From assembly GCA_963575745.1 (NCBI GenBank), contig CAUYUJ010000002.1, positions 1,240,001 through 1,304,000 of the forward strand: a stretch of DNA of 64,000 nt. The letters are read 5' to 3'. Source of the stretch: Prorocentrum cordatum. Its lineage: Eukaryota. The notes beneath the pieces are model-generated. The model had not been told where the DNA came from. It made no database searches and was given only the letters and a program-made list of their open reading frames with translations. Below, piece by piece: positions 1 through 64,000 of the stretch (position 1 is its first letter; each line of letters starts with the position of its first letter). The position numbers and the translations under genes were made by a program.

Positions 1-500
1 GGGCAGTGATGCAACCCTTGCCGCGGAGGCCGCCTTCCAACAACTCAAGGATCCCATAGCCGATGGCAGCGGACGACCAGACAATGGCGACATTATCGGC
101 CGAGATGTGACGGCGGTCGTCGAAACGCTGTGTATCTCCCCGGCACGTTCGATCGTATCCTGCAAACTAGCATGTGCAGGTCCAGTGATGGTAAAGCCAT
201 AGACGTCAACTTGTGAGCCAAAATGGCTGCGATGGGAAAGTGGTGGGAGGGGAGAGGAAAGGAGTATAGCGAGAGGAAGGAGGGAAGGGGAGGAAAAGGC
301 CTAGACACCTACTCAGGCCTAGAAAACTACTTAGCGACCGAAGAGACAGAGGAAGAGGAAGGCAAAAGGGAGGGCGAGGGCGGATAATGGAAGAAGCGGG
401 GGGGGGGGAGGAGGATGCAGAGAATGAGGACAATCGGGGACATTTGGCCACACTCTCGAATCGTGGGCGGGCCACCTCGGACGCCTCCAGGGGGGGGGGA
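1..500 (-). pseudogene. Possible highly decayed non-LTR RT fragment
   Basis: Weak resemblance to RT domains 4-7 (TIRECGQMSPIVLILCI; QVDVYGFTITG; AIVWSSAAIG) and to the element at 5200-11080. Confidence 0.25.
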
Positions 501-2660
501 GGCGGGGGGGGGAAGCAGGAGGCAAGGGCGGAGGAGAAAAAGGCGTGGGGGGGGAGGGGTAGATGGGGGAGGAGGCAAGGAGGAGGAGGAGGAGGAGGAG
601 GAGGAGGAGGGAGGAGGAGGAGGCGGAGGAGGAGGAGGAGGAGGAGGAGGAGGAGGAGGAGGAGCAGCAGCAGCAGCAGCAGGAAGAGGAGGAGGAGGAG
701 GCAGGCAAAGGGGGGAGAGGCAGGAGACAGAGGAGGAGACAGGAGGGAGGAGGGGGGCGAGGGGGAGGAGACAGGAGGGAGGGATCTAAGAGGAACGGGG
801 ACGAAACAATGGGCGCGCTCGTCCCACACCTGGCACCCGCACCCCTTCCCCATCCTTCACCAATTCCGGTGCCACCCCCTGCTTGCCGCGTCGCATGCCG
901 AAGGAAACACGGATCCCCCAATCAGCAGGGCACCTCCGTCGAGGAATACCTCGGAAACCGCGACTTGGGAGGGGCGGGGGACGGGGGGCAAGATATTCGC
1001 ACTGTCAAAAACGGGACAAGAGGGGCGGTGGGGGAAGAGGGAAAGGAGATTCGCACGCTCAAACATGGGCACGGCCAGTACGATGATGATGCCCAACAAC
1101 GACTGCTGTCCAAAGACCAAACGCCGTCCGCTGCTGTCGGACAAGCGACGTTGATCCCAACTGGGCCCCGCCCCAAACGACACCGCCAGCGACTGCCGTG
1201 TTCGAAATGGGCAGGAACGGGCGACTGTCAGGTCGGGGGCTGATTTCGGACGAGGAATGAAACATAATCAAACACATACGCCAAATTTTAAATTGTAGAA
1301 ACGCCGTCACCTATTTTGTTGTTTTGATACTCTTCCTGTTAGGAGCCAGACACAAAACACACACAAAGGAATTTCACACAAAAGGTTTTGGCACCACCAA
1401 CGGCGCAACGCATGTGCACCCATGCCATTGGATCCCCGGCGATCCGACCCAGGGTTGATGTACTGCCGCGCTCGAAGATGCAATTGAAAAGTCTGGTGTG
1501 GCAGCGCTGTCGGCGGCGACAGGATCCCAAGCTCTGCTACCAACAAACATTTCAGGGTGGTTTGGCACAGCCAAACAACCATGCAACGTCAGCTTGTTCT
1601 TCCGTTGACAACAGCACGCGGCGACGCGCCGCGGCAGCAAAACGCAGTAGCGCGCGAGGGCATGCAGGGCCGGCAATGTGGCTGGCCAGCTACCAGCACG
1701 ATTTCGGCAAAAATGCAGAAATCCACATAAGATCGTTTTGGGCGCGGTATCCGGCGCAGCTGCATCGCACTGCCAGGCGCCGCGGCCTTGCGTTTGTAGC
1801 GCCAGGTCCCGTGCGCTCCTCGAGGCGGGAAAACAACCTCTCCACAAAAGGATTCGCGTGTGCTCGTGTGGGGCCGGCGAAAACGATCGTACACACATGG
1901 AATTCCTTTGTGTGCCCCCCGCGTTGGCAAGTTAACCAGGCCGCACACAAACGAATTACACGATAATTCGTGGCACACAAAGGAATTACAGCAATGCCCT
2001 TTGGGCTGCGCTTTTCGCGCGCGGTGACAGCTCCGAGCTGGAAAAATGGAGGGGCGGGACAAGGCAAAGCAGGGGAAGAGGAAAAGGAAGAGGAGGGCGA
2101 GGAAGAAGCGAAGGAAGCAACGAAAGGAAGCCAGGATCCGCGCAAGCGAAGCTAACACTGCGCGCCGAGACAGTTGTTCGTTCGTTCGGATGGCCGTGCG
2201 GCATATGAATAGGAAACGAACTGTTTGCTGCCAGTCGATGGGACTGTTTGGGAAAGAGACTCGCGCTTTCTTCCCGACCCCGTTCCCGCGCGCCGTTGCG
2301 AGCGCGCGACGATATGTTCTGGCACGCGGGCAGAGGACGGCCAATCGCTGGTAAGCGGCCTTTCCACCCGTCACGCATTCCAAACAAATGCGGCCAGCTA
2401 AACGCACTTGCCACGCAAACCGCCAGCTCCAAACACCGACGACACCCCGATCCCCGCATCCGTGCCAGGCACCTTCTCAACGACGCCCCCTTCCGGCGTA
2501 ACACCAATACAACCCTTTTGTGTTCATGTGTTCTTCCCAACCCTCCTTGGTTGGGTATTCGTTTTGAATAGAACACTGTGGTAGCGTCCCTCCTCCTCTC
2601 CTCCCGCCTCCCGTCTCCCGCCTCCGTCTTGTCTCCTCTTGCCGTGCGCGAGCCTGGCCA

Positions 2661-2941
2661 TCCCTGGGGGGCTGCGATCTGCGACACTGTCGCCACTTTC
2701 GAGGGCTGCTGGTGGGTCCTGCGAACTGAGGCACCGCGGGGATCTGAGCGAGACCTCGCCGTCCCTGGGGGGGCTGCGATCTGCGACACTGTCGCCACTT
2801 CCGAGGGCTGCTGGTGGGTCCTGCGGACTGAGGCACCGCGGGGATCTGAGGTTGACCTCGCCGTCCCTGGGGGGCTGCGATCTGCGACGCTGCCGCCGCT
2901 TTCGAGGGCTGCTGGTGGGTCCTGCGGACTGAGGCACCGCG
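2661..2941. repeat. Tandem repeat, ~102 bp x ~2.7
   Basis: CCCTGGGGGGCTGCGATCTGCGAC... recurs at about 2661, 2762 and 2864. Confidence 0.9.
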
Positions 2942-3489
2942 CAGACAGCGGCTGCGGAAAGTCACCGCGCAGCGCGCGGAGCGAAGAAACCCAAGGCATC
3001 CTGACGAAAAGCAACTGTTTGCTTGATACGCGCTCCCTTGGAGGCATCTTGGAGGCCATCTTGGGCCAAAGGCCCAGGGGGAGTTCTTTTGGAAAAGACC
3101 CAAAACCAAGGTCGAAAGGATCTAGCAAGCCAACAGGGGGCGGCGGATATTCCCAAATTCCCCCTGTAGAGGGACAGGCCCGACTTCACCCCAGGGGCCC
3201 CCAACATGTCCATGTCCACCATCTGCCGCGGTCCCTGACGATCGACCCCTCGAGCGGCGGGCATGGATACAGTGCGGGCGCTGCCGCAAGAAACCCTCGC
3301 AAGAAACCCAACCCGGAAAATCCGCGCGCGAGGTGCACCTGAGGAGAACCCCCCAGAGCACCCTGAACGCAGTAGCCCCCTGAAGCACCTTGGAGGCCAT
3401 CTTGGGGTCATCTGAGCACCCTGACGATCGACCCGTCGAGCGGCAGTCACGGATAGCTCCCCGCCTCGGGAACCGCGCGGGCGGGGCGC

Positions 3490-3525
3490 TCAGTCCGAGT
3501 CCGCGTCGGAGCCGTCGTCGAGCGC
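3490..3525 (-). CDS. SET-domain protein, last coding exon (ALDDGSDADSD*)
   Basis: CAG|G acceptor, phase 0, acidic tail ending in TGA. Confidence 0.7.
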   Translation of the reverse strand, partial: ALDDGSDADSD

Positions 3526-3587
3526 CTGCCGGCGCCCGCCGCTCCGGCCGCGGGCCCCACGGCCGCCTGGACCTTTGCCCGGGCCCT

Positions 3588-4092
3588 CCAGGAGAGAAGG
3601 AGGAGGAGGAGGAGGAGGAGGAGGAGGAGGAGGAGGAGGAGGACGAGGACGAGGAGGAGGGGGGGAGGAGGGAGGAGGAGGGAGGAGGAGGAGGAGGAGG
3701 AGAGAGGAGGAGGGGGAGGAGGAGGAGGAGGAGGAGGAGGAGGAGAGGAGGAGGAGGAGGAGGAGAAGGAGGAGGAGGAGGAGGAGAGGAGGAGGAGGAG
3801 GAGGGGGAGAAGAGGAGGAGGAGGAGGAGGAGGAGGAGGATGAGGGAGGAGGAGGAGGAGAGGAGGAGGAGGGGAGGGAGGAAGGAGGAGAGGAGGAGGA
3901 GGAGGAGGAGGAGGAGGAGGAGGAGGAGGAAGGGGAGAGGAGGAGGAGGAGGAGGAGAGGAGGAGGAGGAGGAGGAGGAGGAGGAGGAGGAGGAGAGGAT
4001 GAAGGAGGAGGAGGAGGATGGAGGAGGAGGAGGAGGAGGATGGAGGAGGGGGAGGAGGACGAGGAGGAGGGGGAGGAGGGGGAGGAGGAGGA
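3588..4092. repeat. (GGA)n microsatellite
   Basis: Direct inspection. Similar GGA or TCC arrays at 565-780, 4910-5199, 13366-13435, 27755-27888, 33935-33990, 44255-44790 and 63580-63810. Confidence 0.95.
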
Positions 4093-5199
4093 CCTGAGGG
4101 GGGTTCCTTTGGATGGGGGGGATACCTGAGGTTCGGGGCGGACCTTACGTCAGCCACAATATTTTGGCGTCGTAACGCCGCGTCGTTGCTACACACCGCG
4201 GTTACCTCACACTGCGCCAGCGCCCAACATACCTGCTCAAGTACGTCACTAATATTTGATTTTGCGGACCGCGTACTTGCAAGTATGACCATACGGCGGA
4301 GGGGGGCTTACTGAGGATCATAGGTTTGACAACTGAATCTTCGAAGGCTAATCTGAACGACGTTCTTGAACAGGCCAAAAAAACCCAGGCCAACCTCAAC
4401 ACGCAAATATGTTCCTTATTCCACACCTATGAGGCAGTCAGTATAGTTTAACGGGTGCTTTCTTGCACGCAACTAAGACAGCACGTACCACCTAATCCTG
4501 AGGGTCTTACTATTTCTGAGGTTCTGAACTTATCTATTGTACGGGGTATTATCACACGGAAGTACGTGCTGTCGTCCCTGGCGGGCGCCTACTCTTGGTA
4601 CTATTCTGGCCGCAGCTTTATCAACCAGCAATTTTGTCCGCGGCACCCGCCAGGTACCTTTTGCGTCAAGTCGTGTTTATATCATTTCGTCACCAAAGAA
4701 CGCCACAATCGTAGGATTCACGTTTGGTCAACGCAAAAGGAGCAGGAGGAGCAGGAGGAGAATGAATCGGAGGAGGAGGAGGACTTTTGATTGATTTGAG
4801 TTTCGGGGGGGAAACTAAGCCGCGGTCGCTTCGTCGGCCAGCAGCTGACCCCCCGGCTCCGCCAGGAGCGCTGCCGGCGCCGACGCGGCCCCACCGCACC
4901 TGGCCCCAGAGGGAGGGCGGAGGAGGGGGAGGAGGAGGAGGGGAGGAGGAGGAGGAGGGAGGAGGAGGAGGAAAGAAGAGGAGGAGGAGGATAAAAGGAA
5001 AAGGAGAGGACGAGGCGGAGGAGGAGGAGGAGGAGGAGGAGGAGGGAAGAGGGGAGAGAGGGAGAGGGGGAGGGAGAGGGGGAGGAGGGGGAGGGGGAGG
5101 AGGAGGAGAAGGAGGAGGAGGGGGAGGAGGAGGAGGAGGAAGGGGACGAGGAGGGGGAGAAGGAGGAGGAGGAGGAGGAGGAGGAGGAGGAGGAGGAGG

Positions 5200-8100
5200 A
5201 ACAGACCGAGCGCACCCAGGTGCGAAGTTCGGGCGATGCCAAACGCATTCTAGCCCTGGCCATGAGCGGCGCATGCTGCGGCAGGCGCGGCGGCAGCTGA
5301 TATTTCTTCCACGGCCATGCCGTGGGTAGCTGCGCGCAGGAATTTGGTGAGGCCGTCGCGCCCCGCGTGGGCGCGAGTGAACTCACCGTTGTCAATATTG
5401 GCGAGGTTCTCTCGCCCTTTCTTGGTGATACCTGCGCAAGGTGCGGCAAGGTGGCGTGGGTCCTCAGTAGCCGTCTTACCGCGCCCGCGACAGAAGTACA
5501 GGCGGTACTTCTGCATGAAATGAAGCTTGTGGCTGGCGTGCAGCTCGCGGCCAGCAATTGTGATGGTGCCCTGTACTGGCACTATCTGGTCACTGGCAGA
5601 CGGAAGGGGCGGCTGGTGGGTGCACGGCGTGGCACAGGCCTGGCGTACTTTACACTTGTCAGTGGTGAGCCCGCACCGAGAGCAGAGGTACTTGCCCGCT
5701 CTGAGCTCAAAGGCGTGCTGGCTCGATTGCATGGCTAGCTGCAGCTTGGTGAGGCGCGGGCCTTTGGCCTGCGAGGGTCGCTCCGCCACCCAGGGGTCGA
5801 CTGCAAGCGTGTCAGCTAGGGCTCGGCGCGCCCTCCTGCGGATGAGGGTGCACTGGGCATCGTGCAGGTCTGTGGGAGGGGCCTGTCCCACGAGCGCTGC
5901 CTCGTAGGACTGTTGGGCCGCTGCCCCTGCCCATGCATCGGCCGTCGCGTTGCCGATAATGTGAAAGTACCGCGCAGGGTCCGAGGCAAGGCCAGGTGGC
6001 TCCTCGCTGTGTGAGGGCACCCAGATTACAGAAAACTGCATGGCGCCACGTGCGCGAATTGCTTTGGCAATGCGTGCCCACAAATCCGGATTTGCGCCAT
6101 CGCGGGGGCGCAAGTGTCGATCCGACCGCCATCCGTCATATAACGGGAGGTGGTCTGTGATTCAACAGAGGTCGCCCTCCCAGTGTTCTAGGGCGAGCGC
6201 GAAAGCCAGCAGCTCAGCACGAGGCACAATCTGAAAGGGGCCCCCGAGGCCTGAAATGATGCCTCCCCAGGGGGGCCACTCCCCGAAGAGGCACCTCATG
6301 GCCGCACAGGCGGTCCCCACTCTTCGGCGTCGCGGGTCATCACTGTAGTGACCTCCAGAGCCGTCCCCGAAGAGAGTGAGGGTGCCGCCGCTGCTGACGC
6401 AACCCCCCCAGCCCCGCCCAACCCAGCTCCACCCGCCGCCCCCCTCCCAATGAGGCAAAGAGCGGGTGCGTGTCAGCGCGCGCAGGCAGGCCGCGGAGCC
6501 AGCATGCGGGGGCAGCCTCTGCTCCAGCCAGGGCAGAGGGCACGAGGGCGTCAGAATCCGCGTAGTCCTCGTGGTCGCGGTTGCAGGGGCACAACCAGAC
6601 CCTGTGCATGAGCGTCTCGTCGGCCCCGCCGCACCTCGGACAATTTTGAGTAGCGTTGCACCCCGCGTCGATGAGTCGGCTCCTGGGCCATTGCGCCCCC
6701 GCGACCACGCAGAGGTTGAGGGCCGCCTGGTCGTACTGGCCCTTCCTCGTGAATCTCTCCATCCCGTTGGCAACTATGTGGACGCCTGGGCCCCCCCGTT
6801 GCAATCCTTCTCCATGTGGATGTTTGGCAGCATCCCTCCAGAGGCTCCTCTCAAGGGACAGGCAGAACTCGTGGACGAACTCCGCAGGGTCCACGTCATA
6901 GCGCTTGTCCTCCCAGTCGGTTTGTCCACTGTGGGGTAGCTGCCGCTCCTGGGTGTAGGTCTCGCCTGCCCACGGCGGTCGTGGCCACTCCGTTGGCGTC
7001 GGGCAGGTCCAGCCTGCGTCCAGGAGGATGGCCTGGGTGGCTGACATGGGCCCCTTGACCTTCCTCCACTTCTTGTTGCCGCGCTTGAGCGACTTGTCGT
7101 AGATCAGCTTCCACGCGTGCGTGACCCGCCTATGGTGTTCTGGGTACTGCGTCCAGAAGTTGAGCCACTCGGCGATCCACTGGCGCCTGAGCTCGATGGC
7201 GGGGCCCTTCTTCCCCATGGCGACGGCGAGGGCTGTGGAGAGACAACGGCCAGGGACCTTCGCCGCCGAAGCCTGGACGGCCTGGCGCCTCTGGTCGAGG
7301 ATGGCCGCTGGGGCGGGGCCCATGATCTGGTGGCCGTAGGTCCCCTGTGGCCTGGATCCCGTGTTCCACAAGCCCTTCGCAATCTTGGCGAGGGAGGCGT
7401 GCTTCCTGACCTTGGCGATGATGCGGTGAGTGCGCCTCCTCGCAGTTCTGGCTCTCTTGATTGTCTTGACGACAACCCGTCTTTTGGGCGCCTCCCACGT
7501 CGAAGCCGAGGTCGACCGCGCTGTTTGCCACCTTGACGTGGTGGCCCTTCTTCTTGAGGCCGTCGTGCACTGCGTAGGCGATCGCCTGGCTGGAGGCGAC
7601 GACGGTGGTCTCGGGGGGGGATTCGGAGCCCCACCCCCGTCATGCCTTCGAATAGGTCGGCGCCAACCCCGATGGGATCCCTAATGACCTGCTTGGTTTG
7701 GCCCTCTGTTCTCGCGACAGTGTCGTCCACGAACGTCCACAGGCCAGCGTGCGTGTTGTTGGTGCGGGCCCTCTGCAGGATCGGCCCCAGGTAGACCTTG
7801 GCGAGCTTGCCGCCATTGCAGCTGCCCGCGACTATGGACCTCTCGGCGTCTATGATGTCGCTGACCCAGCCGTGCATCCGAAAGTGCCCGGGCGCGAGGT
7901 AGAGCTGCACTTCCAGCGCCGCGACAATCGGGGGGAAGTTGACCCCGATCGCGGCGTCGAAGAGGGCCTCGTAGCAGACCGAGTCGTAGAACTTCTCTAC
8001 GTTCATCAGCAAGGTCGCGAAAGCAATGCCAAGGGTCGCCGCCGCCTCGGCAAGGAGCGCCCGGACTAGCGCTGCCCTGAGGCGCTGGAGCCTTTGATGG

Positions 8101-11080
8101 CGGTGCCCCAGAACTCCCCGAGCTCCTTGGACCACTGGTCGGTGACACTAGAGCGGACCTTGGCCCACGTCTTGGGGATTGCGGGGAGCATGCCCAGGAT
8201 TCTCTCTCCACCTGCGGGCTTGGGGGCCATGGCCCCAATGGTGGCGCAGAGCTGCTGAGGCCACAGTCCGTTGGCCTCCACCTGGTTGTAGATCTCGGCG
8301 AGCTCCTGGATCCCCTTCCCGGGGGGCCTCTGGATGTCGATAGGGCCGATGTTGTCGACTCCTCTCGCCTTCTTCGGATTGGCGGTGCCCACTATGGCCT
8401 GTATATGCTGCGGCTCGATCAGCGGGAGGGGGTCCTCCTTCGCGAGCCGCATGGCCTTCTCGTATGCGCTGATGATCTGCTTGGCGTTGTAGCTGTCGGA
8501 CGCCCAGATGGAGCGCCAAGTGTCGGCAGAGTGGTTCATGAGCGTGGATGGGTCGCCCACCGTTCTCTGAAGCTGCTTGTCCTCCAGGCGCGGCGCCTTG
8601 GGGTCGGTGACCATGCGGTGCAGCTTGCCTGGTGAGTCCTTCCACGCCTGCTTCGCCCAGTCGAGATGCCGTCTTCGCGCTCTGCCTGCAGCTCTCGCCA
8701 TAGCTTTGTGGGTCCACTCCATGGTGGTGGCGCTGATGTGGTGCAAGTCAGCCACGTCGCAGTACTCGAGGGTGACGAGCTGGGTCTCCCACTCTTCGAT
8801 CTCCTGCGGGTCGGTTCTCCTGCCGAAGTGCTCCTTGGAGAACTCAGGGTTCTCTAGGTCGTCCAGCTTTTTCATGGCTGTCTTGTGGATGTGCTGGCGG
8901 GCTGCGGGATCCTTGCCGTTGGCGACCAGCGCGGTGTACCTCGCCGCGAGGGTGCTGAGGCGCTGCCACCGTGTAGCCTCGGGGCCCTTGAGGTACGCTC
9001 TGCCAGGCGACGCCTTCATCGTCTGCCTGGTGGTCCTGTACCCCTCTGCCCTGCCCCGGCACCTGGCCCCGTCCTCGTCGGGGGCCGCGTGCGTCTCCAG
9101 GACGGCGAGCTCCAGGGTCGCGATCCACTGCGCGTACTTCGAGTTGATGTTCTCCGCGAGGTTCGGCGCGTGGTTGTGGAAGATGTGTCCTCTGCCCTCC
9201 TTGGCGCCGACCTTTGCGCCATCGAACTTCGGGAAGTTGCTGACCTCGTCGGCGGCTGCGTCCCAGTTCTGCTGGGGGATGACGAAGGGGGTGGGGTCCT
9301 CCTTGGCCGTCTCGCGGTTGATGTAGAGGGCGTCGAACTCGTCGCGCAAGTGCTCTGGTAGCCTTTTCCGTCCTGGTTCGCAACGCCTCCGCGCGAGCCT
9401 TGGACCTTTTGCTGCTCGGGTCCCCGACCTTCTTGGGTCTGGCTCGTGCGGGGAGGGCTTTGGGAACCTTTATAGCTTTGTACTGCCACGGCTCGACGGT
9501 GCCCACCGTGACCTGGATGCCGCAGTGGGTCTTCCAGGGGACGTCGTAGATGGCCTCGATCCCGACGTGCGTGGCGATGTCCGCTAGTACGATCGCGTAC
9601 TCGTACACGGAAACCGAGCCCCTGTCGCACGTCGCCTCGCAGCTCGGGTCGGTGGGGATGGCGCCGTTCCATCGCGTGAGCCACGGCTTGTTGTCCCACC
9701 AGTGCGGCCCGTAGTTCCAGTCGGCCAGGATGATCCACGGGTCCACGAGATGTCCACGAAGGTGGAGATGGAGACCAGGATGTCCCTGTTCGCGCCTTGG
9801 TCCCGTAGGCCAGGGCGCAGGTGCGACGCCAGGACGACTATGTTGCCGCTCTTGGAGTGGAGGACTGTCGGCGTGAAGCCCACGAACGGCTGCCTCTTGT
9901 GGCGCTTGGCGTAGTAGTCCCTGTAGCCCTCGAACGCGGTCGCCGCCGCGTCACTCGCCGCCGTGGGTCCCCTTGTCCGATTTGTTGGTGGCCACCGCGG
10001 GTGTGGCCGAGCTTGCCACTCTGCTCCGTGATGCCGTTCGCGTCGACGTGCGTCTCCGCCAGCGCTGCGAGGTGGTACTTGAAGCCTGCGTTGCGACAGA
10101 AGTTGGCGGCCTGCGGGCCCCACGCCGTGTTATGTTGCCGAACAGGATCTGCGCTGCCTGCTCGGGCTTAGGGGCGGGTGCACCTGCCGTGGGGAGCCCG
10201 CTGGCGCGGTTCCCAGGCCCCCATCGGCCGCTGCAGCCGCTTGCGGCTACCCCAGCGACGGTGGGGCTCCTGCCGCTGCCGCTGGCGCCATGGTGGCGCC
10301 CGTGCCCCAGCCCTTAGCTGCGTGGGCCATCTCCCCGGCCCTGGTGGAAGTGGCGATGAGCTCGGCGGCGGCCTTGCGGTCGTCCGCGGAGGGCTCGTCG
10401 GCGGCAGGGGCGGCTGCTGCGGGTCCATGGGCCCCTCCAGGCTGGCGTGGCCCAGCAGGAGGGGCGGCAGAGCCCGCTGGCGCGCCAGGTTGTACGTGTC
10501 CTCCAGGCGCGGCCGCTGGCTGCTGTTCCTCTGGCGAAGCGGGAGCAGGCTCAGGGTGAGGTTGCTGAGCAGCTGGTTCCTCCCCACGCGGCTTCTTCCG
10601 CTTCGCAGGGTTGGTGGTGGACCCCTTGGCTTGGCGCAAGAGTTCGCGTACTTGTTCTTGGCCATTGTTGAGCTCGGCCAGGCGCTGGTCGAGCTCTTGC
10701 TTCCACTGCTCCATCTGGGCGCGGGTGCCCTCGTCGTAGATGGAGAGGTCGTCCCACATAGAGCTGTCGACCTTGAAGGCTTCCTGAGGTCCCACTGGTG
10801 GTGCTCCGCGTGCAGCTCCAGCAAGCTTGGCGCTGTGGTCCGCTTGCGCCTTGGCGCATGCGTTCTGTGCCTGGACGAGGTCCAGGGCAGCTTGCTCCTG
10901 TTTGGCCACGGCGTCGGCTTGGCGGCCTCGACGTCGTCGACCGACTGCTTGAACTTCTTCTCCATGTCTGTGAGGACTGACAGCGCCGACTGGAGCACCT
11001 GCTCTGCTGTGCGGGCAGGCTGCGGCTTGTCGGGCTGCTGGAGGGCGTCCTTGAGGTTGCCGGCGATCTTCCAGCCACTT
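5200..11080 (-). mobile_element. Degenerate non-LTR retrotransposon A: ORF1 remnant + APE + RT + Cys/His knuckle + RNase H
   Basis: Frameshifted pieces: coiled-coil ORF1 (10170-11080); APE (NTAWGPQA..ETH, ILADWN); RT (PKPAGGERILG, NVEKFYD, SIVAGS, TFVDD at ~7725); CPRCGGADETLMHRVWLC; RNase H (LFGDGSG, QIVPRAEL, NPDLW, WVPSH, GNATAD). The 3' end runs into (TCC)n. Confidence 0.9.
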
Positions 11081-13365
11081 CTGTGACGGCCGAGCGAAAT
11101 CCACCCGGCACTCGTCAGGGGCACTAGGATCCCCCGTGGGGGCCCCGCCTTGGAGGTGGAGACTGGTGCGCTTATCAAGTCCGTCTATGCGCAGAATGTG
11201 GGCGGCGCGCCTGTCGGCGAGCAGATCGGCATCCACCGAAGGAAGATGCTCATGCAACCCCTGATCCATGCGGCTATGCGCGCAACGCCCAGGCGCTTTC
11301 TTCATGTCGTCAAAGACCGCCACGTGCCACGCGCGAGTCGCGCGAAGACGCTCGGACAACACATGCGCTCCGAGAGTGGCGTTCTCTCTCCTGCGATGGG
11401 GCATGCAACCGTGGCCAAACTCGTCTGGTGCCCCGTGGAAAAAGGGCAGAGGCCGCGCAAAAGCCGCGCGCCCCCGTCTGGCTCGGGGTCTGCCAGCCTC
11501 TCGAGAACCTCGCGCACGTCGGACCCCCCCCCGCGCGCCCGCCAGCGCGCGGCGAGACTCCCCAAGCCAGCAGAGATGTGCTCCACATCGGGGGGATCGG
11601 GTTTGGCGCCGAGGCTTCGAAAGCATGAGCCAAATCTAGCCGAGCAGGGACCGGGGGGGGTCGCGCGACGGCGAGTCGAACGGCGCAGCGCCTACGAGGC
11701 TCTGCGCAGATCCCGCCACCCCCTAGCCTCCGCCGAGCCCCGAGCAGTCATGCCTCGCGGGGCCAGCGAGGCCCGCTCCTGCAAAAAACTGTCGAGGCTG
11801 ACCTGGGTCGTCTGCAGTGCGCCTTGGTTGCCGGGGAGGTCCAGGGAGCGCGCGAGTTCAACGGCCGAGGAATGGCGACGGCGCACGGACGAATAATCGC
11901 GACGCTTCGGCCCCAGGCCCGAGCCCGACAGGCGGCGACAGAAATGCTGGACCTTCGACAGATCACGGCGCCTCCATGCCTCATGCACGCCCTCAGTCCA
12001 CGCGCGACGGAGCGATCTCGTCCAGCGCCGCACCTCCCACTTGATGCGATTCGCGAGGTCGCGGATCTGCGTGTCGAAGTATGCGCGCGACGTGTGCAGC
12101 GCCCGGAGCCGAGCTCGACGCCGAAGAAGGTGGCGAACAGCAGCACGATGCTCCGCTTGGGCAGCACCCAGAGCACGCCGCGCACGACCGAAGGACTTTT
12201 TGGCGATCGGCACGAGGATGGAAACCAGCGTGCCGTAACCACCGCCAGTGCGGTCGGCGTCGAAGAGCCATGAAGGGCGGGGGCGCGCGACTTCATGGCG
12301 GCGTTCAGCTCAGGCAGGGAATCCAATCGAAAACCAAGCGTCTGAAGGGCCAGCCCGATAAAACCAAAGTTCCACGCCATTGCCGCACAGCCGTTCTGCA
12401 AACTGGGCACCCCCGCCTCGAGCTCGAGAAGGATGGAAAAGTGGTCCCGCAGGGAGCCTTTGCTCGGAAAGAGCTGGAGCGAACGTGCGGCCTTGGTCAT
12501 GGCGACGACCTTCTGAATGCGCTTCAGGGCGCCCAGCGGGACCACAAAGTGGTCGATCCACGATACGCCCTTCTCGCGCCATAGAAGGACGGGGCCAACT
12601 TGTGGAAGGTCGTAACACAACCAAGGAAGTGCCTATGCATCAGCTCGCGCAGGGACCGAACCGCGTACCCAATGCGGCCCTGGACGAAAGGGGCCAACGC
12701 ACTGAAACGCACCCGACGTGTCGTCCACAGCGAACGAGTCATTCAAATCGGCGAAAATGACAGGCGTCGGCCTCGCGGGCGCAGCGTCCAGTTGCGCACC
12801 CAGCCACTTTATGAGCACATCGACCGTGCGCCCCCACGAGGCCATAGTCCCACGAGGGCCAGGAGGAGGGAAGTACAAGACCACGATCGTGACATCCACC
12901 GAGCCCGATGTGACGCGAACAAGGCCCGCGCGGCCCGCAGCAGCTGCGGGCCCAGGAACCACGCGATGAACCTTCGTCGCTAGGTCCCGCCTTCGCAAGC
13001 CGATGCTGACGCCCGCAAAACGATTGTTGAAGGGGCCGCGGTTGTAGCCGAAGTGAAAGTCTTCATGGTCCCCACTGAGCTGGCACCGCACAGCCTCGAA
13101 TGGCTGCGCGCGGAGCCTCGTGCCGACGAGGGCGTGGACGGGGTAGTTGCGGCCGTACGTGGCTATCTCGAGCAAACGGCTCGGTTGAACAAGGCTGCAC
13201 ACATTGTAGTCGCAGATGTTGCATCGCATGGGCCCTGGCGAAGTCAGGCGTCTGCAGCCATCGGCGTAGAGCCCCGCTCAGACCTGTATGTGTCGACTGT
13301 TCCGCCTTCAGCGGGGGCTGCCGAAAAAGGGCCCCCCAGGAGGCGTCTCGACACAGAAAGGGGCT
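11080..13365 (-). mobile_element. Degenerate 5' half of non-LTR family B (APE + RT up to domain 4)
   Basis: YNVCSL...VLYFPP...FADLND, WIDHFVVP, CRRLSGSGLGPKRRDY, HGCMPHRRRE, GGAPTGDP are colinear with the element at 28202-33936. Confidence 0.85.
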
Positions 13366-13838
13366 GGAGGAGGAGGAGGAGGAGGAGGAGGAGGAGGAGG
13401 AGGAGGAGGAGGAGGAGGAGGAGGAGGAGGAGGAGGGCGACGAGGGGACGGACGAAGAAAGGCGGTTCACCGCCCCCAAAAGTGGATGCCTCCACTCTGG
13501 CCTCTGAGCGATGCCCTGCATAAGCCAGGAGGCCAGAGTCGAGGAATCGACCAGGGCTGGACCATTCAGTAAACGATGAAGGTCAATATGTTCCCTTAGT
13601 ATATTTAATATAAAGGTCAATGATTATCCTCGGTTGCCGGGCATTCATCCCCAGAGAAGCTTGCTGGAAATGAGGGCGCGTTCCGCAGGCGTTTTCCGAG
13701 ACGTTCCAGTACGTGGGCTGCAGCGCTTCCTGGGCTCGCGCGCAACTCCTAGGCAGCTCTTGGGCAGCGTTTCCTGATCCAGGCGAGGACGACGATCGCG
13801 ATTGGGGGGGGCGTCCCCGCCGCCGCCGCCGCGGGGGC

Positions 13839-13880
13839 CTCCATGTCCCAGCGGATGCTGTCCAGCCGGGCCTCCAGCTC
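13839..13880 (-). CDS. SET-domain protein, exon 12 (ELEARLDSIRWDME)
   Basis: CCCCAG|G acceptor, GAG|GC donor, strong GC3 bias. Confidence 0.75.
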
Positions 13881-14439
13881 CTGGGGACTGCCCCGCCAGG
13901 CTGCAGGAAGGTGGCTCTCCCCTCTGAGCTCTCGCTCCACCCGCCCCCATCCAACGCACGACCAACATCAAACTAGAACGCTTACCACCTCGGCCAGACT
14001 TAGCGGAGCCTCGTGTTCCTCCTACTCTCCTCCTCCACCGCCTTGATCTTTCCCTTCTCCTCCTATTCCTCCTCCTCCTCCTTCATATCCTCCTCCTCCT
14101 CCCCTTCCTCCTCCGACTGCTCCTCTTCCTCCTCCTCCTCCTCCTCCGTTTCCCCCTCATCCTCTGCCTCCTCCTCCTCCTCCTCCCGTTCTCGCCGGCC
14201 TTCCCTATCTCGTCCTCCCCCGCCCCTCGCTGATCCCTCCGCCGTCCTCCAAGTGATTGTGCTGCTGCCTCTGCTCCTGCTGCTGCTTCTCCTCCCTCCT
14301 CTTCTTCCTCCTCCTCCTCCTCTTCCTCCTTCTCCTCCTCCCCCTCCCTGCTCTTACTCCTCCCCCCTCCCGATCCGCCTCCTCCCCGCCATTGTACCTT
14401 CCACTCTCCTTCCTCCAGCTCAGGTCCATCCCCGTCCTC

Positions 14440-14706
14440 CTCGTCCTCCTCCCCATCCTCATCCTGAACAACAGAATCGCCATCACACACCATCACCAAA
14501 CAATGATCGATGAACACCACACCTATCAGACTCAACCAGCACAACCATCGCCTGTATCATTACCATCATCGTCATCACACTCATCCAACACCATCGGCCA
14601 CAACGAACAACCACATCTACAACATGAACACGATCATCATGGCCATTGCGATCACTTTCCTTCATTTGCCGTTATCACTACCACGAGCGTCATCGCCCTT
14701 ACTATA

Positions 14707-14759
<53 letters not shown>

Positions 14760-14760
14760 G

Positions 14761-14795
<35 letters not shown>

Positions 14796-14963
14796 ACGTC
14801 AAGATCGTGATCACATCCAATACCAAACATATCACCATTACCATCACCACCATCACCACCAACACCGTCATCACCACAGACATCACACTTCCCATACATC
14901 AGCGTCAGGATCGTTGTCATGTCCAAAACCAATAATATCACAATAACCAGCACTGTCATCATT

Positions 14964-15024
<61 letters not shown>

Positions 15025-15320
15025 GCATCAGCATCAGCATCATCATCATCATCGTCAGCATCAGCATCTGCAGCACTGTCATCACCATTATCACGATCAT
15101 CATCACCATCACGATCATCATCATCACCATCATCACACTGAGCATCATAGGCGTCATCATCAGCATCATCATCATCATAATCATCACCATCATTAGCATC
15201 ATATATATAGCTATCGTTCTATCACCATCATCGGCATCGTCATCATAATCATTAGCAACACTATCGTCATCAACACCACCATGTCGTCGTCATCGTCGTC
15301 ATCATCGTCACCGTCACCGT
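14440..15320. repeat. (CAT)n microsatellite
   Basis: Direct inspection. Others at 24940-25030, 45890-46190, 50505-51500, 52880-53300 and 60020-60800. Confidence 0.95.
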
Positions 15321-15496
15321 GGCAGCGAACGGCATCCTGGGCTGAATCTGGAATCGTCTGGCTCTTGAGGTCCCATCTATCGGGCTGCATAACCCTTACT
15401 GCTTCTTGCGAAGATCTCCGAGACGTTGCCTCCTAAAATGTGAATGCGAAGTAAGCGAGGAAGAAGAAACGACGGGCCATACGCACGATGCCATAG

Positions 15497-15620
15497 TAGG
15501 ACAAATAAAAGTAGTCGAAACATGCCCCCGACATAATCAAAGATAGTCAAAACAATCGTCCCCAGCCTATTGTGAGACTATTCTTGAATATCCCCCTGTA
15601 GAGGGACAAGCCCGACTTAA
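15497..15620 (+). mobile_element. MITE family 1, left-truncated copy (others at 3145-3187 and 49280-49387; reversed end at 63050-63083)
   Basis: Right TIR plus core homologous to 26255-26378. Confidence 0.8.
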
Positions 15621-15980
15621 TGCCATAGCGACCTGACGTGGCGACGTACACGGGCCAGCAGCGCGGCACGATGCATCGGAGACGAGGGCGCGCTCGCGCG
15701 ACTCTACGCGGGCCACTTGCGCGTGAACGTCGCAAACTCGGGCCCGTTGTCCTGCATCGACAATGTCTTCAAATCGATGAGGCACCAGGGAGCACAGCAG
15801 GTCCTTGTCGTTCGGACTTCGGCGTTGGTTTCCGACACCACAGGGATCGTTCAACCTTGAACGATTGGCCATTTGCGAAATGTCAGATCGTCCAACACCG
15901 ACCGATACTGGAACGCTGGCGGCGTTCAACATTGAGCGCCGACGCCTGGCGAACATACCGCAGGCGACACCGCCGGGCTC

Positions 15981-16044
15981 CTTGCGGCGGCGCCCCCCTT
16001 CTCGGCTAGCCGCCAGCGCGGCCTTCGCCTCCCGGAGCTCCCGC
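15981..16044 (-). CDS. SET-domain protein, exon 11 (RELREAKAALAASREGGRRRK), coiled-coil-like
   Basis: AG|G acceptor, AAG|GA donor, phase-compatible, helical composition. Confidence 0.75.
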
Positions 16045-17349
16045 CTCTGAGGGGGGGGGGCGAAGGCCTCTCCTCTCTCATCACTGCCCTTCGTCATCGA
16101 CGTCCTGCCTTTCGATCCTCAAACGAAACCCGACCGTCGGTGCGGCCTCGATCCTCGATCTTCGAAATCTCGATCGTCACCCTCGTCCTTCATCATCATC
16201 CACGTCGTCGTCATCATCGTCAAAACCGTCAACGTCGTCGCCGATCGCCGTCGTCATCAACACCAACGTTGTCATCGTCATCACCATTGTCGTCATAACT
16301 ATGTTCACAATATTCGTCACAACCGTCGTCCTCGTCAAAATCGTTGTCGGGATTCATAAGGCTTCGCGGCTTGGTGATCTCCGCGACTCTCTACCAAGAA
16401 AGCTTTGGACGATCATCAGTACTGATATCGTCAATACCAGCATGGTCGATTTAGGCGTCGACGCCAATATCATCACCGTCATCATCATCACCATCATCAT
16501 CACCATCAGCATCATCATCGGCACCATCATGATCATCATCACCATCATCGTTTTCATCTTCATCAAATTCGTTTCCACCCTTGTCGTCGTCATCTTCATC
16601 GCCATTGCCATTGTCGACGGACATCGTCACCGCGGCCTACTTTGGGTGGGCCGAAGCATGAGCGAATCTGTTTTGGGGAATGCGGTCATCGCCGATGAGC
16701 GTCTTCAGGAATTGCACGCGGCTGCTATGTGTTCCTTGGCGCGCGGGAGCTGCAGAAGCGCGTTGCCTCATGACCCGCGTCCCTTCTTCATGGAGGAAGA
16801 TCCATGCCTACGAACCCCGAAAAGGGGATCGCAACTGATGCGCAAACACAAGAAGCCCTAACGCTTCGGTGCCAACCAATGCCACCAGGTACCTGCAGTG
16901 CACCCGTGTGCACTTCGAATCGCCGCGCCGACGAAATCTTCAAATTCGAAACACCGTGTCGCTGCGGGGCTGAAACACAGGCGTTGCAGCACATTTTCCA
17001 AAGTACACGCATAGACACGACTGCCCTGCAGTTCGAAACAAGTCTTGTAGCAGAGTAGTGAGCAAGCCACTTGTAATGCACCAAAAAACTATCACAACTG
17101 CCAAACATTCCATCAGCGTCCGCTTTGGGGATGATGAAACCAATCGCGCACTAAGGTTTGAAACATACCACCCAAATATTCAACACGCTTTTCAGACACT
17201 TGAAACGGGCCGATTCCTATCGCTACCCTCGGAACGATTCGTGCAAATTGCAGGATGTATGTAGACAATACCTGCAGTGGTTCACCCGCCGCGCCTGTGA
17301 AACAGGATGCTCTTTGCGCCGCACTAAAACGTCGATAATTTGAGCTTGG

Positions 17350-18420
17350 TGGGTCTGATATTTCTTCCCACAGTCGATGGACCATCTGAGCTTCAATTCC
17401 GCCCCAACGCAATCAGCAAGTATTTCATGCATCGCAGCGCCCAGGGACCCAGATAACACCAACGGGCCTCTTATGCATCACGCCACCCACGCTCAAGAGA
17501 CGACTATAACTTTGCGGTTTTGAGATGGGGCCGTTGGTAAGCTGGCTCGCGCGATCGCGGGCAGGCAGGACCCGCAAGTATTGTTTCCAAGACGCATTGC
17601 TGAACAGGTCTGTCATCGAACCAGATGCATGGCCATCTCTGCTAGCGCAGCACACCCGACGTTGGTCTTTCGAACTGCAGCGAGACAGCGCAACTCGTTC
17701 GAGAAACATGCAAAAACGCCTGCAACCGACCAGATAGCAGTGCGAAGCCAGCATCCACAACAACGCTGTCCTGCGAATTCATCTTGCGGGCTACCCTCAG
17801 CCCAGAACGTGCCATCATGTTTGGTGTCTGGGTGCCCCCCCCCCCCGCCCCAGCATCGACGGCACCCAATTGATGCGCCAGCGATGCCCGCATTTCATTT
17901 GTCCCGTCATCGTCGTCATTGCCACGAATAGGATTCGACGCCCCGATCCTGGTCGATCGAGTCGTTGCCAATACACACGAGCATATACTTCGCACAGATA
18001 CGGCCACGATTCAAACCTGCGTGTTCCTCGTAAATGCATTCCCGCTGCCGTGCAATATGAAGTGCGACGCGTTGTTACTTGGGTGCTCCAAGTGCAACCA
18101 TAGCAATGTGTCCCGAGGTCTTGGGTCGCCCCCGCGACTGCCGCCCCAGCGCTGAGACGGGTCAGCGCAGAGAAATCGTTTCAAGCATTGCAGGCATTGG
18201 TGTCGTAGCCTTCTGAACGGAGACGTGCATGTTCAGCCTGTCAACGGCGGGCGCCTCAGGATGCCGGGGCCTCGGCCAAGTTGATGTTTTGCAGAACTTT
18301 CGGAGCAGACGTCGTCGCATGGGGTGCGCGCCGACAGCGCCGAGTTCTGCCGCGCGCGTCGACTGTGGGCCCGTTTCGCCAGCTTTGATCGCGCACTCTG
18401 CAAGACACTTTAAATTTGGA
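17350..18420 (-). pseudogene. Decayed DNA-transposase-like ORF (CMC/Plavaka-like?)
   Basis: Ordered fragments RRLLRKFCKTSTWP, FILHGSGNAFTR (LHGDG-like), LLSGRLQAF, VCCAS...MTDLFSNASWK, with stops and frameshifts; GAAAC-rich repeats adjacent at 16900-17340. Family assignment is from memory only. Confidence 0.4.
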
Positions 18421-20034
18421 AGTGAAACATGCACTTGGCACTCCACTTCTACGCCATGTTCTGCACTCTGGCTCCTACTTTTCCTGGAAAGGCGCTTCGC
18501 AGAAAATTTGCAGAAACGACAACAAGTCGAAGTGAAGGTTGAGCGCAGCAAATGTAAACTTCGATCGAGCCAACGCGGGCAGGGCAAATGGTGATGACCA
18601 GCGGCGAAGGCGTTACAATGTCTTCTGGCATATGGAGTTACATGGTTTCGATGTTTCGTTTCAGGCCGTTCGTTGTTCTTTTCTGTGTCCATCCTCTTCC
18701 ACCTTCTCCTCCTGCGTTTCCCCCCCCCTTCTCCACCGCGTTTTCGCTCCTCCGTTTTCGTTGCGCGCGTGAAAACATGCCCCCTCTTTTCCCTCGTCCT
18801 TCAAAGGACATGCTGCGCATTCTGGCAATGGGCGCCAGGGAATGGGGGGCGTCGTTGGATTGCGGGGGAATCTCAACGTTCTCGCATCCAACATGTGCGC
18901 CGATCTGCACGATTGCGCACTCATGCGCGCACCGAGGCGCCGGCGCAGTGGAACTGATGGATGCCCTGCAGGCGCGGCCGAGATGCGAATTTGCGGTTGT
19001 GCTTCCAGTCGCACACAGCACGGATGCGATTTACTGCGCGCAGAAGTCACGGTACTTTTTCTCCTAGACAACCTCGCACTTCTCGATGTCAGCCCCGACC
19101 AGACTCGGCGTCGCAATTGTCTCCCATGCGCGATGCAATGCCGACTTCTGTTTCAGATTACCCCTCCTTGGTGGGTGGTCCCGCTCGCCTTCGCAACCGA
19201 CATCGCCTCCTTCATCCTGAGCAGCGTCGCCGCGATCGCCCCGCGCTTGCGATTCGCACCCAGCTGTCTATCAAATTCCAATCCCATTCCGGGTCCATCC
19301 TCGTATGCGCAAATGTTAGCCTCTATTGGATGTTCGGGTCGTCCTGTCCTCTGCGCGACTCGACGGCGCGTTCGCGGCGCGCTCCGCGCTGGGCCGTTCA
19401 TGGGCAGCGTCTCCCGCGGCCATCGCTTCGCGCGCGCGACGACCCTGCGCAGCACCCATAGCCATGGGGCCCGAGAGCTTTACAGTCACTCTGGCCACTA
19501 ATGGCCCAGCGTCAACGGGCGCGCCTGGGCTGCGCGCTGCCATCGGTAGTGCCACTCTGGATTCAGATTCCATTCCAGGCGGATTGGGACTAGGCTGCCA
19601 GGGTGCACTTCCCACGTTGTTCTCCATCCAGATTTAACTGCGGGCGCATCGCTTCCGCTGCCTGCGCTGGCGAGAGATGGCGCAACCTTCTGGGGCGCTG
19701 GCGATTCATTCTTGTTTTTTCATGCCAAAAAAACCATACATGCTCGGAAGTCGATGTCTCCATGTCGAGCGGAATCCCCAGGTGCACGATGCATCCCAAG
19801 CTCGGGCAGCGGCGCGCTGAACGTCTGCCCCCGGCCTCCCGCGGGCACTCTTGCCGCCGGCAACTGTCGCGCACCCGTCGAGGGGAACATATGCGATAGC
19901 CACTGGCCAAGAGCGAGCGAAGTCTGCTCCGAACGCTCGGGTCGCGTTAACTTCCACTCCCGCGCTGAGGTCGCGCGCGGTTTTAACGGGCATCCCAAGC
20001 GCTGCGCTGCAAAAGCGGTATGTTTCCTTTGTAG

Positions 20035-20185
20035 TTATACATGTACATACATATATATATATATATATGTACATATATGTACATATATATATACCCAAAT
20101 ATACATGTATATATATATATACACGTATTGTGATATACACATATATATATATGTGTATATATATATATATATATACATATACATG
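20035..20185. repeat. (TA)n microsatellite
   Basis: Direct inspection. Confidence 0.95.
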
Positions 20186-20424
20186 GGGGCAGTTCAAACT
20201 GCGCTTATCGCCATCGCTGTAGCGCACACAGCAGAATAATAATAATAATAAAACATGAACCACATATATATATAGACATAACTATATTAAGGGGAGAAAT
20301 ACCATAAATAGGTTGAATAAGAAAAACTAATAAAATAAACAAGCCACACATAAAAAGAGGCGGGGCAAACGGGGCCGCCGGGGGCGCCCCCGCGACCGCC
20401 CTGGCGCTCCGCGCCCAACATTAA

Positions 20425-21030
20425 ACATGTCAGCCTCGCCAGATGAACGGGAGACACGCGCCGCCCCGGATATTATAGGAGCCACTTGTTATTTTGGAGC
20501 TCTCAGAGGGCATTCAACCTCGCAAAAGCACGAAAAACGGGTGGCACAGGTCACCCCCGAAACCGCGCGAGAAGAACCATTTGTACATGTTGGGTTCTGG
20601 GCTGGGGGCCGACGCAAGGCCGCTCGGCCTCGCGAAAGAACAACGGGCGACACGTGGCGCGAGAAAAAAACAATTCTACATCGGGGATTCTGGGAGTCAA
20701 CACAAGGCCAGTCAGCCTCGCAAAAACAACCGGCGACACGCGTCTCCACCGAAACCGTAAGAAAGACAGAACAACACAGCAAGGTAAGTTTCGGAGTCCG
20801 GGGGCCAACATAAAGGCATTTTCACGCAACAAAGCGGGCAGCGCGCGTCGCCCCCAAAACCGCGAGAGAAAAAAAACAATGGTAAACTGAGGATTCCGGG
20901 GCCAACAGAAGGCCGTTCAATCTCACGAGCACGACGGGCGACGCGCGTCACCCCCGAGACCGCGCGAGCAGAGAACTGATGGTAGATTTGGTCTTCGGGG
21001 AGCCAACATAAGGCCATTCAGCCTCGCGCC
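20425..21030. repeat. Degenerate minisatellite, ~100 bp x ~6
   Basis: Recurring CAGCCTCGC...ACGGGCGACAC...CCCCGAAACCGCG...GGGGCCAACA.AAGGCC. Confidence 0.8.
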
Positions 21031-22999
21031 GCGCGCCAGAACTGGATGCCGCCGCGAGCGCGCGCGGTCGCGCGCGCGCGTGCGCGCAATGTCCCAGCAA
21101 GACGAACATGACCTGCTGGTCGACCGATGTGGCCCGCGAATCTGCTGCGCAACTGCGCGCGTGCAGTTCAAAGCCCACATGCCAATGCACGCGCGTGCGC
21201 GCGCGTGTGCACGCGCGTTCGCGCGGACTTACATGCGCGCATATATCAATCGCACCGTTCGGCCCCCGTGGGATCTGTTCAGGGGGGCTGGCAAATTAAC
21301 TGTTTGGCCGCGCGAACTACTGGCAGCCGGGGCCCCCAGGGGTGTGTGTTTTTGACGAATGTTGAACGTTGAAAATTCCCCAGTCAATGATTGCACAGAA
21401 GGGGCCCTTGCGGAGGTTGAAGGATTGTGCGAAAAATGCCTGCCGATTTTGGTCGCACGCTGGGCTCCCAATTGGCGGTTCCGGGCCCCCGGGCCCCTGG
21501 GCCGATGTCGGGGGGCGGCGAGGTCCCCAGGTTCCAATGTTCCCGGGTTCCTGGTCGATCTTTTACAATCGATCTCGCAATCGATCTCACTAAAGATCGC
21601 AAGAGCAATCTCGCGAACGATCTCCCCAACGATCTCATTGAATCGGTGTCGCTCTCGGTCTCGCAATCGACCTCGCAATCGTCCTCTATCGATTCCACGA
21701 TCGATCTCATTATCGATCTCACAATCGATCTCCATATCCACATGACTAATCTTGAAATCATCCATTGGCTGGGTTTGCCCAAGTGTAATCATTAGTATGT
21801 GTGTCCAGCGAGCAGAATAATATCGCGCGATGCAATCCTATGGGAGCGAAGCTCGGCCCCGACTAAGCCTGGCGCCACGGGCGTGAATGGCGATGATTGG
21901 GTTTCCACACACACACACACACCCCGCTGTCTCTTCTTGCCCCGCATAGCCGCAGGCGCGCAGGTAGTCGACCGAGATCGCCGGCATCCAATGTCTCGCC
22001 GACCGCGACCTCCTGCCGCGAGACCCCCATCCCGGCCCGTTCCCTTCACCAGAATGGGGGCGCGAGCTTCGGCGTGGCAATTGGGTTTTAGCGTGCCGCA
22101 CTCTACATTGATCGCTCTCAGATCATGCGAGAGCCCCCTGAACCACCTCGGCCCCCTCTCCAACGAACGCCCCCCCCTTCTCGCTCCAAATCGCCGCCCC
22201 CGCCCTCGCCCTCGAGGGCGCATGCCGAATGAAGGGCCCGCGGGCCCGGTCAGACTCAGTTGAACGCATCGGCCATCAGAGTTCCGCGCCTGGGGCACAA
22301 CGCCCCGGCACCTCTCCTAGAAAGCGCCCCCCGCATTTCTCGCCCACTTTCTGTTGGGGCCCAGATGGCGGGCAGGAAAACGCACTGTTTCGCAGGGGTC
22401 GTCGTCTCTCGCCCTGTCGCCGCGCGCTCGAGGTAAATGCGCACGTGCCCATCGCCGCCGCAATCAAATATCGCGCGACCCCTCCGCTTCGGCCACCTCG
22501 CGAGCAGGCCGCAATCTTCATTGACGCCCCCTTCCTGGACCGGCGCGCTGAACGCGGGCCCACCGCCGCCTTCTTTCTGCCGTGGCCCCTTCCCGATGAC
22601 CGACCCAGCGGCTGCGCAGCAATGCGCGCCGCTCTCGGAAGCCCGACGGCGCCCCGGGCCCCTCGGCCCACGGCAGCCGCGATTGTTTCCACGCCGCTCC
22701 CCCGGCCCCACGCGGGGACTTCATTCACTTCCTCGCGGCGTCATTCCATCGGCGCACATGCCGCCGCGGCGCGTCGCCGCACCTGACATTTTACCTGCCC
22801 GATGCACTCCGCAATTCGGTGATCCGCGTCGGTGCCATGGTCGCAGTTAAAGCAGCGCTCGCAGGTTGCATACTTGTCCAGGACCCCCAACCTTGCCTCC
22901 CCGTTCCCCCCCCCTCCTCGCCCGGCACTGCGCACTCGATTCCTCCGCCCATGCAACCTGCCCCAATGGCTCGGGGTCATCTTCGGCTCCACGTCTGGA

Positions 23000-24570
23000 A
23001 GAAACCTCGCCCATCTCGAGACGGTGGCACCCCGGCCTCGGTAGAAATTGCCCCGCCAGTTGCGCTCGCTCCCCTGTGCCCCCTGACCTCCCTTGGCCCG
23101 GGGCATCGCGCCGGCGTTCTTGGGGCGGCGGGCTCTCCGCGTCGGGGGCGCCCCTTCTGAATGATCGGCGTAATTCCCCACTGCGAATTGGCCCCCGCGG
23201 CGCCCGCGCGGCGGGCCCCTCTGTAGGCGCCCCCGCCGCGACCCCGGGGCAGCCCTTGGCGCCGCTCCTTCTCCTGTTGCGTTTCCTTTGGTGGCGCGTG
23301 TCCAGGGCAATGCGCCCGCGCCTTCCACGCCTGTGACACGTGGGCCCTTCGCTCTTGCAATTCCCCGCGCAAGCCGCGCCCTCGCTGCCGTTCCCAGCCG
23401 CGTTTTCCACGCGCCAAGGCCGCCAGTTACACGCCTCGTCAGAATGTCCGGCGCCGTCGCCATCGAGGCTCTCATTCCCGCCGTCGCCATCGCAAACCTG
23501 GCCAATGTCCATTGCGTCGGCGTTTTTTTCGTAGATGCGTCTGGCTCTTTCTTCCTTGCCCACCAATCGCGCTAAATGAAAGGCGTTTTGTATGTGCTGA
23601 CGTTCAACGACTCTGGGGCGTTGGGGGGGGGGAATGCGACGCCAATCTTCGCACCGACTACGTGCATGGGACACTATGCTCGTCAAGGCTTCAGGGCCAT
23701 ACTTGTCCAGGGACTCTACTGTCACACTCTAGTGATTCAGATGCAGCAGCGTCCACGTTCATCTCATACGATCTTACACCACTGGTGGTCGCAAGGTACC
23801 ACTTGCATTTTACGTTGGTAGGCATCGACTCGCTTCCTTCCTGTAAGCCCTTGGGATTCCCCCGCCAAAATACATGGGAGGCCCTCGTCTAACTTAAAGG
23901 AGCCTCCTTCGTCTTACTCCTTTTCTCTTGCCTCATCATCTTCATTGTCCTTGATGTCTGTCGCCTTGGTGCACTTGTTCAGTGGTAACCTCCCACCCAT
24001 GATCCTTATCAGGTCGTTCTCCTCGTCATGTGGAAATGCCCCATCCAAGGCCTTGACCATGTTGACCCATTTCCTTTCTACAAATAACACTGCTCCAAGT
24101 GAACGAGCGCATTCAAAAGTTGTTTTGTTAAGTTCCCCGAGCTTGCCCCTGTCACATGGGCAAGGTATTAATTGTTGGGCAACGATGCGTTCGTTGACGG
24201 GTTTGTGTCCGCCTCCGCCTGCCCTGGCGCTTCCTGCTAACCGGAATGTCTCAGTAAGAGTGGTAGCATGAGCCAAGGAGCTCAACGGAGGCTTGCACTA
24301 TTTCTTCACATCCCATGCCATTTTTTAAACAACTCATCGCAGTATATGCTGCGACTGATAACTGAATTTAGGAAATCATGCGATTTGTAGTTCGCCTGAA
24401 ACTTTGTGAACGTTTCCTCGTTGTTATCATAACTGGTGCCCTGTGTAGCAGTGCGCCTGGAAAGTAACTGTATGATTTCACAATTGCCTTGTGAGGGTCG
24501 TGCTATCGTACGTGGCATGTCCGTTCTCGCAGCTGGCATTATACAGTCAGTGAATGAATTCGTGCTCAAA
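23000..24570 (-). pseudogene. Decayed LTR-retrotransposon gag
   Basis: DAMDIG motif followed by a degenerate CCHC knuckle (TCHRRGRRGRIALD); upstream lower-GC helical ORF fragments. Confidence 0.55.
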
Positions 24571-24938
24571 AAGTACCACGCCTCTCGGAATTCGGGAAAT
24601 CAGCGAAATCTAGGTCGGTTACGCCATGGTTCGCTGGTCCCGTGGCGGTGCCCGTTGCGGCCAATGCTGGAAGTGAAGTGCTTCGCGGAATCAGCTGCGC
24701 GCGTTGGAACACGTGGGGCGAACCACGGGCCCGCTACCATGAACATGTGATGGGGCACTTGTTTCCCTGGAGGTAGATTGACATTGAACCTAACAGCGGC
24801 GGACGGATGATGTTAACAAATCGTACCTTGCGGCTGTAATTCTGCTCACCCTGTCGGGACGTTAAAATCAATACGTCCTGCTCCTGCTCCTGCTGCTGCT
24901 CCTTTTCCTACTCCTCCTCCTCATAGTCCTCCTCCTGC

Positions 24939-24992
<54 letters not shown>

Positions 24993-24993
24993 A

Positions 24994-25031
<38 letters not shown>

Positions 25032-25581
25032 CCCTCCCCCTCCTCCTCCTCCTCCTCCGCGTCCTCCGTGTCCTCCTCGTCCTCGTCCTCGTCCTCGTCC
25101 TCCTCCTCCTCCTCCCTCGTTCAGCACCCTCCCTCCTCTCCCACTCCCATTCCCTCCTCTGTTCCTCCACTCGTCCGACCCAGGTGCATTCGCCCTCCGC
25201 TTGTTCCTCCCGCCCTCCTCCCTGCCCCAGCATTTCCTGACCACCGCTCGCTGCCCCCGAAAGGCAAGGAATACATTCAATCATTGTACGCGAGTTGTCG
25301 TTCCGCGGCGGATTGGCTTCATCAAACGGTCAAGCAAGCGGCGGGGGCACATCCGTTGAGACTTGAAACGCAGGGGCGAAGGGCGAGGAGAAGGAAAGCA
25401 AGCGGACGACCGGAGAACCCTCAGATCGCGTAGACCAGCAGGATGTGCCGAGGACCATCGATCACCATTGCATACATACACACACACACACACGCACACG
25501 CTGTCGTTCTCGCTCTCGCTGTCTCCGTTCGATGCCTCCCGTCTCCGTCCTTCTCGGAGCCCCGGAAGCCGCACTGGCCGC

Positions 25582-25652
25582 CTCAGCTCCTGTGACCGCT
25601 GTTGGTACCTCGCGCCCTCGAAGTAGCTCGGCCCGTAGTTGATCAGCAACTC
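25582..25652 (-). CDS. SET-domain protein, exon 10 (ELLINYGPSYFEGARYQQRSQEL-R)
   Basis: GE|ELLINYG matches the SET C-terminal ELxxxY signature. The donor was chosen by phase with exon 11. Confidence 0.9.
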
Positions 25653-26217
25653 CTCGCCGGCCCCTCTACGAAGACCCAGCGGCGGTTTCCCGGCATGGGG
25701 GGAGTCGGTCTCCAGGGCGAGAGGACAGAAGGCCACAACATACCCCGCTCCCTTCCCTTCCTTCCCTTCCTTCCTGGGAGCGCGGAGGGGGGGAGGAATT
25801 GGTCCAAGGGATGCAGGCTGATGGGGAGGGCAGGGTAGGCGCAGTCCCAGGCCCGGCGAGGGCACCGGGGGGCAGAAAGTTGCCAAAGTCAGCTCGTCGT
25901 GCTGTTTGACGAGAGGAGGCGGGATTCTCTTCCAAAGAACCAGCCCCGAACCTCTCCAGGGGTGAATTCTGGCCAGAAGTTCGGATCGATCCTCGAGCCT
26001 CGAGTCCGGGTCCTCGAACCTCGATCCTTGATCCTCCTCTCTGCCCCGAACCTCCTCGATCTTACTCGACCTCGAGCCTCGAGTCTGGATCCTCGATCCT
26101 GGATCCTTGATCCTCCTCTCTGCCCCGAACCTCCTCGATCATATTCGATCTTCCATTCTCGATACTTCGACCCTCCGAGCCTCGATCCTCGAACCTCCTT
26201 TCTGCCTCCAGGCAGGG

Positions 26218-26378
26218 TCAGGTCGGGCGTGCCCTTCTACAGGCGGACTTTGGAGGACAAATGAATAGTAGTCAAACAAATAATCAAACATAGTCAAACA
26301 ACAGTCGAAGATTCGACCCCAGACTAGTTCTGGACTGCTTTTGAATGTCCCTCCTGTAGAGGGACACGCCCGACTTAA
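26218..26378 (+). mobile_element. MITE family 1 (~150-160 bp; TIR GGTCGGGCATGTCCTCCTACAGG...CCTGTAGAGGGACAGGCCCGACTT)
   Basis: Imperfect ~25-bp TIRs around an AT-rich core; multiple copies in the window. Confidence 0.85.
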
Positions 26379-26654
26379 AAGAGAAGAAGGGAGCATCACA
26401 TGAACATAAACTGGATCCGCAGTGGACTCCCCTCCCTGGCGCGCGGAGCGCGCCAGGGGCGGCGCTGGAGGCGCCGCCGCGGGGGCCCAGTGCGGATCCC
26501 AGAAATCCGCGCGGAGCGCCAAAAATTTGTGTTTACAGCGCGGATCCAAGAAATCATCCGCGCGGAGCGCCCAAAGTTCGTGCTCATGTTGTTGCTCCCC
26601 CTTCGGTGAAGGGCAGGGCGAAGAGACACAGCACGGCGTGCCGGGGGCCCCCGC

Positions 26655-26726
26655 CTCGCCAGCCGCCACCCTCCGCGTCGTGACGTAGTAAATGTTGGCG
26701 CCCCTCTGCCGGGACTTCACGTTGAC
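26655..26726 (-). CDS. SET-domain protein, exon 9 (VNVKSRQRGANIYYVTTRRVAAGE)
   Basis: SET N(V)...I...R.(I/V)..GE motif; phase 0/0; GAG|GC donor. Confidence 0.9.
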
Positions 26727-27856
26727 CTCCCCGGCGGCCCCGGGGGCGCGCTGCTCGAGCGCGGCGCGCTCGGGGGGCGCGCTCACGGGCGGGGTGCTGT
26801 CGTGTTCGTCCTGCCCCTCCTCTCGTCTTCGCTGCTCCGCCTCAGCTGCGAGACACCTCGGCGGAGCGGACACGGCTCGCGGAATCGCCCAAAACACCCG
26901 CTGAGGTCGGCCCCTGCCAGGGGGGTGGGCCCACGCCTCCGGCCAGCCTCAGCGCCCCGTCAGCGTTGGCCCCAACATGAGAAAGGGAGGGCCCCCCCCC
27001 GTCCTCGGAGGGGGGGAAACTGCGCTCCCGGCGGCGGAACATGTACGATCCCCTTCGGCATTGTGACCCCCTGCCAGCGTGTTAGCTTCTGCTGCCTGCG
27101 ATGATCCGCGTGACGTCGAAAAACGCGGCTCCGGCGATCTTGGGCCGCTGAAAACTTCTCGATGCACAAACGATCGATCCGAGCCCCGCTCGAGAATTGG
27201 GGGTGCCAAAACCGTGTGGTGACAGACCCGGCGGTGACCTCGAAATCCGCAAAGACCTCACCGCGCGGTCAGTCACCACACGGTCTCGCGACCCTGGAGG
27301 TTCCAAGTCGCCCGAGACACCCTCGGAGAACGACCCGGGTCCCAAGACCGCGCGGTGACCCCGGATCCCCATCGACTCACCACACGTTGTGGTGGACTAA
27401 CTCCCACAATCTGGGCGAGAACGGGCGAGTATGATACCCCCTGCCGGCTCCCGCTGGGGGTTCTAGAGCGAGCGCCTCGGCCGATCCACGCAACCGCAAC
27501 CTTCCCCACGATCTGGGCGCGAACGGGCGAGCGGAATCCCCCTTGTGGCAGCTCCCCCGGCGGGGTGTTAAAAGTTTCTCGACGCGAATCCTGAATCCCC
27601 GAATCCTCACCCCGTCGGGGGCCCCGCTCGAGAACCCACCCCCGCCCAACCGCGATGGCCCAGAGGCCCACGGGCGGCCCGAGGGCCCAGCACCCGAGCC
27701 AACGACCCTCACTCCCCCTGCTCTGGCCTCCCTCCCTCCCCCTACCTGTCGGCTCCTCTTCCTCCTCCTCCTCCTCCACCTCTTCCTGGTCCTCCTCGTC
27801 CTCCTCGTCCTCCCCGTCCTCCTCCTCCTCCTCCTCCTCCTCCTCCTCCTCCTCCA

Positions 27857-27888
<32 letters not shown>

Positions 27889-27988
27889 NNNNNNNNNNNN
27901 NNNNNNNNNNNNNNNNNNNNNNNNNNNNNNNNNNNNNNNNNNNNNNNNNNNNNNNNNNNNNNNNNNNNNNNNNNNNNNNNNNNNNNNN
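27889..27988. other. Assembly gap (100 N)
   Basis: N run next to a TCC array. Confidence 1.
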
Positions 27989-28482
27989 GATGACGCCACA
28001 AAAGGAACGCTGAGGCGAGCGCGGCGAGCGCGCGATTTCGGTCCGGCGGGACGGGCGCCGGAAGAGGGGGGCAGGAGGGAGGAGGAGACAGGAGGCAGAG
28101 GAAGAGGAGGAGGCAGGAGGAAGGAGGGAGGAGGGAACGGGGAGGAGGGGAGGAGGCGGGAGGAAGAAAGAGGAGGAGAAGGGAACATGAGGAGGAGGAG
28201 GATCAATCAATCAATCAACCATTGCGAGCCTCTGTCACTCAGCAGTCCTGGTGACCTCTGCAGGCTCTTGGATGCGAACTATCGCCTACCAGCGGCCGAC
28301 GCTGGAAGGATGGCCCTCTCTGGCCGAAGCGGGACCGCTGCAAGGGGAACGCCCAGCGGCCCGCACGCGGCACCATCCTTCGTGAAAGGAACAAGCACGG
28401 GCGGACAGAGCAGGGGAAGGAGGGAGGACAAGTGAGCAAGGTCGCAACGCGTCTCACTTCTCTCTTGCAATATGGAAAACCC

Positions 28483-28908
28483 CGAGCCTGGGCGGCCCGC
28501 ACTGCCGCGGCCCGCACTGCCGCGGCCCGCAGCGGACTGGTAAAGAAATGCCCCGCCAGATTTTGATTCCCGTTGCTCTGTGTCTACAGGCGACCCCAAT
28601 GCCAGAGTCACTCTGCTGGCGGCAGGGGATTGGGGTGGAGATATCTACTAGCGGCACGATTGCTCTGATTCGGCACTGTCTCTACATTGACTTCTCGAGC
28701 CTGGCCGGCCCGCACTGCTGCGGCCCGCACTGCCGCGGCCCGCAGCGGACTGGTAAAGAAATGCCCCGCCAGATTTTGATTCCCGTTGCTCTGTGTCTAC
28801 AGGCGACCCCAATGCCAGAGTCACTCTGCTGGCGGCATGGGATTGGGGTGGAGATATCTACTATCGGCACGATTGCTCTGATTCGGCACTGTCTCTACAT
28901 TGACTTCT
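28483..28908. repeat. Near-perfect tandem duplication, 2 x 213 bp
   Basis: CGAGCCTGG...TGACTTCT at 28483-28695 and 28696-28908. Confidence 0.95.
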
Positions 28909-31900
28909 ATTCTGCGCACCTGCTCACTACGCTGCTGGAACTCTTCAAATGACATGATGGCGGGGGGATCTGCACTGCCAACCTGATGCAACAAGACACT
29001 GCGACTGCCGTTAAAATACCTGAGGATGGGGTGGTGGACGCGGGCCTGCAGGGCCTGTAATTGTATGCCCGTGAGGCGGCCTTCCCTATACATCTCTGCC
29101 ATACGCTCAGATCCGTTCACTGCTTCAAGACGCAACGGCCTCAGAACCCCTCCCCGTCCTGGTCGCTGTCTACCTCGATGGTCTGCCTGTCGCTCTCGAT
29201 CCCCATGCGCTTGAGCAGCCTCTCCGCCTCTCTCTCCAGCGCCCCCTTGGGGGGTCCGCCCGCTTTGTACTCCCCGCCCTGCTTGAGGATTGCCATGCAG
29301 AAGGCCTGGTGGAGCGGGATCGTGTTGGTCTGGTCGGAGGTGTTCCTCACTCCATTGACCTGGGAGTTGGGGCTCATCATGAACTGCAGCTTGAACCTGG
29401 TCGGCTTGTCGTCCTTCTTGCGGTCGTACCAGCAGCCCTTGATGCGCAGGAACCTGATCTGCTCCTGCAGCTGGATCAGGCCCTCCTCCTTGCTGAGGCT
29501 CGTGATCACCCCCCAGTAGGTCTTGAACGCCTTGATCGACGGCTCGTCCAAATTCGTCATCTGGCAGAAGTGCTTCAGGAGAGCCAGGAAGACGTGCGGC
29601 CACGGGGGGCCGTTGCCGTGCTGCTTGCCCTTCTTCTTGCAGTCCTGGGCGCAGGCCTTGCCCGCCTGCTGCATGATGCCGATCAGCGGGGCGCCCGCGG
29701 GGAGCAGAAAGCACGTGAAGCAGGCGCCTGTGAGGTCGGCGAGCTCCCTGGAGTTCGTGATACTGAGCTTCGTGAGGATGGCGAGCAGCGCCTTGAAGTT
29801 GCCCATCTTGAGCCCGTCGCGCTTGACCTGCTCGGCCAGCCGCCCCTTCTTGTTCTCCTGGGCGTCCGAGGTGTCGTCCAGCTCCTTGCGCTTGTTGGCC
29901 GTGCCGATGATCATCCAGTCTGGCGCTGCCGCCATCTCCGAGCCTCCTGCTGCCTCTTGCTCGTTGGGCCTCGCCGCTGCTGCCGCGCCCTCTCCTGGCA
30001 TCGTCGAGCGCTGGGAGGTGGAGAAAATGCGTACGGATGTGGGCTCGCAGCGGAGCCCCAGCAAGTATTTGAGCCTTACACAATGGGCACTCATCAGTGT
30101 TGTCCTGGCCTGGATGTTTGAAGGTCGTACTTCTTTGTGTGACGCATATACCCGTTTCGAAGGAGTCGATGAGGTGCTTATAGACCGAGTTACGGCTCTC
30201 GAAAACGCTCTCGCAGACAAAACATACATTAGAAGTAACTGCCAGACCAAGGATAGATCTGAACTCATGCCCCCTGCTGAGGTGAACCAATAACTGCCTG
30301 GAGGTATGGAAAGAACGAGTACATCCTGGTACTGAACATGGTAACATATCTCCTGCTGCTTGTGGCGGGTCGGGTCGTGATTCCTGAGGCTGAGGATGAG
30401 CATATCCAGGAGGGGGGATAGCTACACTTAACCACTAAGCTCGCAACTTCTTTGGGTCAAACTGGGTGAACCATTCGACTAAGCTCTCGTCCTGGAATAT
30501 TCTCATTGGACTGCTATCAAATTCTTGTACATGTTCATATTCGTCATCTCCTAAGTCAGCCAGGGAGTTAATATCTGATATTACTCTACGAGCCCAGGGG
30601 CAAGCATCTTCTGTAAGACGCTCGTCCTGTCCAACGATCTGCACTCCTCTCTGCGACTCGATTTGCATGGTGCCAAACAAAGCTGCCCATTCTGCCAGGT
30701 GACGATCAGGTTGTTGAACCCAGCGCTGATACCACTTGATACGCCGTGCGCGCAGTTCGATCTCAAGTGGTGCCATCTTCCAGTACCTACAAACCTCTTC
30801 GTTACTGATCGAAACCTTATGCCCGTTCTGCTCCTTAGTGGCCAGCCCTCGCATAGCACGTCTAGCATACATATTTACTCTGCTCTGCAATCGCTGTAGT
30901 TGAGCAGGCGTTGGGAGGAAAGCCTCGACGCCTGATAACGCAGACCCTAGGACACGACATAGGAAGACAGCACGTCGTTCAACATAAGGGACTCGTGCCT
31001 GGTACCAGAATCTCCCCATACTGTGATAACCAACATCAATGGCCCTAAGCCTATTTTCCAGTTCAGAAGAGAAAGCTCCATCACCTCTAACGATACTACC
31101 CAGGTACTTAGCAGAATCTTTGGGTTGTCCAGCTAACCTAATATTGCCAGTCCGTATTTGTTTTCTGCAGTTCTGAGCTTGATCCCCAAAAAGTGCAAGC
31201 ACTGTTTCATTTTTTGTTGGGTTAAGTTGATAGTTGTGTTCAGTCAGTCGTCGCGATAACAAATCATCGTACTGCAAGGACTGCCTGCTGACCTCCTGCG
31301 CCAAGTCTGTCGTCTGGTCCGCAATAAGTAACTTCTTGGCGGCATCATCTACATATGAATGAAATGATAGGTCCATAACCATCTCCTGATCATCATCTGC
31401 TGGGAGCCTGACCGTGCACCACGTAGCTGTTTCGTCCTGGGAGTTATGATGATCCTGCTGTGCTCGCGCGAAGACCCCTCCTATGTCTCGTGTGAATACC
31501 TTAACTACCCAGGGATCTCCTTGTAGCGCTCCAACCGTAGGCTTGGCGAAAAAAAACCCATCCAGCCCCGAGAAACACACCGTGGATAACTGCAGCCTCT
31601 GGACCCCAAACCTAGCCTCCCCCTCCTTCATGATGCTCTGGTTGGCCTCCAGGATAGCCTCACGAGAACTGCTACCGAACGCGTTCGTGATGTCCTTATG
31701 CTCCGTGACATGCCGTATCCCTAGCCTCCTAAGCCTCCATCCAACTGACTGCTGGATCATGATGGCCGTCTCGCGGCGCCTCCTGGGAACACAACCGTGG
31801 GCGAACTCGGGTTCCTGGGTGATCTGCACTGGGTCCAGGCTGGTGGCGATGAAGGCTTTGCCAAAGGGGCACAAAACGTGTATGACCCTCTTCCAATTAG

Positions 31901-33826
31901 TGGCCACCCCCATCGACAAGCTCCAGACTGCTGGTGGCTGACTACTTCGATATATCTTATGTACAAATATCACCAGGAATCGCCTTAGAGCACGCAGATC
32001 AAGGTCTGGAGCCTGATAACCTACACCTCGGAACCTCCTCGACGTACGCCGGTACGGGTGGAACAGCATCCAGAACACTTCTATAGGAAGGGACCAGGGT
32101 GGCGACGTTCTTCGTTTGGCAGCCCTGCGCAGGTATTGTCCTATCAGCTTCAATTTTTGTCGAGCCCATTCCAGGCCCTCCTGGGTCCAGGGGGAAGTAA
32201 ACTGCTGAGCCTCCAATCCGTGATCAGGGTGATAAACGTAGTCATCGATCATCTGGGGCCAGTCGACTATCTCTGCCTGCATCCCTCCCTCCCCTGAAGA
32301 CAGCTGGAAGCGAGCGTAGAGGTCCGCCGCCGTCGGCATCAGCTCGGTGGCCCGACGGTAGTTCCTCTTCCGAGGTCCCGTTCCTCGTCCCGACAGCAGC
32401 CGACACAACCTCGCGACCTCTCCCTGCCGATTCTGAGACCGTGCTGCGAGCAAGTCCGAGGTGAGGTCCCGACGCCAGAGGACAACGTAACGTCTGCGTA
32501 GCCTCCTCAGCTCCCTGCTCCTCCTCCTGAGCTCCTCCTTGATGTTCTGCTGCTGCTCCTCGTCCTGCTGCTGCCCCAACTGCTCCCTCATGTCCCTTCT
32601 CTGTTGCAGCAATTGTTTGACCTCCTGGGACCGTTCGCGATAACCTGGAGAATACTCTGGAGTAGCAGTAAAAAACCTGGATGCTTCCTGGTTAAGGATG
32701 TTGACAAAGTAACCCCATTCTGCATTCGTAGTCTGTTCGTCTCTCTGAAGAGTCTCGATGTCATGTTCAGCAGCAAGAAGCCGTGATTCAACTGCCTGTA
32801 AAAATTCCGCTCGCTGGGCCCCAGTCCGAAGTGCATCCCCTAACGCTTCCTTGTTCCACTTGTGCGTGGTGGGGACAAGGCCGAGCCTCTGGTGAGTGGG
32901 GATCTGGTTCGGGAGGCAGAGAACATCAGCTAACGAGTACGATATTCTGACATGTACTGGGATATGATCTCGTGGGTCGACAGTGTGGCTAGTTGTAACC
33001 TTCGTGCCATTCTTCGTAGTGGGCCAGCGGCCGTAACATTAGGTAGGCAACATTGCGGTAAGCACACAAAGTCGAGTTGTGAGCTGTTGCGTGCGTTCCC
33101 ATAGAAGGTTGGTCCAGCTCCTTTGTGGGTGTTGACAGCAACTAGATCAAGGTCCTGTAACATAGCCAGCACAACGTCAGCTGAGTATTTTTGTTTAACA
33201 GGCGTAACTGCCGTCCCGATGGCGGGGTGACGTACTGGAAGCCATTCATCACTGCCTGACCGACGTTGTAGTCCAAAGCCTGAGTTAACATCCGCACATA
33301 ATACTGGAACACATCTGTGGGTGCCCCATATTGGTAACTGCCTGGCCCACTGGATTAGCAAGTCACATGTCTTGTAGTAGGTTGTGATCTGCTTGGAGTA
33401 ATTGGGGACGGGCGGAAAGTATAAGCAGACGACCGCAACGTCATAGCTTCGCGCTCTTGCACGCAATGCCACTCCACGCCCAGCTAACGAGGGAGGAGCA
33501 CACCAGGTATGAGTTACTGACCTGCGGGAAATCCTGGGACCTAACAGGATGCCACAACCTGCAGACTTATTTGTAAGTGGTCCCCTCTGCCACCCTGCCT
33601 CCAGCATCCACCTATCTCCCGCTCTCCTCCAACCCACCGCCTCCCCATGCCTCTTGCTGCCCGTGCCAGTCAACCCGATGAAATCCATGTTGGGGGCCTG
33701 GGCGGCGATATCGGTGAGCCGATCGGAGGTGGAGGCCGACTGGGGGTTATACTGCAAGAAAGAGAGGCTGTTCATACCGTTGATGGCCGTCCAGCCGCTG
33801 AGGAACAGTAGGAAGCGGGAGGCCAT
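28821..33826 (-). pseudogene. pol of family B: APE endonuclease + RT + C2H2-like zinc fingers
   Basis: APE (QYNPQS, GCGIL, LYFPP, ADVNS, QLDFV, RDHIPV); RT (DITNAF, GALQGDP, SYVDD, KYLG); CSVPGC..HLSRGH, CFVC..KHL, CPLC..HIRTH. Only two lesions seen: a frameshift near 32990 and an in-frame TAG at 30435. Confidence 0.9.
29141..30001 (-). CDS. Downstream ORF of family B retroelement (286 aa, function unknown, possibly gag/ORF1-like)
   Basis: Intact ATG-to-TGA ORF with strong GC3 codon bias, unlike pol; helical and basic; apparent homologous remnant at 48093-48620. Confidence 0.8.
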   Translation of the reverse strand: MPGEGAAAAARPNEQEAAGGSEMAAAPDWMIIGTANKRKELDDTSDAQENKKGRLAEQVKRDGLKMGNFKALLAILTKLSITNSRELADLTGACFTCFLLPAGAPLIGIMQQAGKACAQDCKKKGKQHGNGPPWPHVFLALLKHFCQMTNLDEPSIKAFKTYWGVITSLSKEEGLIQLQEQIRFLRIKGCWYDRKKDDKPTRFKLQFMMSPNSQVNGVRNTSDQTNTIPLHQAFCMAILKQGGEYKAGGPPKGALEREAERLLKRMGIESDRQTIEVDSDQDGEGF

Positions 33827-34171
33827 TAGAAGAAAACCAAGGTGGGAGAAGAATGAACCATTCTAAGCGTCTTAGGTGTGGTAGGCTTCATTGTTCAATG
33901 TGGAAGTGAGGGAAGCGCCTGTGCCGAGACGCTTAGGAGGAGGAGGAGGAGGAGGAGGAGGAGGAGGAGGAGAGGAGGAAGAAGAGGAGGAAGATCGGCC
34001 CACCGAGGGTGCGGAGACGCGGCAGCTCGACCCAGAACGGCCCTGGGATGACTGAGCCCCTTGGCTGGGCCGATGACTACGCCTCCTGGGACGAGTCTGC
34101 AGGGGCCAAGGCTTGGCCGAAGCAGGAGGGAGCGGGATGCGAAGGGCACACCGAGGGGAGCAAGACGCTGC

Positions 34172-34220
34172 CTCGAGCGTCTTCTTGCCGTCGATGCCGG
34201 CACACTTCTTCAGGTTGCCC
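34172..34220 (-). CDS. SET-domain protein, exon 7 (GNLKKCAGIDGKKTLE)
   Basis: SET IDG/IDA motif; TAG|G acceptor; GAG|GC donor. Confidence 0.85.
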
Positions 34221-35164
34221 CTAGCGGGGGGGGGGGGGCAACGACGACTGGACGATCGACACCCGCAGAGGTGCAGCGCCCATCCCCATTGGCTTGGCTT
34301 TGTTCCTGCTGGCCGACTCCACCGCCAGGTGGGGATATTTGCTGTTCCCTCTGGGTTTCGCAGGACCTGCCTCCACCTGGAGGGTGGGCCAGGGGGGGGG
34401 CTGAGATACCATGGCCCAGTGGAGATGGGGATCGGTTCGACGATGGGGAAGAAGAGGACTACAGGAGGGAAAGGGCAAAGGATTATCCAGATGAGGGCGA
34501 CGTGGAAGGTGAGCGGGAGGAGGAGCGGAGGTCCGCGCGGATTTACTAGCTCGGCGCTGGACTGCACAGGGGGGCGCCAGGGGCGGCGCTGGAGGAGCCG
34601 TCAAGGGGGCCCAACGCCGATCCAGAAGATCCGCGCAGATCTCCGAACGTGTATGTCCATATGGGTGACGAAAAGACGCGGGTCTTACGCAAGTTGGCAC
34701 AGCGACCTTACGCCGCGGCTTACGCGGCCGCCAGCGCGGCAAGCCTCATTGGAGTCGAGTGCGCTTACGCGCGACTTTACGCGGGCAGCTTACGCGCAAT
34801 GTCGGCGAAAACGACCCCGTTTCCATCCTCCGCTAATATGTCGGCCTTCCCCATCCGTCTCCTACAAATTATCCTGCCTGCCTCCGCGGCCGCGCCTCCT
34901 TCTCCCTCCAGCTGCTCATGTGCAACTCGCTAGACCCATCTGCCTCGAATTGCCACGACCACAGACATGCCGTGAAAACCGCGACCACGATGTGCTACGA
35001 GGCCCTAGGTGGCGTCCGAACCAAGACACCAGCTCGGATGTCCTGGACGTGCGTAACAAGCCAGGCTTCGCGTAGCATCGGAGGAACACCGCAGCGAAGA
35101 GACAGAAGGCACACACAGACGTCAGCAGACCGCGAGAACAAGGCCCCTCGCCTCCACCTCGGCA

Positions 35165-35196
<32 letters not shown>

Positions 35197-35224
35197 CTCC
35201 TCCACCTCCTCCTCCTAGCATTGG

Positions 35225-41269
<6,045 letters not shown>

Positions 41270-42545
41270 CGAATCCTCCTCCTCCTCCGCCTCCTCCTTC
41301 TCCTCCGCCCCCGCCTCCTCCATCGCCTCCATCGCCTCCATCGCCTCCTCCTCCTCCTCCTCCAACTCCTCCTCCTCGTCCTTCCCGACGCGGAGGATGC
41401 AAGGCGAGTCCCCCCGCGGGCTATGCGTCGGCGCGCGGGGCACCTGGCGCCAGCGCCTCGTTTGGGGCCCCACACAACCAACCCGATTGGGTCAAACATG
41501 CTGGCCTTCGCTCGACCGCCACCGGTGCCGTCGGAGGCCCTCGGTCCAAGACATTCCCGTTCCAGCGAGTGCCTTCGGCCTGTCGCTGACGCCTCGGACT
41601 GCGCTGTTTCCGCCTCCGCGCGGGCACACGCTGGCATGGACTACGGCGTCGTGGAGGGTACCCCCCAGAGCATGAAGTCGGTGCCGCCTGGTCTGGCGAC
41701 GCAGCGCGCCCATGTTGCATGGAAGTGGGGCCCGTCGCAAACCCAAGCTTAGTCAATGTCTGCGTTCCCTGGATCCGACTCCGCCTTCTTCGGGCGTGCA
41801 CTAAAATCGGGCTCGGCTCAATGTCTGCTCAACCAGTTTAGGAAAAACTGCACTGCACTCTTTTGAGCAGGAGCCGACCGTCTCGGCATTCCTGTAGGCC
41901 TAACACGAACTGTTCTTAGAACCCGAGCATTTTCTACGAACAAACACAGTGTTCTTAGAACATCAACCCGATGTGCTAAAACAAGACCGTCCGCCAGAGA
42001 TGCTCTAAGAACGTTTCGTGGAAACCACAGAAGGCTCCTAGAACATTGTTTGGTAGGCCTATAGTCACGCCAAACGCTTCGCCACTGCTCGAGTCTTAAC
42101 AGACCCGACTCATCCAATATGCAAAACCACATCCAGGGCCGCGAGCTTCTTCCAACCCAGGGTCAGCCAAAGTTTGGCGCGGCAAGGTCCTCCAGGATCT
42201 GGCGCTCTGGCTGAGCCCATTTTGCGCTGAACCCCGTTACCCGTTCATGAATCCTCCTCATTCTCCTGCTCCTGCTCCTGCTCCTCCTCCTCCTCCTTCT
42301 CCTCCTCCTCCTCCACCTCCTCCTCCGCCTCCCCCGGCAACCCTAGGCAACCCTGAGGGGCAACGTTAGGGGGGGGGGGGACTGGCTCAGGAGGGGAAAC
42401 ACCGAGCTGGGGTCTGCGATACGTCGCCGATGGACCGGCGATGGACCCCAGATAGCAGACCCGCACGGTCCTGGGAGGGGCGCGCTACCGTGCCCAAATA
42501 GGCGATGCATGAGCAATTAGGTGTCGATGCCTCCCCCCCCTGAGC

Positions 42546-42705
42546 TCAGGTCGGGCAGGTCCACCTGCAAGGGGATTTTGGAAGAAAATTACAACGTGCC
42601 CCTAAAATACTCCCAAATTGCCAAACCTAAGTTTTAACAAATCGTCCCCAGACTCTGTTTCCCTATTTCTGATTATTCCTCCTGAAGAGGGACACGCCCG
42701 ACTGA
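42546..42705 (+). mobile_element. MITE family 1, diverged full copy
   Basis: Both TIRs are recognisable. Confidence 0.7.
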
Positions 42706-43159
42706 ACCCTGAGCCTGTCCCCGTTGCCCCTTGGTGTTCAGGGAGGCGCAGCCGCTGGGAGGCATCCCGAGGCTGGAAGGCCGCCGAGAACCGACGAAGA
42801 CGTCCAAAATACCTGCAGCCTCGAAGCCTCGAAAAATGGAAGCCTCGAACCTCGAAGCCTCGAAATACCTGCAGCCTCGAAGCCTGAAGCCTCGAGCCAC
42901 GATGCCTCGAGCCTCGTCCCCGCTGCCCCTCGAGCCTCGAAACCTCGAACCCTCGATGATGCGTTTCTCAAAGGGGCGCCAGCGGAAGGGACTTCTGAGA
43001 CCGCGGCGTTGCATCTGAGGCTTCGAGGTGCAAGTGAAGACGTCGTTCGACGACCTTGCGGGCGAAACCGAGCGGACTTGAGACATCGGCATCGCCCGTC
43101 TCAAGAGTCCCTCTCCCTGGGGTCCGCTTGGGAACCACATGACTCGAAGCCTCTCGTCC

Positions 43160-43335
43160 GATCTGGGAACCTCGGGGATCTACTGGCCTGGGTCAATCCA
43201 GACCCGGGCCAGTCAGGCCGTGCACCTGCTGGATCCTGCAGGATCCTGCGCCCAAGCCCAGGTCAATGCGACCCTAGCTCTGCAGGATCCTGCAGGATCC
43301 GGCGCTCTGGCTGACCCCCGTTTGCATTGACCCCC
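43160..43335 (+). repeat. Dispersed repeat family 4 (GGATCCTGCAGGATCC...GGCGCTCTGGCTGACCCCCG); also 58135-58335 and partial at 42155-42245
   Basis: Shared terminal sequence and internal subrepeats. Confidence 0.75.
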
Positions 43336-43389
43336 GTCTCTTGAGCCCCGAGAACCTCGGGGGTTCCAGCGCCGATCCTGTGCCCTCGC

Positions 43390-43730
43390 CATCGCTCGGA
43401 CGTGTCCTTCCCCCGTGCATCTGTCAGTTCTGTGCGTTTTTGTTCTGCTCGGTGATGCAGAATGCTCCTCGATGGTCGCCGCCGAGAGACATTTGGGGGA
43501 GCGAGAACTCGCATAAACATAAAAACTTGGAGGTCCGCGCGGATTTCTCGGATCCGCGCTGGACCCCCCTCCGTGGCGCGCGGAGCGCGCCAGGGGCGGC
43601 GACGGAGGCGCCCCGCCAGGGGGGTCCAGCGCGGATCCGAGAAATCCGCGCGGACCTCAAAGTTTTTATGTTTATACCATTCTTCGTCCGAGTCCCCCCC
43701 AGAGAGAGAATTGCACACGTCCGAGCGATG
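43390..43730 (+). mobile_element. MITE family 3 (TIR CATCGCTCGGACGTGT) containing a nested foldback; empty copy at 59453-59574
   Basis: 16-bp TIRs; flanks align with the uninterrupted copy. Confidence 0.8.
43491..43702. mobile_element. Foldback/MITE family 2 (arms ...GGTCCGCGCGGATTTCTCGGATCCGCGCTGGACCCC...)
   Basis: ~55-bp near-perfect inverted arms; relatives at 26400-26590, 34528-34660 and 56936-57115. Confidence 0.85.
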
Positions 43731-43827
43731 CCAAGCGAAGCCTCTCGCCCGATCTGGAGGCTTCTGAGCTCCCGGTGCCCCGAGGGAGGAGGGGCGCCGA
43801 GAGAGCGGGGGGCGAGAGAGGCGGCGC

Positions 43828-43871
43828 CGCGAGAGCAGGAACAGGTAGCTGCCGTCCCGGAGCCGCCGGAC
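43828..43871 (-). CDS. SET-domain protein, exon 6 (VRRLRDGSYLFLLS-R)
   Basis: SET SYLF motif; CAG|G acceptor; CG|GC donor; phase fits exon 7. Confidence 0.85.
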
Positions 43872-44979
43872 CTGCTGCCGCGCGCGGGGGCCCTCCTGCT
43901 CGGCGCGCCCTGCCAGCGTCGACGACGGCGCTCTGACGACGTTGGCGCCTCGACGACGTCGGCGCCTCGACGACGCCGGCGTCTGGGGCGGCGACGTCGA
44001 CGTCTCGAGGGGGACGTCTCGACGTCGGCGTCGACGACGTCGGCGTCGACGCTGGCGTCGACGACGTCGGCGCCTCCGCTTCGGGTGTCTTGGCAGAAAG
44101 CAGCTCGGAAAACTTGCCAGGGTGAACCCAGGGAGGGGCCTGGGGACTGATTCTTGGGGAGACTTTAGAGGAGAGGGGCAGCAGCAGGAGTGGGGAGCCG
44201 AAGGGGAGGAGTCCAGAGGGTAGCACGGCCGTCTTCCCTCTCTCCTCCCGTTGTCCTTCCTCCTCCTCCTCCTCCTCCTCCTCCTCCTCCTCCTCCTCCT
44301 CCTCCTCCTCCTCCTCCTCATCCTCCTCCGCCTCCTCCAGTACCTGACCCCAGTCCCAGCATTGCTCGCCCTGCCCCTCCCTGTACCTTGTTTTCCTCCC
44401 CGTCCTGCTCCTCCCTCCTCGTCCTGATCCACCTTCTCCTCCGCCTCCTCCTCCTCTCCTCCTCCTCCTCCTCCCATCCACCTCCCCGTCCTCCTCCTCC
44501 TCCTCCTCATTATCCTTATCATCCTTGCTTGTGCTTGCGCGTGCTTTCTGTAACTCCAACCACCTCCTCCCCCCCCGCCAAAGCCTCCTCACACGTCACC
44601 CTCCTCCTCCTCCTCCTCCTCCACCACCTCCTGTCTCCTCTTCCCTCCTCCCCTCTCCTGCCCTCTTCCTCTCCTCCTCCCCCGCCTCCCCCCCCCATCC
44701 TGCATCCCCCCTCCCCCCTCCTGCCCCGCCTCCTGTCCCCCCCTCCTGCCCCCCCCCTTGCTCCCCCATCCTTCCTCCTCCACATGTCCTCCACCCTTCG
44801 CCTCGGCACCACTCCAAGGTACGTCTAAGGTGCTCGTGTCGGACGTGCGCCTCCAACGTCAGCACAATCCGCCACCGCGTCCCCTGGCACTGTAGGCGTG
44901 GAAGACTGACGAGGTCTGCCCGGTAAGGTTTTTAGGATCTAGTCAGGGACCGCCCCTCCCTCTACTCGCGGACTGGCGC

Positions 44980-45245
44980 GTGCACCCCCCCTGCTCATCG
45001 AGGCCACTTCCCTCTCGCCCGCTCGAGGATGGTGCACTTCCGGCAAGGCAGCGCATGCATAAACCCCCATTCCACGCGTGCCCGCTCGAGGATGGTGCAC
45101 TTCCTGCATGGCAGCTAACACCTGAAGCCCCTTTCCACGCGTACCCGCACGAGGATGGCGCACGCCCCCCATGGCAGCTAATGCCTGAACCCTCCTTTCA
45201 TGCGCACCGAGCTCGAGGATCATGAACTTCCCGCATGGCTGCTCA
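44980..45245. repeat. Degenerate ~60-bp tandem repeat (CCCGCTCGAGGATGGTGCACTTCC)
   Basis: 4-5 visible units. Confidence 0.75.
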
Positions 45246-45339
45246 ATCCCAGGCCCATCATCCCACGCGCACTCATTCCCAGCCGCAGCTCTCAAGTGCC
45301 CCAGGGCATCCCAAGCAACAATACATCGTTAAAACGAAG

Positions 45340-45885
45340 GATACGCGCCCTGAGCTTCCAAGACGGCCCGCACAGACAACCGAGGACACCAAGATGGCCT
45401 AAGCTGCCTCGACGACGGCCCAAGATGGCCCCAAGGCGGCCGAACATTGTTTCAATACGGCCCAAGGTGCCTCCCAGAGGGCCCAAAAGTGGCAGCAAGA
45501 GGACCTCCAACAGGGTTCGAAGAAGCCAACATCATTGATTTTCCTCGGGGGGGTGAATGAGGTTCGCGTTATCGCCTTTTCGGGCTGCCGTCAGCTCAAG
45601 ACGACCCTAGGGGTCTCCACGATGCCCAAAAAACATCAAAGGTGGCCCCAAGATGTCTCAAGAGGACCCGAGACGGCCTTAAAAGGTCCGTCGATGACCC
45701 AAAACGGCGCCAAGACGGCCCCACGACAGCACCCAGAAACCCACCATACGGTCAAGAAGACCCCAACACTGCCCAAGAAAGCCCCAAGCCGGCGTACGAC
45801 TGCCCCAAGACGGCCCAAAAGGGCCCCAAGGAACCCCCATGTCTGCACCTCTGGAGGCCAGGACAGCCCCAAGACTGCCCAAGCG
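45340..45885 (+). repeat. CCCAAGA(C/T)GG-rich dispersed repeat (also 53480-53850 and 57150-57270)
   Basis: Recurrent CCCAAGACGGCCCAAGA motif. Confidence 0.75.
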
Positions 45886-45994
45886 AGTTTCATCATCCTT
45901 GTCGTCATCCTCCTCCTGCTCCTCAGCATCATCATCAGTATCAGCATAAAAAAATCATCAGCAGCAGCAGCATCAGCATCAGCATCAGCATATG

Positions 45995-46086
<92 letters not shown>

Positions 46087-46131
46087 TCATCATCAGCATC
46101 ATCATCCTCACCAGCTGGATCATCCTCATCG

Positions 46132-46164
<33 letters not shown>

Positions 46165-46191
46165 ACAACATCAGCAGCATCATCATCATCA

Positions 46192-48620
46192 GGCTGCTTC
46201 TCATGGGCGACTCCGACGCGGCCACGAAGTTCAGGATGGCGTTCGAGCGACCCACAGTGGAGTGGAGACAGGCGCTGTGCCAGACCTCTTCAGTGCATGA
46301 GCTGATCGCGGGATGCCCCATCACGCAGGCGTCCTGCGACCTGGGTGTCCGAAAATACGCGGACGACTTGACTTGCGCGCACGTTGCTCCTGATGCGTGC
46401 AGTGCGGCGTTGAAGGTCGGGACCTCGGACAGGCACCTTGACGAGACTCCAGGTCGGAGTGGACTGACACAGAGCCGTGGAACAGAACGATCAGCCCTTG
46501 CTTCGAGGGCCGAGGTTCCCAGAGGTCCACGAGAGCTCTATACTACCATTGGGTTCCGATTGCAGGTGAGGTTCAGGCCACGGCAGTCTTCTTGGGAGCT
46601 CGCACGCAGACGTCGGGGGAAAAAAGCGAGGAGGTACGTGCCAGGTGCGCAGCCATGTGCGTCGGGTGGCGCGGCGTGGGAAAGGTTTGGAGGATCTGCC
46701 CGTTCGTCGGTCGTAAGAGGTTGGTCTTCCAGATTGGAGATCTCGGCGCAGCTGTTTCTGGATTGGAGGCGATAGTGCTCACGCGGGACCAGGAAGCTCA
46801 ACTCCGCTGCCGTACGACGTACGAGTGCTCTGTGCCAGGGCATTGCTATATACCGACAGCTGAACGACGAGGGAAAGGAAGAGCGGTGGAAGGTCACGAC
46901 CACATGTGCGGAAGCGGCCTGGCAGAAAGTTCGAGTCGTCCCTCCGAGTATCGAACTCGCCGTTCGACGACTACGACATTACCGAGCTCACGCTCGCCGC
47001 CCCCATCCATCAGCACGTTCAAGAGCTCGCGGTCGTCTGCGGGAGGGTTGCGTCTGAGAATGCGGTGCCGCAACGGTTCTCTTGGACCCCAGCGTGTCCC
47101 TCTGAGGTCACGCCGAAGGCTCGCATCAACCCGCGGCCCCTGCAGTTCAATAATGGTCTGCTTGACTTGGGCAAGCTCGAGGGGGGGCTCCGATTTCCTG
47201 GACGCCGTATGTTGCGACTTCCTGAGGTTTGTCATGGTTCCCGAGTTGCGTGCGAAATTCCGGATGTTCAATATGAAGCGGCTCAGAAAGCGTTGGCTCC
47301 AGGCCCCGACGGTGACCCCCGCCAGGCAGCATGAGGACCAGGAGTGCTTCGAGGCTGGGGATATGTGCACTTTACCCAACGGCGCTGGTCTGGAAGTTGG
47401 CAAGAAGTTTCGCACGGTGCACGCGCCGCGCGAGGAGGGGAGCACGGACAACTCGACGCGTTCACCAAGCTCACGGTGACAACCCAGTGCCCGTCGTGCG
47501 CATCCACATCTGCATGTCGTCGTACAGCCATGAACCACAACACCGCAGCACACAGGTATGAGAGGGGCTACAGTCATCGGCCTGACCTAAGGAACGATAA
47601 ATAAGGAACGAAGCCCCTTTTTTATCCCAAGGAATAACGCATAAGGAACGATACATAACAGATAACGCATAAGGAACTGTAAATAACGCATGCAAGCCTA
47701 AGGAACGACCGAGCCCCTTTTGAAAAGTAAGTGTTCCTTATTCAAGCCGCTCACTGTATTAGACGAACGCGTTCCACTACTCGCATATTGCAGTAACTAC
47801 TCGCAAATGGCCTGATCCGCCGCAGGGGATCTACGATGCATTACATCAAAGCAGACATGTTTTTTTCCCACACGTTTGCGAATAGGAATTTTGCGAGTAG
47901 TGGAACGCGCTCGGTGAGTTATCGCTAATGCATCGGCACTCAACTGTCCTGTGGTACATCCGCAGCAGTTTGCTTGCCGAGAGACGGAGTGCGCAGTGGA
48001 CATCGCGGACCTTCTTTCACTACAGCAGCGCATCGCAGAGTCCCATCTGCCGTCTCCTCGGCCGCATGTCGCGGCTGCAGGCGCTCCCAGCGATGGTGCA
48101 GGCAGACGACGAGCCATCACGCAAGAAGGTCGAGCGGGGCACTAAATGAGGAGCATCTTCATCGGGCAGTGTGGCAAAAGACGGACAGAAGGAACAATGA
48201 CCCCAAGATGGTGGGCACAACCGAGTTAGGCGGCGATCTGATGGAGGCAGGCCAAGCAGAAGTACTTCCCAGTCATGGTGGCGCTCATCCTCAACATAGC
48301 GCTGAGACAGATGCAGATCGAATCAATCGAGTTGACGACCTTCCTGATGTCGTCGGGCATGCCGGCGGCGGTGAAGACGACGGCGCGCGCCAAGTTGTGG
48401 ACCCGCACAGCCGAGCCGCACAGGCCGATTCTACCTAAGGCCAATGCAGAGCAGAAGACCAAGGAGATGGGCACCGTCTCGGCTGCGTTCTACGCCGGCG
48501 TGTTCGAGGGTCTGGCTGCGGAGGGCAGCGCGGTGGGGCGAGCCAACCAGCAGCAGCTCGAAGAGCTGAACGAGCGGCAGAACGACCTCGCGATCTACGA
48601 GGTGGGCGAGGTCGTTCGAG
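46192..48620 (+). mobile_element. Old, 5'-truncated family B-like element: RT 3' half + ZnF + downstream ORF remnant
   Basis: LLMGDS, KYADDL, AVSGLEA, LTVTTQCPSC, ACRETEC...SHLP, then ATG at 48093 and VMVALILNIALRQMQIESIELTTFLM. Confidence 0.75.
47571..47756. mobile_element. Tc1/mariner-type MITE with TA target duplication
   Basis: TA|CAGTCATCGGCCTGACCTAAGGAAC ... GTTCCTTATTCAAGCCGCTCACTG|TA; internal TAAGGAACG repeats. Confidence 0.8.
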
Positions 48621-48911
48621 GATGGACCGGACCCCCTTTTAGTAAAATGTGGTTTAGTGTGCAAATGACCTCGGGCCCAAACCTGGCGGGCGCAAGCCTG
48701 GAAAATGGCGGCCGCGGCGCCCTCTCGAGAACCGACAACGGACAAATCACTAATCGACGTGTCAGGATGGGGGTTCTGTCCACCCCCGGATCGTGCCCCT
48801 AGCCGAGAGATCGGCCTGTCACGAGGAGGGCACAATGAAGCTCGTGCTGCCCTTCAGCTCGCGTCTCGACAATGGCTCCAGTGCGAGCGGCTCTCATCAT
48901 GGTTGAGGGCA

Positions 48912-49272
48912 GACTACAAACAAGGGGACGGCCCCGATGGGCCCCGTGGGGAGCGACAGATCCACTCGGGGCTGCCAGATCTCGAGAGTTTCATGCAAGA
49001 CTCCGAGAACGAACAATGGCGTAAACATAGAAACTCTGACCTCCGCGCGGATTTCTCGGACTGGAGCTGGACCCCCCTGGCGGCGCCTATGCCATCGTTC
49101 GTTCCCCTAAAGGTCCAGCGCCGATCCGAGAAATCTGCGCGGACCTTCGAGTCTTGTATGTTTAGGCCATTGCTCGTTCCCCGAATCTTGCATGCAACCC
49201 TAAAGATCTGGCAGCCCCGAGTGGATCCGTCCCTCCCCGCGGGGCACATCGGGGCCGTCCGCTTGTCTGTAG
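48912..49272. mobile_element. Foldback family 2, longest copy (~360-bp palindrome)
   Basis: Arms of ~165 bp: CTACAAACAAGGGGACGGCCCCGATG... / ...CATCGGGGCCGTCCGCTTGTCTGTAG. Confidence 0.85.
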
Positions 49273-50516
49273 CTGTAGCCTCCCCAAAACTGTCAAAAAC
49301 TGTCAAGACATGCTCCCAAAAACGTCCCCTGACTAATTTTTGACTATTTTTGAATATTCCCCCTGTAGAAGGACGTGCCCGACTTAACCCTACTGCAACC
49401 CCTCTCGGGCTTCCTTCCTCCGATCCCTCTCTCGCCTGGTCTCCGCCAGGCATAAGGGATCAGGTGCAGTCTCCTCACTCGGTGCATCCGAGGCTTTGCC
49501 ACTCACCGCCCCCGCTTCTAGAGGAGAAGAGGAGTCGGTCCGACTCTAGAGGCCAGGAAGTGGAGGGTGGGCCCCGACTTTCAGATATCGAGGGAGCGGG
49601 CTCCGCGAATCGCAGGAGTCGCCGGCAAGCAGCTGGCATGCCGATCCTTGTTCCCCCGACTGCCCTCCTCTTGTCGAGACGTGCCTCTCCTTGCCTCCCC
49701 CCTAAAGCAACCAGAGCTGCCACCTTTTTAAGTTTCGAAGGGCCAAGTGGTGGGAGGAGAGCCCCGAGCCCGTAGGAACACGAACGCTGGCCCAGCTGTG
49801 AGCAGGAGCTGCTGGCTTTGGGACGGCGTGAAGTCCCACCCCACCCCTTCTTCTTCCCCTTGTCCCGAGCCTCTCCTCACCTCTTTAGAGGGCAGAACAT
49901 CCACCCCGATAATAACCACCCCGACACGCGAAGTCGTTTAGTAAACGCACCCAATCAAGGAATCAAACAGGGCAGGGCTGTCTTGTAAACGCCCAGGGCC
50001 GTTTAGTAAACGCCAATTGTCCGGTCAGCGTGGTTTTTTCCTCTCTTGACTCTTCCCCCCTCGGAAGCCAATCAGAGCTGCTCAATCAGGATGTTTCGAT
50101 GGTCCAGGTGGAAGGTCGGGCGCCCCGCATCCGTCGCGCGACGAGTCCTGGCAATGCGGACCACACGCGTGCGAAGAATTCTGGAACTTCGGCGGGCACC
50201 AACTCGATTCACGGTCCCGCGGAGCCCACTATTCGAGTAGTTATTCACGGGAGGCCGTGGGCAGGTGGAGGGTGGCGCCCCACGGCCCTCTCAAGAATTT
50301 GTTCTGCACTGTGTAATTGGGCCGACAGAGGTGCCGCTCTGCGTCTTTTGGGTGCACCACTGCATCGACAGAGCTCGGCTGTGTCGTGAGTCGCGGCGAT
50401 GCTGGGCCACACATCGCAGACTGACGCTCGGGTGTAGCCCGATCCTAAGGGGCCCTCGCTGGGTGAGGAACTCTGCTGGCCCCCGATGAGATCTGATCTA
50501 ACCTGATCAGCATCAC

Positions 50517-50570
<54 letters not shown>

Positions 50571-51943
50571 TATTATCATCATCATCATCATTATCATCAT
50601 CACTATCATCATCATCATCAGCATCATCATCATCATCATCACGAGCATGATAATGATCATCGTCATGATCACCATCGACAGCATCAGCATCAGCATCATC
50701 AGCATCATCATCGGCATCATCATCGTCAGTATCAGCATCATCACCATCGTCAAGATCATCATCATCATCATCAGCATCATCGTCGTCATCATCGGTATTA
50801 TCATCATAATCAGCATCGGCAGCATCAGCTTCCTCATCATCAGCAGCATCATCATCGGCATCATAAGCATCATCGACATACTCATCATAATAATCAGCGT
50901 CACCATCATCGCCACCCCCACCAGCAGTACCATCACAATCACCATCACCAACGTCGCCGTCATCATCATAATCGTTCGCATCGTCACCATCACCAGAACC
51001 ATCATCATCATAAACATCATCATAACCACCATCATCATCAGCATCATCATAATCATCATGATCATCATCATCATCACCATCACCATCATCATCAGTATCA
51101 CCATCTTCCTCGTCATCATCAGCCGCATCCTCATCCTCATCAACCTCGTCCAAACCCCATCAGCATCAATGTCGCATCATCGTCAGCATAATCACCATCA
51201 CCATCATCGTCATCATAATCACCAACATCATCATGATAACAATCATTACCAGCATCCGCGCCATCATCAGCATTACCACCATCATTATCATCAGCATCCT
51301 CATCAACATCATCATCATCATCATCAGCATCAGCGTCGTCAACATCATTATCAGCATCATGAGCATCAACATCAACATCAGCATCATCATTACCATCATC
51401 ATCATCAGCAGCAACATCATCATCACCATCATCAGCAGCCTCATCATGATCGTCGTCGACGTCGTCCCCATTATCCTCATGCTTCTCATCATCCTCATCA
51501 TGGCTCTCCCAAGCCTGCCTGCTGCAAACACGAGGTGTCTCTGGTGACGGCCTCCCCTATCCCGTCGAATAGTGGCCACCAAAAAAAAGGGCTGGCACGG
51601 TGGCGGCACTTGCCGCAGGCAGCTGGATAGTACCAACACGTCCTCCTGCGTCCCCTCCCCCTCCCATCGGGCGTTGGCGGAACTGGGTTTAGTGAACCTG
51701 GTTTCGTGATTTGTACTGGGGGAGGCCCCCCCCCACCCTGTTCCACTAACCGGAACTGCCGTCACCCGAAAAACACCAGCTACGGCAGACCTGGTTTAGA
51801 GATTCTGGCCAAGTCAAGGGCCCCGGTGCCCTACCACTAACCCAGTCCCCTTACATGGGGTCCTGGCTATACCCGACTGCCAGAGAGCCCCCCGAAGCAG
51901 CCAGCGGGGCGCCGGCCCGCTGGCCCGCGGGGGCGGTTCCAGC

Positions 51944-51993
51944 CTGCTGCTCCGTCAGGCGCCGGCCCTTGTAGGGCTCGGGCAGCGTGTAGC
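51944..51993 (-). CDS. SET-domain protein, exon 5 (GYTLPEPYKGRRLTEQQ)
   Basis: SET YxG motif; completes the split Gly codon from exon 4; CAG|GC donor. Confidence 0.85.
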
Positions 51994-53859
51994 CTCCCAC
52001 CGCTGTCGGGGATCGAGGCGCAAGGAGGATTTGAGGATCGAGAGGGGTCTGAGGGGGTTGGAGGAGAATCGAGGATCGAGGAGGACCGAGGTTCGAAAAT
52101 CGAGGAGGCTCGAGGATCGAGCATGGTCGATGAGCATCGAGAAACGAGGGCCGAGGTTTGAGCAGGATCGAGGATCGAGAGCCGAGGACGGTGGCGGCGG
52201 CGGCGTCGACCCGAGGGCGGTGGCCAGCCCCGGGCAGCCCGAGGAACATGAGCATGAAACTATATTCGCAACTGCCACCACGCTCAGACGTCGTGGACGT
52301 TCTTCGTGGCAGGCTTGAGAGCGTGAGCTGTTCAGCCAGTCTGCACACCAAGTGTCGGGCAAGGCCTGCATAGCTCTGTGTATACATGTGCGCCTCTCAC
52401 CGCTCGTCGTCGTCTCTCTACGCTGGGGCGTTCGGGGCGGGGGGGGGGCAACGAACCGGGGGAAGACGGGATCGAAGATTGCAAGAAGGTGGCCCCAAAT
52501 AATGAGTATCGTTGAACCGATCCCCATCCCCAGCGGCGTGGCCTAGGCCCCACTGGCCGATTTACTCCCCTAGATAGGGATATAGGTCGTTCCCTTCGAG
52601 TTTCGAGGGGTGTATCCCCAACTGGTGTGGTAATTTGGTGGGGGTCGCGAAGGGGATGGGGATGGGGATGAGGATTGGTTAAACGATACTGAAAGAAGCC
52701 CACAAGTGTCCTCCAGGCCGCCACTGCGGGCCCGGAAGGTTCACGTAGGTGTGCGTTTCTTCGCCCCCCGTCTGTGCACCCTCGTGTTGACGACGTCCGA
52801 CCGTCACGCTCCCCGCTGTCCTCCTCGTCGGGGCCATCACTGCTGCCACGGTCGTCGCCACTGCCGTCGTGGTCGCCGTCGTCGTCATCACAGCCGCTCG
52901 CCATCATCATCGTTATCATCCTCATCCTCATCCTCATCCTAATCTTCCTCTTCCTCCTCCTCCACCCCCTCCTCCTCTTGTCCTCCTCCACCTCCTCCTC
53001 CTCCGTATCATCATCACCACCATCATCAATCTCATCAGCATCAGCTTCCTCACCATCAGCATCACCATCCTCATCGTCATCGACATCGTCATCGTCATCA
53101 TCATCGTCATCGTCATCATCACCAGCATCATCATCATCATCACCATCATCGCCAGCATCATCAACATCATCGTCAGCATCACCACCATCATCGTCAACAT
53201 CAACATGATCCTCTGAAATTTTTTCTTCTTCATCGGCAGCGTCATCATCGTATTCATCCTCACCACTCGAATCCAGCTCCCCCTGCTCCTCATCCTCATC
53301 CTCCAGATCCATGCTTTCCCCCTTGCGGAAGTATCCGCCGCCGTGTCCTGCACGATGCAAAGTGTCCACAAGTTCTCTGCATTGAACACCGTAAACAACT
53401 TCTGGCGTTCTTCTTGGCGCTCTTGCGCCTTCCCGGGGTTGCCCGCATAACTTGCCAGAGTCCAGAGGGCCCCGGGAAGGTCCAAGACTCCCCTCAAGAA
53501 ACGCCCAAGAGGGCTCAAGACTCCTCCAAAACCGCCAAAGAGTCCTCCAAGACGCCCGAAATGCCCCAAAGACGGCCCGAGATGCCCCGAAGGCGGGCGC
53601 CCCAAGCCGGCTCCAAGGGGCCCCCCTAGAGGGCCCAAATTTGCCAACATTCGTGATTTCAAAGTTTGGAGGTGTGTAGCAGAGTTCTGGTTGTTTTTGG
53701 CTGTCGACGCCCCAAGACGGCCGGCCCAAGAGGCCCCAAAAATCGCCCCAAGAGGCCCCCCAAAACGCCCCGAGACAACCATGATGGCCCCAAGACGGCC
53801 CAATAGGCACCCAAGACCCGACATTTCGAGCCCTTCGCCCCAAGATGGTTCCATAGCAT

Positions 53860-56600
53860 GCCATGATCTGACAGCTGCCTCCCAAGCTGCAGCTGCACCG
53901 GCCTCCGGCTGGAAAAAGTCAACCAGGCGGGCGTGGGAGCCCCACATCTGTCGGGGACGTCCTCGCTTGCGAGTCCCTGTCGGCATTCGTAGCTCGATGC
54001 CACCTGGCTGGAAGACGGAGCTGCGCACCGGGTCGTTGCCAGGGCGCCTCGCGAGCTTTCCGGAAAATGCCATATTTGTTTCGCAATGGCTTCGCTCAGC
54101 GGCCTTTCCCCGGCGATGCTCAAGACAGCGCTGTTGGACACGCGGCTATATTATGAGGGTTGCATTCGGAATATCAGATTCAAGCACCTGTCCTGGAAAC
54201 CGCCAAGTCTTTCGCGCTCTGACGGGCTTAAACAAGCCGCAAACATTCAATATCAAAATTTTGAAGCCACACACTTTTGGTCGGCGGGGAAAGAGCGAAC
54301 CTCTTCCGCTAAAAGCTAGGCGGGCGACGCGCAGCTTGAAATTAGGGAGACAGGGCGCAGGAAGGCGGGGCCTCAGGCGGCCGGAGCGGGTGGAACCCGG
54401 GGCGCAGGCGGTGCCGAAGAGCTTGCACAGGAGAAGGTACGCCGTGGACGGGGCCGGGGGCGAAGACCGGGAAGGCGGTGGGGGTGGTGTAGCCTTAAAC
54501 ATATCCAATTTCCTATGCCGAAAAAGAGTTGCGCGAAACCAAATCGAATCCAACACCTTCAAATCTTGCTTCGCTGCGCCGATTCCCCTGCTCAGTTCGG
54601 AACCGCAGCGGCCGTCGGACGAAAGCTGGGTCCCGAGGTACACCAGCGCCTCCTTCTCCCGCGCGGTCTCACCGACGCTGTTCACCACGTGTGCGTTGGA
54701 GCGAACCCTCATCATCTCGACTTTGCCCCAGTTCAAGCTCAGCCCGTATTGTTCGCCGCACTCCTCCACGTACGACATCAGCTCCTGCACGACGTCCAGA
54801 TTCGCATAGGAGTAGCGTGTCGTCTGCGTAGACCAACTCCCGCACGAAGGCCGCACGCTGATCGGTCGGTAATTGTCGCATGTCGCAAGGTCTACCTTCT
54901 TGTAGATAATGCGCACGCGCGATTTACGCCAAGCGTCTGTACTGTCGTCTGCGACCATTCCATATTGCAAAATCGGGTGACCCATGCTTGAGCTGGCTGA
55001 CCATCCTCGGCGGACGCTTTCAAGAATTCGTGCGGCAAGCTGTCCAAACCTCCCGCTCGTCGGTTCCTCAATCTGCGCACCGCCCACATCATCTCCTCGT
55101 CAGTGGTGGTGCCCAAGTTGACCGGAAGACCAGGGTGCACCACAGGGCCGTCCGGCAGCGCAGTCGTCGGCCGTACCGCCCACTGCAGGGTTTCCAGGTG
55201 CTGCGCAAGAGTATCTGCTCTGCCGTCACTGTCCACCAACTCGCCGTCGTTAGTTCGAAATCTCCCTTGAGCTCGCTAGGGTCCTCTACGCACTCTCCGG
55301 ATCTGAACCCAATCGCCTTCTCTGGTGGCATTATCAAGCCAATTCGCTTTGTTTCTGGCGGCAAAAATCCGGATGCATTTCGCAAAACCCTGTTCCCGAA
55401 CAGCGTCGCCATCTCGTCTGGCATTGTGTCTCATCGCTATGAGCTCCAGCGTGCTGCTGCTGATCCACGGCTTGCGCGGACGAAGCGGTTCCGATGGCAG
55501 TGCTCTCTCTCTTCGGCATGGTGAAAACCATCGACCAGTCGACACCAAACGACGTTCACGTTGGAATTGTCGGGAAATGCCTCTTCAAAGTCGTCCCATA
55601 CTTCGTTCAAGCGTTTCTGGAATAACTGCCGGACGCTGTCGTCGGCGAGGGCGCTGTGGTCTCGGCGACGCGCTTGCTCTGCAGCGGTGTGCACAAAGGC
55701 CTGGATGAAAAAAGTGATGCGACGACAGCGGTAGCTCCGGACGGGCACTCACGCTTCGGACGTCGGGCAGCCATGTCTGGTCGCATCCCAAGAGATATAT
55801 ATATATATATATATATGTGAATGTGTCTGTCCGCTGACAGGGGATCCGGCTCTTGTCCCAACATTGTAGCACGTTGCCAGACCGCCGATTGGGATGTCGA
55901 AGAATGAACTGGCCAAGCACATATTCGGATGAGTGTAAGTCTCCACCGACAGATGGCAATAGGCATCCTCCTTGCAAACTGCGTCAGGACATAGCAAAGC
56001 GTGATCACCGACTACCGCGTGCCCACAATCCATACGGTAGTAAAGCTTTGAATTGAAATCGCCCAACGTCCATTTAGGTCCGTGGGCTGATCTGGATTCC
56101 ACGAAGTCTGCGAGGTCGTGGAAAAATGTGTGCCGCTGATCGAATGGTTTCCCGCTGTGGGGCGCGTAAGCTGAGAAAATCACTGCCTTCCCCCCTGGAA
56201 TGCGTATCTTCAGAGAAGCCTTTCTGGACTTAAAATTGCTTGGCGAAACCCCACGACTGACTTCCGGATCCATGGCGCAACGAAGAAACCCACTCCAGCT
56301 CGTTCACTATCTCCGTCGGCGCCGCCTGACATGATGACCAAGAAACCGGAATCCGTCACGAACGTATCGATTTTTAGCTGCCACGTCTCCTGCAAGCACA
56401 ATGCCCCGATCTGGCTGTCTATCATGACTTTCTCAAGCTCAATATGTTTCCAAACTGTGTAGCCTTCAATGTTCCAGGATGCAACTGTGAATTCGGAAGC
56501 GGAGGGGGATAAACGCCCGCCCCTGCACACAGCCAGCGGCAGTTTGGTTTGACCATGCTGCGCCGCATAAGCTGCATGGGTATTAAGAGCGCAAAGGGAG
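53860..56600 (-). mobile_element. Degenerate RTE-like non-LTR retrotransposon (APE + internally deleted RT)
   Basis: VASWNI, LCLQETW, GVGF, SAYAPHS, LGDFN; NYRPIS; LVYADD; VYLG; C-terminal RKRGRPRQMW. Confidence 0.85.
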
Positions 56601-57359
56601 AACGAGGAGGGAAGGAGGAAAAGGACAAGGATGAGGAGGAGGAGGACGAGGAGGAGCACCTTCCCCCCTTGCAGTGCGGGCACCAGGCTGTTCCGACCCA
56701 GGTCGTAAGAAATTGGCTGGGAGGTCCGGGCTTCCACCTTGTGGCTGGGCGCCGCCAGTGAGCGCGCAAAACACAACATAACTGCATCGACGCACATGGA
56801 AGCGCACCGCAGCGAACACCGTTTGCAAGACGAGATCTCGATAAGCAGCAGGAATTCGTGTCGTGACGACCCCGGCGTCGGTTCCGACGCGCTGCGTGGA
56901 CCGTTCGAAAATTGAACGATCGGCCGCCTGTCGACCGCCAGATCGTTTAGGGAACACACACAATGGCATACACATAAAAACTCTGAGGTTCGCGCGGATT
57001 TCTCGGATCGGCGTTGGACGCCCCTCATTGGCGCGCGGAACGCGCTGGAGGCGCCGCCGGGGGGCTCCAGCTCCGATCCGAGAAATCTCAGCGGACCTCC
57101 GAGTTTGTATGTATGTATGTTTGTATGCTTTTCGGTTTTCACAGCGTTGAGGACGGTCCAAAACGCCCCCAAGACCGCCTCAAGACGGCCCAAGAGGCGC
57201 CCAAGAGCCCCCCAAACACGTCCCAAAAACGTCCCAAGACGGCCCAAGAGACGGCCAAGATGGCCAAGTCGTGCGGTAGTAGACCGGATACGGAGCATTC
57301 TCAAGCACACCCGGTGAGCGAATGCGAAAACATGCGTGTGTGTGTGTGCCTGTGCGCAG

Positions 57360-57690
57360 GCAAAGCAAAAACAAACTCAAGCAAAAGCAACAACAAAATG
57401 AAAGCAAAAGCAACAACAAACGCAAAAGCAAAAGCAAAGGCAAGGCAATGCAAAGCAACAACAAAACCAATGCGAAAGTGTAGATGTAGATGTAGATGTA
57501 GGTGTAGGTGTAGGTGTAGATGTAGATGTAGATGTAGATGTAGATGTAGATGTAGATGTAGATGTAGATGTAGATGCAGATGTAGGTGTAGGTGTAGATG
57601 TAGATATGAGTCTCGCTGTTGATGATGATGTAGATGTAGATGTATATGCAGGTGTAGATGTTAATGTAGCTGTCGCTGTAGATGTAGATA
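57360..57690. repeat. (GCAAAA)n followed by (TGTAGA)n hexamer satellites
   Basis: Direct inspection. Confidence 0.9.
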
Positions 57691-58551
57691 TTGCTTTCCT
57701 AGATGCTCCAACTCCTAGGTAGTGTCGCACTGGGATAATTCCGTGTTTCGCTCCCCTATCGTTCCACACAGGCAGATTCTGAGGCCACCGGCGGAGTTCA
57801 ACCTCGAACGTTCGCGGCGGAGTCGCAGTCAAGTCGGGGCGACGCGAACCTGCCGCAGCGCAGGAGGAGGGACGGAGGAGGCGGAGGCGGAGGTGGAGGA
57901 GGAGAAAGGAGGAAGAGCCCTCCCGCGTCCCCTGGAAGCCACCCAGGGAAGGGGGGGGGGCGGCGGGCGCGGCGGCGCCCACTGAGACTGAACCCTCGTG
58001 ACATTAGTTCAGTGCCATACCCGCAAGAGAGACACAAGCCGTCGCACTCTGCTACACAATAGCTGGGGAACTTCATCTGCATCCGCCCAAGTTCGGCACC
58101 ATAGGGCTCACCATTATTTCGACCACATGCTTCGGGTATCTTCTGACCCGGGCCAATCCAGACCCGGGTCAGTCAGGCCTTGCAGAATCCTCCAAGATCC
58201 TGCACCCGAACCCAGGTCGATGCGAAGAAATCCTGCAAGACCCTGCAGGACCCTGCACCCAGACCCGGGTCAGTGCGACCCTGGCCCTGCAGGATCCTGC
58301 AAGATCGGGCGCTCTGGCTGACCCCCGGTTTCAACAACCTGTTGATGATGCAACCGCCTCCAGCCAGCGTGCGCACGGCGACGAGGCGGTGGCGGAGGTG
58401 GAGGAGGAGGAGGGAGAAGGAGCCCCTCCCGCGGAGGATGTTAATGTTGATGTTAATGTTGAGGAGGAGAGCAGGGGGAGACCCTCCCGCCTCCCGCGGC
58501 CCCTGGAAGCCTCCCACGGAGAGGGGGTGGGCGCGGCGGGCGCGGCGGCGC

Positions 58552-58712
58552 CTCCGGCCAGCGCGCGCACGGCGAAGAGGCCCATGCCCGCGCCCCGGAT
58601 GCGCGAGGGGCGCACCGCCACCTCGCCGCCGCCGCGGGGGGCACCGTCTGCGCCGCCGCCGCCGGGGTCGTCGTCGGGGCAGGCGGGCCCAGCGACGAAC
58701 CCCGGAGGGGCC
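58552..58712 (-). CDS. SET-domain protein, exon 4 (...EVAVRPSRIRGAGMGLFAVRALAG)
   Basis: SET N-terminal motif V-x-x-S-x-I-x-G-A-G-x-G-L-F-A; TTCCAG|G acceptor; GGAG|GC donor. Confidence 0.9.
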
Positions 58713-59100
58713 CTGGAATCAGAGCACGACAGCTTCGTGTCGTATCAGTACTGGACCTAAAACTAACGTTGTGTTTCGTCTTGTCTTCGCTTTGTGGTTC
58801 GTTTTGCTCTATACCGTGTTCCCTTGCCTCCCTCCCAAACGAAAAACAAAGCACAGCCGGAGTCCAGCAGAACAGCGTTTAGGTCCAGCCCTGTGTCGTG
58901 TAGACCCTAGCGTTTGGTTCCTGACATCGCGGGGATCGTTCAACCTTTAACGATCGGTGGTTCCCGCAACGTCCGATCCTTCAACATCGACTCCTATCCC
59001 CGACTTCGTGGGATTTTCGGATGGGCCAGGGATTTGGACCCCAGTCCTATGATACACGAGGGGGGCGTCCATCCTCGATATGGGGTGCGTCCGAATAGCC

Positions 59101-59258
59101 TTAGGTCGGGCATGTCCTCCTACAGGCAGATCTTGGAAGGGAAAAAGAATAATACTCAAACAAATCCCAAATCCACAAAAATGATAGAAAAGTGGTCCCC
59201 ATACCATTTTTTGATTATTTTTGAATGCTCATCCTGTAGAGGGACAGGCCCGACTTAA
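59101..59258 (+). mobile_element. MITE family 1, full copy
   Basis: TTAGGTCGGGCATGTCCTCCTACAGG...CCTGTAGAGGGACAGGCCCGACTTAA. Confidence 0.9.
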
Positions 59259-60021
59259 GAATAGCCCCCTGGGGGTGTGTCCAAGGATTTTCGAGTCTTT
59301 CTAAGCGGCCGGATTTTCCGGCGGAGCTCGGGAAGGATTGGGGGAGAAAAGTCGCCTGCGACGTGAGCGCCCCTTAGCCTTCTCGGCTGGGGTCTCCCCC
59401 TCTGGGAGTCATGACCGGAGGGGGCGGGATTCTCCATCCACCTCCAACTGGTCATCGCTCGGACGTCCATTTCCCGTGACTGTTCTTTATGTCGCGCATG
59501 TGTTTTCCCCGGTTTCCCCACGGTAGATGCTCCTCAATGGCCCTCGCCGAGGAAATGCACACGTCCGAGCGATGCCAAGCCAAGGTACGGAGCCGAAGCG
59601 CGCGTTGGCGCGTCCGCTCTGCGCTGTTCAGGAGGCTACGGAGTCCATAGGGTCCAAAGTCCAAGGGGGTACCAAAGTCCATAGAGTCCGAGGTCCATAG
59701 AGTCCAAAGTCCAAAGAGTCCATCGAGCCCATAGGGTGTTTGCTGAGCCCCCGGTCCCACAAACGACGACGAAGGACAGCGACGGCGGCGAGAGCGACGG
59801 CGACGGTGGCGGCGGCGACAGCGCGGCGTCGGGGACAGCGGGGCGGCGGCGGCGAGGGGGGAACCAACGAATCATCCACCTCCGCGACCTCCCCTCCCTC
59901 GCTCCACTCGTCCTCTCCCCTCCGTCTCTCCCTTCGCAATCCGCCACTCCATTCCGCCTTCCCCTCCTCATGCTCCTCCTACTCCTCCTAATTCAAATCC
60001 TGAATGATAGTCCTCCTCCTG

Positions 60022-60075
<54 letters not shown>

Positions 60076-60531
60076 CATCATCCGCATCATCAGCATCATC
60101 AGCATCATCAGCAGCAGCAGCAGCATCAGCATCAGCATCAGCATCATCATCGTCATCGTCATCATCATCAGCATCCTCAGATTCTTTATCATCGCCATCA
60201 TCAGCATCATCATCAGCAGCATTGTCAGCAGCATCATCAGCATCAGCATCAACATCAGCATCTGTAGCAGCACCATCATAACCATCAGCATCAGCATCAC
60301 CACCATCATCAACACCATCAGCAGCATCATCGTCATCATCATAATCAGCCTCATCATCATCAGTAACATCAGCAACGTCAGCATCATCGTCATCATCATC
60401 AACAGCACCATCAGCATCGTGGTCATCGTCATCGTCATCGGTATCGTCATCGTCATCATCATCAGCAGCAGCATTAGCATCATCATCATCATCATCATCA
60501 GCATCACCATCAGCATCGTCATCGTCATCGG

Positions 60532-60577
<46 letters not shown>

Positions 60578-61099
60578 GTCGTCATCATCATCATCATCAT
60601 CGCCATAATCATCATCATCATCATCAGCAGCATCATTATCAGCGACAGCATCATCAGCATCAGCATCAACATCAGCATCGGCATCAGCATCAGCAGCACC
60701 ATCAGCATCGACATCACCATCATCATCAACATCATCAACATCAACAATATCCTCATCATCATCATCATCATCAACATAAAGAGCATGATCATCATCATCC
60801 GCAATCCTGCTCATGTTCCTATGCTTCCCCTCCCGCCCGATTGGTCCTCGTCCTCGGTCGTCGTCGTCGTAGTCATGATCCTCCTGCTTACGAGTTCTCC
60901 TCCTCATCTACCTGTTCCCCCTCTTCCACCCTCCTGGTCCTCGTCCTCGATCGTCTTCCTCCTCCTCCTCCTCATCATTCTTCGCCCTCCTCCACATCCT
61001 CTTCCTCCTCCTCTTCCTCCTCCCTCCCCTCCTCCAACCCTCCCTCCCTCCCACTCGAGTTCCCCCTGCCCCCCTCCCCCATCCCCCTTCACCTCCCCC

Positions 61100-61990
61100 T
61101 TCGACGACGACCAAACAATTGGTCGAGGGACCACTCACTCAAGACCGATCGACGACCAACGACCGACAACCAACTACCGACGACGGACGACCGCCTGCGA
61201 TGACGACGATGGCACCACTTGGTCGACCGACCGACCGGCGGCCGACCCACAACCGACGACACACAGTTAACAAGATAGGACGATCGACCGACGGCAGACA
61301 ACCAGCAACCGACGACAAAGTACACGCCATCGACGACCATCGGCCGACGATGGGCGACAGACGACCAACAGCGATGATGACGACAGCCCCGCCAACCGAT
61401 TTAGTCGACCGACCGACAGACGGCCGACCGACGACCACGACATACAGCCAACAACCTAGGACGAAAGACCGATGACTGACAACCAACAAGCGACGACACC
61501 ACACACAGCCGACGACCGTCGGCCAACGATGGGCGACAGACGACCGACGGCGAGATTGATGACGGCGCCGATGACCAACTTGGTCGGCCGACCGGCAGAC
61601 GGCGGGCCGACGACAGACATTCAACAACATAGCACGAACTACCATCAGCAGACGACCAACAACTGACGACAAATTAACTACAGGGCAGGTTTTAGTACAT
61701 ACGATTTTTAAAATGTTCGGATTTTAATGCATGATTAATTTATGCATAAAAAATGCGTGAACTCATCCTTGTAGTTATTAATCAACAATCAACCCCTTAT
61801 TGATAATACATGGTCCGCACGCGGAGCATGTATTAAAAACGGCACTGTACACACAACCGACGACCATCGGCAGACGATGGACGACGACGACCGACGGCGA
61901 TGATGATGGCAACGACGACGACCGATTGGTTAACCGACCGACCGACGACCGACCGACGATCGACGACCAACTACTGACGGCGGACGGCAG
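61100..61990. repeat. CGAC-rich degenerate tandem repeat (~180-bp unit) interrupted by an AT-rich insert at ~61675-61850
   Basis: GACGACC.TCGGCC.ACGATGGGCGACAGACGACC recurs at ~61333 and ~61512. Confidence 0.7.
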
Positions 61991-62149
61991 AATACCGACG
62001 ACCACGACGCAGGATCAGTCAACATCGAATCAGGAATTCGGATCGAATCGTGATGTGCGTCGGATCGGACTGCACTTGCACAACGTCGGAGTCGAATCGG
62101 ATCGACCGTGGCAAGATGCACAGGGCGCCATGCAAGCATCGGGCCGCAC

Positions 62150-62590
62150 CTGGTCGCAGGAATTCAGAATCCGCATCGTAGTGGGCCAGGCGAAATCCGC
62201 CGACCCTGTCGGCGTGTGAGGGGGTTTTCGTTTGAATCGTCGTCGTTGTCGTCGTCGCCGCTGGGTCGCAGGAATTCTGAATACGCATCGTGCTGGGCCA
62301 GCCGAAATCAACCGACCCTGTCGGCGTGTGAGGGGATTTTCGTTTGAATCGTCGTCGTCGTCGTCGCCGTTGGATCGCAGGAATTCTGAATCCGCATCGT
62401 ACGGGCCCAGCCGAAATCAGCCGACCCTGTCGGCGTGTGAGGGGATTTTCGTTTGAATCGTCGTCGTCGTCGTCGCCGTGGGTCGCAGGAATTCTGAATC
62501 CGCATCGGCCAGCCGAGAAATCAGTCGACCCTGTCGGCGTGTGTGAAGGGGTTTTCATTTGAATCGTCGTCGTCGTCGACGTTGTCGCCG
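62150..62590. repeat. Tandem repeat, ~110 bp x 4
   Basis: TCGCAGGAATTCTGAATCCGCATCG...CCGACCCTGTCGGCGTGTGAGGGG repeated. Confidence 0.9.
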
Positions 62591-62615
62591 TGACCGCTCC
62601 CCCCTCCCTGTACGT

Positions 62616-62764
62616 TTAGGTCGGGCATGTCCTCCTACAGGCAGAATTTTGACGAAAAATAAGAAATACCCCAAATGCTTCAAACGTACTTTAAAACATA
62701 GTCCCCATACTATTTTTCTACTATGTTTGATTTTTCCTCCTGTAGAGGTACGCGCCCGACTTAA
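62616..62764 (+). mobile_element. MITE family 1, full copy
   Basis: Both TIRs present; core similar to the 59101 copy. Confidence 0.9.
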
Positions 62765-62964
62765 CTGTACGTGGGCCCTCCTCTTCAGACGTCTCAGCCA
62801 CAGAGCATTCGAGCATCACCGCAACCGAGTCGAGGGGACGCCTCTTCTCGTTGATCCCTCCCCAGCGGGGGCGGAGGGGGAGGGGGGCCCCGGGGGGTGA
62901 CCCATCACAGTGGGGGGAGCACCCCTTCCTGGGTAAAGCTTCCCCCCCCCTTTCGATTTCTTGC

Positions 62965-63017
62965 CTCACAGACGCCTCGGGCGCCCCCGTCAGGGTCGGC
63001 GGCACCGGCCGCAAGGC
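62965..63017 (-). CDS. SET-domain protein, exon 3 (ALRPVPPTLTGAPEASV-R)
   Basis: AG|G acceptor, AG|GC donor, phase 0 in and phase 2 out, fits exon 4. Confidence 0.7.
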
Positions 63018-63367
63018 CTTCACAATTGACATCATATCGCCCAGCCCACAAAATCTTCCAGTAGAAGTACATGCCCGACTTGAGTCTGGACGCCTTTTCC
63101 GGGACCGGTCTTTTATCCCGAGTTGTTTTTGGACAGTCCTGGAACCAGTGGAGGCCGAAAGCTCCCAAAAGCCTCCCATCGTGATGTCCTCACAGAGAGA
63201 AAGAAAGGAAGTGGGCGAAACAGACCGACAGGACTGAAGTGTGCCCTGAGAGGACGGCGCCGACGACGGCAGCGATCGACGGCGACGACTGACGTCGGCG
63301 GCGGCGCCGCGACGCGACGAGGTGGGGCCGCCGTCGATTGCCAACGATGCGCCCCCACACGCTTCGC

Positions 63368-63407
63368 CTTGGCGGCGCCCTGGGCGACCTTGCGCCCGGG
63401 CGGGGTC
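63368..63407 (-). CDS. SET-domain protein, exon 2 (TPPGRKVAQGAAK)
   Basis: AG|G acceptor, AAG|GC donor, GC3-rich codons, phases match both neighbours. Confidence 0.7.
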
Positions 63408-63830
63408 CTCGAGGGCGCCGGCGGGGAGGGGGAAGCAGAAGGAGGAGGAGAACGACGAGGGATGAGGAATGAGCGGAAGGGGACGGAGGAGAGATGAATG
63501 CATCAACCGCTCGCGCGAGCGACTGGCTTCTGCTCTCCAGCAAGAGGGACGCAAAGCGCCTGGCTGTGACCTCCTCTCCCACCACCTCCTCTTCCTCCTG
63601 CTCCTCCTCCTCCTCCTCCTCCTCCTGCTCCTGCTCCTCCTCCTCCTGTTCCTGCCGTTCCTCCTCCTTCTCCTCCTCGTCCTCCCCCCCCTCATCCTCC
63701 TCCTGCTCCTCCTCCTCCTCCTCCTCCTGCTCTTCCTCTTCCTCTTCCTCCTGCTCCTCCTCCTCCTCCTCCTCATCCTCCTCCTGCTCCTCCTCCACCT
63801 CCTGCTCTTCCTCAACCCGCTCTCCCTGTC

Positions 63831-63871
63831 CTGGGCGCCCTCGCCCCGCGGCGCTGCGCGGAGGCGGCCAT
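63831..63871 (-). CDS. SET-domain protein, exon 1 (MAASAQRRGARAP-R)
   Basis: GCG-ATG-G start context, GA donor, phase fits exon 2. An upstream AG|G at 63947 could be a trans-splice or cis acceptor, so further upstream coding cannot be excluded. Confidence 0.65.
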
Positions 63872-64000
63872 CGCCCGCGGCAGGGAACCAGCGGGCAGGG
63901 CCGCCGGCCGGGGGGGTCGGCTCGTGGGAGAGGGGGGGGAAGGGCTCCTGCCAGCGATGAGGGCACTCCTCCTCCTGCTCCTCCTGCTTTTCCTGCTCTT

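What the first reader, a model, noticed from the sequence alone, without database searches (positions are those of the whole stretch)
28202..33936. Non-LTR retrotransposon family with inverted gene order: no ORF1 upstream, and a second ORF downstream of and overlapping pol
Seen: the APE ORF starts only ~110 bp after the flanking TCC array, leaving no room for an ORF1. After RT and three Cys/His fingers (ending ...HFLHLP), an intact 286-aa ORF begins at 30001 in another frame, with much stronger GC3 bias than pol. A divergent copy on the + strand has the same order: RT, ZnF ending ...SHLP, then cgATG at 48093 and a similar helical segment (LLAILTKLSITNSRELADLTGACFTCFLL vs VMVALILNIALRQMQIESIELTTFLM). 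Established: APE-type LINEs carry ORF1 5' of pol (L1, Jockey, CR1, I) or usually lack it (RTE). Inference: a conserved 3' ORF is part of the element and may be a relocated RNA chaperone/gag or a silencing antagonist. It may be expressed separately, for example by SL trans-splicing. I do not recognise this architecture as described.
Basis: partly seen in the sequence, partly recalled or inferred. Interest (0 to 1): 0.9.

Follow-up and report, generated by a model that had tools for sequence, protein, structure and literature searches.

The report
Gene nested inside a retrotransposon's polymerase
A dinoflagellate jumping gene of the LINE type has no upstream "gag-like" gene; instead it carries a conserved gene for a protein of unknown fold written in a second reading frame inside the tail of its own polymerase gene, a layout known from hepatitis B virus but, as far as I could find, not from LINEs.

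Summary
On the minus strand, 33936-28202, lies a LINE-like element set in a (CCT)n microsatellite. There is no room for an ORF1: 108 nt separate the array from the start codon. RT motif blocks and three Cys/His fingers follow, then a 286-aa ORF ("X", 30001-29141) in the +1 frame with 92% GC3.

The gene is not simply downstream of pol. The pol frame stays open across all of X and continues 18 nt after X's stop into a 40-codon tail, which evolves as protein in the pol frame. A distant relative (metagenome contig L001, X 41% identical) has the same layout. There, the open pol frame survives in only 0.05% of synonymous shuffles.

Contigs of other runs lack the two defects that split pol in this copy, so the family's pol appears to be one ORF of about 1,668 codons.

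X belongs to a family of 221 clusters. Its model is confident (pLDDT 82), with no Pfam, PDB or viral match. Wherever upstream sequence is visible, the fingers precede X.

No profile recognises the RT or the endonuclease. Expression, including SL trans-splicing, and the function of X are untested. This is a new variant of a known kind.

The parts
33935..33991 (.). 5' flanking microsatellite: (AGG)n on the + strand, which is (CCT)n on the element's strand
   Evidence: TRF, 19.3 copies. The same repeat lies at the 3' flank.
33827..33934 (-). 108-nt leader between the array and the pol ATG. There is no room for an ORF1.
   Evidence: Contig depth of other runs falls from 26-116 inside the element to 0.7 at 33916-34100.
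32930..33826 (-). Endonuclease-like N-terminal part of pol (frame A). It is cut short here by a 1-nt deletion.
   Evidence: ORF. It is 28.5% identical over 256 aa to a second element at 13211-12471 (E=6e-16). Motifs ...YN....YFPP..DVN....LDF.. were read by eye. No Pfam or PDB hit.
32986..32987 (-). Site of a 1-nt deletion private to this copy. It shifts pol from frame A to frame B.
   Evidence: Contigs of runs X2 and X4 carry one more base here. Frame B is open from 32984 and at once reads the ..DH.. and WNKEAL motifs.
30438..32984 (-). Linker and RT-like part of pol (frame B). Motif blocks: KDITNAF 31697-31677, LQGDP 31526-31509, YVDD 31358-31341, LNPTKNE 31226-31206, KYLGS 31112-31095.
   Evidence: Of the 22 listed between-copy differences in this part, 19 are synonymous. 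No RT profile hit.
30435..30437 (-). In-frame TAG between RT and fingers, private to this copy
   Evidence: Runs X1 (72.8 of 72.8 depth) and X3 read the complement of A at 30437, giving AAG.
30012..30347 (-). Three Cys/His fingers of pol, ending ...HFLHLP
   Evidence: Pfam zf-C2H2_4 at E=1.7e-4, below its cut-off. Homologous fingers in P0151 (E=2e-9) and P0121 (E=9e-7).
29144..30011 (-). Pol-frame G/R/A/Q/P-rich linker (pI 10.9). It is open but not conserved and is overlapped by X.
   Evidence: Zero stops in the window and in L001. Amino-acid identity to L001 is 28%, the same as the third frame.
29141..30001 (-). ORF X, 286 aa, in the +1 frame relative to pol. The likely true start is ATG 29935, just before the conserved M..AP.W..KRK motif.
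29004..29135 (-). Conserved C-terminal tail of pol, starting just after X's stop
   Evidence: Against L001, 21 of 40 residues are identical in the pol frame, versus 3/39 and 5/39 in the other frames. Nucleotide identity by codon position is 23, 25 and 10 of 40.
28821..28823 (-). Stop codon of the pol frame
28483..28908 (.). 213-bp tandem duplication (2.0 copies, 98% matches) spanning the end of pol and the 3' UTR
28203..28218 (-). (TTGA)4 at the 3' end of the element
   Evidence: Contigs of three runs start at 28189.
28073..28202 (.). 3' flanking imperfect (AGG)n, in the same orientation as the 5' flank
46149..48799 (+). Divergent, 5'-truncated, frameshifted relative: RT C-terminal half, fingers, X-like ORF
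10802..13277 (-). Third related element (APE and the first half of RT only). It is also preceded by a (TCC)n array, at about 13300-13500.

Best explanation
This is a slightly damaged copy of a dinoflagellate APE-type LINE. The closest named protein is from Prorocentrum cordatum.

The intact form of the family encodes one pol ORF of about 1,668 codons: endonuclease, RT, three Cys/His fingers, a roughly 290-residue G/R-rich disordered linker, and a short conserved C-terminal tail. The DNA that encodes the linker also encodes, in the +1 frame, a separate basic protein X of about 264-286 aa. X has its own conserved start, a KRK-containing disordered N-terminus, and a confidently predicted fold that matches nothing known.

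Shown here: both frames are kept. X is kept by purifying selection on its sequence. The pol frame is kept only by being free of stops (T is avoided at X's third codon positions), and it regains sequence conservation right after X's stop.

Inferred:
- Pol is translated straight through the overlap.
- X is made by independent initiation, most plausibly from a shorter RNA that shares the element's 3' end. In a dinoflagellate such an RNA could arise by spliced-leader trans-splicing.
- X supplies in trans the stoichiometric RNA-binding or RNP function that ORF1p supplies in other LINEs.

The architecture is well supported. The expression route and the function are guesses.
For: 1. X is a real protein family.
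- phmmer against 1.84 billion representatives gave 221 proteins at E<=1e-3 and 56 at E<=1e-10, mostly 200-280 aa.
- The AlphaFold2 model from an 87-row alignment has pLDDT 82.1, with the core (residues 63-265) mostly above 90.
- Identity to L001 is 41% in the X frame against 28% in each other frame.

2. X is linked to pol.
- In L001 the third finger ends 14 nt before X's ATG, and X is +1 to it, as in the window.
- Window copy 2 has the same order and the same +1 start.
- P0151, P0121 and P0027 carry the fingers before X. P0007 carries an RT-thumb piece before X.

3. The pol frame is kept open through X.
- It has 0 stops in 287 codons (window) and 265 codons (L001), against 10 and 5 stops in the third frame.
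- Synonymous-codon shuffles give zero stops in 10.9% of trials for the window and 0.05% for L001 (2000 each).
- T at X's third codon position is 2% and 8%, against 22% in RT.

4. The pol frame is coding after X.
- 21 of 40 residues are identical.
- The third codon position is at chance level (10/40).
- 16 of the 21 shared residues use different codons, 4 of them differing at two or more bases.

5. Pol is one ORF in the family.
- The TAG at 30437-30435 reads AAG in runs X1 and X3.
- An extra base at 32986 in runs X2 and X4 joins the APE frame to the RT frame.
- 19 of 22 listed RT differences between copies are synonymous.

6. X starts on its own.
- The M..P.W motif is found in 40 of 151 listed proteins.
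- In L001 the X frame has a stop 9 nt before the ATG.
Against: - Only two lineages can be examined at the DNA level, plus a degenerate third.
- For the window alone, the open pol frame is not unusual (10.9% of shuffles).
- The pol-frame linker shows no sequence conservation beyond the control frame.
- No RNA run, start site, SL junction or peptide was available.
- No profile or solved structure recognises the RT or the endonuclease, and the single-sequence fold of the RT failed (pLDDT 33.6). 'LINE' therefore rests on motif order, a multi-copy state, 5' truncation and a simple-repeat 3' end.
- The endonuclease's catalytic Glu is not evident by eye.
- Three database proteins have the fingers and X in one frame. 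This could mean X is, or once was, a pol domain.
- Nothing links X to RNA binding.
Confidence: 0.65

Rival explanations
1. X is the C-terminal domain of pol, reached by a programmed +1 ribosomal frameshift just after the fingers. There is no separate X protein. The unshifted product carries the linker and the tail.
For: P0027, P0121 and P0151 have the fingers and X in one continuous frame. In the window the X frame is open for 139 codons upstream of 30001, across the fingers (zero stops in 2.6% of shuffles).
Against: In L001 the X frame has a stop 9 nt before the ATG, leaving only a few codons for a shift. A Met followed within 8 residues by P.W is found in 40 of 151 proteins. The spacers of the in-frame proteins look like pol-frame G/R/D-rich sequence that then changes frame, as a simple indel in a dead copy would produce. 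No slippery site was seen by eye.
Confidence: 0.12
2. Pol ends functionally at the fingers. The open frame across X is a by-product of extreme GC3, and the conserved tail is made some other way, for example as an extension of X by a -1 shift at its stop, or it is a conserved RNA element.
For: The window's open frame is expected in 10.9% of shuffles. The linker is not conserved.
Against: L001's open frame is expected in only 0.05% of shuffles. The tail shows a protein-coding pattern in the pol frame: third positions are at chance, and Arg, Leu and Ser are kept through codons that differ at two or three bases. An RNA element would not give that pattern. The tail has no conserved ATG of its own.
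Confidence: 0.1
3. X is a host gene, or a captured host gene fragment, that merely lies beside LINE debris here, or was carried along by 3' transduction. It is not a component of the element.
For: Codon usage is host-like (GC3 92%) and the composition steps at about 30020. Most family members in the database are stand-alone proteins of about 250 aa.
Against: The same finger-then-X junction, in the same +1 frame, recurs in L001 at 41% X identity, in copy 2 and in three database proteins. L001 continues into a 3' UTR that ends in simple repeats, like a LINE 3' end. Contigs of four runs bridge the junction.
Confidence: 0.05
4. The 'APE-RT' reading is wrong and the element is not a non-LTR retrotransposon.
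For: No hit to any RT or endonuclease profile or solved structure. The fold attempt failed.
Against: RT blocks with D..NAF, QGDP, YVDD, LN..K and KYLG occur in canonical order and spacing (the motif definitions are recalled). The region is under purifying selection (19 of 22 differences synonymous). The element is multi-copy, has a 5'-truncated relative, lacks terminal repeats and ends in (TTGA)4. A second, more canonical-looking LINE in the same window also escapes Pfam, so these profiles appear unable to detect these dinoflagellate elements.
Confidence: 0.03

Closest known systems
Single-ORF APE-type LINEs without a conventional ORF1 (for example the RTE clade); recalled, not tested
   Same: An N-terminal endonuclease-like domain followed by RT in one ORF. 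A short leader, no ORF1, no LTRs, 5'-truncated copies, and a 3' end made of a short simple repeat.
   Different: Pol carries three Cys/His fingers, a long disordered linker and a conserved tail after the RT, and a second gene is nested in that linker. Clade membership could not be tested because no reference RT set was at hand.
Hepadnavirus P/S overlap (abstract of PMC5604429 seen in a search listing)
   Same: A reverse-transcriptase gene fully contains, in another frame, the ORF of a different protein. From recall, the overlapped part of the polymerase is a tolerant 'spacer'.
   Different: That is a virus with an envelope gene. Here the element is a non-LTR retrotransposon and the nested protein is soluble and of unknown fold. 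Here the nested gene looks like the older, constrained frame and the pol linker like the unconstrained one.
LINE ORF1p (L1, I, Jockey and CR1 types); recalled
   Same: A second element-encoded protein that is basic, has a long helix and a disordered N-terminus, and could be needed in excess over pol.
   Different: The position is 3' and nested, not 5'. No coiled-coil/RRM/CTD, esterase, PHD or zinc-knuckle signature was found. RNA binding is untested.
Microsatellite-targeting LINEs (for example Dong, Waldo, Mino and Kibi); recalled
   Same: The element has the same simple repeat, (CCT)n, on both flanks. A 28%-identical relative in the window also starts about 100 nt after a (TCC)n array.
   Different: This is seen at only one full copy and one 5' end, in a genome rich in such arrays. 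Specificity is not shown.
Accessory ORFs captured by retroelements (abstract of PMC5408684 seen in a search listing)
   Same: A retroelement carrying an extra conserved ORF of unknown function beside gag and pol.
   Different: Those are separate ORF3s of LTR elements, not genes nested in pol of a LINE.

Membership tests
Non-LTR retrotransposon (LINE), APE type | RT domain with the conserved blocks in canonical order | tested here: met
   Read directly from the sequence: D..NAF, QGDP, YVDD, LN..K and KYLG in order at 31697-31095. The motif definitions are recalled, not taken from a tool.
Non-LTR retrotransposon (LINE), APE type | Significant match of the RT to an RT profile or a solved RT | tested here: not met
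   Pfam gave none at E<=10. PDB phmmer gave none at E<=10. PADLOC and NCBIfam gave none. The word-based homologue search gave none. The single-sequence fold was unusable, pLDDT 33.6. A second LINE in the window fails Pfam too.
Non-LTR retrotransposon (LINE), APE type | N-terminal AP-endonuclease (EEP) domain with its catalytic residues | tested here: inconclusive
   By eye, the ..N.., Y.P, D.N and .D. motifs are present, and the DH motif appears once the 1-nt deletion is allowed for. The catalytic Glu is not evident. No Pfam or PDB hit. Homologous to a second element (E=6e-16).
Non-LTR retrotransposon (LINE), APE type | No terminal repeats, multiple diverged copies, 5'-truncated copies, and a simple-repeat or A-rich 3' end | tested here: met
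   No LTR or TIR apart from the flanking microsatellite. Several variant contigs occur per site within one run. Copy 2 starts within the RT. The element ends in (TTGA)4.
Non-LTR retrotransposon (LINE), APE type | Target-site duplication | not testable with these tools
   Both flanks are the same microsatellite, so a duplication cannot be told apart from the array.
RTE or another named LINE clade | Placement in an RT phylogeny | not tested
LINE ORF1p / gag-like protein | Encoded 5' of pol | tested here: not met
   X lies at 30001-29141, 3' of the RT and inside pol.
LINE ORF1p / gag-like protein | Coiled-coil plus RRM plus CTD, or esterase, PHD or zinc-knuckle domains | tested here: inconclusive
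   No Pfam family in 87 members apart from two single stray hits. Foldseek against PDB: best E=0.14. VIA-align: best Z=5.8 over 55 residues. BFVD: best E=0.043.
Nested overlapping gene within a polymerase ORF (hepadnavirus-like layout) | One ORF lies wholly inside another in a different frame, and both are under coding constraint | tested here: met
   X is conserved in its own frame. The pol frame is stop-free across X in two lineages (0.05% of shuffles in L001) and is coding immediately after X. Translation of both frames was not tested.
Microsatellite-specific LINE | Most full copies are flanked on both sides by the same repeat | tested here: inconclusive
   This holds for the one full copy, and for the 5' side of a related copy at 13.3 kb. 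Copy 2 follows an (ATC)-type array instead.

The most novel reading that the evidence does not exclude
A whole lineage of dinoflagellate LINEs has replaced the upstream ORF1 with a gene overprinted on the 3' part of pol, as in hepatitis B virus. The nested protein X, of novel fold, would be produced from a spliced-leader trans-spliced subgenomic RNA that shares the element's 3' end. X would therefore be made in excess over pol, would be retained by most 5'-truncated copies, and would act in trans as the element's RNP or chaperone protein. This would be the first dual-coding LINE and the first use of SL trans-splicing to create a retrotransposon subgenomic mRNA.
Probability: 0.3. Interest if true: 0.9.

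Novelty: new variant of a known kind. Interest (0 to 1): 0.75.

Why it matters
LINEs are taught as having ORF1 then ORF2, or ORF2 alone. A LINE lineage that keeps a second, widely conserved gene of unknown fold inside its pol ORF would do three things:

- Add long dual coding, so far a hallmark of compact viruses, to the repertoire of cellular retrotransposons, in genomes of several gigabases where compaction cannot be the reason.
- Give a name and a genomic home to a family of at least about 200 sequence clusters of 'dark' proteins from marine data.
- Offer a concrete handle on how LINEs are expressed, and how they drive the massive retroposition seen in dinoflagellates, where all mRNAs are trans-spliced.

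It also warns that gene models in these genomes absorb pieces of the element. One example is a P. cordatum model that joins X's first 38 residues to a kinase.

Tried and rejected
- Whole genome: none is held.
- The listing of cluster members: switched off, so the sources and organisms of the 221 family members are unknown, except P0001 (ENA) and P0002 (P. cordatum).
With the 3-row alignment A3, the metagenome scan gave one locus, L001. Genome contigs and viral contigs gave none.
- Search for longer, fused relatives of X: none.
- Homologues of the RT: none.
- Pfam, NCBIfam and PADLOC on RT and APE pieces of all window copies: nothing.
- PDB sequence searches: nothing for APE or RT. For the X profile there was only a 50-residue match to a BMC-H shell protein at E=0.0014, which none of the three fold searches supported. 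I treat it as chance.
- AlphaFold2 on the RT core without an alignment: pLDDT 33.6, unusable, so no fold search was run on it.
- Complex prediction, X core with the pol tail: no support and no verdict.
- Sequencing runs: no RNA holder was listed. All four runs laid were contigs, so starts, strands and SL junctions could not be seen.
- DinoSL relic motif, taken from PMC12014239: one 13/15 match at 212-226, far from X and expected by chance.
- Rfam: nothing in the window.
- A tail profile found no tail in copy 2.
- Earlier findings of this scan: nothing relevant.
- Literature: five full-text searches, plus passages of PMC11453091, PMC12014239 and PMC10666404, gave no description of a LINE with a nested or 3' ORF, nor of dinoflagellate LINE anatomy. 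Repbase could not be consulted.
Full report
**What is there**

On the minus strand between 33936 and 28202 the window holds four ORFs:
- an endonuclease-like ORF, 33826-32930, 298 aa;
- an RT-like ORF, 32591-30435, 718 aa;
- a frame that starts with three Cys/His fingers at 30347 and runs open to 28821;

The unit sits inside a microsatellite. (AGG)n on the + strand lies at 33935-33991 and again at 28073-28202. The ATG is 108 nt from the array, so no ORF1 fits. The depth of other runs' contigs falls from 26-116 inside the unit to 0.7 beyond 33916. The 3' end is (TTGA)4, preceded by a 213-bp tandem duplication.

**Is it a LINE?**

No profile says so. Pfam at E<=10, NCBIfam, PADLOC, PDB sequence searches and a homologue search all returned nothing for the RT or the endonuclease. 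A single-sequence AlphaFold2 run on the RT failed, with pLDDT 33.6. A second, more ordinary-looking LINE at 9950-5250 also escapes Pfam, so these libraries appear unable to detect dinoflagellate LINEs.

The case therefore rests on other evidence:
- The RT blocks D..NAF, QGDP, YVDD, LN..K and KYLG stand in canonical order (the motif definitions are recalled).
- The endonuclease-like motifs include the DH motif.
- There is 28% identity to another APE-RT element at 13211-11126 (E=6e-16).
- Copy 2 is a 5'-truncated relative at 46.1-48.8 kb (RT thumb E=4e-10).
- Several variant contigs occur per site within one run.
- Selection is purifying. Of the 40 between-copy differences that one search listed (104 more were not shown), 22 fall in the RT and 19 of those are synonymous.

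**This copy is damaged but the family is not**

Runs X1 and X3 read AAG where the window has the TAG that separates RT from fingers. Runs X2 and X4 have one more base at 32986. Without any editing, the window's other frame is open from 32984 and at once reads the endonuclease's DH motif and the linker into the RT. The family's pol is thus a single ORF of about 1,668 codons.

**X is a real gene**

Searches found the following:
- P0001 (297 aa) is 38% identical over 90% of X. P0002, a P. cordatum model, joins X's first 38 residues (92% identical) to a kinase.
- phmmer over 1.84 billion representatives found 221 proteins at E<=1e-3, 56 at E<=1e-10 and 1 at E<=1e-30. Most are 200-280 aa.
- At least one long hit, P0063, looks like a low-complexity false positive. 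P0036, a 960-aa model with X in its middle, was not examined.

I aligned 87 rows: the window ORF, P0001 and 85 of the 150 proteins listed, chosen by eye for length. The invariant residues are P133 and P251. A GPP..H motif and a G..P.G.LER motif are conserved.

The model has pLDDT 82.1 and pTM 0.72. It shows a disordered N-terminus, a 32-residue helix, and then a mixed alpha/beta domain. Nothing matches it:
- Pfam: no family, apart from two single stray hits among 87 members.
- PDB profile search: only a 50-residue E=0.0014 match to a BMC-H shell protein, which the fold searches did not support.
- Foldseek against PDB: best E=0.14.
- VIA-align over 48,161 chains: best Z=5.8 over 55 residues.
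- BFVD: best E=0.043.

X is basic (pI 8.7-9.1). A Met followed within 8 residues by P.W, then KRK, recurs in 40 of the 151 proteins held. The likely start in the window is therefore ATG 29935.

**X belongs to the element**

The one DNA relative I could fetch is L001, a 1,532-bp metagenome contig. It begins in the third finger, which is homologous to the window's. It has X's ATG 14 nt after the finger, in the +1 frame. After X come about 545 nt, and the contig ends in simple repeats.

Window copy 2 has the RT thumb, fingers 1-2 (E=6e-6), finger 3 ending ...SHLP (E=0.031), an ATG at 48093 in the +1 frame, and then an X-like ORF. That ORF is the best non-self hit of the family profile among 1088 ORFs, at a marginal E=0.066.

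Among the 151 proteins held:
- P0151 (fingers E=2e-9), P0121 (E=9e-7) and P0027 carry the fingers before X.
- P0007 carries an RT-thumb piece before X (12 of 16 identical, E=0.003).
- The other 147 are X-only ORFs without visible context.

Contigs of all four runs bridge the finger/X junction.

**X is nested, not downstream**

In both the window and L001 the pol frame has no stop across X (287 and 265 codons), while the third frame has 10 and 5 stops. Shuffling synonymous codons within X leaves the pol frame open in 10.9% of 2000 trials for the window and in 0.05% for L001.

The means is visible. T is nearly banned from X's third codon position (2% and 8%, against 22% in the RT). That position is the first position of pol codons, where every stop codon begins.

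Within the overlap the pol-frame translation is G/R/A/Q/P-rich (pI 10.9) and no more conserved than the third frame. Both are 28% identical (67 of 238), against 41% (102 of 247) for X.

Eighteen nucleotides after X's stop in the window, and 11 in L001, the pol frame becomes conserved:
- 21 of 40 residues are identical, against 3/39 and 5/39 in the other frames, which contain stops.
- Nucleotide identity by codon position is 23, 25 and 10 of 40.
- 16 of the 21 shared residues use different codons, including CGT/AGG, CGC/AGG, TTA/CTT and AGT/TCC.

That is a protein-coding signature, not an RNA element. The tail has no conserved ATG. It ends with a ..Y.(D/N)GS motif and the frame stops 8 codons (L001) or 60 codons (window) later.

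**Most likely mechanism**

Shown: a LINE whose pol ORF contains, in its linker-coding part, a second conserved gene in the +1 frame.

Inferred: pol is translated through the overlap as a disordered linker to reach its tail. X is initiated independently, because L001 has a stop in the X frame 9 nt before the ATG and the N-terminal motif is conserved. An internal AUG about 3.9 kb into the RNA needs a shorter mRNA or internal entry. In dinoflagellates, SL trans-splicing to an internal acceptor is the obvious candidate, and it would give an X mRNA sharing the element's 3' end. I could not test this. No RNA run was listed, and contigs cannot show starts. No SL relic lies near X.

My guess at function is an ORF1p-like RNP protein made in excess. 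It rests only on X's basic charge, long helix and disordered N-terminus, the absence of any ORF1, and long-term co-inheritance with pol.

**Rivals**

The rivals, with my odds and the main evidence against each:
- A +1 frameshift fusion (0.12). Against it: the stop 9 nt before X's ATG in L001, and the conserved N-terminal motif.
- Pol ending at the fingers, with the tail made some other way (0.10). Against it: the shuffle result in L001 and the coding pattern of the tail.
- A host gene lying there by chance (0.05). Against it: the recurring finger-X junction.
- Not a LINE at all (0.03). Against it: the motif order and purifying selection in the RT, and the multi-copy state, 5'-truncated relative and (TTGA)4 end.

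**Comparison and novelty**

The element works like a single-ORF APE LINE for its mobility. For its coding layout it works like the hepadnavirus P/S arrangement, in which the envelope ORF is fully nested in the replicase ORF (abstract of PMC5604429, seen in the listing).

Five full-text searches and passages of three dinoflagellate genomics papers gave no description of such a LINE. Repbase and subscription journals were not searchable, so prior description cannot be excluded.

I rate it a new variant of a known kind. The architecture is well supported in two lineages. Expression and function are open.

Noticed in passing
window 28073-28202 and 33935-33991; also about 13300-13500: The full element has the same (CCT)n array on both flanks. 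A 28%-identical relative at 13277 also starts about 100 nt after a (TCC)n array. This may reflect microsatellite-targeted integration, or the array may belong to the 5' end of these elements.
   Followed up: partly
window 10250-13277 (-): A third related LINE copy. APE and RT are homologous up to the QGDP-like block. After that the frame runs into unrelated Ala/Pro/Gln-rich sequence, with no fingers and no X.
   Followed up: partly
window 5250-9950 (-): A different LINE, which by eye has APE, canonical-looking RT blocks and an RNase H-like end. Pfam and PADLOC find nothing in it, which shows how poorly profile libraries cover dinoflagellate retroelements.
   Followed up: partly
window 30003-30419 (-): In this copy the X frame is also open for 139 codons upstream of 30001, across the whole finger region. 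Zero stops occur in 2.6% of synonymous shuffles, and an ATG lies at 30403. L001 has a stop 9 nt before its ATG, so the feature is not conserved. It is unexplained.
   Followed up: partly
window 28483-28908: A 213-bp tandem duplication (98% identical) covers the last codons of pol and part of the 3' UTR. It contains short 15-nt GC-rich sub-repeats.
   Followed up: no
window 29004-29021 and L001 1053-1070: The conserved pol tail ends in a ..IL.Y.(D/N)GS motif that recalls the first strand of RNase H (recalled). The frame stops 8-60 codons later, so no RNase H domain is present. It may be a remnant.
   Followed up: no
protein P0002 (Prorocentrum cordatum model): A deposited gene model joins the first 38 residues of an X copy (92% identical) to a protein-kinase domain. 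This is probably an annotation chimera that absorbed a piece of the element.
   Followed up: no
window 47600-47900 (+): In copy 2, about 300 nt of AT-richer sequence full of stops separates fingers 1-2 from finger 3. It may be an insertion or an introner-like element.
   Followed up: no
window 27889-27988: An assembly gap of 100 N lies inside a microsatellite just beyond the element's 3' flank. Just below the gap the repeat, read on the + strand, is (CTC)n (27753-27888), the complement of the (AGG)n above it (28073-28202).
   Followed up: no
window 35000-41000 and 50200-51700: Very long low-complexity, strand-asymmetric arrays (GC skew down to -0.7) fill several kilobases.
   Followed up: no
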